Translations under genes and position numbers: made by a program
Source: Mustelus asterias
Taxonomy: Eukaryota
NCBI RefSeq assembly: GCF_964213995.1
Contig: NC_135819.1
Span: forward strand, 61,566,001-61,630,000
Direction: 5' to 3'
DNA: 64,000 nt
Notes under the pieces: model-generated
Seen by the model: only the letters and a program-made list of their open reading frames with translations
What the model was told of the DNA's origin: nothing
The model's database searches: none
Part shown: one piece after another, positions 1 through 64,000 of the stretch
How the letters are laid out: the number at the start of each line of letters is the position of its first letter
How positions within the stretch are numbered: the stretch's first letter is position 1

Positions 1-98
1 CAAGCAGTACAGTGTAACAGCGAGAGTTACTTGAGTAACAGAGTGAGGGATAGCACAAGCAGCACTGTGTAACAGGGTGTAAGATTCTCTGCACTCAC

Positions 99-267
99 CA
101 TTTTTCTTTCCCTGGAGAAGCCGATGAATGAAGCTGGTGAACCAGGGGCTGTGCTTGTGGTCACCAAGGGCAGCAAACCACATCTGCCAATCGAGTCTGG
201 GCTGGTGTGGGGCCACCAGAGGGGGGGCCACGCTGAGGTTCCCTGGCTTGTACATGAATTCAATTTC
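99..267 (-). CDS. LMF2: LMF2 exon 11
   Basis: [10 protein letters not shown]...[16 protein letters not shown]...; ttctcag/gtgag. Confidence 0.93.
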
Positions 268-3200
268 CTGAGAAAAGGAAAAGTTCCGGAATATGGGATC
301 AGACACAAAAGAAGGTGCAGAGTGCAGGGCCCCAGGGGACAATACCACACTTACCGTGCAAGTATTGGGAGCAGCAGGGGAAGGGAAAGCAAGTGGATCA
401 CCCCACTCACATGCCGAAGATTTGGGAGCTGCGCCCACTTGTACGGTGTAAATTGGTGGGGCTGTGCTCTACATGTAGGGCAAGGATTGAGGAGGGTCAT
501 CCCCATTCATTGTGAGGATTGAGGGGGGCTGTACCCCTCTCTCTGGGCAAGGATCTATGGGGTCTATATCACATTTGAAGGGCAAGGATTGACGGCTGTA
601 CCCCACTCAAGGCAACAATTGAGGGAAGCCATGCCCCACTCAGGTCAAGGAATGAAAGGGGTGTTGGGGGGTGGGTGGTGGTGGGGGAAAGAGATAGAGA
701 GAGGGGGTGAAGCCAAGCTCAGGGCGAGATTGGTCGAGTTGGGTGCTGGGTCACAGCACGACTTTCTAATGACTTCTCGCACTAAACTGAAATCTGTCCT
801 GCCACAAGCAGTACAGATAATTCCCTCCTTCTGCACTGTGCATGAATCCTACCGTCCACCTCTGGCCATCATAGCTTCCTTCCACCACAACCTCTGGACG
901 ACCTCCAACTCCTGTCATTCGCCGGAACAGCCCGTAGGAGTTGACCAGTTGATAACGATCAACCAGATCATACATTTGCCGTACCTCAGGCCTCAAGTTG
1001 GAGCTGGCCTCATACTCGATGAAGGTGTACGGAACCTGGAAGAAGGCAGGAAGTTAGACCATTCAGCTCCCTGAATTCTGAGATGTGTGGCGGGGGGGGG
1101 GGGGGGGGGGGGGGAGACACAACAAAGTAAAGCTGGGTCAGGGAGGGGCTTCTTTATCTGTGGCTCTGCTGGTCATGACATTAAGCGTATACACAAATAT
1201 TTTTAAAAAATACAATGAGTGTTTCTTCCACCCATAACTCTTTCAGGTAGAGTGCCAGATCTCTACCACAGTCTAGGTGAAAAAATTTCTCAACTCCCGT
1301 TAGGAAGAAAGCCAAGAAGCCATACAGAGTCAATCGTTGACATCTATGTTCCCTGCTCACTGCTAAGGGAAGTAAATGCTTTGTGTCCCATTCAGTTTAG
1401 GTCCCTCAATTTTATACAACTCAATTAAATCCCTCTCGCCCACCTCATCCTCCTATGTCCCAAAGAAAACAATCACAGTCTATTCAATCTTTCCTCTTAG
1501 CTAAAATGTTCCAATCCTGACAACATCGTTGTAAATCTCCTCCATCCCCTCGAGTGCGATCATATCTTTCCTATAATGTGGCAGAATCCTAGCTGTGGCA
1601 TAACAGGAGAGCTGTCGTGTTGACTTTAATTTCACAGAGATTTGCAAATCATCAGTAAATTGTGAGGCCGTGGGATGGTTTGGGTCCCATAAATTGACCC
1701 CTTGAGTATTCACCAGCTTCTCTTTAAACATTTCCAGTCTCTCTCACTCTTTGGCGGGATTTTACAGCCTCCCTCGGGCAAGATCGTAAAATCCCGCCCG
1801 AGGCCAATGGAGATTTCCATTCTGGGAACCTCGCCCGCCCCAATGGTAGGCTTTCGGCCTTTGGGTCATCCTTTCCACATTCACCATCACCTATGAAGGA
1901 GCTGAGTCTAACCTGTGCCTGAACCAGTCACTGCTTCTGGAGTTTCTTTTAACTTTGAGCACGTTATCTGGGTTCGTCCATTCCCTTCAGACTCTCAATT
2001 GGATAAACCAATCTTCTCAATTTCACCTCTCAGTAGCCAATGCCAGTCTGCCACCCTCTCTCCGAGCAACCAGTCCTATTTAGTCACCTGCCCTCTGAGC
2101 AACCAAATCATGACTCGTCACCCACTCGAGAATAACCAATCCCAGCTCTTCACCTTATCAAGAGTAAGCTAGGTCAATAACACGGCAAGGACAGTAGGTG
2201 TGTTGAAGCCCAGGCATGTTCTGGGAAACTAACCTTCAATAATTTAGGGCTGTTTTTAAACAGCTGCGGCTCTGCTGGTAGCACTGTCATCTCTGAAGTT
2301 TGTGGATTTGAGCTGCACTCCAGGGATTTCAGTTCGAAAATCTAGGCCACCACTGTGGAGTGGTGGAGGGAATGCTGCACTGTAGGAGGTGCTACTACAT
2401 AGATGAGACAGTAAACCGAGATCCTCTCTGCTCTCTCAGGTAGACATAAAAGATTCCATAGTACTGAAGAGGAGCCTGTGAGTTATCCCCACAGCCTGGC
2501 CAATATTTATCCTTCATTCAACATCAAAAAATAAATCATCGGATCATTTATCTTACTGTTTGTAGGATCTTGGCTGCGCTGTTCCCTAACAGTGATTATG
2601 CTTCAAAAGTACTTCATTGGCTGTTAAGCACTTTGGGATGTCTTGAGGTGGTGAAAGGCACTATATAAATGCAGTCTTTTATTCTTTAACTGAGACCCAA
2701 AAGTTATGAGGGGAAGTCCCATCTCTACCCAGCAGCTCTCACTCACCAGACTAACAGCAAACATTGCAGCAGCAGCAGCAGCAAATACGGCCCATTGGGT
2801 GGTAGCCCAGAGCTTGGAGATAAAGCCCCTCACCATCAGGGAGCTGTGAGAGAGAAACAGTCAGTGATAATCCAGGGGGCAATGGGACAGTGCAACTGGG
2901 GGACTCATGGGTACAGAATCAAGCAAACGGGGGTTGGATTTGGGTAACTGTAAATTGGACGCACAACAAGTAAACCAGGAATGAGAATAAATAAACTAGT
3001 TGGGGCTGGGGAAGGGCAGGAACTATGTTCTCTTCCAATCTTTCTTTGTTGTGCGCACTGATTGAAGTGGAACAGGGTGATCTGGCCCATATTTATCCCT
3101 CAAACAACACCACCAAAAACAGGTTATCTGCTCATTTATTTTATTGCTGTTTGTGGGAGCTTGCAGTTCGCAAAGTGACTGACACACTTCCCACACTACA

Positions 3201-6200
3201 GGGAAACCCTCATTGGTGACCTGTTAGCTCAATTGGCTAGATGGCTAGTTCTTCATTGAGTGCCAACCATGGGTTCAATTCCCATTCTGGCTGAGGCAGA
3301 CTTGGGATCTGCCTCCTCACCATGTTCCTTTGAGTGGAAGGTAATGGAAAAATACCACAAAACAAAAATTACCAAGAGAAATGGCTCAGGATGAAGCATC
3401 AGTGGACAATCAACTGAAGTCCTGCCTTCAGGCAGGGCACATATAAAGGAAAGGAGAACCATTATACCTCCTCAGAGACGCACCTGAGCAGCGATCCAAG
3501 TATTTCCCAGCTGAGAGACAGCACCCCGATCCAGATAGTGAATGGAGTCACGATCTTCAGCCACCGTGTAAACTCATGGAAAGTGAAGACTAAAAACCAA
3601 GCAAAGAGTGTGGTTAGAGAGCTTGTGCTGTATCTGCCTGAGGAGTATTTGAGGGGACAGTGTAGAGGGAGATTTACTCTATCTAATCTGTTTTACCTAA
3701 AAATGGGAATTATTGCACATCATGACTTCCAAAAGTTAAAAAGAAAATTGTCCTAATTACGTCAGATGTCAAAATTGTCTTTCCACTTGCTCCTCTCTTC
3801 CCACAGCGCTGTCCACAATACTCTTTTGGTACCTCAGCCATGCCCCATGCCTCCACAAGAGGATTTCCTTCATTTGCTCCATCATTCCTACCTTTCCTTT
3901 GACAACCCTTTTACTATTTATGTGCATCACTGTACCACTCTCCAGCACCAAGATAAGGAACATGCAAATATATTGTTATAGGAGAGACAAATGCAACAAC
4001 AGCTTGTAAATGCAAGGGATGTTAGTAACAAAACATGTGGATTGCTGGAGAATGATGTCTGAAGAGCTGAGCCTGCTGGTTTAAGATGGATTAAGAGACA
4101 GGAAAAGGATCTGAAGCTTTATTGCTCATACCTATTTTTGACTCTATCATCCTTTTCTCCCAGTTGATACTTAGTCCGAAGTAGTGAATTGTCCCATAGA
4201 CGAGTGTTACAAAAACTGCCAGCTCAGTGAGGCTAATGATCAGGGCTTGTAGTGTCCGCAACCAACCTGGGCCAATAGAGAAAAGAAGAAATGGTAAAGT
4301 CACAAATGTTAGAGTCCAATCACCTTCTCTCTGGACACCTATCACAGTTACCTGACCCCCAGACACACATATCACAGGTATCCAACCCTGGACATGTCAT
4401 CAGTCACAGGTACCTAACCCCGGACAAATCAGCAATCACAGGTATTTAACCTGTCAGTTAGGCGGCCCCGAGTCACCAACCGTCACAGGTACCTATCCCC
4501 CGACTCACCACCTGTCACAGTTACCCAACCTCCAGACAACAGTCACCGGTCCCCAACCCTTGACATATCACCAATCACAGGTACCTAACTCCCGACACGC
4601 CACCTGTCACAGTTACCCAACCCCTGGACACACCAAAAGTCAAACCTGACTCCCCGGGCACACCAGCAGTCACAGGTACCCAACCCTGGACATGCCAGCA
4701 GTGTCAAATACCATGCCATCTGTCACAGTGTGACACACGCACACACACACTTGTTTGATACTCACTTGCAGGGTTTTGCTTCTTGCTTTGCCTGAAGCCA
4801 TAGTGAAAATGCTGATCATCCAGTAGTGAGAACGCCAGGACAATGCTGAGCAGATTGAAGAAATTATAGTTACCGGTGATGATAATCAATGCCTGGAGCA
4901 GAACCTGTAGAGCCAAAGAAAATTTAATCAGAGAAAGACAAAAATGCAGAAAGGCTGTGAGCATAAGAGAGGGGGAGAGCCAAGATCCTTCCCACATACA
5001 TGGGAACCTGGCAGTCTGCAAGGCTGATGTCAACCAGCAAATGTCACCCTCCTCCGGGTACATACTTGCTTCTCCCAAACCCACATACCAACTCCCCCCC
5101 CCCCCCTTTGCAATCTTCACTACCACCTTAGTTGCGGATATAAATAAAGTATTCTCAACACTCAGACAGCAAAGGTCTTGGGTGCCTTGTTTTACTCCCT
5201 ATTTTGTCCACCCCATCCTTTGACTGTCTATGTCTTGGTTATCTGCAGAGTGCAGACTTACCTGAGTGTAAAATGCAAACAGCCTGAGGCGACGGGTTGG
5301 AGCAAAGAACAACAGAGGAACCACAATCTCCAGTACAAACACAATAGCAACGCTGAGCTTGTGAAGCCAAGATGGGAGCTGGTGTGCAAACCAGGAAGCA
5401 GCAGTGGGGATGCACTGAGTCTCGTAGTGATAAGTCAGAGCTGTAGAGAAATCAGATATCAAAATTTAGTGAGTTCTGATGAAAGGTCATAAAACGTTAA
5501 CTTTCTTCTTCTCTCCGCAGACTCTGTTAGCCCTGCTGAATATTTCCAGCATTTTCTGTATTAGTTTCAGATTTCCAGTATTCCTTTTGTACAATGTTTG
5601 CACAGAACACTGTCCCAGGCTCGCCATCACCAACCCGCCTGTAAGTAAGACGTAACCTATAATCAGGAAGTTTATGGTTACTGTCCACTCTATAGTGCAA
5701 CAATAGTGAATAAAATCTCGTGCAATGTAACTTGGCCACTAATCTCCCGGGTGCATATCTCTGATCTTCTGGAAGATCAACTGCAAATACTTGCGTGAAC
5801 AGTTTGCATGGAAACCAAGAATCTGGTTCATTTTATGCACAATACTCAGTCTTCTATAAAACTCATCTCCAATCTCTACTGCTTCTGGCAACGCTAAAAA
5901 TAACAAACGGCAAAAACATTACCAGACCCAGGATAAGTTTCACTTTTATTAGTCAATCTTTCGTTAGCTAGTTGCTAGAAGAAGATTGAAGTGCTGCACC
6001 TACTCAGAGGAGAGTGGGGATTGTGCAACTGGTTGTGGATGGGGTCGGGGTTGGTATACATATGACTGCAGTAACCGTTTCTCACCTGTCAGCCCCCACC
6101 ATGTGGGGCATCGGCTGGTCAGTTTCACCACACCTGAGGCAAACATCAACCTGAAGAACAGCCAGCGGACCAGCCAGAAGGTGATGCCATCATGGTGTCG

Positions 6201-9200
6201 GGGAGGGGCTGCCCGCCATTTCTGCAAGTGTAGTGGTGCAACCAGGATTGCAAGAAATCCAGTCTCCAGTAACAAACTGTCCCTGCAGAATTAGTGAAGT
6301 ACTCATTACTCACTCCTCACACACTGCTCTTTCCACACATTGATTACCCCCTTGGACGCTGCCCTCTGCTTACCCCTCACACACTGTTCAACCCTTCACA
6401 ATGTTTATCCCTTGCTTACTTCTCACAAACTGTTCACCCCTTCACTGTTCATCCCTGCTTACCCCTCACATAGTTCACCCCTTCACAAGCTGCTCCCTAC
6501 TTACATACTGTCCCCTGCTTACCCCTCACACACTGTGGGCAGCATGGTGGCATAATGGTTAGCACTGCTGCCTCTCAGCGTCAAGGGCCCAGGCTCAATT
6601 CCTGGCTTGGGTCACTGTCGGTGCGGAGTCTGCACATTCTCCCCGTGTCTGTGTGGGTTTCCTCCGGGTGCTCCAGTTTCATCCCACAGTCTGAAAGACG
6701 TGCTGGTTAGGTGCATTGGCCATGCTAAATTCTCCCTCAGTGTACCTGAACAGGTGCTGGAGTGTGGCGACTATGGTATTTTCACAGTAACTATATTAGT
6801 GTTAATGTAAGCCTACTTGTGACACTAATAAATAAACTTTAAAAGTTTAACTTTAAAATTGTTCAACCCTTCACAGTTTACCCCCTGCTTACTCCTCACA
6901 CACTGTTCACCCTTCACGTGCTGCCCCTTGCTTACTCTCCTCACATACCACCCCCTGCTCACCCCTCATACACTGTTCCTGCATGCCCCTTGCATTCTGC
7001 TCACTCCGCACACACTGCCTGTCACCAATACCCTTGCAAACATTCTGGGGGAGGATAATGGGGGATGAGACAGACTCACCACTGGAAGTACAGGAAGACT
7101 TGTCCAACCTGGAGGAAATAAAACATGAATCGTTAACACTCATCCAGAGAAACCACCTACCCAGTGCTCAGCTCCCCCCCGCCCCCCCCCATTCCCACCA
7201 GAAAGCAGCTCCCACTGCATACAGCATGTACTCCCTCTACCTGGGTATTCTGCTCTTGCTGTTGTGGGTTTTGCTGTCACCTCACCTCAGGATCCAGGCT
7301 GAAATCCCAAAAAACATCACCGGCCCCTAATCTGAACTACTTTATGTACTCCGCTTCTCCACCGTTCCACAAACCAGATGTAGTGACTTCTGACCCAGGG
7401 TTGAACTGCATCACCCCCGACCTTTGGAACTCACAACATACACATGTATCATGTGAGAAAGGCACACACACTCAGATGGGAAAGACACATATATGCACCC
7501 ACCTGATATAGAGACAGGTAGAGGAACCAGAGACATGCGAAGATGAAACAATCTCGGAGAGGCTTTGCCACCAGTGCGATGATCGACAGGCCAACTCCCA
7601 ACAAGCAGATGAGCTCCATGCCCTGCTCAGTGTCAAGCCCCAGCCAGGGACATAACCACAGTAACGTTGGAGACTCTGTCAGCTGGTCCAGCAGTGGCTT
7701 TCCTGTGAAGGGCAGCATCCTGCGGACTGGCAGAATTCCTTCCTTTCCATACAGTCCTGTCAGAAAAGTGAAAGGTCACAAGAGCAGTAACAATAGAAAC
7801 ATAGCAAGTTTACAACATCTGAGCCATTCGACCCATTGTAGCTGCGCCTGCTGAATGAGTTTTCCAATCTACCACTTTCTGGCTCTTGGTCAGCAACTCT
7901 GTAATTAACACCACTTCAAATGCATATCCCTTTTTTTAATTTAAGTGCAACAAGGGGATCTTCCTCTTTGATCCTTTTGGGCAATAGTTCCAGATCTCCA
8001 ACACCCTCTGGCTCAAAGAATGTTTCAACTCCTCCCACCAGTTACTTTAAATTGAAGCTCCCTGGTTATGGTTCCACTGCTATGGAAAATCCTATCCACT
8101 CTATCTAAATCCTCATAATTTTATGTACATCAATTAAATCTCTCCTCAGCCTCCTTTATCTAAAGGAAAACTAACTCAACACAGATAACATTTTCCATTC
8201 CTGGCAATATCCTTGCAAATCACCTCTGTATCCTCTCCAGTGCAATCACTTCCTTCCTGCAAGGCGGCGACCAGAACTGTGCGTGGTACTCTTGCTTCGG
8301 TTTAACTCGTGTTTTACACTGTTCTAGCATACCATCCCTAATGAAGGAAAAGTATCCCAAATGGCTTCTTAACCATCTTTTATACCTGCCCTGGTACCTT
8401 CAGAGATCTGTGGCCAGGGGTTTAGTATTCTTAGTAACCGACCATTTATTGTATTCCCTTGCCTTGTTAGCCTTCCCCAAATGCATTACCTCACACTTGA
8501 TCAGACTGAATTGCACCTGCCACTTTTTGATTTGTCACATGTATTGGTATACGATGTAAAGCATTGTTTCTTGCGCGCTACACAGACAAAGCATATCATA
8601 CATAGAGTACATTGGGAAAAAGGAAAGGAGAGGGTGCAGAATATAGTGATACAGTCATAGCTTGGGTGTAGAGAAAGATCAACTTAATATAAAGTAGGTC
8701 CATTCAAAATCTGGTGGCAGCAGGGAAAAAGCTGTTCTTGCGTCAGTTGGTACATGATCTGACTTTTCTACCCACCTGACCAATTCACTGATATATTCCT
8801 GCAATCTACAGCTTACTATTAACAGAGGTAGGTTTTGCTCAGTTGGCTAGACAACTGGTTAGTGATGCAGAGCGATATCAATAGCACGGGTTCAATTCCT
8901 GTACCGGCTGAGGTTATTTATAAAGCCCCACCGTCTCAACCTTGCCCCTCCTCGCCTGAGGTGTGGTGACCCTCAGCCTATGGTCACCTGGGACTATGGC
9001 GACTTTACATTTACTATTAACAATATGATCAGTCTTTGTATCAGCTGCAAACATTTTTATCATCCTCCCCACATTTAAGTCTAAACCATTGATATATAAC
9101 ACAAAAAGCAAGCAATTTAGCACTCCCAGCTGGGAGTGGCTTCCAGTCACAAAAGCAACAATGATCATAATAAAAATAGAAAATGCTGGATAAACCCAAC

Positions 9201-11904
9201 AGATCTGGCAGCATCTTTGGAGAGAGAAACATAGTTAATATTTCAAGTCCATATGACTCTTCTTCAGAACTCATTACCCTTTGCTTCCAACCCTGAGCCA
9301 ATTTTGAATCCAACTTGCCACTTAGATCACATGGGTTTTTACTTTCTGGCCAATCTGTGTATGGAAACTTGGCAAAAGCCTTGCCAAAATTCACTAGTTG
9401 AGCTACTTTCATCAACTCCCCTTCTCTTAACATATCTCTGCTGATTGTCCTTGATTAATCTGTGCCTTTCTTGATGATTATTTATACTGTCCCTCAGAAT
9501 TTTTTCTAATAATTTGCCCAACACTGAGCTCAAGTTGACCAGACTTCATTAATTCCTTTCTCCACTTTTAAACCAATGGTACAACCGTGGCAATCCTCTC
9601 ATCCTTTGCCACCATACTTGTAGCCAGAGAAGATTGAAAAAAATGGCCAGAGCCACTGCTATTTCCTCAACAGCTTATTTTAGCAGCCGAGGGTAAATTT
9701 CATCTGGGCCTAGTGATTTACTAACTTTCAAAGATGCTAAGCCTCGTAATATTTCTTCTTCTACTATGTTTATCCCATCCAATATTTCATACTTCTCCTC
9801 AACCGCAATATTTGCATCACTTTTCTTTGTGAAGTCTAATGCAAAGTATTAATTGAGAACCATGTCCTTTTCTGCCTCCACACACAATGGCAGGATTTAC
9901 TGTGTAACCCGCCATGTGTCCACAACAGTGGGAAGTGGCCTGCCATTGGATGGCGGCGGGATCTTCTGGTCCCACAGTTGTCAATGGGGTTTCCCGCTGA
10001 ATGCACCCCTCACTGCCATGAAACCCAGCAGTGGGACCAGAAGATCCCACTGGTGGGAACTGCTGGAAAGTTCCAGCCAATGTCTTTTTTGGTCTCTAAT
10101 ATGTCTTATTCTTTTAACGATCTTCTTTCTGCATTTACAAAATAGCATTGGCTTTTTTCCAATTTTATTTGCCAATATTTCTTCATGCTGTCTCTTTGCT
10201 TTTTAAATTTCCTTACTAAGTTCACCGCTGCATTTTCTATATTTCCCTAGGCTGTGTTATTGAGCTCTTGATACCGGACACAAACTTTATTTTTGCATTA
10301 TCCTACCCTGTATGCACTTTGACAGGGCAATCTAGATTTGGGAGTGAGCATATTTGTTCTAAACCCTCTCTATCGTCTCCTTGAATGCAGATCACTGCTC
10401 TTTCTTCGATTAACTATTTATGAACTTCTGTCAAATCACATTAATAAAACTGGCCTCAGAATAAGATCATTCCTGGAATTTCTGTGACGTGACAAAAAAG
10501 AGCGTGAGATAGGGGAGAGCAAAAGAAAAGAAAATTGTTACTTAAAGGTTCTTGTTGTGCATTGCCATGTTTCCTTCACAATGTTTCAAAAAAAAAGGCC
10601 AGGTTCAATTCCTGGCTTGGGTCATTGTCTGTGTGAAGTTTGCATGTTCTCCCCGTGTCTGCGTGGGTTTCCTCCGGGTGCTCCGGTTTCCTCCCACAGC
10701 CCAAAGATGTGCAGGTTAGGTTGATTGGCTATGCTAAATCGACCCTAGTGTCAGGGGATTAATAGGGTGAATGTGGGGTTACGAGGATAGGGCCTGGGTG
10801 GGATTGTGGTCAGTGCAGACTCGATGGGTCGAATGGCCTCCTTCTGCTCTGTAGGATTCTAAGTATGTCACTGACTGTAAAGTGCTTTAGGGTGTTCTGA
10901 TGATGGGAAAGGTGCACAGCCCCAACTGACAGCTTTCATCCAAAGTGTTTGCTGACAGGCTCGATCACAGCTTCTAACTTATCAGAACAGAGTCCAACCG
11001 ATCCCACGATTCAGAATATCAGTGTTCGCAGATGGTGAGAAGCGTAACATCCCCAAAGCCAACCTACTGATAGCTGATTCAAACAAACTGCCCACTCAAG
11101 ATGAAAGCTTGGAATCCCAGGCACATCAGTTAAAAACCAGGGGGATAGGAATGAAGTTGGGGGAAGGGCACAAACTTATAGAATTTACTCCTGCTGAAAA
11201 AACCCACAAAGAGGGTCACTGCACATAACCAGGGTTAAAAGGTAATTGGATGTGCTTCCCCGCAGAGATGGGACTGAGGGGTAAGGTGTAGTGTGTGGAG
11301 GGGTGGTTTAGGGACAGGGGGAGAAAGTGGGCAGAAGGGTCATCCAGATTCGAAACGTTGCCTCTATTCTCTCTCCACAGGTGCTGTCAGAGCTGCTGAG
11401 ATTTTCCAGCATTTTCTGTTTTTAAATAAAACACGAGATGGTTTTAGTTGAGTCTAATGGCCGTTTCTTAAAGATGCCATTTGTGTGCGCTTTCCACAAG
11501 TGGGAGTCTGTCACCAACATAACCAGAGTGGTTCTGTTAGATGACAAAAGTCCCCAAATCAAGGTGGCTCTTGTTCCACACCAGTTTATTAATATTCTTA
11601 TCAATCTCCCAGGCCGCCACAACACACGCTTTGTGTTATTTCAAACTAAATGATTTAACACTTTCACCCTGCTTCCCTCCCACTCATGGAGAGTCAGCCC
11701 TCTCTCTCTCTCCCTTTCTGCATGTGGCTGCTCCCTCGCCTGGTGACTACGCCCTTCCCCGACCGACCCCGAACCTTTGAGCCCGCGGAATGTCAGTTGG
11801 CCGCGCTTACCTGGGATTTGCATATAAAGTGAGGCGAAAGCACACAAGTAAATAGCGGCGACGCCGTAGAGGAAGGCACCGCGAACAGCGCCCATCTCCC
11901 CCAT
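99..11904 (-). CDS. LMF2: Lipase maturation factor 2, exons 1-11 (gene continues beyond left edge)
   Basis: Exons 11811-11904, 7503-7756, 7080-7108, 6086-6282, 5262-5440, 4766-4904, 4132-4266, 3484-3589, 2747-2843, 853-1035, 99-267; all GT-AG and phase-consistent; peptides [103 protein letters not shown] match LMF family; synteny with NCAPH2 indicates LMF2. Confidence 0.96.
853..1035 (-). CDS. LMF2: LMF2 exon 10
   Basis: VPYTFIE...[30 protein letters not shown]; ttccag/gtagg. Confidence 0.93.
1752..1800. repeat. Short palindromic MITE-like remnant
   Basis: ggcgggattttac...gtaaaatcccgcc inverted repeat. Confidence 0.5.
2270..2690 (+). mobile_element. DeuSINE/SacSINE1-like SINE
   Basis: tRNA-like head, cctggccaatatttatcc core, tail aagcactttgggatgtc...tatataaatgc; similar copy at 56745-57170. 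Confidence 0.65.
2747..2843 (-). CDS. LMF2: LMF2 exon 9
   Basis: [12 protein letters not shown]...MFAVSL; ctcacag/gtgag. Confidence 0.88.
3484..3589 (-). CDS. LMF2: LMF2 exon 8
   Basis: [29 protein letters not shown] (translated by hand, absent from ORF track); tttag/gtgcg. Confidence 0.88.
4132..4266 (-). CDS. LMF2: LMF2 exon 7
   Basis: WLRTLQ...[17 protein letters not shown]; cccag/gtatg. Confidence 0.88.
4340..4725. repeat. Degenerate ~38-bp tandem repeat in LMF2 intron 6
   Basis: Recurrent tcacaggtacctaaccccggacac units. Confidence 0.75.
4766..4904 (-). CDS. LMF2: LMF2 exon 6
   Basis: [19 protein letters not shown]...; ctacag/gtgag. Confidence 0.92.
5262..5440 (-). CDS. LMF2: LMF2 exon 5
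   Basis: [12 protein letters not shown]...FAFYTQ; ctacag/gtaag. Confidence 0.93.
6086..6282 (-). CDS. LMF2: LMF2 exon 4
   Basis: [10 protein letters not shown]...CPTWWGLT; ctgcag/gtgag. Confidence 0.93.
6537..6850 (+). mobile_element. V-SINE with alternative tail, inside a degenerate C-rich tandem repeat (6310-7020)
   Basis: tggttagcactgctgcc head, gtgggtttcctccgggtgctcc V-core, tail gtgacactaataaataaacttt. Confidence 0.8.
7080..7108 (-). CDS. LMF2: LMF2 exon 3 (29 nt)
   Basis: [10 protein letters not shown]; cag/gtgag. Confidence 0.92.
7503..7756 (-). CDS. LMF2: LMF2 exon 2
   Basis: [10 protein letters not shown]...LYLSLYQ; acceptor ctgacag, donor gtggg. Confidence 0.92.
7795..9800 (-). 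mobile_element. Decayed CR1 LINE with nested Rex1-like 3' end (~8530-8760), SINE (~8828-9010) and Penelope-like repeat (~9170-9272)
   Basis: RT remnants YINGLD...[25 protein letters not shown]. Confidence 0.7.
8828..9010 (+). mobile_element. tRNA-derived SINE with 12-bp target-site duplication
   Basis: Box A/B-like head; TSD ttactattaaca at 8813-8824 and 9011-9022; related copy at 60582-60806. Confidence 0.75.
10598..10860 (+). mobile_element. HE1-type V-SINE (5' truncated)
   Basis: V-core and CR1-like tail gatgggtcgaatggcctccttctg. Confidence 0.85.
11811..11904 (-). CDS. LMF2: LMF2 exon 1 (coding part)
   Basis: [32 protein letters not shown], donor gtaag. Confidence 0.9.
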
Positions 11905-12530
11905 CCTGAGGCGGCAGGCCTGAACTCAGCCACAACCACACACTGAGGAGAGGGAGGGGGAGGGTCAATACCACCAATACAAATTGACCCACAAATAATC
12001 CACCCTGAGCCACTAATCAACACTCCAATCAAGTATATCCATCTGTTATGAAACAAAACAACCTACTCAACAACGGGCGTTAGCGTTTTTCTATTTAAAA
12101 GAAAATTCAAAATATTCCCCCATTCTGAAAATGGATTGCTCTAAACCCTCCCACGTCGCTCCTCGGTTTGGCGTCTACCATCAGGGTGGAAGGGGGAAAT
12201 AATATCTGCACATTTTTAATAGGTTTAGCGAATCAAACAGGTTATCTGAACGAAAATAAATTTCATCATAGCGCAATCTCGATATAATAGGTTCTATTCT
12301 GTGTACAATCCTCTCAAATTTCGTTTTCTCTCCTCTTTCTCTTTCCCCCCCTCCTCCTCATGGTCGGATGGTTGAGTCTATGCTGGGCATGCGCAGTCCA
12401 GGGTTGGTTCCTGAGCGGGAAAAACGAAAAATGGCGCCGGCCGCAAAATAACAGAAGCGGCGGAGACTCGGACAGCCGGACCCGGGACACTGGGAGAGTG
12501 CGGCGTAGCTGGACACGGGCTCTGGGTGGG
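11905..12530. promoter_or_regulatory. Bidirectional LMF2/NCAPH2 promoter and probable non-coding NCAPH2 exon 1 (~12410-12530)
   Basis: CpG-rich segments at both ends; NRF1-like GCATGCGCA 12387-12395; YY1-like AAAATGGCG ~12428-12436; donor GGG|gtgagt at 12531. Confidence 0.7.
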
Positions 12531-12841
12531 GTGAGTTTTGTCCTGATATCTGAGCCCTGGGAGGCCGGTTTGATTTCGCTACCCCATCTCTCCGACTCTG
12601 ATTCTATTTGTTGTTAAATATATATATATTTTTACTTCTCCCTGTTTTTTTCTCATTGCATTAATCGACAGTATTCTGGTTTTGAAGGAGGCTCAGCCAA
12701 AACTTTAACTCCTCTTCCCTCCAGCGGCGGATTGACCCACTTGTGACCATGGTCACTCACAGGATTGTCCCAATGTGATAAATCACGTAACAGAATTAGA
12801 GATGAAATTACAAGAAGACGTTCAAGGATTAGCGAAGAATA

Positions 12842-13207
12842 GGGGCGACACCCTGACACAGTGGTTAGCACTGCTGCATCACAGTAAGAAGTCTCACAAC
12901 ACCAGGTTAAAGCCCAACAGGCATCACAGTACCAGGGATCCGGGTTTTGATTCCCGGCCTCGGGTGACTGTCTGTGTGGAGTTTGGGTGTTCTCCCCGTG
13001 TCTGTGTGGGTTTCCTCTGGGTGCTCTGGTTTCCTCCCACAGTACGAAGATGTGCGGGTTAGGTGGATTGGCCATGCTAAATTGTCCCTTAGTGTCAGGG
13101 GGACCAGCTGGGTTAATGCGTGGGGTTATGGGGATAGGTGGGATTGTGGTTGGTGCAGACTCGATGGGCCAAATGGCCTCCTGCACTGTAGGATTCTATG
13201 ATTCTAA
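12842..13207 (+). mobile_element. HE1-type V-SINE with short internal insertion
   Basis: Full head, V-core and tail; insert near 12886-12920. Confidence 0.85.
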
Positions 13208-13399
13208 CATATGATAACAGGTGACAAATGCCTCTGTGCTCATATATCATACATCCATGTCAAGATACAAGACAATCACAAAATCACAAGGGAACAAAGT
13301 TCAGGATTAAAGATGAACTGTAGGATAATACAACATCCACAGAGCTTGAAAAGGCCAAAGCCATGACCGGATTGTCGAGCAACATCCAGGATCCATCCA

Positions 13400-14030
13400 G
13401 AGTTTCACCGAAGCCTTTGCACCTCTGCCATGTTGTTGTCCTGAAGCCCTGGTAAAGAGAAACCTACGCCCGGATGAGTAGTGAAGCCCCATCGCATCGG
13501 GTCAACTCCAGCCCTTCTTGGCGAACACTGATGACAAGACAAGATAAAAAAGGATTAAAGGATGAGCAGCACAAAAGCTTGCAAAAATGCACCTCTACTC
13601 CCACACTTACATCATATGAACCCCCATGCCTCCCCACAGAGTCTTCTTGGAAGACTTCAGTTGGCGTTAAAAGTGTAACTTGCTTCATCATCTGTTCAGA
13701 CTACTCAGCTTTCGAAAAGTCACAGTCCTTGCTTGCCCTTGTTATGGTACCTGCTGATGAACTGATCAATTGTTTCCTGTGGCAATTGTCTGTCAGCCGT
13801 CAGCTCCAATTGGTGTATTCTAATGTTTACCTTTACACAAAGGTGATCCTTCAGCATCTTCCACAGCTTAAGAGGGTTCTTCTCATCCTCCACAGAAATG
13901 AAGTATCTATGCAACCCTTCATTTCTAATGGCTGTTCTTTTTCATTACTTTATCTGCGCTGTGAAATAAATCAGTAATGCAGCTTTCCCTCTATTTTTCA
14001 TCTGCAGTTCAGATTTTCGTCAAGCTCCTA
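13400..14030 (-). mobile_element. Decayed LTR-retrotransposon gag-like fragment
   Basis: KLWKMLKDHL...RQLPQETIDQFISR resembles Gypsy gag. Confidence 0.45.
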
Positions 14031-14345
14031 TAGAGCCATAAAATCCCTACAGTGCAGAAAGGGGCCCATCGAGTCTGCACTGACTCTCCGAAAGAGAATC
14101 CCACTCAGGCCTTTCCTTATCGCCCTAACCCTGCACATTTGCCATAGTTAATCCATCTACCTTGACATCTTTGGACACTGAGGGGCAATTTAAAATGGCC
14201 AATCCATCTAACCTGCACATCCTTGGACTGTGGGAGCACCTGCAGGAAACCCACGGAGAACATACAAACCCCACAGTCACCCAAGGCCAGAATTGAACCT
14301 GCGTGAGGCAGCAGTGTTAACCACTGTGCAACAATACTGCCCTGT
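14030..14345 (-). mobile_element. HE1-type V-SINE
   Basis: Reverse complement of the V-SINE seen elsewhere in the window. Confidence 0.8.
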
Positions 14346-14867
14346 GACTTCCATTCCAAAGAGAGGCAGTTCAAACTGGATGATCAGGTCATCCTCTCAG
14401 ATATTTTCTCGCTTTGCATGTTTTTTGTCTTTTATGTAGGAATGACATCTGAGGATGTCTTAATGGCCCTGCAGCTTTTCTGCCCAATTCAAAACCAACT
14501 ACAGTGTGTCTTAACTGATTTGCTGCTAATCGCTACTAATCCAGCTATCCCACAAATCAAGTACTCGCTTCTAAAAAGTTTTGGCTGAAAATGGATTTTC
14601 AATGAATGTGGTAACTTGAGACCACAAATAAGGTAGTTGAATGTGTTGTTTAAAAGAAGGAACTCCTTACCGAAGTTTAACAATAATGCAGTAGATCTAT
14701 GAAAACAGGAGCAACTAGCACACAGATCTTGCTTGCAGAACCCAAACTTGCAGACTGAAAAGCCCACCCAAGTCAGCGCATGCTCAGAATCCTCCACAGA
14801 TGGCAGTCAAACAATTACATAAGAGAGGCTAAGAAGAACACTGTACTCAAAATGACACTCTGTAACA

Positions 14868-14871
<4 letters not shown>

Positions 14872-14909
<38 letters not shown>

Positions 14910-14921
14910 CCCCCCCCCCCC
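14872..14921. repeat. (CT)n microsatellite plus poly-C
   Basis: Directly visible. Confidence 0.9.
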
Positions 14922-15339
14922 ACCCGCCATAACTTTTAACGCCCCCCATCAGGACAGAAATACAACGAATACAATGTCTTAACGATACAAGAGTCTAGCA
15001 GTAGCACTGGTGAATCTTGCATCGGTTGATTTGGAATCATTGGCAAGAGGTAGATTGAGAATCTGTATGTAAACCTTCCTCTTTCCTTCCCACTACAGAG
15101 TCAACTGGCAGACCTGGAACCCCACGAATGGCTTCCTGGTGATTGTCCACAGCTCAGTTGCTATTTGCTGTGGATAGACAGGGTGCTGACTCTGAAACTT
15201 TACCTGACTTGGGGTTGTACCACAAGCAAATGTGGTCTTGGAGTCTGTGATCAACTGTTCTGTTTTGAGTCTCACGACCCAAGATACAGGACCACCCAGT
15301 AACCACCTCTGGTTACCACCAACGTTTCTGATCATCCAG

Positions 15340-16260
15340 TTTGAATTGCCTCTCTTTGGAATGGAAGTAGCGTCATTCCTTCTGCTTCTCTTATCCCCTG
15401 CTTACTTTTGCTCTGAGATCTGGATGAAACAGATCAAGATGAGACTTCCGTCTTCTCCCTAACAGATTCCACTGGAGAGAGCCCAGTTGTGGATTGTGGC
15501 GTGATGTGGTACTGGGATAAAAATCTTGGGAGCATATCACCTGCCATTCTCTTCAATCCCTCCTTCACAGTTTGAACATCTCGCTCTGCCAAACCATTTG
15601 AAGCTGGATGAAACAACGTGCTACGCACTTGGTGTATACCATTCTCTTGCACACATTCCTGACACACCTCACTTGTAAACATAGTGCTGTTACCTGAAAC
15701 AAACAAACCTGGTAACCGGTGAGTTGTGAAAATGTGATGCAGCTTCTCAATTGTCACAGGAGCTGTAATATTACTCATGGTATGTGCTTCCAACTATTTC
15801 GAATGCGTATCTATGACAACCAAAAACATGTGGTTCCTGCAAAGTCCACATGCAATCTGGACCACAGCCTGTCAGGCAACTCCCAAGTAGAACCACGCAA
15901 CGTATCTAGTTCATCCTTGAACATGCCCTGATACCTTGGTCACCGTTGTGTGCTTGATCTTGTCCCAGTTCAATGGAATTTTGCTGAATCAATCATGTCT
16001 TAGCAAACCCGGCCCCTTCCCTTTCACCACAAGGAGGTGTGTTCTGGCATCTTGCCTGTTATATGCAGTATGGAGTTCCAATGTCCAAAGCAAAGGTATG
16101 GACTCTCCGGTGAATGTCCAAAGACTAATCTCTGCATATTGCACATTTCTTGTAATATGTTGATTGAGTTTATTTGAAAACTCCAACTGATATATGTACA
16201 CATTACAAGGTAGCTCAACAAACAGGTACACTCGAGAGATTCAACAACTTCCATTTGTCA
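15340..16260 (-). mobile_element. Decayed Gypsy pol fragment (integrase, protease region)
   Basis: FHPASNGLAERDVQTVKEGLKR, QYHITPQSTTGLSP; LWTFTGESIPL...LLVVKGKGPGLL. Confidence 0.8.
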
Positions 16261-16435
16261 CATCAACACCTCTAACCACTCACCCAGCACTAACTGTCTG
16301 CTGGTCACGTGCTACTTTACATCTTGACTTCATGAACATTTACATATTCTCTTAAAGTGATATCAAAACAGGCATCATGTGATGTAACTCACAAAGAAAA
16401 GATGCACGATATATTAGAGAGCAGCCTTTTAACAT

Positions 16436-16635
16436 NNNNNNNNNNNNNNNNNNNNNNNNNNNNNNNNNNNNNNNNNNNNNNNNNNNNNNNNNNNNNNNNN
16501 NNNNNNNNNNNNNNNNNNNNNNNNNNNNNNNNNNNNNNNNNNNNNNNNNNNNNNNNNNNNNNNNNNNNNNNNNNNNNNNNNNNNNNNNNNNNNNNNNNNN
16601 NNNNNNNNNNNNNNNNNNNNNNNNNNNNNNNNNNN
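16436..16635. other. Assembly gap (200 N)
   Basis: Run of N. Confidence 1.
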
Positions 16636-16867
16636 AAATGCAATATTTTCAGATTTAAGTATTCCCTTCCATTTTCTTCTACTAGCCTGGCTGGATGAAA
16701 CAGATTCTGATGTTTTCAAAGTTGAAAGCTACTTTCTTTTAACCCTTGTTTGCCCCCCCCTCCATACCACCAGCTGCTCTTTCTTCAGTGAGATCGATTT
16801 CTTGGTTTGTTCCTAGTTTGCTTCTGCTTGTGAATTCTGTGCCCCATCTCAGAGTTGTTTGAAAAGT

Positions 16868-17795
16868 TGGGTGGGATTCTCCCCAAAAAATTCGAAGTGT
16901 CGAATTCGCATAAAAACATCAAAATGAATCTTCCACACTCTGTGCATCACAGAACGCATTAGCGTGAATCATGCTGAAAATCAGTAGGTAGGGCTTATTC
17001 CTACTGGAGAGGCCGGTAATATAGTGCTGGTGGGCCACTGCGGATGCACTAATCTGTCAACGGCAAGATCGGCACACGCGCAATAGCCCCGCATTGTTGG
17101 CCTCCCAATTGCTGGCCAGCCCCACGACCCCCGCATCGCTGGCCAGCCGTGCAATCCCCATCCCCCAGTTGCTGGCCTCCCGCACGTATCCGGGCCAGCC
17201 TTGACCCCACCAGCCTTGATCTCCCCTCTCCCACCGGCAGCCCCGACTGCTGGCTTCTCTCCTTCTGTCATCAAGTCCAAGTGCAGCAAGGCAGCGGCAC
17301 ACCCCCACCCCCTGCCCCCAGAGGCCTAATGCCCAGTGGGCAGTGCCATGGTGCCCCTTTGAACATTGTCACTTTGCCCGTTTGGCAATGCCCGGGGGCT
17401 AGGCTGGCACTGCCAAGCTAGCAATGCCCAGGGGGGCACCCCCTCTTACCCCCAACCTCCTGGGGGGGCCTTGATAGCCCCCCCCCACTTCACTCCAGTG
17501 GGGTCGGGCAGCCAGTGGGGAGCTATTGTAAACCCTGCTTGAGTGAAACACTCCTGGCGGGCAGATTGGGGGGCAGAGAGGCTCGTGGGCCCGCAGATTT
17601 CTGTCCCATGCCCGTTAATGGGATGTAAATCCTAATTTAAATACATTATGCAGCACCATGCCAATTTCTGGCACGGAGCTGATGGTGCCAGAAATCCGGT
17701 GCCCGGAAACCCGCGGAGGCCGTGGCGCTCAACGGGAAGCCAGCTAAGCGGTCTCTGCTCGAGTCTCCCGGCCTGCTGCGCTGGAGGATTGCCCC
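16868..17795. mobile_element. GC-rich non-autonomous DNA transposon (Harbinger/MITE-like)
   Basis: Imperfect terminal inverted repeats gggtgggattctcc / ggaggattgcccc; no intact ORF. Confidence 0.5.
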
Positions 17796-18779
17796 AATTT
17801 TTTTGAATGTTTTTGTGAACCGGTGTTTACTGTCTCATTTTGGGTTCTGGAACTAACGTATGAGATTTACTCATCCACAGGGAGATTTTCTTTTTAATCT
17901 CAAAGAGGCTAAAATCTAGAAAATGTGAAGATCGTGGCTGGTATTAGTGAATTGATAACCTTGTCTCAGAAGCTGGGGCCTGAAGATCAGGAATGGGAGA
18001 GAATCTGCCTCTGACATTTGCTGAAAGACAGTCAGCGGTCGGTGTTCGGCCTAGTGGCTGCCACTCTGTTCTTACTGGTCACAGTAAAAGTGCAGCAGTC
18101 TGTAACAGTGGGAACTGGCACCCTCACACTAAACATGGTGATTTTTGGCCCAACTTGCACCATCTATAATTGCAACCTGTAGCTGGACACTGATACCATC
18201 AACTATTTGGGACTCCATTTTCATGATTCATCTGGGGAAGAAGCAGGAGATGGCAGTTCGTGAAAACTCATTGGACTTAGAGTTCTTTCATGAAATTAGG
18301 ATATGGCACGTGTGGGGTAGAAACATCAACAAAACTGGGTAGAATTATCTATTTGTGTTATAATGCTGTACATTTTACAGTTTATGGGATCAGTATGTGT
18401 CTGCCAATCTGGTATTTTCCTATATTCTTGCAGGATAGATAATTTTCATTCAGTATTTTTTTAATGTGTGATATGACCGTTGTCTGTTCCTTTGTGATTT
18501 TTCTTCTACATTCCTCTCATTTTATGTGAGGAGAGTGAAAGACCAGAAGGGAATTTGTGTGTAAAGGAGGGCCTCAGTAAATCTCCTCGAGTTACGTTCT
18601 AGAAACACCACCACCTCAACCCTGTGCCATGATTATAGATGTCCCCTGGTTTCCAGTGTTCTGATGACAGTCATTGACTTGAAACATTAACTCGTTTTTT
18701 CTTTCCACACATGGCTGCCTGACCTGTTACTTATTTCTGTTTTAATTCCTTGTCTCAAGGGTTCTGTGTTAAGTTGACA

Positions 18780-18887
18780 ATGGAGGACCTTGAGTCACGA
18801 TTCACTCATCTCCTTCAGCCTATTAGAGAGTTGACGAAGAACTGGGAGATTGATGTGGCAGCTCAGTTGGGGGAATATCTGGAAGAG
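18780..18887 (+). CDS. NCAPH2: NCAPH2 coding exon 1
   Basis: MEDLESRF...GEYLEE; acceptor at 18759, donor gtaag. Confidence 0.93.
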
Positions 18888-21800
18888 GTAAGGTCATTGT
18901 ATTGCTCAAAACTACTTGTTCCCTTGCGACATGAGTCAATGCCCCTTGTTGATCTGCCTATCCCCAATTCTTTCTGTTAACCTTGCTCTCATCTTTTTGT
19001 CTTCCCCTTGACATTATCCATCACATATGTAAAATTTCAAATCTAACATTCTCACGCTTGATTGTTTCGCCCCTTGAGCGATGAAGCATTTCTAAACCAA
19101 ACAGACTGCGTTTCAATTAATTAGCATCATAGGTGGATTCAAAATGCACTCCACCCAATCCTAGATTTAACCTCCCAAAATATTTGCCTATCAGTCTGAT
19201 GCCTTTGCGTGTACCTATCACAGACTGTTTAAATCAAATTAATTTAAGGTTGAATGGTTCTTCAACAAATAGCTCTGGGAGAAAGTAGAATTGAATTTTG
19301 AATATTGGCAATTTCAGTCAGTGACCAGTGAGGATAGGTTGGACAGACTGGGCTTCTTTCCATTAGAGTTTAGAAGAGTGAGGATATAAGATCCTGAATT
19401 GCCTTCACAAGGTGGACGTGAACCCCAACCCTTCTCCAGTCTGAACAACATCCATTTAATCCAATCTTGTTTCCTGTCTGTCAATTGACTTTCTGTCCAT
19501 GTGGCTACCGGGACAATCTCTCTCTCTCTCTTCCAGTTGGACCAGATCTGCATTTCCTTTGACGATGGGAAGACGACAATGAACTTTGCAGAAGCTGCAC
19601 TTTTGATCCAAGGCTCGGCGTGTATTTACAGCAGGAAGGTCTGTTCAGGCCATCCACCTCTGGTGGGGAGGGGTAATGTTTGGAAAGTGCGGGTGGGCTG
19701 GGTGCAAAGACCGTAGACCCGGCTCGGTACAAAGAACAAAGAAAATTACAGCACAGGAACAGGCCCTTCGGCCCTCCAAGCCTGCATCGACCATGCTGCC
19801 CGACTTAACTAAAACCCCCTACCCTTCCGGGGACCATATCCCTCTATTCCCATCCTATTCATGTACTTGTCAAGACGCCCCTTAAAAGTCACTATCGCAT
19901 CCGCTTCCACCACCTCCCCCGGCAACGAGTTCCAGGCACCCACTACTCTCTGTGTAAAAAATAAAATCTGCCTCGTACGCCTCCTTTAAACCTTGCCCCT
20001 CGCACCTTAAACCTGTGCCCCCGAGTAATTGACTCTTCCACCCTGGGAAAAAGCTTCTGACTATCCACTCTGTCCATGCCTCTCATAATCTTGTAGACTT
20101 CTATCAGGTCACCCCTCAACCTCTGTTGCTCCAGTGAGAACAAACCAAGTTTCTCCAACCTCTCCTCATAGCTAATGTCCTCCATACTAGGCAACATCCT
20201 GGTAAATCTTTTCTGTACACTCTCCAAAGCCTCCACATCCTTCTGGTAGTGTGGCGACCAGAATTGAACACTATATTCCAAGTACGGCCTAACTAAGGTT
20301 CTATAAAGCTGCAACATGACTTGCCAATTTTTAAACTCAATACCCCGGCCGATGAAGGCAAGCATGCTGTATGCCTTCTCCACCTGCATTGCCACTTTCA
20401 GTGACCTGTGTACCTGTGCACCCAGATCCCTCTGCTTATCAATACTCTTAAGAGTTCTGCTATTTACTGTATATTTCCTATCTGTATTAGACCTTCCAAA
20501 ATGCATTACCTCACATTTGTCCGGATTAAACTCCATCTGCCATCTCTCCGCCCAAGTCTCCAACTGATCTATATCCTGCTATATCCTCTAATGGTCCTCA
20601 TCGCTATCTGCAAATCCACCAACCTTTGTGTAGTCCGCAAACTTGCTAATCAATCCAGTTACATTTTCCTCCAAGTCATTTATATATAATCCAAACAGTG
20701 AAGGACCCAGCACTGATCCCTGAGGAACACCACTTGTCACAGCCCTCCATTCAGAAACGCACACTTCCACAGCTACCCTCTGTCTTCTTTGACCGAGCCA
20801 GTTTTGTGTCCACATTGCCAGTTCACCTCTGATCCCATGCGACTTCACCTTCTGCACCAGTCTGCCATGAGGGACCTTGTCAAAGGCCTTACTGAAGTCC
20901 ATGTAGACAACATCCACTGCCCTACCCTCATCAATCGTCTTCATCACTTCCTCGAAAAACTCAATCAAGTTCGTGAGACACGACCTGCCCTTCACAAGGG
21001 CAGGGGCATGCATGTCTTGGGGAGGAAAATTGGGACATGGCGGGTTTGGTTTGGGATGGCGGGATGGTTCTGGGAATTGATTATCCTTCATTCTTGGTAC
21101 ATTGATATTTATTAAGGTAGTGAAGTATGCCTGATGAGAGGGGCAAAGCAAAACTTTAAAAGTTGAGGTATTTAATACAAAGTTTGGAAAGGTACTTGAT
21201 CAAGTCTGCTATGGGTTTGGTCTGATAATAGCTCAGGAATTCTCCAAGTTGCTGCTGCCTGCCTTGTTGAGATTGAATTGGATGTGAGGATGTTTTCCTT
21301 TTCTCCACAGGTGGAATATCTGCATTCTCTGGTGTACCAGGCACTGGACTTGATCTCCAACAAAAAGTAAAGAACTCTTGTAATAACTAAAAAGCACCAA
21401 CCATGGATTAATGCCTTCAGGAAGCTTATGCCACGTACTCTATAAACATAAGGGTTCTGTAATCAGTACTGGATGGTGTATCATGTTATATAAACAGGTT
21501 TACGTTGATATCAGAGTATTGTGCCTAGTGGAACAATGTTTGGTAATATTTCTCTCCAAGCCGGTTATATATGTGCATACTTTGCCCAATAGTACACTGT
21601 TCATTGCAGGAGTATCCAACTAAACACTGTTAATGCAATAATGTGCTGTGTAAGTACATAAATATTACACTCCAATAATGTAATTACAGGAATGTTGCAC
21701 TCAGTAACAATTATTACAGTATTGTAAATGGTAACGGGCTGTGTGCTATAACAGCAACATTGCACCCAGCAACAATCTGTGCTGCAGTGAGGTTGTGATA

Positions 21801-24800
21801 CCCAATACAGTCTGTGTTACTAAGGAACTGTAAAACTGGGTAAAGGTCTGTTGTGTTACCAGATGTGGAAGGTTTGTTAAATAGGAGAGGATTGCTTTCT
21901 CTTTTCTCTCCAAAGTAGAATTTTTTTTATACAAAGGTGCTCTGGCTGCAGGAACTGCTTTAAATGTCATTTTTGTGTTTGCTATTTTAGGCGGAATCAA
22001 AAGGCTTCATCTGTTAGGGATGATGGTACAGATAGTGACGTGTCTTTGGCTAATGACAAGACTGATTGGGAAGTAAGGAGCATTGACTCTGGATTTACTG
22101 TTCACTAGCTATGAAATTAATTAGATATAAGTGACTCAAGTAAAATAATGATCTTTCATTTGTTTATCACCAACAATTTAAAATATCCAGGTGCTGCGAC
22201 TGTTATGGCAAGCTGTTCCATGAGATTGAGCACAGTAAGAAGTCTCACAACACCACGTTAAAGTCCAACAGGTTTATTCTAGTGAGAACTAGCTGTTCTG
22301 TCTGGAGACAATACACATCTCTTTAACCTGTGTTGAATGCTCCCTCCACCCACATTGTCGGTACCTTTAAGACCTGGCTGGTTGTAGAGATTCGCATTCT
22401 AATTAGTATTCTGTAACTTGATTTCTGTGTCTGTGCACTGTTTGAGAGCAGATATCCACTCCATCTGACGAAGGAGCAGTGCTCCGAAAGCTTATGGTAT
22501 TTGCTACCAAATAAACCTGTTGGACTTTAACCTGGTGTTGTGAGACTTCTTACTGTGCTTACCCCAGTCCAATGCCGGCATCTCCACACCATGAGACTGA
22601 AGCAGTTATTCTGATATTGAACACTGATGCGTGTGGGTGGGTTGGCGGAGGGGTGGAACTGAAGACATATGAGGCAACATTTAAATGAACCTGAAACCAA
22701 GGGGGATGAATTACTTTTCATGGTCAAAATGAACAAATATTCTTCTGTAGAAATAGGATTGTAAATTGTATCCCCTTGAGAGCTGTGCTGGGCTATGCCC
22801 CTTGGGGCCACATGGTTCAATGTCATATTGTTCATGCCTTCAGGTTCCAGCATCATAACGGTCACTGCTTTGCTGTGTACGACTGCTTCTATAATCTGTT
22901 GTAAAAGGTTAGCCGGATGAGATCTGACATAGAAAGATGGAAGATGTCACTAACTGCTGAAATCCTTGCTTTCTAGTTTTTGTCTCTTGATGATATTGAG
23001 TGTCCATCAAAAAACAACATTGATTTACAGAAGGATCACAGTTCAAATGTAAGTAACCCTTATTTATGATTCCTCAGATTTTCGACAGTGCAATGTGGTT
23101 ATCAATCGCCCCCACTCTACCCAGCACAGCACACTGCAATCTTCACTACCCTGGGTGAGAGCTGGAGTTCAACACCAGATTTCACCACAGGGAGATCCGA
23201 GGTAGGGAAGTAGTGGGTATGGACCAGAAGAGAGTGGGAATTAAAAGTAAAGGAAGGGGGAAGCCTGATCCATAGTAGGGTGGGCAATTTGCCTGTGATG
23301 TAAAGTAGAACTGACATAGGACTGAAGCTCTGGAGCAAGACCAGGCAGCGAGGAGTGGCCCAAAGAATTGACAAAAGACAGCAGGCACCTGTAATAGATG
23401 ATCAAATGACAGGGTTGGGATTAGTAGTAGGAGCTGGGGGTAGGAGAAAGGCAAAATGAAAAAAAATGGGTTTGAGCATTTGAAAAACGCAGAGCAATAT
23501 TGAAAGATGAATAAACTTGGGTAGGGAAGAACATTTGAGAGGTCACATTGGACTGAAGCGTGGGGGGGGGGGTTATAGAGATCTAACATGGGAGAGATGG
23601 AACCTTATTGCCCTATGCTTTCTTCTCTCGATGCTACAGGTTGTGACTATTATCCCACTAACGCCGATGGCACTGGTACCACTAGAAGAAATTGAGAAAA
23701 AGAACAATCCACTCTTCAGGTATGGAATTTGTTGCCCCACAGCAAATTAAGATACAGCGGATGATCCAATCAGTACGCCCCAAAGCGATAGTGTGAAAGC
23801 CTTTCTAGCTGCCAGCCATAATGGTTCCCTAAGTTTCAGGCAGCTTTATTTCAGTTGCTGGTGGAGGTTAGTTCAGTGCAACAAACTGGATAATGTATGG
23901 CCGTTTGATACTAAATTAGCAATTGACTAGCTGGAGAAATGGAGGTGTCACATTCTTATAATACAATGTGTTTCCGAGTCTGGAATTAGTGATTTGGGAC
24001 TTTACTTTGTATATAACCCATACTATACCTGCCCTGGAGATGTTTGATTGGATCACATTGAGGAAGCTTACTCTCTATCCAACCTGTGCTGTTCCTTGCT
24101 CTGGGAGTGTTTGATGCTGAGATTGGGTTCAGTTTAAGCTTACTTCATTTGCCAGCACTGATGCTTTACATCTGGAGAACAGTAAATGTCTTAGATTTGG
24201 GGTATATTGATGTTGAATGCTACGTAGCCTGGTGAGGTATAGTCTCTGAGGCAAGTGACCACCTGCTGACTGGTGTTATACTGAATCACATGGCATAGGA
24301 AAGTTACAGGTTACCTTCTCTGCTAATCTCTGCTGTCTCTGGTTAATTAGAAGGAACAAGAACAGTATATCCACCTGGTAATCTGTTGTGGTAAGCATGT
24401 ATGGATGTTGAGTGAGGAAAGGGTGAGGATTGGGCTCAGGGTTGGGTCTCATCCTTCCACATTTGGACAAGGTGTTAATACTGTCTTGCCTTCCCTTTCC
24501 AGAGGTAGAGAGCCAAGGAACTGGACTTTGTCAGGCACAATGGAAGGGGCTTGGGGAGGGGACAGGACAGCACAGCAATGTGGAGGATTTGAAGAAAACA
24601 CGAGCATTTGCCACCCGTTGTGTTAAAAAAGAAAGTTCCTCCTTACATCCGCATTATGTCCTTGCCCAAAACCTTAAATCTATGTCCTCTAGTCCTTGTA
24701 CCATTAGCCAGTGGGAATATCTTTTCTTTCTCCACCTCAAGGACCTGTTATAACCTTGTACATCTCTATCAAATCTCTCCTTTATTCCAAGGAGAACAGC

Positions 24801-27800
24801 CCCAGTTTCTCCAAACTAAACTCATAGCTAAAATCCCTTATACCTGGAAGCATTCTAGTAAATCTCCTCTACCCTCTCATCCGGCCTAAAATGTGATGAT
24901 GAAAACTGTACACAATACTCTGAATTATGGTCTAACCAGAACTTTGTAAATATTCAGCATAAATTTCCTGCTTTTGTACCAAATGAGGTAGAAATTGTAT
25001 TTACTTTGCTAATGACTTTCTCAGTACGTCCTGCCATTTTCAAAGATCTATATACTTGAACCCACAGGATTCCTCTGTTCCTACACACAGTTAGAATTGA
25101 GGTCTTTATTACCTCTCTCTATCCCTTTTGCCAAATTGCATCTCATACTTCTCCACATTAAATTTTAGCTGCCGCTTTTCTGCCCTCTGCTGATCTATGT
25201 CCTGTTGCAATCAACTAGTATCATCCTCATTCACCTCCACACCTCCAAATTTGGTATGATTTAATGCATGAAATATTTGAAGACCAAGTGAATGATGTTT
25301 AGGAAGCCAAAGGAAAAAATCCTCAGTTATCAAACTAACAGGTTTTCTGTTTCACTGTAGCCGAAGAGGAGAGATTCTTGGTAGCCGCAAGGATTTTCGA
25401 ATGAATACGTGTACCCCTCACGCCACAGGTGCCTTCATGTTGGAACTGGCCAATGTGTCACCAATGAGCTATCTGAACAGGCAACAGCAGGACAATGCAG
25501 AGCACAACAGAAACGGTAATTAACTGTGTGTCAATGAACACTTTACCCATTGTCATGTTGCGGGCTCTTGCTGTGAGTGAGTCAGTGTGTCGTTGATTCC
25601 AGTATTGTTCTGTGCTGAACAGAGTGTTGTTGGAGCATGGATGGTTTGCTGTAGGGATTCATTGAGACAGAGACCATTTCATCTTTTAAAGGAAAAGTAG
25701 GTTATTTATTTTTTTCAGCAAAGGAAGTTACAGAGCTAAGGGGGGTGAGCGTAACAGTGGATTGATTTGGGATTCATACAGGATTCTGGTGGGTAAGAGT
25801 GAGGCAGTGGATTTAGTTTAGGATTAATACAGGAGTTTGGGGAGGGAGCAAGGAGTAGGATTAGTTTGCGATTAAAAGAGAATTTTGGGGGAGTGAATGG
25901 GCAGTGAGATTAGTTTCTGCTTTATCTAGTGGATTCAGAGAAGGCAAAGTGAGCAAATTGGCCCGTGCTTCTAAACATTAAACAGTTCCTTGATGATTAA
26001 AAAAAACTTCAACAATACCACTTCAAATCTCCACTGTACTAATGGAATCCAGCCTGACATTCTCAAACTTAAAGTTCCTGACTACGTCTCTCTTGACACC
26101 TTTACTGGTTGCTTGTCCAACAATCAGTAATTTTCTCCAACTAGATAGTGGGAAGACAGTGGCCACCATCCCTCTTCCTGGCAACTGTCTGAAGCTGAAC
26201 CAGATCATTTGAACCATGGTACTTTGTTTTAGATTAACTTCTGGCTACAAGTCCACTTAGACAAAACTGCCTACTTCCAACTTTGTCACGTTGCCCCATT
26301 CTGAACTCTGAGCTTTTATTTACTGAAACCCTCATCAGGCCTTTATTACTTCTAAACTTCACAACTGTAATCTCTCCCAGTTGGTCTCTCATTTTCCACC
26401 CTGTTTCCTTGCGGTCACCCAGAACTCTGCTATTGTATCTTAACTTGCATCTGGTCCTTGCAAACCATTACCCTTCTGCTTACTGACCTTCACTGGCTTC
26501 CAGTCTGACAGTGTTTCAATTTTAAAGTTCTCATCCATATATTCAATTCCCTCCATGACTTTGCCTCTCCTTATCTCTGTAGGCTCCAGCCCAACCCAGT
26601 GGCTTCTGCACACCTTCATTTCTGGCATGGCGTCACATTAGCAGCCATACTTTCAGCTGCCTAGATGCCAAGCTCTGGAATTTCCTTTTGTAAACCTCTG
26701 TGAAGATAATTGGCAAAAGAAAACTAGGAGAGATTAGAATTTTCTTTTTCACTTTATTGTAACCTTGATTGCACCACCTGAAAAGGTGAACAGAAATACA
26801 TTCAATAACTCAGAAGGGAATTGGATTAGGGCGGCACGGTAGCACAGTGGTTAGCACTGCTGCTTCACAGCTCCAGGGACCTGGGTTCGATTCCCGGCTT
26901 GGGTCACTGTCTGTGTGGAGTTTGCACGTTCTCCTCGTGTCTGCGTGGGTTTCCTCCGGGTGCTCCGGTTTCCTCCCACAGTCCAAAGATGTGCGGGTTA
27001 GGTTGATTGGCCATGTGAAAATTGCCCTTACTGTCCTGGGATGCGTAGGTTAGAGGGATTAGTGGGTAAATATGTAGGGATATGGGGGTAGGGCCTGGGT
27101 GGGATTGCGGTCGGTGCAGACTCGATGGGCCGAATGGCCTCTTTCTGTGCTGTAGGGTTTCTATGTTTCTAAGATTTCTAAGATGGATTAATAATTGAAG
27201 ATAAAAATTTGCAGGGCTAAGGGAAAAGAGCAGGCATGTGGGACTAATTGGATAGCTTTTTCAAAGAGCTAGCATAGGCACGATGGGCCGAATAGTCTCC
27301 TCTGCTGCCTATGAAGCCAGTAATTATAAGGAGGGCAGATGTCTCCTGAGATTAATGCTGGTGCTTGCTGAGTGCACAGAAGGCTGTGTGGAGCATGTGA
27401 TATGGGCACAGGCAGGTTACACAACAGGAATGTGATTATTAAACTGCGCCTTACATCTTTTACAGGCCGACAGAGTTTTCCAGAAGACATGGGGATGGAG
27501 AACAGTGACTGTCAGGCTCCTGTTCCAGTACTGAACTTTTTGGATGAAGGGGGTAAGCATGTTACTCCGGAGAACTCTATGCAGCTTCTTTTTCAGGTTT
27601 AAACAGAATGATTTGGGCTGAGGAATGCAGCAATTCCTTTGCAAAGGCTACTTTGCCTCTTATGTTGAGTATATTTCAGGATTGACAGACCAATCTGGTA
27701 TTTCACACTAACTCATGCAAAATAAACAAGTGGTACATTTCACCAGGTGCATGTTACAGAGATCTCAGTGGTTATTTTCACACTAACTTAGATTGTCAAC

Positions 27801-30800
27801 TGTGTGGCCCGGAAGGTGCTGCCTCCTACTGTTCTATAGGCCAGCCACCTGCTGGTCCCTTGCATATGGAAGGGAGAATCACAGCTGAGCTTTGTTTTAT
27901 CTTTGTCTAACTTTTGTGGCCCAGTGATTAAGAACAGGATCCTTGAATGATCCTACTCTGTCCAGCATCCCCAGTTCAGGGATACTGAGCCTTGTTTTGA
28001 TGATATGCAAGCTGAGCACAATAGCAGGGTACCTGCTTTCTCGGTAATGCACTCTTGGGTAAGATCGATACAGTTCACTATTAATCACAGTGAAATACCT
28101 GATGCAGAAGGCCCTTCGTTCTCATAGGTCAGATGCCCAGTCCACAACTCTCCAGCTGAAAGTCTGGTCAACAGCCCCCAATCACCGCCCTGTTTGTAAT
28201 ATTTATTAATGATCTGGATGAGGGTATAGTTGGGTGGATTAGCAAATTTGCTGATGACACCAAAGTCGGTGGTGTGGTAGACAGTGAGGAAGGGTGTCGT
28301 AGTTTGCAGGAAGACTTAGACAGGTTGCAAAGTTGGGCCGAGAGGTGGCGGATGGAGTTTAATGCGGAGAAGTGTGAGGTAATTCACTTTGGTAGGAATA
28401 ACAGATGTGTTGAGTATAGGGCTAACGGGAGGACTTTGAATAGTGTGGAGGAGCAGAGGGATCTAGGTGTATGTGTGCATAGATCCCTGAAACTTGGGAA
28501 TCAAGTAGATAAGGTTGTTAAGAAGGCATATGGTGTCTTGGCGTTTATTGGTAGGGGGATTGAATTTAGGAGTCGTAGCGTTATGTTGCAACTGTACACA
28601 ACTCTGGTGCGGCCGCACTTGGAGTACTGTGTGCAGTTCTGGTCCCCACATTACAGGAAGGATGTGGAGGCTTTGGAGAGGGTGCAGAGGAGGTTTACCA
28701 GGATGTTGCCTGGTATGGAGGGGAGATCCTATGAGGAGAGGCTGAGGGATTTGGGATTGTTTTCGCTGGAAAGGCGGCGGCTAAGAGGGGATCTTATTGA
28801 AACATATAAGATGATTAGAGGTTTAGATAGGGTGGATAGTGATAGCCTTTTTCCTCTGATGGAGAAATCCAGCACGAGGGGGCATGGCTTTAAATTGAGG
28901 GGGGGTAGTTATAGAACCGATGTCAGGGGTAGGTTCTTTACCCAGAGGGTGGTGAGGGATTGGAATGCCCTGCCAGCATCAGTAGTAAATGCGCCTAGTT
29001 TGGGGGCGTTTAAGAGATCCGTAGATAGGTTCATGGACGAAAAGAAATTGGTTTAGGTTGGAGGGTCACAGTTTTTTTTTTTAACTGGTCGGTGCAACAT
29101 CGTGGGCCGAAGGGCCTGTTCTGCGCTGTAATGTTCTATGTTCTATGTTCTATGTTCTAACTCCAATCAACTTGCACATTTTTCTGAGCGTTTTGAATTT
29201 CTATCTCCAAGTAGTCTCCATTATAGCTGACAATGGAATATGTGTTTCCTCTCCTGGTATAGAGAAACAAGCATCCTAACTCTCCTAGTATGCAGCTGCA
29301 AAAGTAATTTAAAGTTGCTGTGGCATAACCAAACTACCAGTTAAATAAGCAGGATGTAGACATTGTAATCTGAAAGCAGATGAATCCTCCAGGTCCATGA
29401 CATTTGTTGTCTGGAAACGGGCAGACACTTGGACCAGTTTGTGTTAAAACACTTTACCCAGGTGCCCTTACTCATGACATGGACAAAGGACAAGACTCTG
29501 TCTGGGGAGCAACCCAAATTTTCTTAACAAATCCTTCACTATTCAAAAACAACTCTTAACTTCCCAGAGTAACTTAATACTTCATGCTATTTATCTGAGA
29601 TTTCTGATACCACCTGTGCCGATGATCTTGGCCGAGCTGCTGGGCCTGGTTCGCTGAGCTCTGCCATCTTCAAACCCAGGGTCATCTTGGCGAAGGTTGG
29701 TCTCGCACACCTTCTTCCATCGTCACTGGGTCTCCCCTTAGTCTTCGCTGTAGGTCGAGTCTTTGCTGGGGGTCGAGTTGAGTCTTTGCTGAGGGTGGTC
29801 TCCAGATCTCTCCTCTTATCCCCCACTTCGCACCCTTCTGGAAGATTCTCTGGCTTCCAGCCAATGAGGTCACCGGGCGGGGGTCACAGCACCGAATCGG
29901 GTTCCCAATTCCATATATGGAGAATGCCAGAGCCCCCAGGTGTCCATTCTTGGGTGTATGAGATGCACGTAGCCGCTTTCCATATAGGGTGACGGTGGGA
30001 ATCCGAGGTGCCAGAGAGTCTGGCCAAAACTGGGGAATACACGAGTACTGTCCTTATTTGCTCAGGGCTGAGCGCTTCCGGTTCCAGCTACCAGGGCAAG
30101 TCCAGGCTTGTCTCTGACCTGTGCCTGTGTTTTAAACTTGCCCTGTCTGAATTCTCAGTGGAGGCTGTTGACTGCTGTTTATTAAGCCGTTAGCCACTTG
30201 ACCACACACGCCATATCTTTTTATATCCAATTCCTCCCCCATCTCCTGAAGGACTTGCTTGAATTTAAAAGCTGGCTGAAGTCAGGCTGCCACAGGCTGC
30301 CACAACCAGCCTCAATGATCTTAAGCCCCAGAAAGAGACCAAAATCTTGGATCCTTGGATCCTGCTCCTCACCATCCAGTGCCTCCGCCAGCTGCAGTGC
30401 AATTATATCAATACCAGTTGTCCACAGTACAGGGCTCACTCGTATTACTGAGGCAAACATCTTACAACACTCAGTGAAACATTAGCTCACTCCACTCAAG
30501 CCAGGAATCACATTTGGGACCTTGCAGTATGTTCCTGAATACAGTTGTGGAACTGTTGGAATCGAGGATTGGAGCGTGTTCAGGGCTTGGAGCAGAGAGT
30601 TGGGATGGATTTGGGGCGAATGGTGGGGCCAGGGTGGCTGAGGCAGTGGGTGGGCTGTGCCCAATTCTGGTGACTTGTTTTGAATAAGTAAGTGGGTGCA
30701 TTATATTGCTTGTGTGCTCCCCCACACCCCAGTCCTGGATCTCTTTAGCTCTTTAGTTGTTTCCATTAAGAGCTGTCTGTGAGAATAATCTCGACAAAGC

Positions 30801-33800
30801 CTTCAATATATGTTCTTACCTCAGGTCCCACAGGAGGTGATGGTGATGACGACGGTGATGCCGATGGTGGTTTCTTTCCACCTTTGGTAGAGGGCGAGGT
30901 GGTTCAGGAACATATTACACATCAGAAGGTCAGTGCTGGTTTGGGATGGGGTCTGAAGAATAGAGAATGTGTACAGTAGACTGGTACTAAATTGTGTCAA
31001 CTGTTGGTATAATTCCTACTCCATGTCCCTGCAGGCTGTTGGTGAAGATCGAGGTTACATGCTGCGTCAGAGGGGGCCAACAGTGCCTGACAGGGTGCAC
31101 AGCAAGGTAATGTCAGCAAATCCTGCAAACAGTTTTCCTGTGCTTCATTTCAAAAGAGAACTGCAGAAAGTCAGAAATCACAACAGAAAAGATGAGCCCA
31201 GCTCAGTCAGCCCTGCAAAGTCCTTCTCACCAGCATCTGGGTACCTGTACCAAAATTAATGGGGCTGCTCAAAACATACCCACCAGCTGGTGTCCCAGGT
31301 ACCTCTCCCACTGGCAGGACAGACCAACCAGAGGGATTGGCTCAGGAATCCTCAATGTTGACTCCAGTTTCCGTGATCGGGTCAAACGTGGCGAAGGAAA
31401 CGGGGATGAGAAATTTCTGCCATTTGGTGAAATTCTGGACACTTGGATGAAGAATTCCACCTTTTAAAATAATTTCCCCAACTCCGTGGGTGGGGCGGTA
31501 CATGCGAGTGTGAGAGTGGGGCAGTGCAGTAGGTGTGTGACTTTGTGCCGTGCACCATCGATGTGTTTGCGTGCATGGAAAAAAGGGGGGTTTCTCTGAG
31601 TCTTCTGTAACCAGGAGGTATGAAGAGCTTGGTTGAAACCTAGTAGTTCCATCTATTTGAAGCATTTGCATTCTGCTACAGAGGATAAAAAGTGGTATAA
31701 TTACATGGTTCCTTGTCACAAAAAATTTCAAACCTTTTTGTTTTTAGCCAGTCTTGTTCTTGAGGAAGTATCCTGCTGATTAAATTAGTACTCTTCACGT
31801 TGACAGCACTTGGAAAAAGCACTGAGGGTAGCAAGGGCACTGAATGTATTCTGGGGGACTTCAATGTCCTTCACCAAGAATGGTTTGGTAGCACCCCGAC
31901 TGAGCTGGTTGAGTCCTGAAGGGGACAGCTGTGAGACCAGGCCTATGTCAGATGTCGAGTCAACCACTTTGAGGAGCAAGTCTCCTTGACCTTGCTCTTG
32001 GATATCTAGCTGTCACAGATATACCTGTCCATCACAGTGTTGATGTTCTGTGGAGAAAAGTCCTGTGTTCACACTGAAAACCCCATCGGTCATGTTGGGT
32101 GGCACTACTACTGTGATAAATGGGATAGATTTAGACCGCAGAAACTTTAAACATCCATGATGTGGACCATCATTGGCAGCAAAATTGTATTCCATCCCAA
32201 TGTGGAACCTCATGACTTGGTGTATCCTTCACCTTGCCATTATCATCAGTCAGTTCAGTGAAGAGTCGAGAAGAGCATGTCAAGAGCAGCACTAGGTGCA
32301 CCGATTGATTAGGTGTCTGCTTGATGCACTGAGGACAGGCAGCATGGTGACACAGTGGTTAGCACTACTGCCTCAGTGCCAGGGACCCGGGTTTGCTTCC
32401 AGCCTCTGTCACTGTGTGGAGTCTGCATATTCTCCCTGTGTTTGCTTGGGTTTCCTCCTGGTGCTCCGGTTTCCTCCCACAGTCCAAAGCTGTGCGGGTT
32501 AAGTTGATTGGACATACTATGTTGCCCCTTAGTGTCAGGGGGATTAGCAGGGGTACGGGTATAGGGCCTGGGTGGGATTGTTGCTAATGCAGACTCAATG
32601 GGCCAAATGGCCTCCTTCTGCACTGTAGGGATTCAATGATTCTAGATGTATACTAAACATCATGCAATTAACAAAGCTAAGCAATCCCCCAATGTACCAA
32701 GCATTTCAAAGCCACATCCAGTTATGAATGGTGGTGGATGATACAATTAAACAGTCAGGAGTTGAATATTCCTAATCTCAGCAATGGCAAGAGCCCAGCA
32801 CATGCCTGCAAAAGATTACTTTGAAGCATATGGAGCCTTCAACCAAAAATGTAGAGTAGATATCAATGTTGGCCCACTCCTGAAGTCCCCACCATCAAAT
32901 GCCAGTCTTCAACCAGTTGATTCGATCCATGTAATATCAAGAAACAGTTGAATGCATGCATGCAGCAAAATGCTATGAGCTCTGACAACATCCCGCCTGT
33001 GGTGCAGAGGTTTTATGTTCTGGGATTACACAGGCCTCTAGTCAAGGTTTCAGCTGTAACACTGCGTCTACCCGGGAAAGTAGAACATTGCCCAGGTATG
33101 TTCTGCCCACAAGAAGCAAACAAATCCATTCGAGCCAATTATCATCGTATCATTCTGCCTTTTATCATCAGCAAAGTGACTGAAGTTCTGGTCAGCAGCA
33201 CTAACAAGGCCGAGTCTATGTTTCAAGTGTACTGCATAATGTGAATTGTAATCATAGGACAATGTAACATAGAAGATGGCTGTTTGAAAGAGTCAATGAA
33301 CACGAGATATGCCAAAGGGAAATCCCAGTCAGTCCCACTTAGAAACCATAGAACCATAGAAAATTACAGCTCAGAAACAGGCCTTTTGGCCCTTCTTGTC
33401 TGTGCCGAACCATTTTTTGCCTAGTCCCACTGACCTGCACTTGGACCATATCCCTCCACACCCCTCTCATCCATGAACCCGTCCAAGTTTTTCTTATCTG
33501 GCAGCTCATTCCACACTCCCACCACTCTCTGCGTGAAGAAACCCCCCCCTAATATTCCCTTTAAACTTTTCTCCTTTCACCCTTAACCCATGTCCTCTGG
33601 TTTTTTTCTCCCCTAGCCTCAGCGGAAAAAGCCTGCTTGCATTCACTCTATCTATACCCATCAAAATCTTATACACCTCTATCAAATCTCCCCTCAATCT
33701 TCTACACTCCAGGGAATAAAGTCCCAACCTATTCAATCTCTCTCTGTAACTCAGCTTCTCAAGTCCCGGCAACATCCTTGTGAACCTTCTCTGCACTCTT

Positions 33801-36800
33801 TCAACCTTATTTACATCCTTCCTGTAACTAGGTGACCAAAACTGTACACAATACTCCAAATTCGGCCTCACCAATGCCTTATATAACCTTACCATAACAC
33901 TCCAACTTTTATACTCGATACTCCGATTTATAAAGGCCAATGTACCAAAGGCACTCTTTACGACCCTATCCACCTGTGACGTCACTTTTGGGGAATTCTG
34001 TACCTGTATTCCCAGATCCCTCTGTTCAACTGCACTCTTCAGAGTCCTACCATTTACCCTGTACGTTCTTCTTTGGTTTGTCCTTCCAAAGTGCAATATC
34101 TCACACTTGTCTGCGTTAAATTCCATTTGCCATTTTTCAGCCCATTTTTCTAGTTGGTCCAAATCCCTCTGCAAGCTTTGAAAACCTTCCTCACTGTCCA
34201 CTACACCTCCAATCTTTGTATCATCAGCAAACTTGCTGATCCAATTTACCACATTATCATCCAGATCATTGATATAGATGACAAACAACAATGGACCCAA
34301 CACCGATCCCTGCGGCACACCACTAGTCACAGGCCTCCACTCAGAGAAGCAATCCTCTACAACCACACTCTGGCTTCTTCCATTGAGCCAGTGTCTAATC
34401 CAATTTACTACCTCCCCATGTATACCTAGCGACTGAACCTTCCTAACTAACCTCCCATGAGGGACCTTGTCAAAGGCCTTGCTGAAATCCAGGTAGATAA
34501 CATCCACCGCCTTCCCTTCATCCACTTTCCTGGTAACCTCCTCGAAAAACTCTAATAGATTGGTCAAACATGACCTACCACACACAAAGCCATGTTGACT
34601 CTCCCTAATAAGTCCCTGTCTATCCAAATATTTGTAGATCCTATCCCTTATCACACCTTCCAATAACTTGCCCACCACCACGTCAAACTTACTGGCCTAT
34701 AATTTCCCGGATTTCTTTTGGAACCTTTTTTAAACAACGGAACAACATGAGCCACCCTCCAATCATCCGGCACCTCCCCCGTGAATACTGACATTTTAAA
34801 TATGTCTGCCAGGGTCCCTGCAAGTTCAACACTAGCTTCCCTCAAGGTCCGTGGGAATACCCTGTCTGGTCCTGGGGATTTATCCACTCTGATTTGCCTC
34901 AAGACAGCGAGCACCTTCCATGAACTCCCTACCTGTTTGCCCTATTTCCGTAGACTCCATGCCCGTTTCCTCAGTAAATACGGATGCAAAAAAACCATTT
35001 AGTATCTCCCCCATCTCTTTTGGTTCCATACACAGTCTACCACTCTGGTCTTCAAGAGGACCAATTTTATCCCTCACTATCCTTTTGCTCCTAACATACC
35101 TGTAGAAGCTCTTTGGATTTTCCTTCACTCTGTCTGCCAAAGCAACCTCATGTCTTCTTTTAGCCCTCCTGATTTCCCTCTTAAGTAGCTTCTTGCACTT
35201 TTTATACTCCTCGAGCATCTGATCTGTTCCTTGCTGCCTGTACATTTCATACAACTCTTTCTTCCTCTTAATCAGTGTTACAATCTCCCTCGAGAACCAA
35301 GGTTCCTTATTCCTATTTACTTTGCCTTTAATCCTGACAGGAACATACAAATTCTGCACTCTCAAAATTTCTCCTTTGAAGGCCTCCCACTTTCCATTTA
35401 CATCCTTACCAGAGAACAGCCTGTGCCAATCCACACTTCTCAGATCCCTTCTCATTTCATCAAATTTGGCCTTTTTCCAGTTCAGAACTTCAACCCGAGG
35501 ACCAGATCTATCTTTATCCATAATCAGGTTGAAACTAATGGCATTATGATCACTGGATCCAAAGTGTTCCCTCACACTCGCATCCATCATCTGCCCTAAC
35601 TCATTTCCCAATAGGAGATCCAATATCGCATCCTCTCTAGTTGGCACCTCTATATACTGATGTAGAAAATTCTCCTGAACACGTTTTACAAACTCTACCC
35701 CGTCTAAACCTTTAACAGTATGCGAGTCCCAATCTATATGTGGAAAATTAAAATCCCCTACTATCACAACTTTGTGTTTCTTGCAGTTGTCAGCTATCTC
35801 TCCGCTGATTTGCTCCTCCAATTCTCGCTGACTATTGGGTGGTCTATAATACAACCCCATTAATGTGGTCATACCTTTCCTGTTTCTCAGCTCCACCCAT
35901 AGGGCCTCTGTAGACAAGCTCCCTAATCTATCCTGCCTGAGTACCGCTGTAACATTTTCCCTGACCAACAATGCCACCCCCCCACCTTTTATCCCTCTGC
36001 CTCTATCCCGCCTGAAACATTGGAACCCTGGAACATTGAGCTGCCAGTTCTGCCCTTTCTGTAGCCAAGTTTCACTAATGGCTATAATGTCATATTTCCA
36101 TGTGTCTATCCACACCTTCAGCTCATCTGCCTTCCCCACAATACTCCTGGCATTGAAATAGACACACCTCAAAAGATTATTTCCACCACACTCAACCCTT
36201 CCCTTTGTGATTTTGCTTGAACTAACCTGTCTTTTTACCCCTGCTCCACTATCTGCTCTGGCACTCTGGTTCCCACCCCCCTGCAAATCTAGTTTAAACG
36301 CTCCCCAATAACACGAGCAAATCTCCCTGCAAGTATATTGGTCCCCTTGTAGTTTAGGTGTAACCCGTCTCTCTTGTACAGGTCCCACCTGCCCCAGAAG
36401 AAGTCCCAATGATCCAAGAATTGGAAACCTTGCCCTCCTGCACCAGTTCCTCAGCCACGTGTTCATCTGCCCAAGCATCCTACTCCTGCCCTCACTGGCA
36501 TGTGGCTCAGGTAGCAATCATAGAAACCCTACAGTGCAGAAGGAGGCCATTCGGCCCATCGAGTCTGCACCGACCACAATCCCACCCAGGCCCTACCCCC
36601 ACATATTTACCCGCTAATCCCTCTAACCTACGCATCTCAGGACTCTAAGGGGCAATTTTTAACCTGGCCAATCAACCTAACCCGCACATCTTTGGGCTGT
36701 GGGAGGAAACCGGAGCACCCGGAGGAAACCCACGCAGACACGAGGAGAATGTGCAAACTCCACACAGACAGTGACCTGAGCCAGGAATCGAACCCGGGAC

Positions 36801-39800
36801 CCTGGAGCTGTGAAGCAGCAGTGCTAACCACTGTGCTACCGTGCCGCCCAACTGTGCTACCGTGCTGCCAATCCTGAGATTACTACCCTCGGGGTCCTGC
36901 TTTTTAACTTCCTTCCAAGCTCTTTGTACTCACTCTTTAGGACCTCCTCACTCTTCCTTCCTACGTCATTTGTACCGATGTGTACCACAACATCTGGCTG
37001 ATCACCTTCCCACTTTAGAATGCTGTGCACGCGATCAGAGACATCGCTGACCTTGGCACCTGGGAGGCAACAAACCATGCGGGAGTCTCTGTCCCGACCA
37101 CAGAACCTCCTGTCCGTACCTCTGACCATTGAGTCCCCTATCACTACTGCTCTCCTCTTCTTCATCCCACCCTTTTGCGCTGTAGAACCAGACTCCGTAT
37201 CAGAGTTCCGGCTGTCGCAGCTTGTCCCAGGTAAAGCATCTCCCACAACAGTATCCAATTCAGTATACCTGTTGTGGAGGGGTATGGCCACAGGGGAACC
37301 CTGCTCTGTCTGTCCTTTCACATTGCCATTTCCTCTCCTTACAGTAACCCAATTTCCTGTGCTCTGCTGCTTAGGTGTAACTATCTCCCTAAAGCTACTG
37401 TCTATATACTTCTCATTCTCCCGAATTAGATGGAGGTCATCAAGCTCCTTCTCCAGTTCCCTAACACGCTTTGCTAGCAGCTGCAGCTGAATGCATCTTT
37501 TGCAGGTGCTGTCGTCAGGGATACCGGAGGTCTCCCTGATCTCCCACTTCCTTGCCATTTCCCCCATGTCCCTGCATTTTTTTCCCCAATTTCCTTTTCA
37601 AGGCTGTGTTGAATCTGTTTCCACTCCCTCACCAGGCAGCATTATCCAAATCCTAACCATTTGTTTCCTTATGCTGCTTCTAGTTCTTTTGCCAATCACT
37701 ATAAATCTTCATCCTCTGGTGAAATACGCTTCAGCATCTGTAAACAGTTTCTGCCTGATAAGGGAGTGAAAACAGAGTGGAAACCATTTTTGGGTCCAGC
37801 AGGAATTGTATCTAATTCTGGACACCACATTTTATGAAGAACTTGAAGACTTTGGACAAAGAAAAGATTTACTAGAATGATTCTGGGGTTTGTTCTGGGG
37901 TAAAGGATTATAGTTACGTGAATAGGCTGGAAAAGCTTTCTTTTTAGAATAAAGGAGGCCAATAAAACCATAAAGGTGGCTTCTGCATGTCATCCATATT
38001 TCTGAGCCATCTTGAAGAGTTAGGTGGAAGACTGACTTATACGCGATTCTCTTCTGAGTGTGTGAAGATGACATTAACACATACTGAGCCACAAGCGATC
38101 TCAGTTTTGTTTTCTTGGATTTCAACCAGTTGAGGTTGAAAAGTTTTCTGTCCATCCTGTAGACGATGTCCATTCCGCTGGGAAGCTTGTTCTTGACAAG
38201 GTGAAGGATGGTGGTGATGGAGAAAAGGGTGGGGGGCAATAACACATCCCTGCTTGACTCCAGACTTGATATCAAAGATTTCTGTCCTTATTTCTGTTGG
38301 TAAGAACTGCTGCTAACATCTTTTTGTGGAGGAGTCGGAGGATGTTGATGAATTTCTTTGGACAGCCAGCCTTTAACAGGGTCTTCCATAGGAATTCCCA
38401 ATGGACTGAGTCAAAAGCCTTGATCAAATCAATGAAGGCCATGTAGAGTGGTTGAAGTTGTTCCTGGCATTTCTCTTGAAGCTGTCGAGCAGTGAAAATC
38501 ATGTTTGCTGTTCCACAGTTTGGTCGGAAGCCACGCTGGCTTTCTGGAAGGATTTCTTCAGAGACTGGGAGAAGGTGGCTAATGAGGATTTGGGTGATTA
38601 TCTTCCCAGTGATGGAGAAAATATGGAGACAAGTGCTGAAGATTGATCTGGTGGGGCCTTGAACACAGTAATGGATTGAGTGATTGAGACAGATGCAGAA
38701 TTTAACCCAAGTAGGGTGAGATTCTCGGAGTGGAGCAGGGGGAATTTGGTGGACTCAAGCACCACTCCAGAAACTTTTGAGCAATTAATTCACTGACATT
38801 TTGGGGTATTGCTGAAGGACTGCTACACAGGAGGGCCATTGGTCATGGAGTGCTGCACTGTCAGAGGGATGTGCTGTCTTAATCCTTCAATTAACATCAA
38901 AACCAGTTAATCTGATCATGTATCTCCTTGCTGTTTATGGATCTTGCTGTCTGCAAATAGCTGGCACGTTGAATACAACTATCTAAATGCAAGTTCTCTT
39001 TCTCTTACTGATTGTTATTCTTGCTTCTTTGCGTATAGGAAGTGCTCGACCCTTGGAGGAGCCTGGATCCTTTTGAAGCCACAGAAGACAAGCCATTCAA
39101 GAAAGGTACTTTATTGAATATGCCCAGATTCCATCTCAACAATGCCAGAGCTCTGTTGAGAGGGAGGAAATCCAGGCATGGAGACTTAACCTCAAACAGC
39201 GTTTCTTAGATTCAACAGGGAATATCAATGGCCTTTTCAAGGGGCAAGCTGGGGTGGGGTAATGACCGAGTGGCAGCTGTCTGATTGTTCCATCATTCTC
39301 TGTATATGCCTTTCCCCCTGCCCGCCTGTTATATCTACTTCAAGGAACACCATGATTGAGATTTGAGCACTTCTGTTGCTAACCTGTACCTCAATTACCC
39401 TCTTTTTAAATTGCTGATCACGTTGGCAGAACGGTGTACAGGCTAGCAGAGAGTGAGTTGCAGTTTGCAGTAAAACACTTGTGTGAATGCAGCTGTGTAG
39501 TGCCAATGAGAAGGTGCAGCTGAACAGTTCGAGGAGGTGAGAACTATCAGATTGGGAAGGATAGTCTGCGCCTGACTGCAGAGCATTTGTATTAGTTCCC
39601 CTGTTACTAGTTATTATCTCACCTGGAGAGTCTATGTGAGGGAGTTTGGGCTGAGAGTGATGCTGAACCAGGGAGGATACTACAGCTGAGTCTGCCTTAC
39701 TGCAAGCACCTTCTAGAACAGTGATTGGAAGATGACCACCATCTCAAATTTAGAACTAGGTTGTTCAAAAATGATGTCAAGAAGCACATTTGGAGCATCG

Positions 39801-42800
39801 AGTATAGCGGAAATCTGGATTGTTTCCTCCAAAAGGTTCTGAATGCTAGGGACAATTGAAGCTTTCATAACCTAGATTGATAAATATTCGCCAAATGTAT
39901 TGGGGATATAGAGCAGGGTTAGGTAAATGGAATTGATGTGTAGATCAGCTGTGGTCTAAATTGAACAGTGGAGCCGAATATAAGACATAGGAGCAAAAGT
40001 AGGCCATTTGACCAATCGAATCTGATTATCCTGCTGTTTCTTACTGAGAATTTTTATGCCTTTGCCTCTGACCCATTTTGTATAACGGCCAACAGTAATA
40101 TCTGTCTTGCCTGTGGTGACCTATCTCAGCACAGGTTGGAGTTCTGACCTGAAATCCTGGCCTGCACAGCCTAGTAACACAGTGACCACCCTACCAAATC
40201 AGTAAAGCCCACTGACACACTTACCAACAAATCGTGTGCAGCTCATTGACCACCCAACAAACCTTGTATAGTCCATCTGACAGACAATTGAATCCTGGAG
40301 GGAATGACTGGTTGTGATGTGGAACTGTCTGAGTTGGGTGACTAGTCCCCTCATTACTCTGTTCTGGTCTTAGAACCATCTCTGTGACTTCATATTTTAC
40401 AGGAAAGCATTTTGTCATCCCATCGTGTGTCGATGTCACAGGAAACAAGCGGAAACGGAAAACCTGTATGAAATTGAAAGAATTTGGGAAGTGGTTCTCT
40501 GCAATATGTGAGTAGATCCTGACTCGTTCCTCCCCTTGTTTGCTAAATCCGTGAAGTTTGCATTTCTGAGTGTGCGTAGCACTGCACGGTTTTGGCACTC
40601 CTGTTATTCATTATAGTGTATGGCTCACTGTAGGCCTGTTACATACTGTGGCATTCATTGCTATGATGATTGCGCATCGTGTTCTACGTCTTTTCTGTTT
40701 CATCTCTTGTGCTCTTTTTTTTTTGTCTCTGCAGATTACAGTGGATGGAGTGATGTGAAGAACAGGAGAAAGGGCCCAACATTTGCAGGTGAGAGGCAGT
40801 GCTGGGCATATGGAATTGGTCCGGATTCTTGCATCAAAGGATCCATTTAGAAAGTTTTCTCTGACTTTACTGAATATAAAACCTGGAGTAAATGGATTGT
40901 AACGTGAGTATTGCCCATATTCATCACGATGCGGAAAATGGCAACATGTTCAAAGACGTTGGGGAGGAACGGGTTAGAGATTGGGTGGTACTTCGCAAGG
41001 AGAGCCAAGGGCAGTGATCCCTCTTGACCTTAGACCAAATCAAATTCCTGCACGCAAGCAGTCCGCTTTAAGATACCATCATGTAGCCGCGCAAAATAAT
41101 TTACAGGACCTGCGCAATTAAATGAATTGACTCGACACAACAAAACTAAATTTAGAAGGTACGCTGGCAAAAGTGAGTTTTTTGAGGAAGGTGTGATGAT
41201 GCAGGATTTGAAGGTGGAGTGGGTGACAGTACCCAGGAAGAGGGGATTATAACAATGTCACCTAACCTGGGCTCCATAAAGAGAAGTTGGGTGGTCAATA
41301 GTTAGGTCGGATTAGGATTGAGGGTGGAGGAGCTGAGTCTCAAGACAAGATGAACTTCGAGGGAAGGGTGGAATGTAGGAGAGAAATTAGAGAAAGATGC
41401 AAATTTGGGGAATAACCTTAGAGGAAGATGAGTGTGGTGGACTTGAAGGAGGGTAGGAAACAGCAGAGGCAGCTAAGTGATGGATTTACTTTGTGACAGA
41501 GAAATCCATGAGCTTCTCATACTTGTAGTTGGAGATGAGGATTGAGGGGGCATGGGGAGGGGTTTAAGAGGGTGGTCTTCCCCTTCTCCTCCCTCCGCAC
41601 CAAGGTGCTCATGGCAAGACATGTCTCTAAGTGGAGTGGCTGGTGGCGAGGAAGGGCCTCACCAAGTAAATAACTGTTTTTGTGAGGGTTGTCATTTTGC
41701 GAGTTTGGCTTGTTTGTATGCTGCTGACTGACTGACTTTTAAAATGGTCTCTTTGCTTTGCAGATATGGAGGTTCTGTACTGGCAGCACATGAAGGAAAG
41801 ACTCGGAGCACAGAGGAAACATCAGCAAAGGATGGTGAGAGTATTTGGCTAGAGCTACAAGTTAGAGAAGAAAAAGCCAGCAGGTTCTGGAAAACTCTTT
41901 GTACCAATCTGTACAAATTGAGAAATATTAATTGCAGGAGTTCTAATTGAATCAGGGTGAGAGTGAGCCATGGAACCAAGCCTGTGTTAAATTATTAGTT
42001 CTCTGGTGGTAGTAGGGTGCTACAATCTGACACTAACCTGAGAAGGAGAAAGGGTTTTCGCTCCTGATCAATATCCAGTGAGCATTTCTGACGATGTTTG
42101 AGAAAGATCAGTGAAAGATCACAGATCAGTGACTCAGTAACCAGAGGCAGAGATTGAAGATTACAATGCAGAGAATGAAGAGGGATATGAGGTTTTCATA
42201 GAGGGTTATTCCAAAGAATGATTTATCCCAAGGAGCTTTTGAGGAAGAGATCAGAATATTCTTGTAGAGCTACATCCATTTAATGGGAAATTGGATAGGG
42301 ATTGGGGAATTATGGAATAAGGGTGGATGGCTCCATTTGGAGGCAAGCACCAACATAGGCAGAACGGCCTCCTGTAAATTCTAATTCTATTTTAAGTGGA
42401 ACATGAGAAATAATTAATTCTTGCTGTGTTATGGAAGAGATGACATGCCACATTAGTGTGTGTTGGGGTGTGGAGATGTTGGGGCACAGAGTATAGAGAT
42501 GCTGTAACATCTGACAGAGAAGTGAAACTTGCCCTTGACTCACCAATCTGAGATTGAGAGGTCAACAGTGTGATTTTTATGGTATACAAGTTGAGCTGCC
42601 TTGTACACAAAGTCTAAAGGGGAGTTGATGAATATGGAGTCTGATTCAGATGCTGTGTTCGTTGATGTATTCTGGTTTGTGTCAGAGCTCCCGCTGTTTG
42701 TGTATTTGATTATGCTAATGAAGTCTTTCCTCCGCAGATTGCTCTGCGTGGGCGGGAAATAGAGGAGTTGGAGATAGAAGCTGGAAACATGGAAGAAGAA

Positions 42801-45800
42801 TTAAATGACTTGCAGGAGAGAGCTGAAGACCATCTGGATAATGATGGAGTGGAAGGTAATGAAAGAAAAGAAATTTCACACACTCTACACTTGCCATTTA
42901 TTTCAGCCCCACAAATGGTTCCCCTCCTGCAACAAATGCAGAAGCTCCTGGTAGCTGACCACCAGAGAACAATTTCCCCCTCCTTGGAATTGGGCCGTTC
43001 CTGGATTTTGGCTCTGGGCTCTCTTTCACACAATCTCTGGCACTTTGCTGCTAGTTCTGTTCTCCTGGAATGGAGTTCTAATGTGGGACTCTGACTGGAG
43101 GCTGTTCTTGGGTCATGTTCCAAATTCCCATTCTGATGGTTTGAATAATGGCAATGGCTGCTGTTTAAGCTCGACCAGCCTGTATTGGTGGATTTCAATC
43201 ATTTTACAGAATGAGTGATGTTGAGTGTGTGCTAGAGTGATGTTGAGTGTGTGCTAGAGTGATGTTGAGTGTGTGCTAGAGTGATGTTGAGTGTGTGCTA
43301 GAATGATGCACCCAACCCACTGGCACAGTTACACTGTTTACCATATAAAAACAGAAAATGCTGGAAATACCCAGCAGGTCAGGCAGCATCTATGAAGGGA
43401 AAAGGTTAATATTTCAGGTCAGTGACACCTTCAGTGGCACAGTGGTTGCCTCTCAGCACCAGGGACCCAGGTTCGATTCCTTGGGTCACTGGATCACTGT
43501 CTGTGCGGAGTCTGCACATTCTCCCCGTGTCTGCGTGGGTGCTTCAGGTTGCCTCCCACAGTCCGAAAGACGTGTTGGTTAGGTGCATTGGCCATGCTAA
43601 AAAATTCTCCCTCAGTATACCGAACAGGTGCCAGAGTGTGGCGACCAGAGGATTTTCACAGTCACTTCATTGCAGTGTTAATGTGAGCCTACTTATGACA
43701 CTAATAAATAAACTTTAAAAAAAACACTGCTTTTTGTCTTCCAAGCAAGTCTGTCCTAGGAACATAGGAGCAGGAGGAGGCCATTCGGCATTTACCCACA
43801 CTATCCCCGTATCCCATGATACCTTTAATATCTAGAAATCTATGGATTTCTGTCTTCATTGTACTCTGACTAAGCCTTCAAAACCTTCTGGGGTACAGAA
43901 TTTCAAAGATTCACCACCCTCTAAGTGAAGAAATTCCTCATTTTAATCCTAAATGACCTACCTCTTATTCAGAGACTGTGTTTCCAGGTTCTAGAAATCC
44001 AGCCAACCCCCAACCAAGGTGACATCCTTGCTGCATCTACCCTGTCGAGTCCTGTAAGAATTTTATATGCTTCAATGAGATCATCTCTTGTTCTTCTAAA
44101 TTCTAGAGAACACAAGTCCAGTCCCCTCAATCTCCTCCATAGGACAATTCAGCCATTCCAGGGATCAGTCTGGTGAACCTTTGTAGTTGTATCCTCTCTT
44201 GGGTAAGGACACCAAAATTGTAGCTGCGGTCTCACCAAGGCTCCATACAATTTCAGCAAGACTTCTTAACTCCCATGCTCAAATCCTCTTGCAACAAAGG
44301 CCAACATTTCATTTACCTTCCTAATTGCTTGCAGTACCTGCATGCTAGATTTCAGTGACTCACGGACAAGGACACCCATGTCCCTTTGGGCATAAACCCA
44401 TCCAATTTCTCATCATTTAGGAAAAATGGAAATGTAGAATATTTCTTACCAAACTGGATAACTTCACATTTTTCTACATTATATTCCATCTGCCACATTC
44501 TTGCCCACTCACTAAATCTGTCTTAATCCCCTTGAAGCCTCTTTGCATCTTCCTCTCAACTTGCATTTCCACCTAGTTTTGTATAACCAGCAAACTTGGA
44601 AATACTATATTTGATCGCCACATTCAAATATAGATTGTGAATATCTGGGGCTCAAGCGCTGATCCAGATTAGTTTGGAATTTACTCTTCCAAATGCAGGC
44701 CAAGTCCTCTACTATACTGGTCAAGCTGAAACAGTTTGTCGTGGACAATATTATCTAGATCCTTTATACATCCTAACAGCAATCATGTTACCCCTCAGTC
44801 CATTTACATAAGCACTCCTCATGTAAAGGATTAACATACTCCTGTACTGAACATGGGGAGAATCTTATCCAGAGTAAAGGAGTAATATACCCTAGTCTCA
44901 GTGTTATAGTGTGTGAATGTTTTAAAAACTCTGCTCTGTATGATGGGGAGGACGTATCTGTTACCTTTCACAACAGGACTCTGCCACAAACATTAATATT
45001 CAGTGTGCTGTCACTGAAAACGTCTCAACAATGGGTGCTCTGCGTTTAATAAGTACATAACTATGAGCAGGAATGGTTATACTGTTCCTCGTGTGGTACT
45101 TTATGACTAGTATCAGTTATATTGACTTTAAAATTTTTAGGGCGGCACGGTAGCACAGTGGTTAGCACTGCTGCTTCACAGCTCCAGGGTCCCAGGTTCG
45201 ATTCCCGGCTCGGGTCACTGTCTGTGTGGAGTTTGCACATTCTCCTCGTGTCTGCGTGGGTTTCCTCCGGGTGCTCCGGTTTCCTCCCACAGTCCAAAGA
45301 TGTGCGGGTTAGGTTGATTGGCCAGGTTAAAAATTGCCCCTTAGAGTCCTGCGATGCGTAGGTTAGAGGGATCAGTGGGTAAAATATGTGGGGGTAGGGC
45401 CTGGGTGGGATTGTGGTCGGTGCAGACTCGATGGGCCGAATGGCCTCCTTCTGCACTGTAGGGTTTCTATCTATTCTATTTCTATATGTGTGTGAGTGAG
45501 ACTATGATTAGTTCAGTTAATGTGTAAGGGTGGCGCCCAGAACCTCTTGGTCCTGTTCAGCTTCATTATCCTGCAGGTAAATCCTCCGACAGCACAAATA
45601 CTTCTTAATATTTCGCAGAGTGACACTCAGCCCACTCATAGGGTTTCAGAACAATCATTTCATGTTTTGATGTTCGCCATTTGTCTTATTTGCATAATTT
45701 ATTTGCGTAGGAGGTGGGATTAATTTCCTCCCCCACTCGGCCTCAGAAATACAGCAGAAACAGAGCATCAATAATCTGCCAGGAATCTGGTGCAAATCGA

Positions 45801-48800
45801 TGACTTGCTAGAATTCTGAACCCAAATTAATTGCAGTGTGGGAAGAAGATGTCAATCAGAAACACACTCTGGTTACTGCTGGTTAGCACTGGTTGGTGGT
45901 AGTGAGTGCCCTAAATAGAATGAATGTCATTCTTTCTTAACTGCAGGATTCTTCATTAATTACAGGTAGTATGAAAAGAAAACAGGTGAGTGTGGAATTA
46001 TAAACCCTGGTAAATTAAGGCTATAATTGGCCACAACTATACTGCAACATCTCTGACAACAAAGTGTCCAGCACCCAGTACTTGAGACATATAAGACACT
46101 TCCCTTAAAGGTGTGGAGCTGGCTATTTGGATTAGTCAAGTCTAGTCCACTGAGATACCCATATTTTAATAATTCAGGAGTGGTTTCTGGTGTAGCACTG
46201 AAATACCCATACTCAAACGATCCAGGAAGGATTTCTGGCGTATGATAACTGATCTTATTTGGGACACTGCAGTGAGTGGTAAAAATTTGATTGAAATGTT
46301 CTGACTGTTCTCTTGTGCGAGACGCAGTGAATGGGAGCTGATGCTTATGAAATCTGTCCCAATGGTAATGTTCTCTGATCCGAGTCGGGTTCATGAACCT
46401 GCCTCATGTGACAGATCCAGTGGATAATGAACTGATTGTGAGTGAAGATTGAGTTTGCCTGTTCTTTGACAAATGAAATTGAGGTTATTGACTAAAACAT
46501 TGTGAACAGCTGGAAAATATTTCTGAACTGTGTTTATTTTATTTTAGATGATTATGACATTAATTTGGATCAAGAAGTTGATGCAGCTCAGGAGAACCAC
46601 AGGACCCCAGATCTGGGTAATAACTCTCTTTAACGATGGGTAATCCCCAGCCCTTCCTTTAACTATGGATAAACCTCACCCATGTAACTCTGATTAATAC
46701 CCCACCCCACCCCCTCCTCCTATAACTCCAAATTTCTGTTACTTTTCTATTGGTAATTAATCTTTTCATCTGTAATTGCAGAACCTCCTGGAGATGCTGG
46801 ATGCCTGAGTTATGAGGAGCTTGTTAGAAGGAATGTGGTATGTAAAGTTGCTGTTAATTAAATGTGTGTCTTGTTTTAGCATCCTTATAATTGTCACTGT
46901 ACAGGAAAAGTTTAATATTCAGCTCTCTTTAAAACCTAAAGTCTAGACTAATGCATGTTCTATGATCACGTGTTGATGTAGCCAATAGTTCTAATCTAGG
47001 AAGCCTTGATTTATGATTCTGAGAGACTTGAACTGCACAGGGTGCTAGAATTTTCAGCACACCATGGATTCCAGTAGTGATGCACAGAATAGATCCAGTA
47101 CCTAAACATTTCACAATTCATCCTTGGAATGAGAGCATCACTTGCAAGGCTGGCATTTATTGCCATCCCTAGTTGTCATGAAAAGGTGTTGATTGATCTT
47201 CCCCTGAGTTTGGTATAATTGAGAGGCTTACTTGCCCACTTTGGAGGGCAGTTAAAATACTCTATCAGGTATAATATATTCCTTACTGTAATGTACAAGA
47301 GCAGCGTTACTTGGGGTAATAAACCCCTTCTTTAAACATACAAGAACAGCGTTGTAGTGCTAATATGCTGCTCATTAATGCGCAAGGACAGTGTTATTGG
47401 GAATAAAGGGGTAATATACACTGACTATGTCCTGTCTATAGAGGGAACAGTGTTCTCTGGAGTACAGGCTGTAGATAAAAAGGTGTATATGAGGCCATTG
47501 TTCTCTCTGATCCTGAAATCATGGCAGTTCTGCCTAGCACATTGGTTGATGGATTAAGCTATTCCAGACTGACCCGTTCCTGTATTCCAGGAGCTGTTTA
47601 TTGCTAACTCCCAGCAGTACGCTCAGGAGACAGCTCTCTCCCTCCGTGTGAGGGACTGGGAGGAGAAGATTGGTCCAAGGCTGGAAGAACAGGTAAGAAT
47701 GATTTCACTGGACCTAATGTAGAGAGTAATATCCTGGGAGTTGTGGTGATAATAGGAGGTTGCTTAGCATTTCTGATATACCAGACTGAAAATATGACCC
47801 TACCTTCAGTCTGCTGCTGAGTGTTTACAGCATTTTCAGCTTTTATTTCAGATTTATATTTGCTGCAGGTTTTCCTCTGAAACCTTGTTCTCTTTTCTGT
47901 TGTGGCTGCTCTTCGAAGGACTGGCTGGAGGATTGGTAACTAAAGACGAGAGGTGGGGGTTTTGAGTGGAGAGTATGTACAAGAAATGAAACTAGCTTAA
48001 ATATAATGGAAACAGGAAAGGTGATTATAAGACTTACTAAATGAAAGGAGGCTATAAATGATCAGGAAAACAGACTTGTAGAACAAAAATGTAAAAAGAT
48101 GGTTAAAAAATAAACTGAGTATAACCCATTTTAACTGTCTGTACAACAATACACACGGTGTCCACGATAAAATTGGAGATGATAATATAATATAATATAT
48201 TGTGAGGAACCAGGTATAGTAGGAATTATTGAGACATGGCAAACAAAAAATCTAAACTGGGATTTTAACATTGCAGGGATAACTTTGTTTTAGAAAAGAG
48301 GGGTACAGATGCAATACAAGCACTGAGTTTTATTTCTAGAGGGATAGAATTGAAAAGTAGAGAGTTATGCTTGGCTTGTATTGAACTTTGATTAGACCAC
48401 ATTTGGAGTACTATGTGCAGTTCCAGTTGATAATTTTTTTAAAAAGAAGATAGAAAGACCCACTGGAGAGGGCACAGAGAATATTTACAAGGATGGTACC
48501 AGAGCTGTGAGGTTATATCCATCAGGAAAGAATGAATAAGTGGGGTCTCCTCTCAAAAAGAGAAGACTGAGGAGTAACTAACGGAAGTCTTTAAAATTGT
48601 AAAACGTTTTGGTCAAATGAATAAAGAATGTTTTGTTTTGTGTGGAAAAGCAAAACTAGATGCCATTAGTATAGGTAGTCACCCAGAGAAATCAATCAGG
48701 GAATTCGGAAGCAATTTCCTTACCCAGAGACTGGTGAGAATGTGGAACTTGCTACCGCAGGGAATAGTTACAGTGAGTAATATAGATGGGAGGAAGCTTG

Positions 48801-50695
48801 AGTACAACATAAATGCTGGTATAAACTGTTTGGTCTGTTTCTGTGCTGCATGTTCTATATAACCAGAAACACAGACTTGAGATAATTGCCAAAATGCTAG
48901 GGGGCAGATGAGATTATTACAACTTGGAACATACTGTCTGCAGTGGTAGCAGAAGCAAATTTAATAGTAATGTTCAAAAGTAAATTAAATAAATACTTTG
49001 AAAAAGATATTCAATTAGACCCAATGCCCTGCAATTTCTCCCTTTAAAAGAGCCTGGACATGCACGATGTAGTTCTATTCTACAACTCCTTTCTATGCTC
49101 ATTTTGACCACTTGTAACATGCTCGTAAATGTTTCTGATCTCTTGCAGGATGAGCGAACAGCCTTTGACATCCACGATTATGGGGTTAGAATCATGGATG
49201 CATTTGAGTGCATCAAACAGAGGCATTCATTCGCGAGCATTGTGGCTGGAAAGGAGGCATTCGAAGTGTGTCGATACATGTTGGCCACACTACAGCTGGT
49301 GAGTGTGTTCTTCAAGGGGTAATGGGATTAAACAAGAGCCGAAAAGCTTGAGAGAACATCCCAAAACTAGGTGGATGTGAAGTGCAGACCCAACTAAATG
49401 ACTTGGGTAACTTGGTGAACAAAGACTGAGAAACATGTTGTGACTTGACAATCATTAGAAATGGAGAATTTTCTATGAGTGACTTTTTTAGGTGAGTATT
49501 GCCAATGAATGGTTGTAATAGTTATTAATCCATTACAAGATGTGTTATTTTGACTCCCTTGAGGGGACTATTGGAGTGTCAGCTTAGCTCAATGGTAACA
49601 CTCCTGCCTTGAATCAGAATGTTGAGAGTTCAAGCCCCATACTGAAGACTTTTGAACATATAATCAAACTGATGCTGAAGGGCTGCTACACTGTCGGAGG
49701 GGTTGTACTGAGAGAGTGCTGCACTGTTGAAGAGTGAACATTTTGAAGCTTGATGTTTCAGATTTTATCTATAAAATAATGAGGGGCACAGACAAGATAG
49801 ATAGTCAATATCTTTTCCCAAAGGTAGGGGAGTCTAAAACTAGAGGGCATAGGTTTAAGGTGAGAGGGGAGAGATACAAAAGTGTCCAGAGGGGCAATTT
49901 TTTCACATACAGGGTGGTGAATGTCTGGAACAAGCTGCTAGAGGTAGTAGTAGAGGCGGGTACAATTTTATCTTTTAAAAAGCATTTAGATAGTTACATG
50001 GGTACGATGGGTATAGAAGGATATGGGCCAAATGCGGGCAATTGGGATTAGTTTAGGGTTTTTTTTAAAAAAAAGGGTAGCATGGACAAGTTGGGCCGAA
50101 GGGCCTGTTTCCATGCTGTAAACCTCTGACTCTACTCCGCTATTTAAAGATATATAAGGAGTTTGCCTTCCAATTATCCCAATGCTGCAGTGAGACAGAT
50201 AGATCAGACCTCTTGTGGTACGTCCTGTTTCCAAGGAAGGTTTTCTTTTGCTTCAGTCACTTTTGATTTGCCTGCTTTCCCTCCACTGCTGAAAGTCATT
50301 GACTTGCTGAGTCCTTGTGGAGGATTGAGCCTACCTGTGATAACTAATGCTTTTGGAGCCGCAGGTGTACAGTGATTTCACTGCTGACCTACTGAGTGCA
50401 GTTTCTCCAGTTGTCATCTCATCTGGCCAGAACTACTTCAGCGCTGACTCTGAATGTGTGTTTCACATTATATAATGGCAGGTTTAGCTTCAGGGCTGAG
50501 ATTATTTGTTGTTTTTCACCTGCTCACAGAGAGATCTTTCCTGTTTCTCCACAGGCCAATGACTACACCGTGGACATTTGGCAGAAAGATGGGCTGTACG
50601 AATCGGTTGACACGATGGAACTCACCCTTTTGAGTAAACTGAGAGCTCACGATCGGTTCCAGACATACATGGCTCCATCAATCTCCAATAAATAA
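18780..50695 (+). CDS. NCAPH2: Condensin-2 complex subunit H2 (kleisin beta), 20 coding exons, 616 aa
   Basis: Exons 18780-18887, 19537-19638, 21311-21366, 21991-22072, 22977-23048, 23640-23719, 25361-25515, 27466-27552, 30825-30928, 31035-31106, 39039-39105, 40403-40507, 40735-40788, 41764-41834, 42738-42855, 46548-46616, 46782-46837, 47591-47692, 49149-49298, 50555-50695; sum 1851 nt, phases consistent; [81 protein letters not shown] are NCAPH2 hallmarks. Confidence 0.96.
19537..19638 (+). CDS. NCAPH2: NCAPH2 coding exon 2
   Basis: [34 protein letters not shown]. Confidence 0.93.
19730..20998 (-). mobile_element. CR1 LINE 3' fragment
   Basis: [54 protein letters not shown]; ttgttct-type tail. 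Confidence 0.92.
21311..21366 (+). CDS. NCAPH2: NCAPH2 coding exon 3
   Basis: [18 protein letters not shown]. Confidence 0.92.
21991..22072 (+). CDS. NCAPH2: NCAPH2 coding exon 4
   Basis: [17 protein letters not shown]...; tttag/gtaag. Confidence 0.85.
22229..22590 (+). mobile_element. Penelope-like element remnant with inverted terminal segment and minimal hammerhead motif
   Basis: 50-bp inverted repeat 22229-22278 / 22510-22559; HHR-like 22461-22497; flanking direct repeat ccatgaga(t/c)tga. Confidence 0.7.
22461..22497 (+). ncRNA. Minimal type I hammerhead ribozyme motif
   Basis: CCAT-CTGACGA-A-GGAGC-agt-GCTCC-GAAA-GCTT-ATGG: stem I, intact core, 5-bp stem II, palindromic AGCT stem III. 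Confidence 0.65.
22977..23048 (+). CDS. NCAPH2: NCAPH2 coding exon 5
   Basis: [20 protein letters not shown]...; ttctag/gtaag. Confidence 0.88.
23640..23719 (+). CDS. NCAPH2: NCAPH2 coding exon 6
   Basis: [26 protein letters not shown]. Confidence 0.9.
25361..25515 (+). CDS. NCAPH2: NCAPH2 coding exon 7
   Basis: [28 protein letters not shown]... Confidence 0.9.
26828..27181 (+). mobile_element. HE1-type V-SINE, full length
   Basis: gggcggcacggtagcacagtggttagc...gggtttctatg. Confidence 0.9.
27466..27552 (+). CDS. NCAPH2: NCAPH2 coding exon 8
   Basis: [11 protein letters not shown]...[10 protein letters not shown]; tacag/gtaag, phase 1-1. Confidence 0.78.
28189..29158 (+). mobile_element. 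CR1 LINE 3' fragment, young
   Basis: Open 260-aa RT C-terminus ([28 protein letters not shown]); (atgttct)n tail. Confidence 0.93.
30825..30928 (+). CDS. NCAPH2: NCAPH2 coding exon 9
   Basis: [18 protein letters not shown]...EHITHQK. Confidence 0.8.
31035..31106 (+). CDS. NCAPH2: NCAPH2 coding exon 10
   Basis: [14 protein letters not shown]...; ctgcag/gtaat. Confidence 0.85.
31790..33230 (+). mobile_element. Old LINE fragment interrupted by V-SINE (32337-32643)
   Basis: Endonuclease-like LGDFNV remnant near 31850; related sequence at ~53560-54450. Confidence 0.55.
33340..37567 (-). mobile_element. Near full-length CR1 LINE (ORF1 coiled-coil + SGNH esterase; ORF2 APE endonuclease + RT), frameshifted
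   Basis: ORF1 CKRCIQL...[10 protein letters not shown]...CLPGA...HIGTNDV; ORF2 [48 protein letters not shown]; ttctatgg-type tail. Confidence 0.95.
36518..36869 (-). mobile_element. HE1-type V-SINE inserted in CR1 ORF1
   Basis: Full SINE flanked by caatc; duplicated 5' head. Confidence 0.9.
37970..38625 (-). mobile_element. RTE-clade LINE RT fragment
   Basis: [47 protein letters not shown]. Confidence 0.85.
39039..39105 (+). CDS. NCAPH2: NCAPH2 coding exon 11
   Basis: [22 protein letters not shown]. Confidence 0.9.
40403..40507 (+). CDS. NCAPH2: NCAPH2 coding exon 12
   Basis: [19 protein letters not shown]...WFSAI. Confidence 0.88.
40735..40788 (+). CDS. NCAPH2: NCAPH2 coding exon 13
   Basis: [17 protein letters not shown]. 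Confidence 0.88.
41764..41834 (+). CDS. NCAPH2: NCAPH2 coding exon 14
   Basis: [23 protein letters not shown]. Confidence 0.9.
42738..42855 (+). CDS. NCAPH2: NCAPH2 coding exon 15
   Basis: Acidic [14 protein letters not shown]...DNDGVE; ccgcag/gtaat. Confidence 0.82.
43213..43302. repeat. 22-bp tandem repeat x4
   Basis: gagtgatgttgagtgtgtgcta repeated exactly. Confidence 0.9.
43432..43720 (+). mobile_element. V-SINE with alternative tail
   Basis: Same structure as 6537-6850. Confidence 0.8.
43760..44665 (-). mobile_element. Decayed CR1 LINE 3' fragment
   Basis: gaacataggagcaggag tail and RT remnants. Confidence 0.7.
45140..45480 (+). mobile_element. HE1-type V-SINE, full length
   Basis: Near-identical to the 36518-36850 copy. 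Confidence 0.9.
46548..46616 (+). CDS. NCAPH2: NCAPH2 coding exon 16
   Basis: [22 protein letters not shown]; tttag/gtaat, phase 1-1. Confidence 0.78.
46782..46837 (+). CDS. NCAPH2: NCAPH2 coding exon 17
   Basis: [18 protein letters not shown]. Confidence 0.9.
47591..47692 (+). CDS. NCAPH2: NCAPH2 coding exon 18
   Basis: [34 protein letters not shown]. Confidence 0.92.
48170..48860 (+). mobile_element. Decayed CR1 LINE pieces
   Basis: [26 protein letters not shown]. Confidence 0.65.
49149..49298 (+). CDS. NCAPH2: NCAPH2 coding exon 19
   Basis: [12 protein letters not shown]...[12 protein letters not shown]. Confidence 0.93.
49768..50135 (+). mobile_element. CR1 LINE 3' end
   Basis: YKIMRGTDK...[10 protein letters not shown]...VVNVWN. 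Confidence 0.85.
50555..50695 (+). CDS. NCAPH2: NCAPH2 coding exon 20 (stop)
   Basis: [10 protein letters not shown]...[17 protein letters not shown]. Confidence 0.93.
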
Positions 50696-53600
50696 GATTC
50701 ACAAACCTTCACTCAACCTTCATAGTCCTGGCATTGCAAGTTCGACCTTGCATCCATAAACTCGTGGCCCTACTTGGAGACAGCTGTGCCCATATCTCTG
50801 CTTGTATGACAGCAAGTGGCACTGAGCAATAATGTGTTTTGCTGGAAAACGCCTGCTCCCGCCTCCAAGCCTGGCCCTTCTCTCCCACAACCCTTCCACA
50901 AAATAATTCCTGGATTGTGATTTTTCTCTACTAATGTTTATATATTCTGCTGTGTTCTGTGCAGCTCCCTCGACTGTCTTTATTATATAACGTGCCTCAC
51001 CACACCACATGGAGTACAATTCACTAGGCTGTACAGTGTTGTTGTACAAACTCACGATCTCATGATAGAGGTAAAAATATTCCCAATGAGGCAAGCTGTT
51101 GTTTTCTCTGCATAATGAGAAATTTACCATATTTGAGATGTGGGAAATCTTTTCAAACAAGTGCCACATCTGACCTGGTGAACGGATGTAACTTTGTAAA
51201 GTGTGGGACTTGCTCTTTTGTATTTTTTGAGGGGTGGGGTTCTTGTGGAATATTTCCCTCCCTCCAGCCCATCTGCTTCAAGAAATCTTCAGTTTTGTGT
51301 TTCAAAAAAATGAATTCCAATTTCCTTTCGGAACCACCTCCTCCTTGGCTCCACTCTCCTGAGTGGGGAAGTGAGGAGCCAGGAATGTGCTATGGGTTAG
51401 GGTTCATTTAGATTGCCATGAATTGTGCTCCGTGTTCTGGAATAACTGTGTGCCACCAGATTCAGAAAATCACATTTGTATAAAAGTGCAGGATTTTAAA
51501 AAATGTACAAACCTAAATTTTGTATAAATGTTGCAGTAAGCTTGGAACTCACTTGCACAGTGTGTTTGAAATTATTTAAAAAATCAATTTGAGATTGGAA
51601 GATCTGAGAAAATAAGCCATTAGGGTTGAAATTGTATGTACAGGATGAATCCGTTTCAAATTGGGCCTCTGCAGGAGAAGCTACAAGATTCCTGGTCATT
51701 GAAATAATAACATCTGGGAATTGCCACCTTATGGATGAGCCAAGGGCAGAAAATTGCAGATCAAAATATGTTGAAAGAGCCAGATTTTCCCTTCTGATCC
51801 AATGCAGTGCAAGTGAACCTTTTGCCCTCTCCCTTCTGGGGATGCATCCGAGGTAGCACCTTCCTTTTATGCTACGTAGCTAAGCTGCAGTTTACTGCTC
51901 AAATAAAATGCAATTTATTAAAATGGAGTGGTGTTACTGATTTACGTTACTAATGAATACCTACAAAAAATTGCTACGATCCTGAATGAGATCCCCTCCC
52001 CGCCAAATTTTGCTTTAATTGCAAAGTAGATTACATTTGAAATCTGTTACCAAGAGAATAAAGCCACAAGATTCCACAGTTTTAAAACAAATGGAATAAA
52101 TTTTACTATGTGAGTTAAGAAAGCAGATAGCCAATACTATCTAATATTTAGGATTTATGAAGTAAACATGAATTAACGGACAAACTGGGGTCGGACACAC
52201 CACAAGCTGCAGATTAAATGGCACACAACCAAGACAGGTTTTACAAAATTTCTCAGCAACCCACGCGGAATCAGTTAGCACTGAGTCACAAAAGAATCCT
52301 TAAAGCTGTCTTCCTCACCAAGGGATTTTAGCTCCACTCCTTCAAAGAGCTAGTCTGATCCTCAGCTGACAGTAACTCTACTGGGGTTTCACAGGTAGAA
52401 TCTTGAAGCAAAAGACACACTTCCAGATTTCTCTCAAGTCCAGCCACCTTGATTTTTTCAGCTGAATTGTCTGACTGAGACTATGTTTTCCCCTTGTGTT
52501 GGCCAGGCTACACGCCAGCATCTAAACACAGGCATAGACCTAACCTCTCAGCTATGCTGCTGTCAACAACTACTGCTGGACTTCCCAGAACACCCAATTC
52601 TTAGCAATGTGGAGCTATCAATGATATCATGGCTCCTCTGAGCTGCAGCAGCAGGGAGCTGACTCCTCTGCTCCCTATGGGCTGTTATTCACCTAGATGT
52701 TATGGGATGATAGACTAAGCAAGAGGGAATTATTGAGAGGAGTTGGTTTTAAGAGATTAAAGCTATGGAAAGATTATTACATTTTTATTATCTTCCCACA
52801 CACTTTCCCTTTGGGGAAGTGTTGGACTGTCATGAATGTTCCTTCCATGGCCCACATGTTCTGAAGTGGAACTTAAACCTGGAGCTTCTAGCTCAGAGAT
52901 AGGGGTGCTATCTAATGAGCCATAAGCACTCTACGGGCAAGGCCATTCAGTGATTTGAAAACAAGGATGAGAATTTTAAAACCTGGAGTCAATGTCAGTT
53001 GAAGCAGGAGTGATGGATGAATGGGAGTTAGTGTCAGTTAGGACATGGGCAGCAGAGTTTTGAATGATCTCAAACTTGTAGAGTGCAGAACATGGAGACT
53101 GGCTAGGAGAGCTTTGGAATAAACAAGTTTCGAGATAACAAAGGTGTGGATGAAAGTTCTACAGCAGATAAGCTGAGGTAATGTTGAAGTTGGATATGCT
53201 TAGAGTTGGAAATAGATCTTAGTAATGGTGCAAATGTAGGGTAGGAAACATCGTGGTCAAATATAACAGCAAAATTATGAACATCCTAGTTCATTGCCAG
53301 GAAGAGGTTAGGTCCCTGGAGGACACCAGAGGTAACAATGCCAAAGGAAGGGAAAAAAGCCATTGCAAGTGATTTTCTGGCTACAACAGGATAGATATGA
53401 ATGAAACCAGCTATATACAGTGCTGTCAAGCCAAATGACAATTGAGAAAGTTGAGAGTAAAATGTCAGCTGTCAAAAACATCATTACAGTCAACCAGGGA
53501 TGTCATTTGACTCTGCTAAGTGTACTCTTGGCATTATGATGGGGTAGAAATCTGCTTAGAAGGAATCAAGCAAGTTTTGAGAAAGATGATAAAGCTACAC

Positions 53601-55073
53601 TGCAGGAATACATGCGTGAACAGAAGCAGCGTATTATAGCCAGTTCTAAGTAATCCTACAATCAACAGAGGGTCTGATCAAAGCTCAGCAGTCTTGTTGT
53701 GTTATGAATGGTAGGGGACTATTAAACAACCACGTAAGGAGGAGGCTCCAGGATCACCCCCATCCTTGATGATTGCAGAGCCCAGCTTGTGAATGCAAGA
53801 AACAACGCTAATGTGTTCACACCTTTCTTCAGCCTGCAGGGGAAAGTGTATGACCTATCCCTACCTCCTTGAGGTCCCTATCATCAAATGCCAGCCTTTG
53901 GCCAATCTAATTGACTTCACACCTCTTGACTACCCAAAGCCTGTCTACCATCTACAAGGCACAAGTCAGCAGTGTAATGGGATACTCCTAACATGCCTGG
54001 ATATGTGTAGCTCCAAAAACACAGAAGAAGCTTACAACAATCCAGGCCAAAGCAAACTGCTTGATCAGTTCCTCATCCATCTTAACATCCACTCCCTCTA
54101 CCATTGGTGCAGTGACAGCAGTATACCATCTACAAGATGCACTGCAGAAACTCAACAAAGTTCCTTCAACTGCACTTCCAAACCTGCAACCTCTCCCACT
54201 TCGGACAAGGACAACAGATGCATGGGAATATCATCACCTGCAAATTGTTTTCACACACCATCCCATCTTAGAATCATATCATTTTTCAGGGTTGGGTCAA
54301 AATTCTGGAATTCCTTCCTATCAACAGTATAGCAATGACAGATGGACTGCAACACTTGAAGAAGGTGGCTCACCACCACCTCCAAGGACAATTGGAGATG
54401 GGCAATAAATGCTGGCCAAGTCAGTGATGCCCATATCCTGTAAATTAATTTGTAAAAAAAAATGACATGTACCAGGTCTATGTACCTACAACCCTTTTAA
54501 AATTGAACCATTTAGTTCAGGTTGCCTCTCCTCACTCTTCCTGCAGGCCATGTCACACTTCTCTGCTCTAAATTCCATCTGCCCAATTTTACTAGCCTGT
54601 GTCCTCCTGAAGTCGGTTACTATCCTAATGGGTTTAGGACATTTCCAAGTTTCATATATGCTTATAAATACTTTTGTATTCCCTTTTATATAAGTTAATC
54701 TATTCTCATATTTCTTTGTCCTTCATTTGCTTTTTAAAATCATCTCTGTACTTTCTATTTTTGTTTGGTTCTTTACTGTATTATTGTCTGTTCTAAGGAG
54801 AACAATCATCTCGAGTCTCTCCACATAACTGAAGTCACTCATCCCTATACCATTCTGATAAATCACCTCCACACTCTCCCCAACATCTTGAGATCCTTCC
54901 TAAAGTGGACTGCCCCAAATTAAATCTAACTAGACAAGGGGAGGAGAGGAAGATTTGTGTTGACAACTCCAATAAAGTGAGAGTCTGGATGTGCCTGCCT
55001 GTCATCTCTGATTTTATGAAATTTATTTTGATAATTTGGTTTCATTTTGAATTTCCAGCAGTGAAAAGCTGAT

Positions 55074-56130
55074 AAGAACATAAGAACTAGGAGCATCTGG
55101 CCCCTCGAACCTGCTCCTCCATTCAATAAGATCATGGCTGATCTTTTGTGGACTCAGCTCCACTTACCTGTCCGCTCACCATAACCCTTAATTCCCTTAC
55201 TGTTCAAAACTTTATCTATCCTTGCCTTAAAAACATTTAATGAGGTAGCCTCAACTGCATCACTGGGCAGGGAATTCCACAGATTCACAACCCTTTGTGT
55301 GAAGAAGTTCCTCCTCAACTCAGTCCTAAATCTGCTTCCTCTTATTTTGAGGCTAGCCCCCTAGTTCTAGTTTCACCTGCCAGTGGAAACAACTTCCCTG
55401 CTTCTACATTATCTATTCCCTTCATAATCTTATATGTTTCTATAAGAACTCTGAATTCCAATGAGTATAGCCTCAGTCTCTCCTCATAAGCCAACCCTCT
55501 CAACTCCAGAATCAACCTAGTGAATCTCCTCTGCATCCCCTCCAGTGCCAGTATATCCTTTCTCAAGGAAGGAGACCAAAACTGTACACAGTACTCCAGG
55601 TGTGGCCTCACCAGCACCTTATACAGCTGCAACATAATCTCGCTGTTTTTAAACTCCATCCCTCTAGCAATGAAGGACAAAATTCCATTTGCCTTCTTAA
55701 TTACCTGCTGCACATGCAAACCAACTCCTTGAGATTCCTGCACAAGGACACCCAGGTCCCTCTGCACAGCAGCATGCTGCAATTCTTTACCATTTAAATA
55801 ATAGTCCATTTTGCTGTTATTTCTACCAAAATGGATGACCTCACATTTACCAACATTGTACTCCATCAGTCTCTTAGAGCCTGCTCTACCATTCAATAAG
55901 ATCATGGCTGATCTGGCTGCGATCTCTACTCCAATTTCCTGTCTGCCTCCCATAACCTTGATACCCTTGACTATCAAAAATTGGTCTTAACTCTGCCTTG
56001 AATAAATTCTATGATCCAGCCTTCACTGCTCTCTGGGGAACAGAATTCCACATACTAACGACTTTCAGAGAAAATAAATTCTCACCTCAGTCTTAAAAGG
56101 GAGATCTATTGGTCTTAAACTGTGTTGCCT
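55074..56130 (-). mobile_element. Two adjacent CR1 LINE 3' fragments
   Basis: [14 protein letters not shown]...[15 protein letters not shown]; taagaacataagaa tail. Confidence 0.85.
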
Positions 56131-56284
56131 GGTTCTAGTCTCATCCTCAGGACCTATACATACTCTGAATAATTTATTATAACATGCATCAATTTCTTGC
56201 ACAGAATATGCATTGTCCTTTGTTTTGAGGCCCTTCTGGGTAAAGATAAGGTGGTGGGAACTCTGACACATTCCTGGCATTAGC

Positions 56285-56545
56285 AGGAGTTTGCATGTTC
56301 TCCTTGTGGCAACTTGGTTTTCCACCAGATATTCCGGTTTTCTCCCACAATCCAAAGGTGTGTAGGTTAGGTTGATTGGCCATGCTAAATTGCCCCTTAG
56401 TGTCCCAAGATGTGTAGGTTAGGAGGATTAACAGGGTAAATCCGTGGGGTTACGGGGATAGGGCCTGGATAAATTGATCTGTCGGAGAGTCAATGCAGAC
56501 TTGATGGGCTAAATGGCCTCCTTCTACACTGTAGGGATTCTATGA
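56285..56545 (+). mobile_element. HE1-type V-SINE (5' truncated)
   Basis: V-core remnant and CR1-like tail. Confidence 0.8.
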
Positions 56546-56744
56546 AACTCAGCAGGTCTGGCAGCATCTGTGGAGTGAGAAACAGAGTTAACATTTTGAG
56601 TCCATATGTATATGACTTGAAACATTAACTCTGTTTCTCTCTCCACAGATGCTGCCAGACTTGCTGAGTTGATTCAGCATTTTCTGTTTTTATTTCAGAT
56701 TTCCAGCATCTGCTGTATTTTGCCTTTATTTGAGTGGTTTCTGC

Positions 56745-57170
56745 CAATGTCAGCTGTGGCTCAATTGGCAGCAGTCTTGCTGGAGTCAGATGATTGTAGA
56801 TTCAAGTCCACTTCAGGACTTGAGCACAAAACTCAAGACTGATACTTTAATGCAGTACTGAGGGAGCGCTGCATTGGTGGAGGTGCCATCTTTTGGATTA
56901 GACATAAAACCAAGGCCTCAGCTGCCTCTTTGGTGAACTATTTAATAGAAGAACCAGAGATTTATCTCTGGTGTCCTGACCAATTTTTATTCCTCAATCA
57001 GCATCACAAAAAACAGTTTCTGATCATCATCATATTATTATTTTGTGAAGTTTAAAGCAAGAAAATTGGCTGCTGCAATTCTTATATTACAACAATTGAA
57101 AAGTACTTCAGTTGTAAAGCACTTTGGGACGATCTGAGGTCATGCAAGTTACAATGCAAATGCAAGTCCT
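56745..57170 (+). mobile_element. DeuSINE/SacSINE1-like SINE
   Basis: Similar to 2270-2690. Confidence 0.65.
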
Positions 57171-57244
57171 TTTACATTGTTCTTAAAAATTCCATTCCTA
57201 TAACTGACGCTGGCACATATATTCTCCAAGAACCTTATTTGTCA

Positions 57245-58481
57245 TCAACTGAAGAGATTAACATAGGTTTTCATATGGCTGCGGATACTCTCAGCAATTT
57301 CCTGATCACTTTTATTCCTATTGTAGTAATCAGTAAAAAGCCCATCTGGGTTTAGAAGGTAGATTATGATGGTGTGGTCCACAATGTAATCATTGTCTTC
57401 ATCCTTGGGACCGGCACTGTAATATACCCGGAATGCCTTCCCCATCTCTTTAATCTGTTCGGCGGTCCCTGTCAGCCCCACCATGCGAGAGTGGAAATCC
57501 TTGATATACCGTGCCATCTCCTCTACCCCATCTCTCTCTGGATCCACTGTGATGAAGACGGGTTGAACTGGAGGCAGTGCTCTCTCCTTGTCTAAGATCT
57601 GCACAACGCTGGTTATCTTATCCAGCTCATCAGGACAGATGTCAGGGCAGTGAGTGAACCCAAAGTATAGCAGCACCCACTGGCCAAAGAAGTCCTTCTT
57701 GGTTCTGGATCTTCCAGTGTGATCCAGCAATTTGAAGTCGCCTTGACCAAGTGTTAACTTCTTTAGCTGTTCCTGGCGTTTCACCTTTTGCTGCTGCTCC
57801 TTTTCCAAGTGGACATAGAACCACAATCCCATTATTATCGTCCCAAAGAGACATATCACCATGAACTTAGTCCGCAGTCTGACCGGAGGGCTCACTACTG
57901 GCTTCTCTGAGCTTCTATTTGAGTTGGACTGTGAGAATGATCTGTGGGTCAGAAGTGTTGAACTGCCCAGACTAATATACACAATTTTGGGAGCCAGAGG
58001 GTAAATGTTGAGTAAGCTGCGGGTCATCAATTGCCTTCCCTGAGCTTGGAACTGTAGCTTCTTTATTGTGTGCTGACTTGGTGCTTTGCAAATTGTTAAC
58101 TGTGGGATAAATTGCACACTTTCCAATGGACAGTCCGGATGAGCTGCTGTGATCGGAGCTGCCGGGATAGTTAAGCTCTCAGTGAGCAATCCTCCTCCAT
58201 TGATAGAGTATAATCGGTTAGTGCCCATGTGGTCCAACATCTTTTGGCTGCAAACAGTGATTACAGATGGAGATTGTAAACGCCATCTCTCCCCTTGCCT
58301 AGTCCTGTGAGTTTTTGCTCGAGGGTGCCCTTTGCTGAGGCAGCTGGCATGCCGCAGGGCCGCTCCGCCATGAGTGCCCACATCTCCACTCCAGCAGATC
58401 ACTGGTTTCAGGAGGCTGCCGCTGACCAGCAGCTGCCAGCGTGAAGCGTAGCCTCTCAAACTCACAAACATCCCGGCAAAC
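57245..58481 (-). CDS. SCO2: Cytochrome c oxidase assembly protein SCO2, main coding exon
   Basis: TM helix [18 protein letters not shown]; thioredoxin-like SCO domain with [14 protein letters not shown] (CxxxC), [14 protein letters not shown]; uninterrupted domain exon and position next to NCAPH2 indicate SCO2 rather than SCO1; acceptor ttccctccgcag at 58482. Confidence 0.95.
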
Positions 58482-58631
58482 CTGCGGAGGGAAAGAGATC
58501 AAATCACAAAGATCCCGCGGCAAAACCTCACTCAACCGAGACCCACACCGACTCCAACGCACACACTCGGGAAACGCAGGCTGCGCGGCCTCCAGCCCCG
58601 CACACTCCCGCCGGCCCGCTCCGCCGTGTAC

Positions 58632-58696
58632 CTCCATCCAACGGCGGCTCTCGATCCCAGCATCGCCACTGCCTGGTGCCCCCGGGCCGCCGCCAT
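58632..58696 (-). CDS. SCO2: Probable SCO2 coding exon 1 (MAAARGHQAVAMLGSRAAVGW-R)
   Basis: ATG in AAAATGGCG context at 58696; donor GAG|gtacac at 58631; 150-nt intron joins in frame to main exon giving 433 aa. Confidence 0.6.
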
Positions 58697-58815
58697 TTTC
58701 CCGGTATTTTCAGGAACCGGCCGCCTCTCCCCGGTGAACTACAACTCCCGGCAGGCCGTGCGGGCGCGCATGCGCGGAGAAGAAAAACACCCGGATTCGG
58801 GCAACGGGTAAGAGC
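58690..58815 (-). promoter_or_regulatory. SCO2 CpG-island promoter with ZNF143-type, NRF1 and YY1 motifs
   Basis: ACTACAACTCCCGGCAGGC 58738-58756; GCGCATGCGC 58766-58775; CGCCATTTT 58691-58699. Confidence 0.75.
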
Positions 58816-58821
58816 GGGAAA

Positions 58822-60510
58822 CCAGAGAGAGAAAAATAACCCCCAAACCCTGAATGAAAAATAACCCCCAAACCCGGAGAGAAAAATAACCCCCAAACCC
58901 TGAGAGAAAAATAACCCCCAAACCCTGAGAGAAAAATACCCCCCAAACCCTGAGAGAAAAATAACCCCCAAACCCTGAGAGAAAAATACCCCCCAAACCC
59001 TGAGAGAAAAATAACCCCAAACCCTGAGAGAAAAATAACCCCAAACCCTGAGAGAAAAATAACCCCCAAACCCTGAGAGAAAAATAACCCCCAAACCCTG
59101 AGAGAAAAATAACCCCCAAACCCTGAGAGAAAAATAACCCCCAAACCCTGAGAGAAAAATAACCCCAAACCCTGAGAGAAAAATAACCCCAAACCCTGAG
59201 AAAAATACCCCCCAAACCTTAGTGAAAAATAACCCCCAAACCCTGAGAGAAAAATAACCCCAAACCCTGAGAGAAAAATAACCCCAAACCCTGAGAGAAA
59301 AATAACCCCAAACCCTGAGAGAAAAATAACCCCCAAACCCTGATAGAAAAATAACCCCCAAACCCTGAGAGAAAAATAACCCCAAACCCTGAGAGAAAAA
59401 TAACCCCAAACCCTGAGAGAAAAATACCCCCCAAACCCTGAGAGAAAAATAACCCCCAAACCCTGAGAGAAAAACACCCCCCAAACCCTGAGAGAAAAAT
59501 AACCCCCCAGGTCGGTGGTGACGTTCACGAGGGGTCATAGGATCAAGGTGAAGGGGGGGATGTTTAACACAGATATCAGAAGGACATATTTTACACAGAG
59601 GGTGGTGGGGGTCTGGAATGCGCTGCCAGGCAAGGTGGTGGAGGCGGACACACTGGGAACATTTAAGACTTATCTAGATAGCCATATGAACGGAGTGGGA
59701 ATGGAGGGATACAAAAGAATGGTCTAGTTTGGACCAGGGAGCGGCGTGGGCTTGGAGGGCCGAAGGGCCTGTTCCTGTGCTGTATTGTTCTTTGTTCTTT
59801 AAACCCTGATAGAAAAATAACCCCCAAACACAGAGAAAAAATAACCCCCAAACCCAGAGAGAAAAATGACCCCCAAACCCTGAGAGAAAGAAACCCCCAA
59901 ACCCTGAGTGAAAAATAACCTCCAAACCCTGAGAGAAAAATACCCCCCAAACCCTGAGAGAAAGATACCCCCCAAACCCCTGAGAGAAAGATACCCCCCA
60001 AACCCCTGAGAGAAAGATACCCCCCAAACCCCTGAGAGAAAGATACCCCCCAAACCCCTGAGAGAAGGAAACCCCCAAACCCTGAGAGAAAAATAATCCA
60101 CAAACCCTGAGAGAAATAAACCATGAGAGAAAAATAACCCCTAAACCCTGAGAGAAAAATAACCCCTAAACCCTGAGAGAAAAATAACCCCTAAACCCTG
60201 AGAGAAAAATAACCCCTAAACCCTGAGAGAAATAACCCCCCAAACCCTGAGAGAAAAATACCCCCAAACCCTGAGAGAAATAAACCCCCAAAACTCAAGA
60301 GAAAGAAAGCCCCAAATGCTGAGAAATAAACACAAATTCTGGGAGAAAAAAATCCCAGAGAGAAGCCTCCAAACCCTGAGAGAGAGAAAACCCTCAAACC
60401 GAAGAAAAAACCCAAACCCCGAGAGAAAGAAACTCCCAAACCTGAGAGAGAGAACCCCAATCCCGAAACAGAATAACCCCCAAACCTCAAGAGAGATAAA
60501 ATCCCCAAAC
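58822..60510. repeat. 24-26-bp minisatellite (AAAAATAACCCCCAAACCCTGAGAG)n, split by a CR1 insertion
   Basis: Dozens of units directly visible at 58822-59508 and 59801-~60500. Confidence 0.95.
59510..59800 (+). mobile_element. CR1 LINE extreme 3' end
   Basis: TRGHRIKVKGG...[13 protein letters not shown]; (ttgttct)n tail. Confidence 0.9.
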
Positions 60511-60522
60511 TGTGAGAGAGAT

Positions 60523-63500
60523 ATGTTATATATTTAGATAGTTAAAAGATTGCTGTAAGATCAGGTCACATGATTTGATGGGGTCAGTTAGCTCAGTTGA
60601 CTGGATGGCTGGTTTGTGATGCAGAGTAACAACAACAGCTTGGGTTAAATTCCCATACTGGCTGAGGTTATTCATAAAGGCTCACTCTCTCAACCTTGCC
60701 TGAGGTGTAGTGATCCTCTGGTTAAATCAGCACCAGTCAGCTTTCCTCCTCAAAGGGAAGAGCAGCCAGTGGTCATCTGGGCCTATGGCGATATTACTTA
60801 CTTCATATGATTTGATGGTGACATCATTGGGGTGTTTCAGAGGCTCCTGCTTTTAGTTTAAGTTTGTCCTCTTGAGCAGGCAACAGTTCCTTCAATAAAT
60901 CTGTTGTTAGTTTGAATCTATGTGTGCAAACCACATCTTTTCTTTTTATTAAAATCCACAACCCTTAACATAGGACATTACAAAATGAAAATTGGTGACA
61001 AGTAAGGACTTCGTTTTGTCAAAAATATCGAAAACAATTCTTAGAAGAGAAAAATATTGTGGGTCCCCTCACACTTTGAATATGAGAAGGCTGTGGAGAA
61101 GCAACAGCAGGATTAAAGATCGAAGTGCCAGAAGGAAGACCAGAACAAAAAACCTCAGTGAGTGGTTTTAAAAGAGGGTTTCATTCTGATCAGAGAAGGG
61201 CGAAATTCCAGGTAGTAACTGGCATATTTGAAAAGAAGGAATGTTTTGCTGTACAGCTGGGGTCGTTTGAAATAAAATACATCAAGTCAACGGTCCCCAG
61301 GGTAAAAAGGGGAGTACTGGGAAGACAGTAAAAAAAATATACTGAGCAGTCTCAAGTCACTAGTATCTGCAGGAGAAATGATGGGTCAATTAGGATCCAT
61401 GGGCCCTTTCAATTAAGAAAATGAATCATGGAGTTCCTTTGCTGAGAGTTTTCAATACGTTGTACAAGCGATAAAAATGAATGATGAGTTGCTCATACCA
61501 GTGTTTCTCAGTACAGTAGGAAGTAAAATCTTCAATTTGTTCCGCAACTTGGTTTATCCAGTGAAGCCAGAAACCAAAACTTAGGATGGCTTAACAAAGC
61601 CCCTTGAAGAGCATTACTCTCCAAAGCCACAGATCATTGCGGAATGGCTCAGATTCCACCAAAGGAATCAAGTTGAAGGTGAAATCATCGCTCAGTTTGT
61701 GGCAACCTTAAAAACGCTGGCATACATTGTAAGTTTGGTGAGTCATCAGAACATACTGTTCAAGATCATCTAGTTTGTGGTCTCCAAAACAAGGCTATCC
61801 AACGAAGATTGCTTATTAAGCATGCTTTGACTTTAAAGGCTGCAGTCAAAATCAGTGTCGATGGAACTGGCAGGAATGAAGATCCACAAGTTGAAAATGG
61901 CCCACATAGTGTCAAAACAGCAACAAGCATGTCACAGATGTGCCAAAAGGGATCATTCAGCAAGTGAATGCAGGAGTAAGGTTAGCCAATACAAGAATTG
62001 TGGCAAAATGGGTCACATTTCAAAAGCTTGTTGGACTAGACCAATTTCCCTTGAGAAGAATACTCAGAAGATGATTATGGGTACATTCAAGAAGAACAAG
62101 TTGCATTCTACAAAAATAATTTACAACATGGAAGAAAAGAATTACGACTATGAAGAAGAGAACATCCAGAAATATGACAAAGAGCTCCAAATGAACATCT
62201 TATCCATACAGGGTGGATCACAGATTCTGGGTGATTCTGAAGCGGACAACATATTAGGATAGAGGCTGATACTGGTGCTGCTGTATCTTTAATTCCTGAG
62301 ACCACGTACCAACAAAAGCTGAAGCATCTTTCTTTAAAACTAGCTGATGTGATTTTAAGGACATACACGGAAGAGATTGTGCCATGAAAAGGTTACATCA
62401 TGTAGAGTTAAGTGGACTAACAGTGAAGTTGCCTCCCGATGTGGTCCGAGACAATTTTCCAGCTATATTTGGCAGATCGTGGTTGAAGAAGAAAAAGCTT
62501 AACTGGAGAGCTGTCAATAGATTGGTTGATGTCAAAATAGACCTGCAGTACCTTCTGGATAAATACAAGAGTGTATTCAAAGAGAAACTGGACACAATGA
62601 AGGGAGTTCATGTGAAAGTTAAAAGTCTAATAGTCAACCAAAATGTCTCAAATGAAAAGCAGTGTAATTCGCCCTAAGGTCGAAGAAGAATTAGTGTGAC
62701 TTGTTAACACTGGTGTGTTAGAGTCGATTACAATGAGTGACCCCAATCCTACCTGTCATGAAACCAAATGGTTCAGTTCGTATTTGTGGTGATTTTAAAA
62801 CAACCATAAATCCGCTGTTTTGTGCTGATCAATTTCCGCTTCCTTTAATTTAAGATTTGTTTGTTGGGTTATCAGTCGGCAGAAATTCAGCACGATTGAT
62901 CTTTCTCAAGCATGGTTACAGAATAATGTAACTGCTGAATCTCAACCATTGCTTACCATTGTTACTCATAAAGGTCTGTCTCATTATAAAATATTGCATT
63001 TTGGAATAACGTCCTTACTAGCCCTATTCCAGAGATCGATGGATCAGATTTTAAGTGGTGTTTCCGGTATACAATGTTACCTGGATGATATCCTAATTAC
63101 AGGTTCAAGTAAACAAGAGCACTTGAATAATTTAGAAGCAATATTGGAACATCTTCAAGCACATGGTCTGCGTATCAAGAAAGAAAAATGTAATTGTTTT
63201 TCCAGACATCAGTCCAGTATTTGGGTCATGTTATTGATAGTAAAGGCCTACATAAAGCACCTAAAAAGATGCACACTATTTTAGAAGCACCACGTCCGAC
63301 TAATGTGACACAATTGAGGTTCTTTCCAGGATTAGTAAATAATTATGGCAAATTTGTTGCTAACTTAGCTATGTTATTGAACCCATTGCATGATTTATTA
63401 TGTGTGAAACATTCATGGGACTGTACAACAGTATGTGAGAAAGCATGCAAGGATGTCAAAGATGCTTTGTAGAAGTCCAAAGTAATGGTTCAATTTAATC

Positions 63501-64000
63501 TGAAGCTATCATTACTGGTTGCTTGTGACACTTCACCTTATGGCCTGGGGGCAGTAGTTTCACATATAATGACTTCAGGAGAAGAACAACAAATAGCTTT
63601 TGCTTTGCATTCTCTGACTAGTGCTGAATCTAACTAGCTAGAAAAAGGAGTATTGAGTATCATTTTTGTACGATCAGCATTTCACATTATTGACTAATCA
63701 TCAACCCTTAACTACTATCTTTGGGCCATATAAAGGCATACCATCCTTAGCTGTTAGCCGATTGCAAAGATGTCACTGACTTGCACACTCCTACAATATA
63801 AAGTATTGTCAGTCTTGAGTGCCATGCTAATACTGGTGCATTATCACACTTACCTATGCCTTTTGAGCAGATGCCACCAACTAGTTTTGCTCATATTCTT
63901 TATTTTTCCGTAGCAAGTCATTTGCTTGTGACAGCTTCTCAAATTCAGAGACCAGAAATGATCCCACGATGGGGAAGATGATGGATATGGCATTGAAAGG
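60523..64000 (+). mobile_element. Decayed Gypsy (Ty3) LTR retrotransposon: 5' LTR ~60523-60982, PBS-like tggtgac ~60993, gag-pol remnants
   Basis: TG...CA LTR with AATAAA; gag start MMGQLGSMGPFN ~61378; zinc knuckles CHRCAKRDHSASEC and CGKMGHISKAC; protease ADTGAAVSLI; RT RICGDFK and QCYLDDILITG; RNase H ACDTSPYGLGAVVSH; many stops and frameshifts. Confidence 0.9.
60582..60806 (+). mobile_element. tRNA-derived SINE inserted in the Gypsy LTR
   Basis: 12-bp TSD atgatttgatgg at 60570-60581 and 60807-60818. Confidence 0.8.

What the first reader, a model, noticed from the sequence alone, without database searches (positions are those of the whole stretch)
57245..58696. SCO2 with a ~170-aa N-terminal extension and two tandem presequence-like segments
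Seen: the SCO2 frame stays open 148 codons upstream of Met at 58027. A CpG-island ATG (58696) splices in frame over a 150-nt GT-AG intron to give 433 aa beginning [35 protein letters not shown], which is Arg-rich, lacks acidic residues and ends in an R-x-Y-A cleavage-like motif. A second presequence-like stretch, MTRSLL...THRSF|SQ, starts at 58027 and alone would give 260 aa. Known: human SCO2 is 266 aa with a non-coding exon 1, and MPP-cleaved tandem mitochondrial precursors exist (yeast Arg5,6; S. pombe Rsm22-Cox11). Inference: either a lineage-specific long matrix-side extension, a precursor releasing an extra ~140-aa peptide, or dual translation starts. I recognise no domain in the extra segment.
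Basis: partly seen in the sequence, partly recalled or inferred. Interest (0 to 1): 0.7.

Follow-up and report, generated by a model that had tools for sequence, protein, structure and literature searches.

The report
Shark SCO2's extra-long mitochondrial import leader
The mitochondrial copper chaperone SCO2 of this shark carries an open, spliced N-terminal stretch of about 180 to 200 amino acids that is shared with other sharks and rays, changes about as fast as unconstrained sequence, and is likely one very long import signal that is cut off, not a second protein.

Summary
The extension is real. The 150-nt intron is skipped in contigs of 5 of 7 runs laid and the spliced frame gives 433 aa. 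All 20 named shark/ray SCO2 models aligned carry a homologous leader (161-182 aa in 19, 108 aa in one); neutral simulation never kept all frames open (0/1000). The conserved start is the exon-2 ATG (58471; Met in 19/21 rows), not 58696 (a relative has a stop at codon 8) and not 58027 (Met in 4/21, weak context, 11 upstream AUGs). The leader evolves about 5x faster than the core, has no more invariant columns than neutral simulation, tolerates large deletions, is predicted disordered and has no homologue elsewhere. Best reading: a single, very long cleavable presequence; tandem precursor and dual start are not supported. Bony fish, amphibians and reptiles already have 70-120-aa leaders, so sharks are the long extreme. 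Cleavage itself is untested.

The parts
58738..58775 (-). Promoter motifs: NRF1-type GCGCATGCGC palindrome (58775-58766) and ZNF143/SBS-type element (58749-58738); motif identities recalled, not from a database
   Evidence: pattern match; CpG island
58632..58735 (-). Exon 1 (5' end as far as contigs reach); carries in-frame ATGs at 58696 and 58663 that add 25 or 14 poorly conserved residues
58691..58699 (-). AAAATGGCG: strong-context ATG 58696 inside a TISU/YY1-like element; ATG kept in X16 and X7, but its frame hits TAG at codon 8 in X7
   Evidence: TISU core described in PMC2518114 section 5
58482..58631 (-). Intron 1, 150 nt, GT-AG; 144 nt in X2/X6 and 143 nt in X7; intron-retaining contigs in 5 of 7 runs
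58469..58471 (-). Conserved start codon (M26 of the 433-aa form), 10 nt into exon 2; Met in 19 of 21 aligned rows, the other two start 4-6 columns downstream
57935..58471 (-). Long leader M26-F204 (179 aa), predicted cleavable presequence; net charge +14; predicted disordered; near-neutral amino-acid evolution with frame kept open
58025..58027 (-). Met174: internal ATG, not a conserved start (4 of 21; context TTG-ATG-A)
57935..58027 (-). Distal 31 residues of the leader, almost free of D/E in all species (0.6-0.7% vs about 3% simulated, P 0.04-0.06): likely MPP-recognition / internal MTS-like segment
57932..57943 (-). R202-S-F204|S205, predicted MPP (+ICP55) site; R-x-F-S in 20 of 21 elasmobranch rows; 95 residues before the first Cys of CxxxC
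   Evidence: human N-terminus after residue 38 in PMC13672106 suppl. file 6
57809..57865 (-). Single hydrophobic membrane anchor (residues 228-246)
   Evidence: sequence; helix in model
57338..57742 (-). SCO1-SenC (PF02630) thioredoxin-fold copper-binding domain with CPDIC motif
57245..58481 (-). Coding part of exon 2 (uninterrupted leader, anchor and catalytic domain)
56694..57244 (-). 3' UTR; AATAAA at 56991, 56730, 56694; contigs run on to about 56925 and 56694 if colinear

Best explanation
This is the shark's single SCO2 gene, whose spliced mRNA has an open frame of 408 aa from the conserved exon-2 ATG (433 aa from the exon-1 ATG), and whose first ~180-200 residues likely form one very long, disordered mitochondrial presequence that is predicted to be removed in the matrix at R-S-F|S205, leaving a normal-sized SCO2. 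Steps: (1, shown) transcription from a CpG-island promoter and splicing of a 150-nt intron; (2, inferred from conservation) initiation at or just upstream of the 5' end of exon 2 - M26 across sharks and rays, with M1/M12 from exon 1 probably used as well in this species because they come first and M1 has a strong context; (3, inferred from the family) the basic, acid-poor leader is threaded through TOM/TIM23 until the hydrophobic anchor stops transfer, leaving the CxxxC domain in the intermembrane space; (4, inferred from motif conservation and the human N-terminus) MPP cuts two residues after R202 and ICP55 trims F204, giving a 229-aa mature protein starting SQS; (5, inferred from near-neutral evolution) the released leader is degraded and has no job of its own. 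Selection keeps the frame open, keeps a Met at the exon-2 start, and keeps the last ~30 residues acid-free, but hardly constrains the rest, so the leader drifts in length (38 aa human, about 70-120 aa bony fish/amphibians/reptiles, 161-182 aa most elasmobranchs, 108 aa sevengill shark).
For: Frame open and alignable in 20 of 20 named elasmobranch models; neutral simulation 0 of 1000, about 53 nonsense changes expected. At DNA level X16 has 4 indels in 245 nt of 3' UTR and none in 1237 nt of coding exon 2; three relatives have 6-7 nt of indels in the intron and none in the coding part covered. R-x-F-S at one column in 20 of 21; equivalent R..[FLY]-S-Q motifs 92-100 residues before the Cys in many bony fish, amphibian and reptile hits. 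Human SCO2 mature N-terminus measured after residue 38 (PMC13672106 suppl. file 6), 94 residues before the first Cys versus 95 for S205 here. Tree length 5.4 substitutions/site in the extension, 4.2 in the distal 31 aa, 1.0 in anchor plus core; gamma alpha 9.9 vs 0.53; 12 near-invariant columns observed vs 10.7+-3.5 simulated; pN/pS leader 0.65-0.89 (15 N, 7 S) vs core 0.32-0.46 (5 N, 4 S) against X1. Deletions of 12, 19 and about 70 residues tolerated. pLDDT below 30 over residues 1-170 of the 408-aa model. No homologue outside elasmobranch SCO2 among 1.84 billion representatives, no Pfam match, single copy in the genome, no internal duplication.
Against: No cleavage, import or protein N-terminus was measured. 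The first 20 residues from M26 are a weak presequence (net charge 0 to +3; 0 in six rays; hydrophobic moment 0.19-0.41) and the model shows no helix there (a low-confidence model from a 21-row alignment). The human site does not have Arg at -2/-3 (it is at -5), so the match is positional. 161-204 aa is far beyond the usual 20-40 aa (PMC13672106 section 6). pN/pS rests on 22 and 9 changes in one pair and does not separate the regions statistically. The comparative set is automated protein models, which can only show open frames; no chimaera sequence was found, and one 194-aa ab initio model (P0157) and one 333-aa model (P0122) of species-level relatives start further downstream.
Confidence: 0.7

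Rival explanations
1. The leader is translated and imported but only partly removed (or not at all), so shark SCO2 keeps a long disordered matrix-side tail.
For: Frame conserved across sharks and rays; no direct evidence of cleavage; other R-x-[FYL]-[SA] motifs occur sporadically in 12 of 21 leaders.
Against: R-x-F-S is conserved in 20 of 21 at the position of the human mature N-terminus; flanking 31 aa are selectively acid-free; the tail has no conserved positions that a binding function would need.
Confidence: 0.12
2. Tandem precursor: MPP cuts after a short N-terminal presequence and again at R-S-F|S, releasing a stable ~145-175-aa matrix peptide with its own function, as in Arg5,6, Atp25 or Rsm22-Cox11.
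For: Acid-poor stretches at both ends of the leader (D+E 1.6% in residues 26-40, 0.6-0.7% in 176-205); an internal MTS-like segment with an MPP motif marks the junction of known tandem precursors (PMC8734313, passages); a few columns (W88, C99, K163, F166) are nearly invariant.
Against: First site in 3 of 21 and lost in close relatives; invariant columns no more than neutral; Cys content equals the random expectation (3.8% vs 3.8%); no fold, no family, no homologue; about 70 residues missing in Heptranchias.
Confidence: 0.07
3. Two translation starts: a long form from 58696/58471 and a human-like 260-aa form from 58027; or the long frame is only an open 5' UTR.
For: 58027 gives a 260-aa protein with a 31-aa acid-free N-terminus ending in R-S-F|S; the ATG is kept in close relative X1; some other species have a Met within a few residues of this position or 15-45 residues before the cleavage site; leader pN/pS is near 1.
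Against: Met in that column in 4 of 21; Pristis and Heptranchias have no Met after residue 28 and 1 of the leader, Cetorhinus and Carcharodon none after 82; weak context and 11 upstream AUGs; a UTR would not stay free of stops and frameshifts (0 of 1000 simulations; indel contrast).
Confidence: 0.08

Closest known systems
Human SCO2 (O43819), COX2 copper chaperone
   Same: Presequence - single anchor - CxxxC thioredoxin domain; mature N-terminus expected at the same distance from CxxxC (94 vs 95 residues); catalytic region in one exon (human exon layout recalled).
   Different: Leader 179-204 aa instead of 38; canonical R-3 motif; in this species exon 1 carries in-frame ATGs.
Elasmobranch SCO2 RefSeq models (e.g. 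XP_041059520.1 Carcharodon, XP_078409280.1 Cetorhinus, XP_055509198.1 Leucoraja; 395-411 aa)
   Same: Homologous leader from the exon-2 Met to R-x-F|S; the long form is already in automated annotation.
   Different: The 25 exon-1 residues of the window's 433-aa form are not found in them; their X1 isoform extensions are mutually unrelated.
SCO2 of sturgeon, bichir, lungfish, coelacanth, caecilian, turtles, lizards
   Same: Long leader (about 90-120 aa) ending in a similar R..[FLY]-S-Q motif.
   Different: Not alignable with the shark leader or between clades (HHalign probability under 1%); 60-90 residues shorter.
MPP-processed tandem precursors (yeast Arg5,6 and Atp25; S. pombe Rsm22-Cox11; PMC8734313 passages)
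   Same: Internal presequence-like segment with an MPP motif far from the N-terminus.
   Different: There the upstream part is a conserved folded protein; here it is unconstrained, predicted disordered and deletable.
Long presequences removed in one or two MPP steps (frataxin, mature from residue 81, PMC8835746 passage; O95202 115 aa in PMC13672106 suppl. file 6)
   Same: Extended basic leader discarded after import; stepwise cutting possible.
   Different: About 1.5-2 times longer than these and beyond the 120-residue limit used to call presequences in the human N-terminome study.

Membership tests
SCO2 (vertebrate SCO1/SenC family) | SCO1-SenC domain above Pfam cut-off | tested here: met
   PF02630 163.8 bits, E 2.6e-48
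SCO2 (vertebrate SCO1/SenC family) | CxxxC motif plus distal His, one membrane anchor N-terminal to the domain | tested here: met
   HCPDIC (C300) and VDHT in sequence, hydrophobic 228-246
SCO2 (vertebrate SCO1/SenC family) | Orthology to SCO2 rather than SCO1 | tested here: met
   Named top hits are SCO2 at 70-87%; the only other PF02630 locus in the genome is a split-exon gene on contig C12, read as SCO1; synteny not tested
Cleavable mitochondrial presequence (MPP substrate) | Arg at -2/-3 of the cleavage site | tested here: met
   R-x-F|S in 20 of 21 rows at one column; rule in PMC8835746 and PMC13672106
Cleavable mitochondrial presequence (MPP substrate) | Net positive charge, few acidic residues | tested here: met
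   Whole-leader net charge +7 to +20 in 21 of 21; but only the last ~30 aa are more acid-poor than neutral simulation
Cleavable mitochondrial presequence (MPP substrate) | Amphipathic helix at the N-terminus | tested here: inconclusive
   Best 18-residue moment 0.19-0.41, first 20 aa net 0 to +3; no helix in a low-confidence model; TargetP/MitoFates not available
Cleavable mitochondrial presequence (MPP substrate) | Removal after import, shown on the protein | not testable with these tools
   Only the positional match to the measured human N-terminus
Tandem (composite) mitochondrial precursor, Arg5,6/Atp25/Rsm22-Cox11 type | Upstream moiety is a conserved, folded, functional polypeptide | tested here: not met
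   Near-neutral evolution, large deletions, pLDDT <30, no family or homologue
Tandem (composite) mitochondrial precursor, Arg5,6/Atp25/Rsm22-Cox11 type | Conserved N-terminal MPP site that defines the upstream product | tested here: not met
   R-G-Y-[AS] in 3 of 21; altered in 5 of 5 close-relative runs
Tandem (composite) mitochondrial precursor, Arg5,6/Atp25/Rsm22-Cox11 type | Internal MTS-like segment with MPP motif at the junction | tested here: met
   Acid-free 174-204 plus basic 161-175 and R-x-F|S; iMTS-L score itself not computed
Dual-start (leaky scanning) mRNA | Conserved second in-frame AUG reachable by scanning | tested here: not met
   Met174 in 4 of 21, weak context, 11 upstream AUGs

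The most novel reading that the evidence does not exclude
The shark/ray SCO2 precursor is cut more than once and releases a stable 145-175-residue matrix peptide with an elasmobranch-specific role (for example coupling COX2 synthesis to copper loading), a vertebrate case of a composite mitochondrial precursor whose passenger works through composition rather than a conserved fold.
Probability: 0.07. Interest if true: 0.75.

Novelty: new variant of a known kind. Interest (0 to 1): 0.36.

Why it matters
If cleavage at S205 is confirmed, elasmobranch SCO2 carries a 160-200-residue presequence, well beyond the 20-40-residue norm and the 120-residue ceiling used in human N-terminome work, and gives a natural length series on one gene (38, ~70-120, 108, ~175, 204 aa) for asking where targeting information lies in very long leaders and how much dispensable sequence TIM23/MPP tolerate. 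It also shows that gene models trimmed to human length (260 aa) would be wrong for sharks. It does not point to a new protein or pathway; the long forms are already in automated annotation, though searches found no paper on them.

Tried and rejected
Word-indexed search with residues 1-160 of the exon-2 frame found nothing (136 candidates); this was a false negative, since searches returned clear homologues. No run on record as RNA was listed (18 'RNA?' guesses, 4 unknown); no conclusion on expression level or 5' ends is drawn from contigs. Four weak hits of the leader in the 1.84-billion library (P0153-P0156, E 3e-10 to 7e-5) are repeat-rich, apparently bacterial proteins with several short matches and were rejected as chance. 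Internal duplication as origin of the two segments: no DNA self-match above chance, profile-profile probability 0.8%. Transposon or paralogous origin: extension DNA matches only itself in the genome (the tool skips very common words). Homology of the leader with bony-vertebrate leaders: none detectable. Special structure of exon 1 RNA: z = -1.1, nothing notable. ESM Atlas gave no answer. A Pfam scan of the window's other ORFs failed on a strand slip and was not repeated; 19 ORFs were translated and read by eye instead, so synteny is untested. No chimaera SCO2 appeared among the 120 listed hits or 56 (of 1821 and 355), so the age of the expansion relative to chimaeras is open. Fold search and complex prediction were not run: the leader model is too unconfident and no binding claim is made. 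A paper on mouse/human/yeast mitochondrial N-termini was not held. Earlier scan notes: none bore on this.

Full report
OBSERVATION. On the minus strand the frame ending at 57245 is open to 58498. ATG 58696, in a CpG island, joins it in frame over a GT-AG intron 58631-58482; the product is 433 aa with Met at 1, 12, 26, 103, 107 and 174; Met174 (58027) alone gives 260 aa. The only Pfam match above cut-off is SCO1-SenC. The genome holds one copy of the extension and one other PF02630 locus, a split-exon gene on contig C12 that I read as SCO1. Closest named proteins are catshark and lamniform SCO2, so the window is from a shark; I did not try to identify the record.

SPLICING. Seven of the 22 runs listed were laid (X16 twice). 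Five show a contig that skips exactly these 150 nt with CT..AC ends on the plus strand (X21, X22, X16, X2, X7); X16 has 88 letters on the short side, the other four 26, under the tool's 31-letter rule. X21 and X22 are one sample identical to the window over exon 2. X1 had nothing over exon 1; X6 had only the intron-retaining form, which is also seen in X21, X22, X2 and X7. None is on record as RNA, and contigs cannot give starts or levels; exon-1 contigs end at 58733-58735 (X21, X22), 58717 (X16) and 58796 (X7).

IS THE EXTENSION CODING? The eleven best hits are elasmobranch SCO2 of 329-450 aa; cluster look-up (10 proteins) added more species. One model per named species (20) was aligned with the window (A2); left out were alternative isoforms, the 333-aa model P0122, unnamed Logan members and the 194-aa ab initio model P0157. 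The leader aligns end to end in all: 161-182 aa from the exon-2 Met to R-x-F in 20 of 21 rows, 108 aa in Heptranchias. Evolving the window's 148 codons neutrally on the same tree left a mean of 0.7 of 20 tips open and never all 20 (0 of 1000); about 53 nonsense changes were expected. The alignment has 26 distinct gap patterns (2 are start offsets) with alignable flanks. At DNA level X16 has 4 indels in 245 nt of 3' UTR and none in the 1237-nt coding exon; X2, X6 and X7 have 6-7 nt of small indels in the intron and none in the coding part covered. Caveat: protein models can only show open frames. I conclude that the leader is translated (inference, strong).

WHICH START? Met26 (58471, 10 nt into exon 2) is Met in 19 of 21 rows; Stegostoma and Rhincodon start 4-6 columns later. 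Exon-1-derived N-termini of the longer isoforms of Scyliorhinus, Heterodontus, Stegostoma, Chiloscyllium, Hemiscyllium and Leucoraja are unrelated to each other and to the window's 25 residues. Among close relatives ATG 58696 is kept in the two runs that cover it (X16, X7), without indels, but X7's single contig (depth 5.5) reads TAG at codon 8. The ATG lies in AAAATGGCG, one letter from the TISU core AAGATGGC, an element just downstream of transcription starts, enriched in mitochondrial genes and used as start codon in 64% of genes (PMC2518114, section 5 and one passage; YY1 binding recalled). So in this species the 433-aa form is plausible by scanning, but the 25 extra residues are labile. 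Met174 is Met in 4 of 21 rows, has T at -3 and A at +4, and 11 AUGs precede it on the spliced mRNA; four species have no Met in the last 90 residues of the leader. A 260-aa form is therefore unlikely.

WHAT IS THE LEADER? On a fixed tree, substitutions per site are 5.4 (residues 26-173), 4.2 (174-204) and 1.0 (228-433), with gamma alpha 9.9, 51 and 0.53; shark-ray identity 35%, 38% and 85% (core). Near-invariant columns: 12 observed, 10.7+-3.5 in stop-free neutral simulation (P 0.40); D+E 4.7% vs 5.9% (P 0.09); only 174-204 is more acid-poor than simulated (0.7% vs 3%, P 0.04-0.06) (300 runs each). Against X1 (34 coding differences typed), pN/pS is 0.65 (0.89 with kappa 4) in the leader and 0.32 (0.46) in anchor plus core, on 22 and 9 changes. 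Deletions of 12, 19 and about 70 residues occur. AlphaFold2 on A2 gives pLDDT 25-29 and no secondary structure for residues 1-170, with the SCO fold behind (shallow alignment, mean pLDDT 48). Phmmer over 1.84 billion representatives finds only a sawfish SCO2 full length plus four spurious repeat proteins. No internal duplication and no profile match to other vertebrate leaders. The distal R-x-F-S is in 20 of 21.

THE CLEAVAGE SITE. S205 lies 95 residues before the first Cys of CxxxC. In human N-terminomics SCO2 (O43819) has presequence length 38 (PMC13672106: passages, section 6, supplement rows and part 1 of 3 of file 6; 9 of 21 files not searched); counting on the sequence in that supplement, S39 is 94 residues before C133. 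The human site has Arg at -5, so the match is positional, but many fish, amphibian and reptile hits show R..[FLY]-S-Q at 92-100 residues. MPP needs Arg at -2/-3 (PMC8835746 passages), and F/L/Y left by MPP is trimmed by ICP55. Typical presequences are 20-40 aa and that study only counted starts at residues 5-120. Long presequences can import more efficiently (PMC12306757, passages and section 6).

CONTEXT. Of 103 Met-starting non-elasmobranch proteins among the 120 listed hits, the estimated leader has median about 70 aa; 60 are 60 aa or more, 22 are 90 or more, 1 is over 150 (a bichir model whose relative's model is 324 aa) (some models are probably truncated). Leaders do not align between clades. 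SCO2 leaders are thus generally long and fast-turning in non-mammalian vertebrates; elasmobranchs are the long end, humans the short end. How the shark leader grew is not shown; since the start stays at the 5' end of exon 2, internal insertion before the shark-ray split is the simplest inference.

COMPARISON. Member of SCO2: yes. Works like a long cleavable presequence: likely (0.7). Member of tandem precursors (Arg5,6, Atp25, Rsm22-Cox11; PMC8734313 passages): no - it has the internal MTS-like junction but fails the two features that define a second product. Dual start: not supported. In print: searches for SCO2/presequence/elasmobranch (20 of 51 listed), SCO2/zebrafish/targeting sequence/N-terminal extension (12 of 38) and SCO2+shark (3 of 3 irrelevant) showed no paper on this, judged from listings only; the long proteins are already in RefSeq as automated models. 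The scan's earlier notes held nothing on it.

VERDICT. Real feature, modest novelty: a new, extreme-length variant of a known kind. Interest 0.36; 0.75 in the unlikely (0.07) case that the released leader is a functional peptide.

Noticed in passing
window 58482-58631: Intron-retaining contigs in 5 of 7 runs laid, from four organisms; retention closes the exon-1 ATG frame after 54 codons (stop at 58532) and leaves ATG 58471 as the first productive start. Could be pre-mRNA or DNA.
   Followed up: partly
window 58738-58775 and 58691-58699: NRF1-type palindrome, ZNF143/SBS-type element and TISU/YY1-like element in the promoter and exon 1: a typical respiratory-gene promoter (motif identities recalled).
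   Followed up: partly
window about 58830-60500: Long minisatellite of a 22-24-nt unit directly upstream of the promoter; it produces long meaningless ORFs.
   Followed up: no
window 33506-37597 (-): Fairly intact LINE (CR1-like by recalled motifs): esterase-type ORF1, endonuclease and reverse-transcriptase frames of 246, 545 and 396 aa; further RT fragments at 19943-21199, 28160-29056 and 55342-55986.
   Followed up: no
window 61837-62262 (+): Fragment with two CCHC-type zinc-knuckle-like motifs, probably a retrotransposon gag remnant (read by eye).
   Followed up: no
P0011 (Heptranchias perlo SCO2): Unusually divergent SCO2 with the longest branch among the 21 and a leader shortened to 108 aa, keeping both ends: a natural internal deletion of the leader.
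   Followed up: partly
G000:C12:67236708-67242691: Split-exon PF02630 locus, probably SCO1; its transcript cross-maps to window 57621-57687 and explains the stray joint 57403-57621.
   Followed up: no
window (whole): The window holds 200 N (an assembly gap or mask), not inside the SCO2 gene.
   Followed up: no
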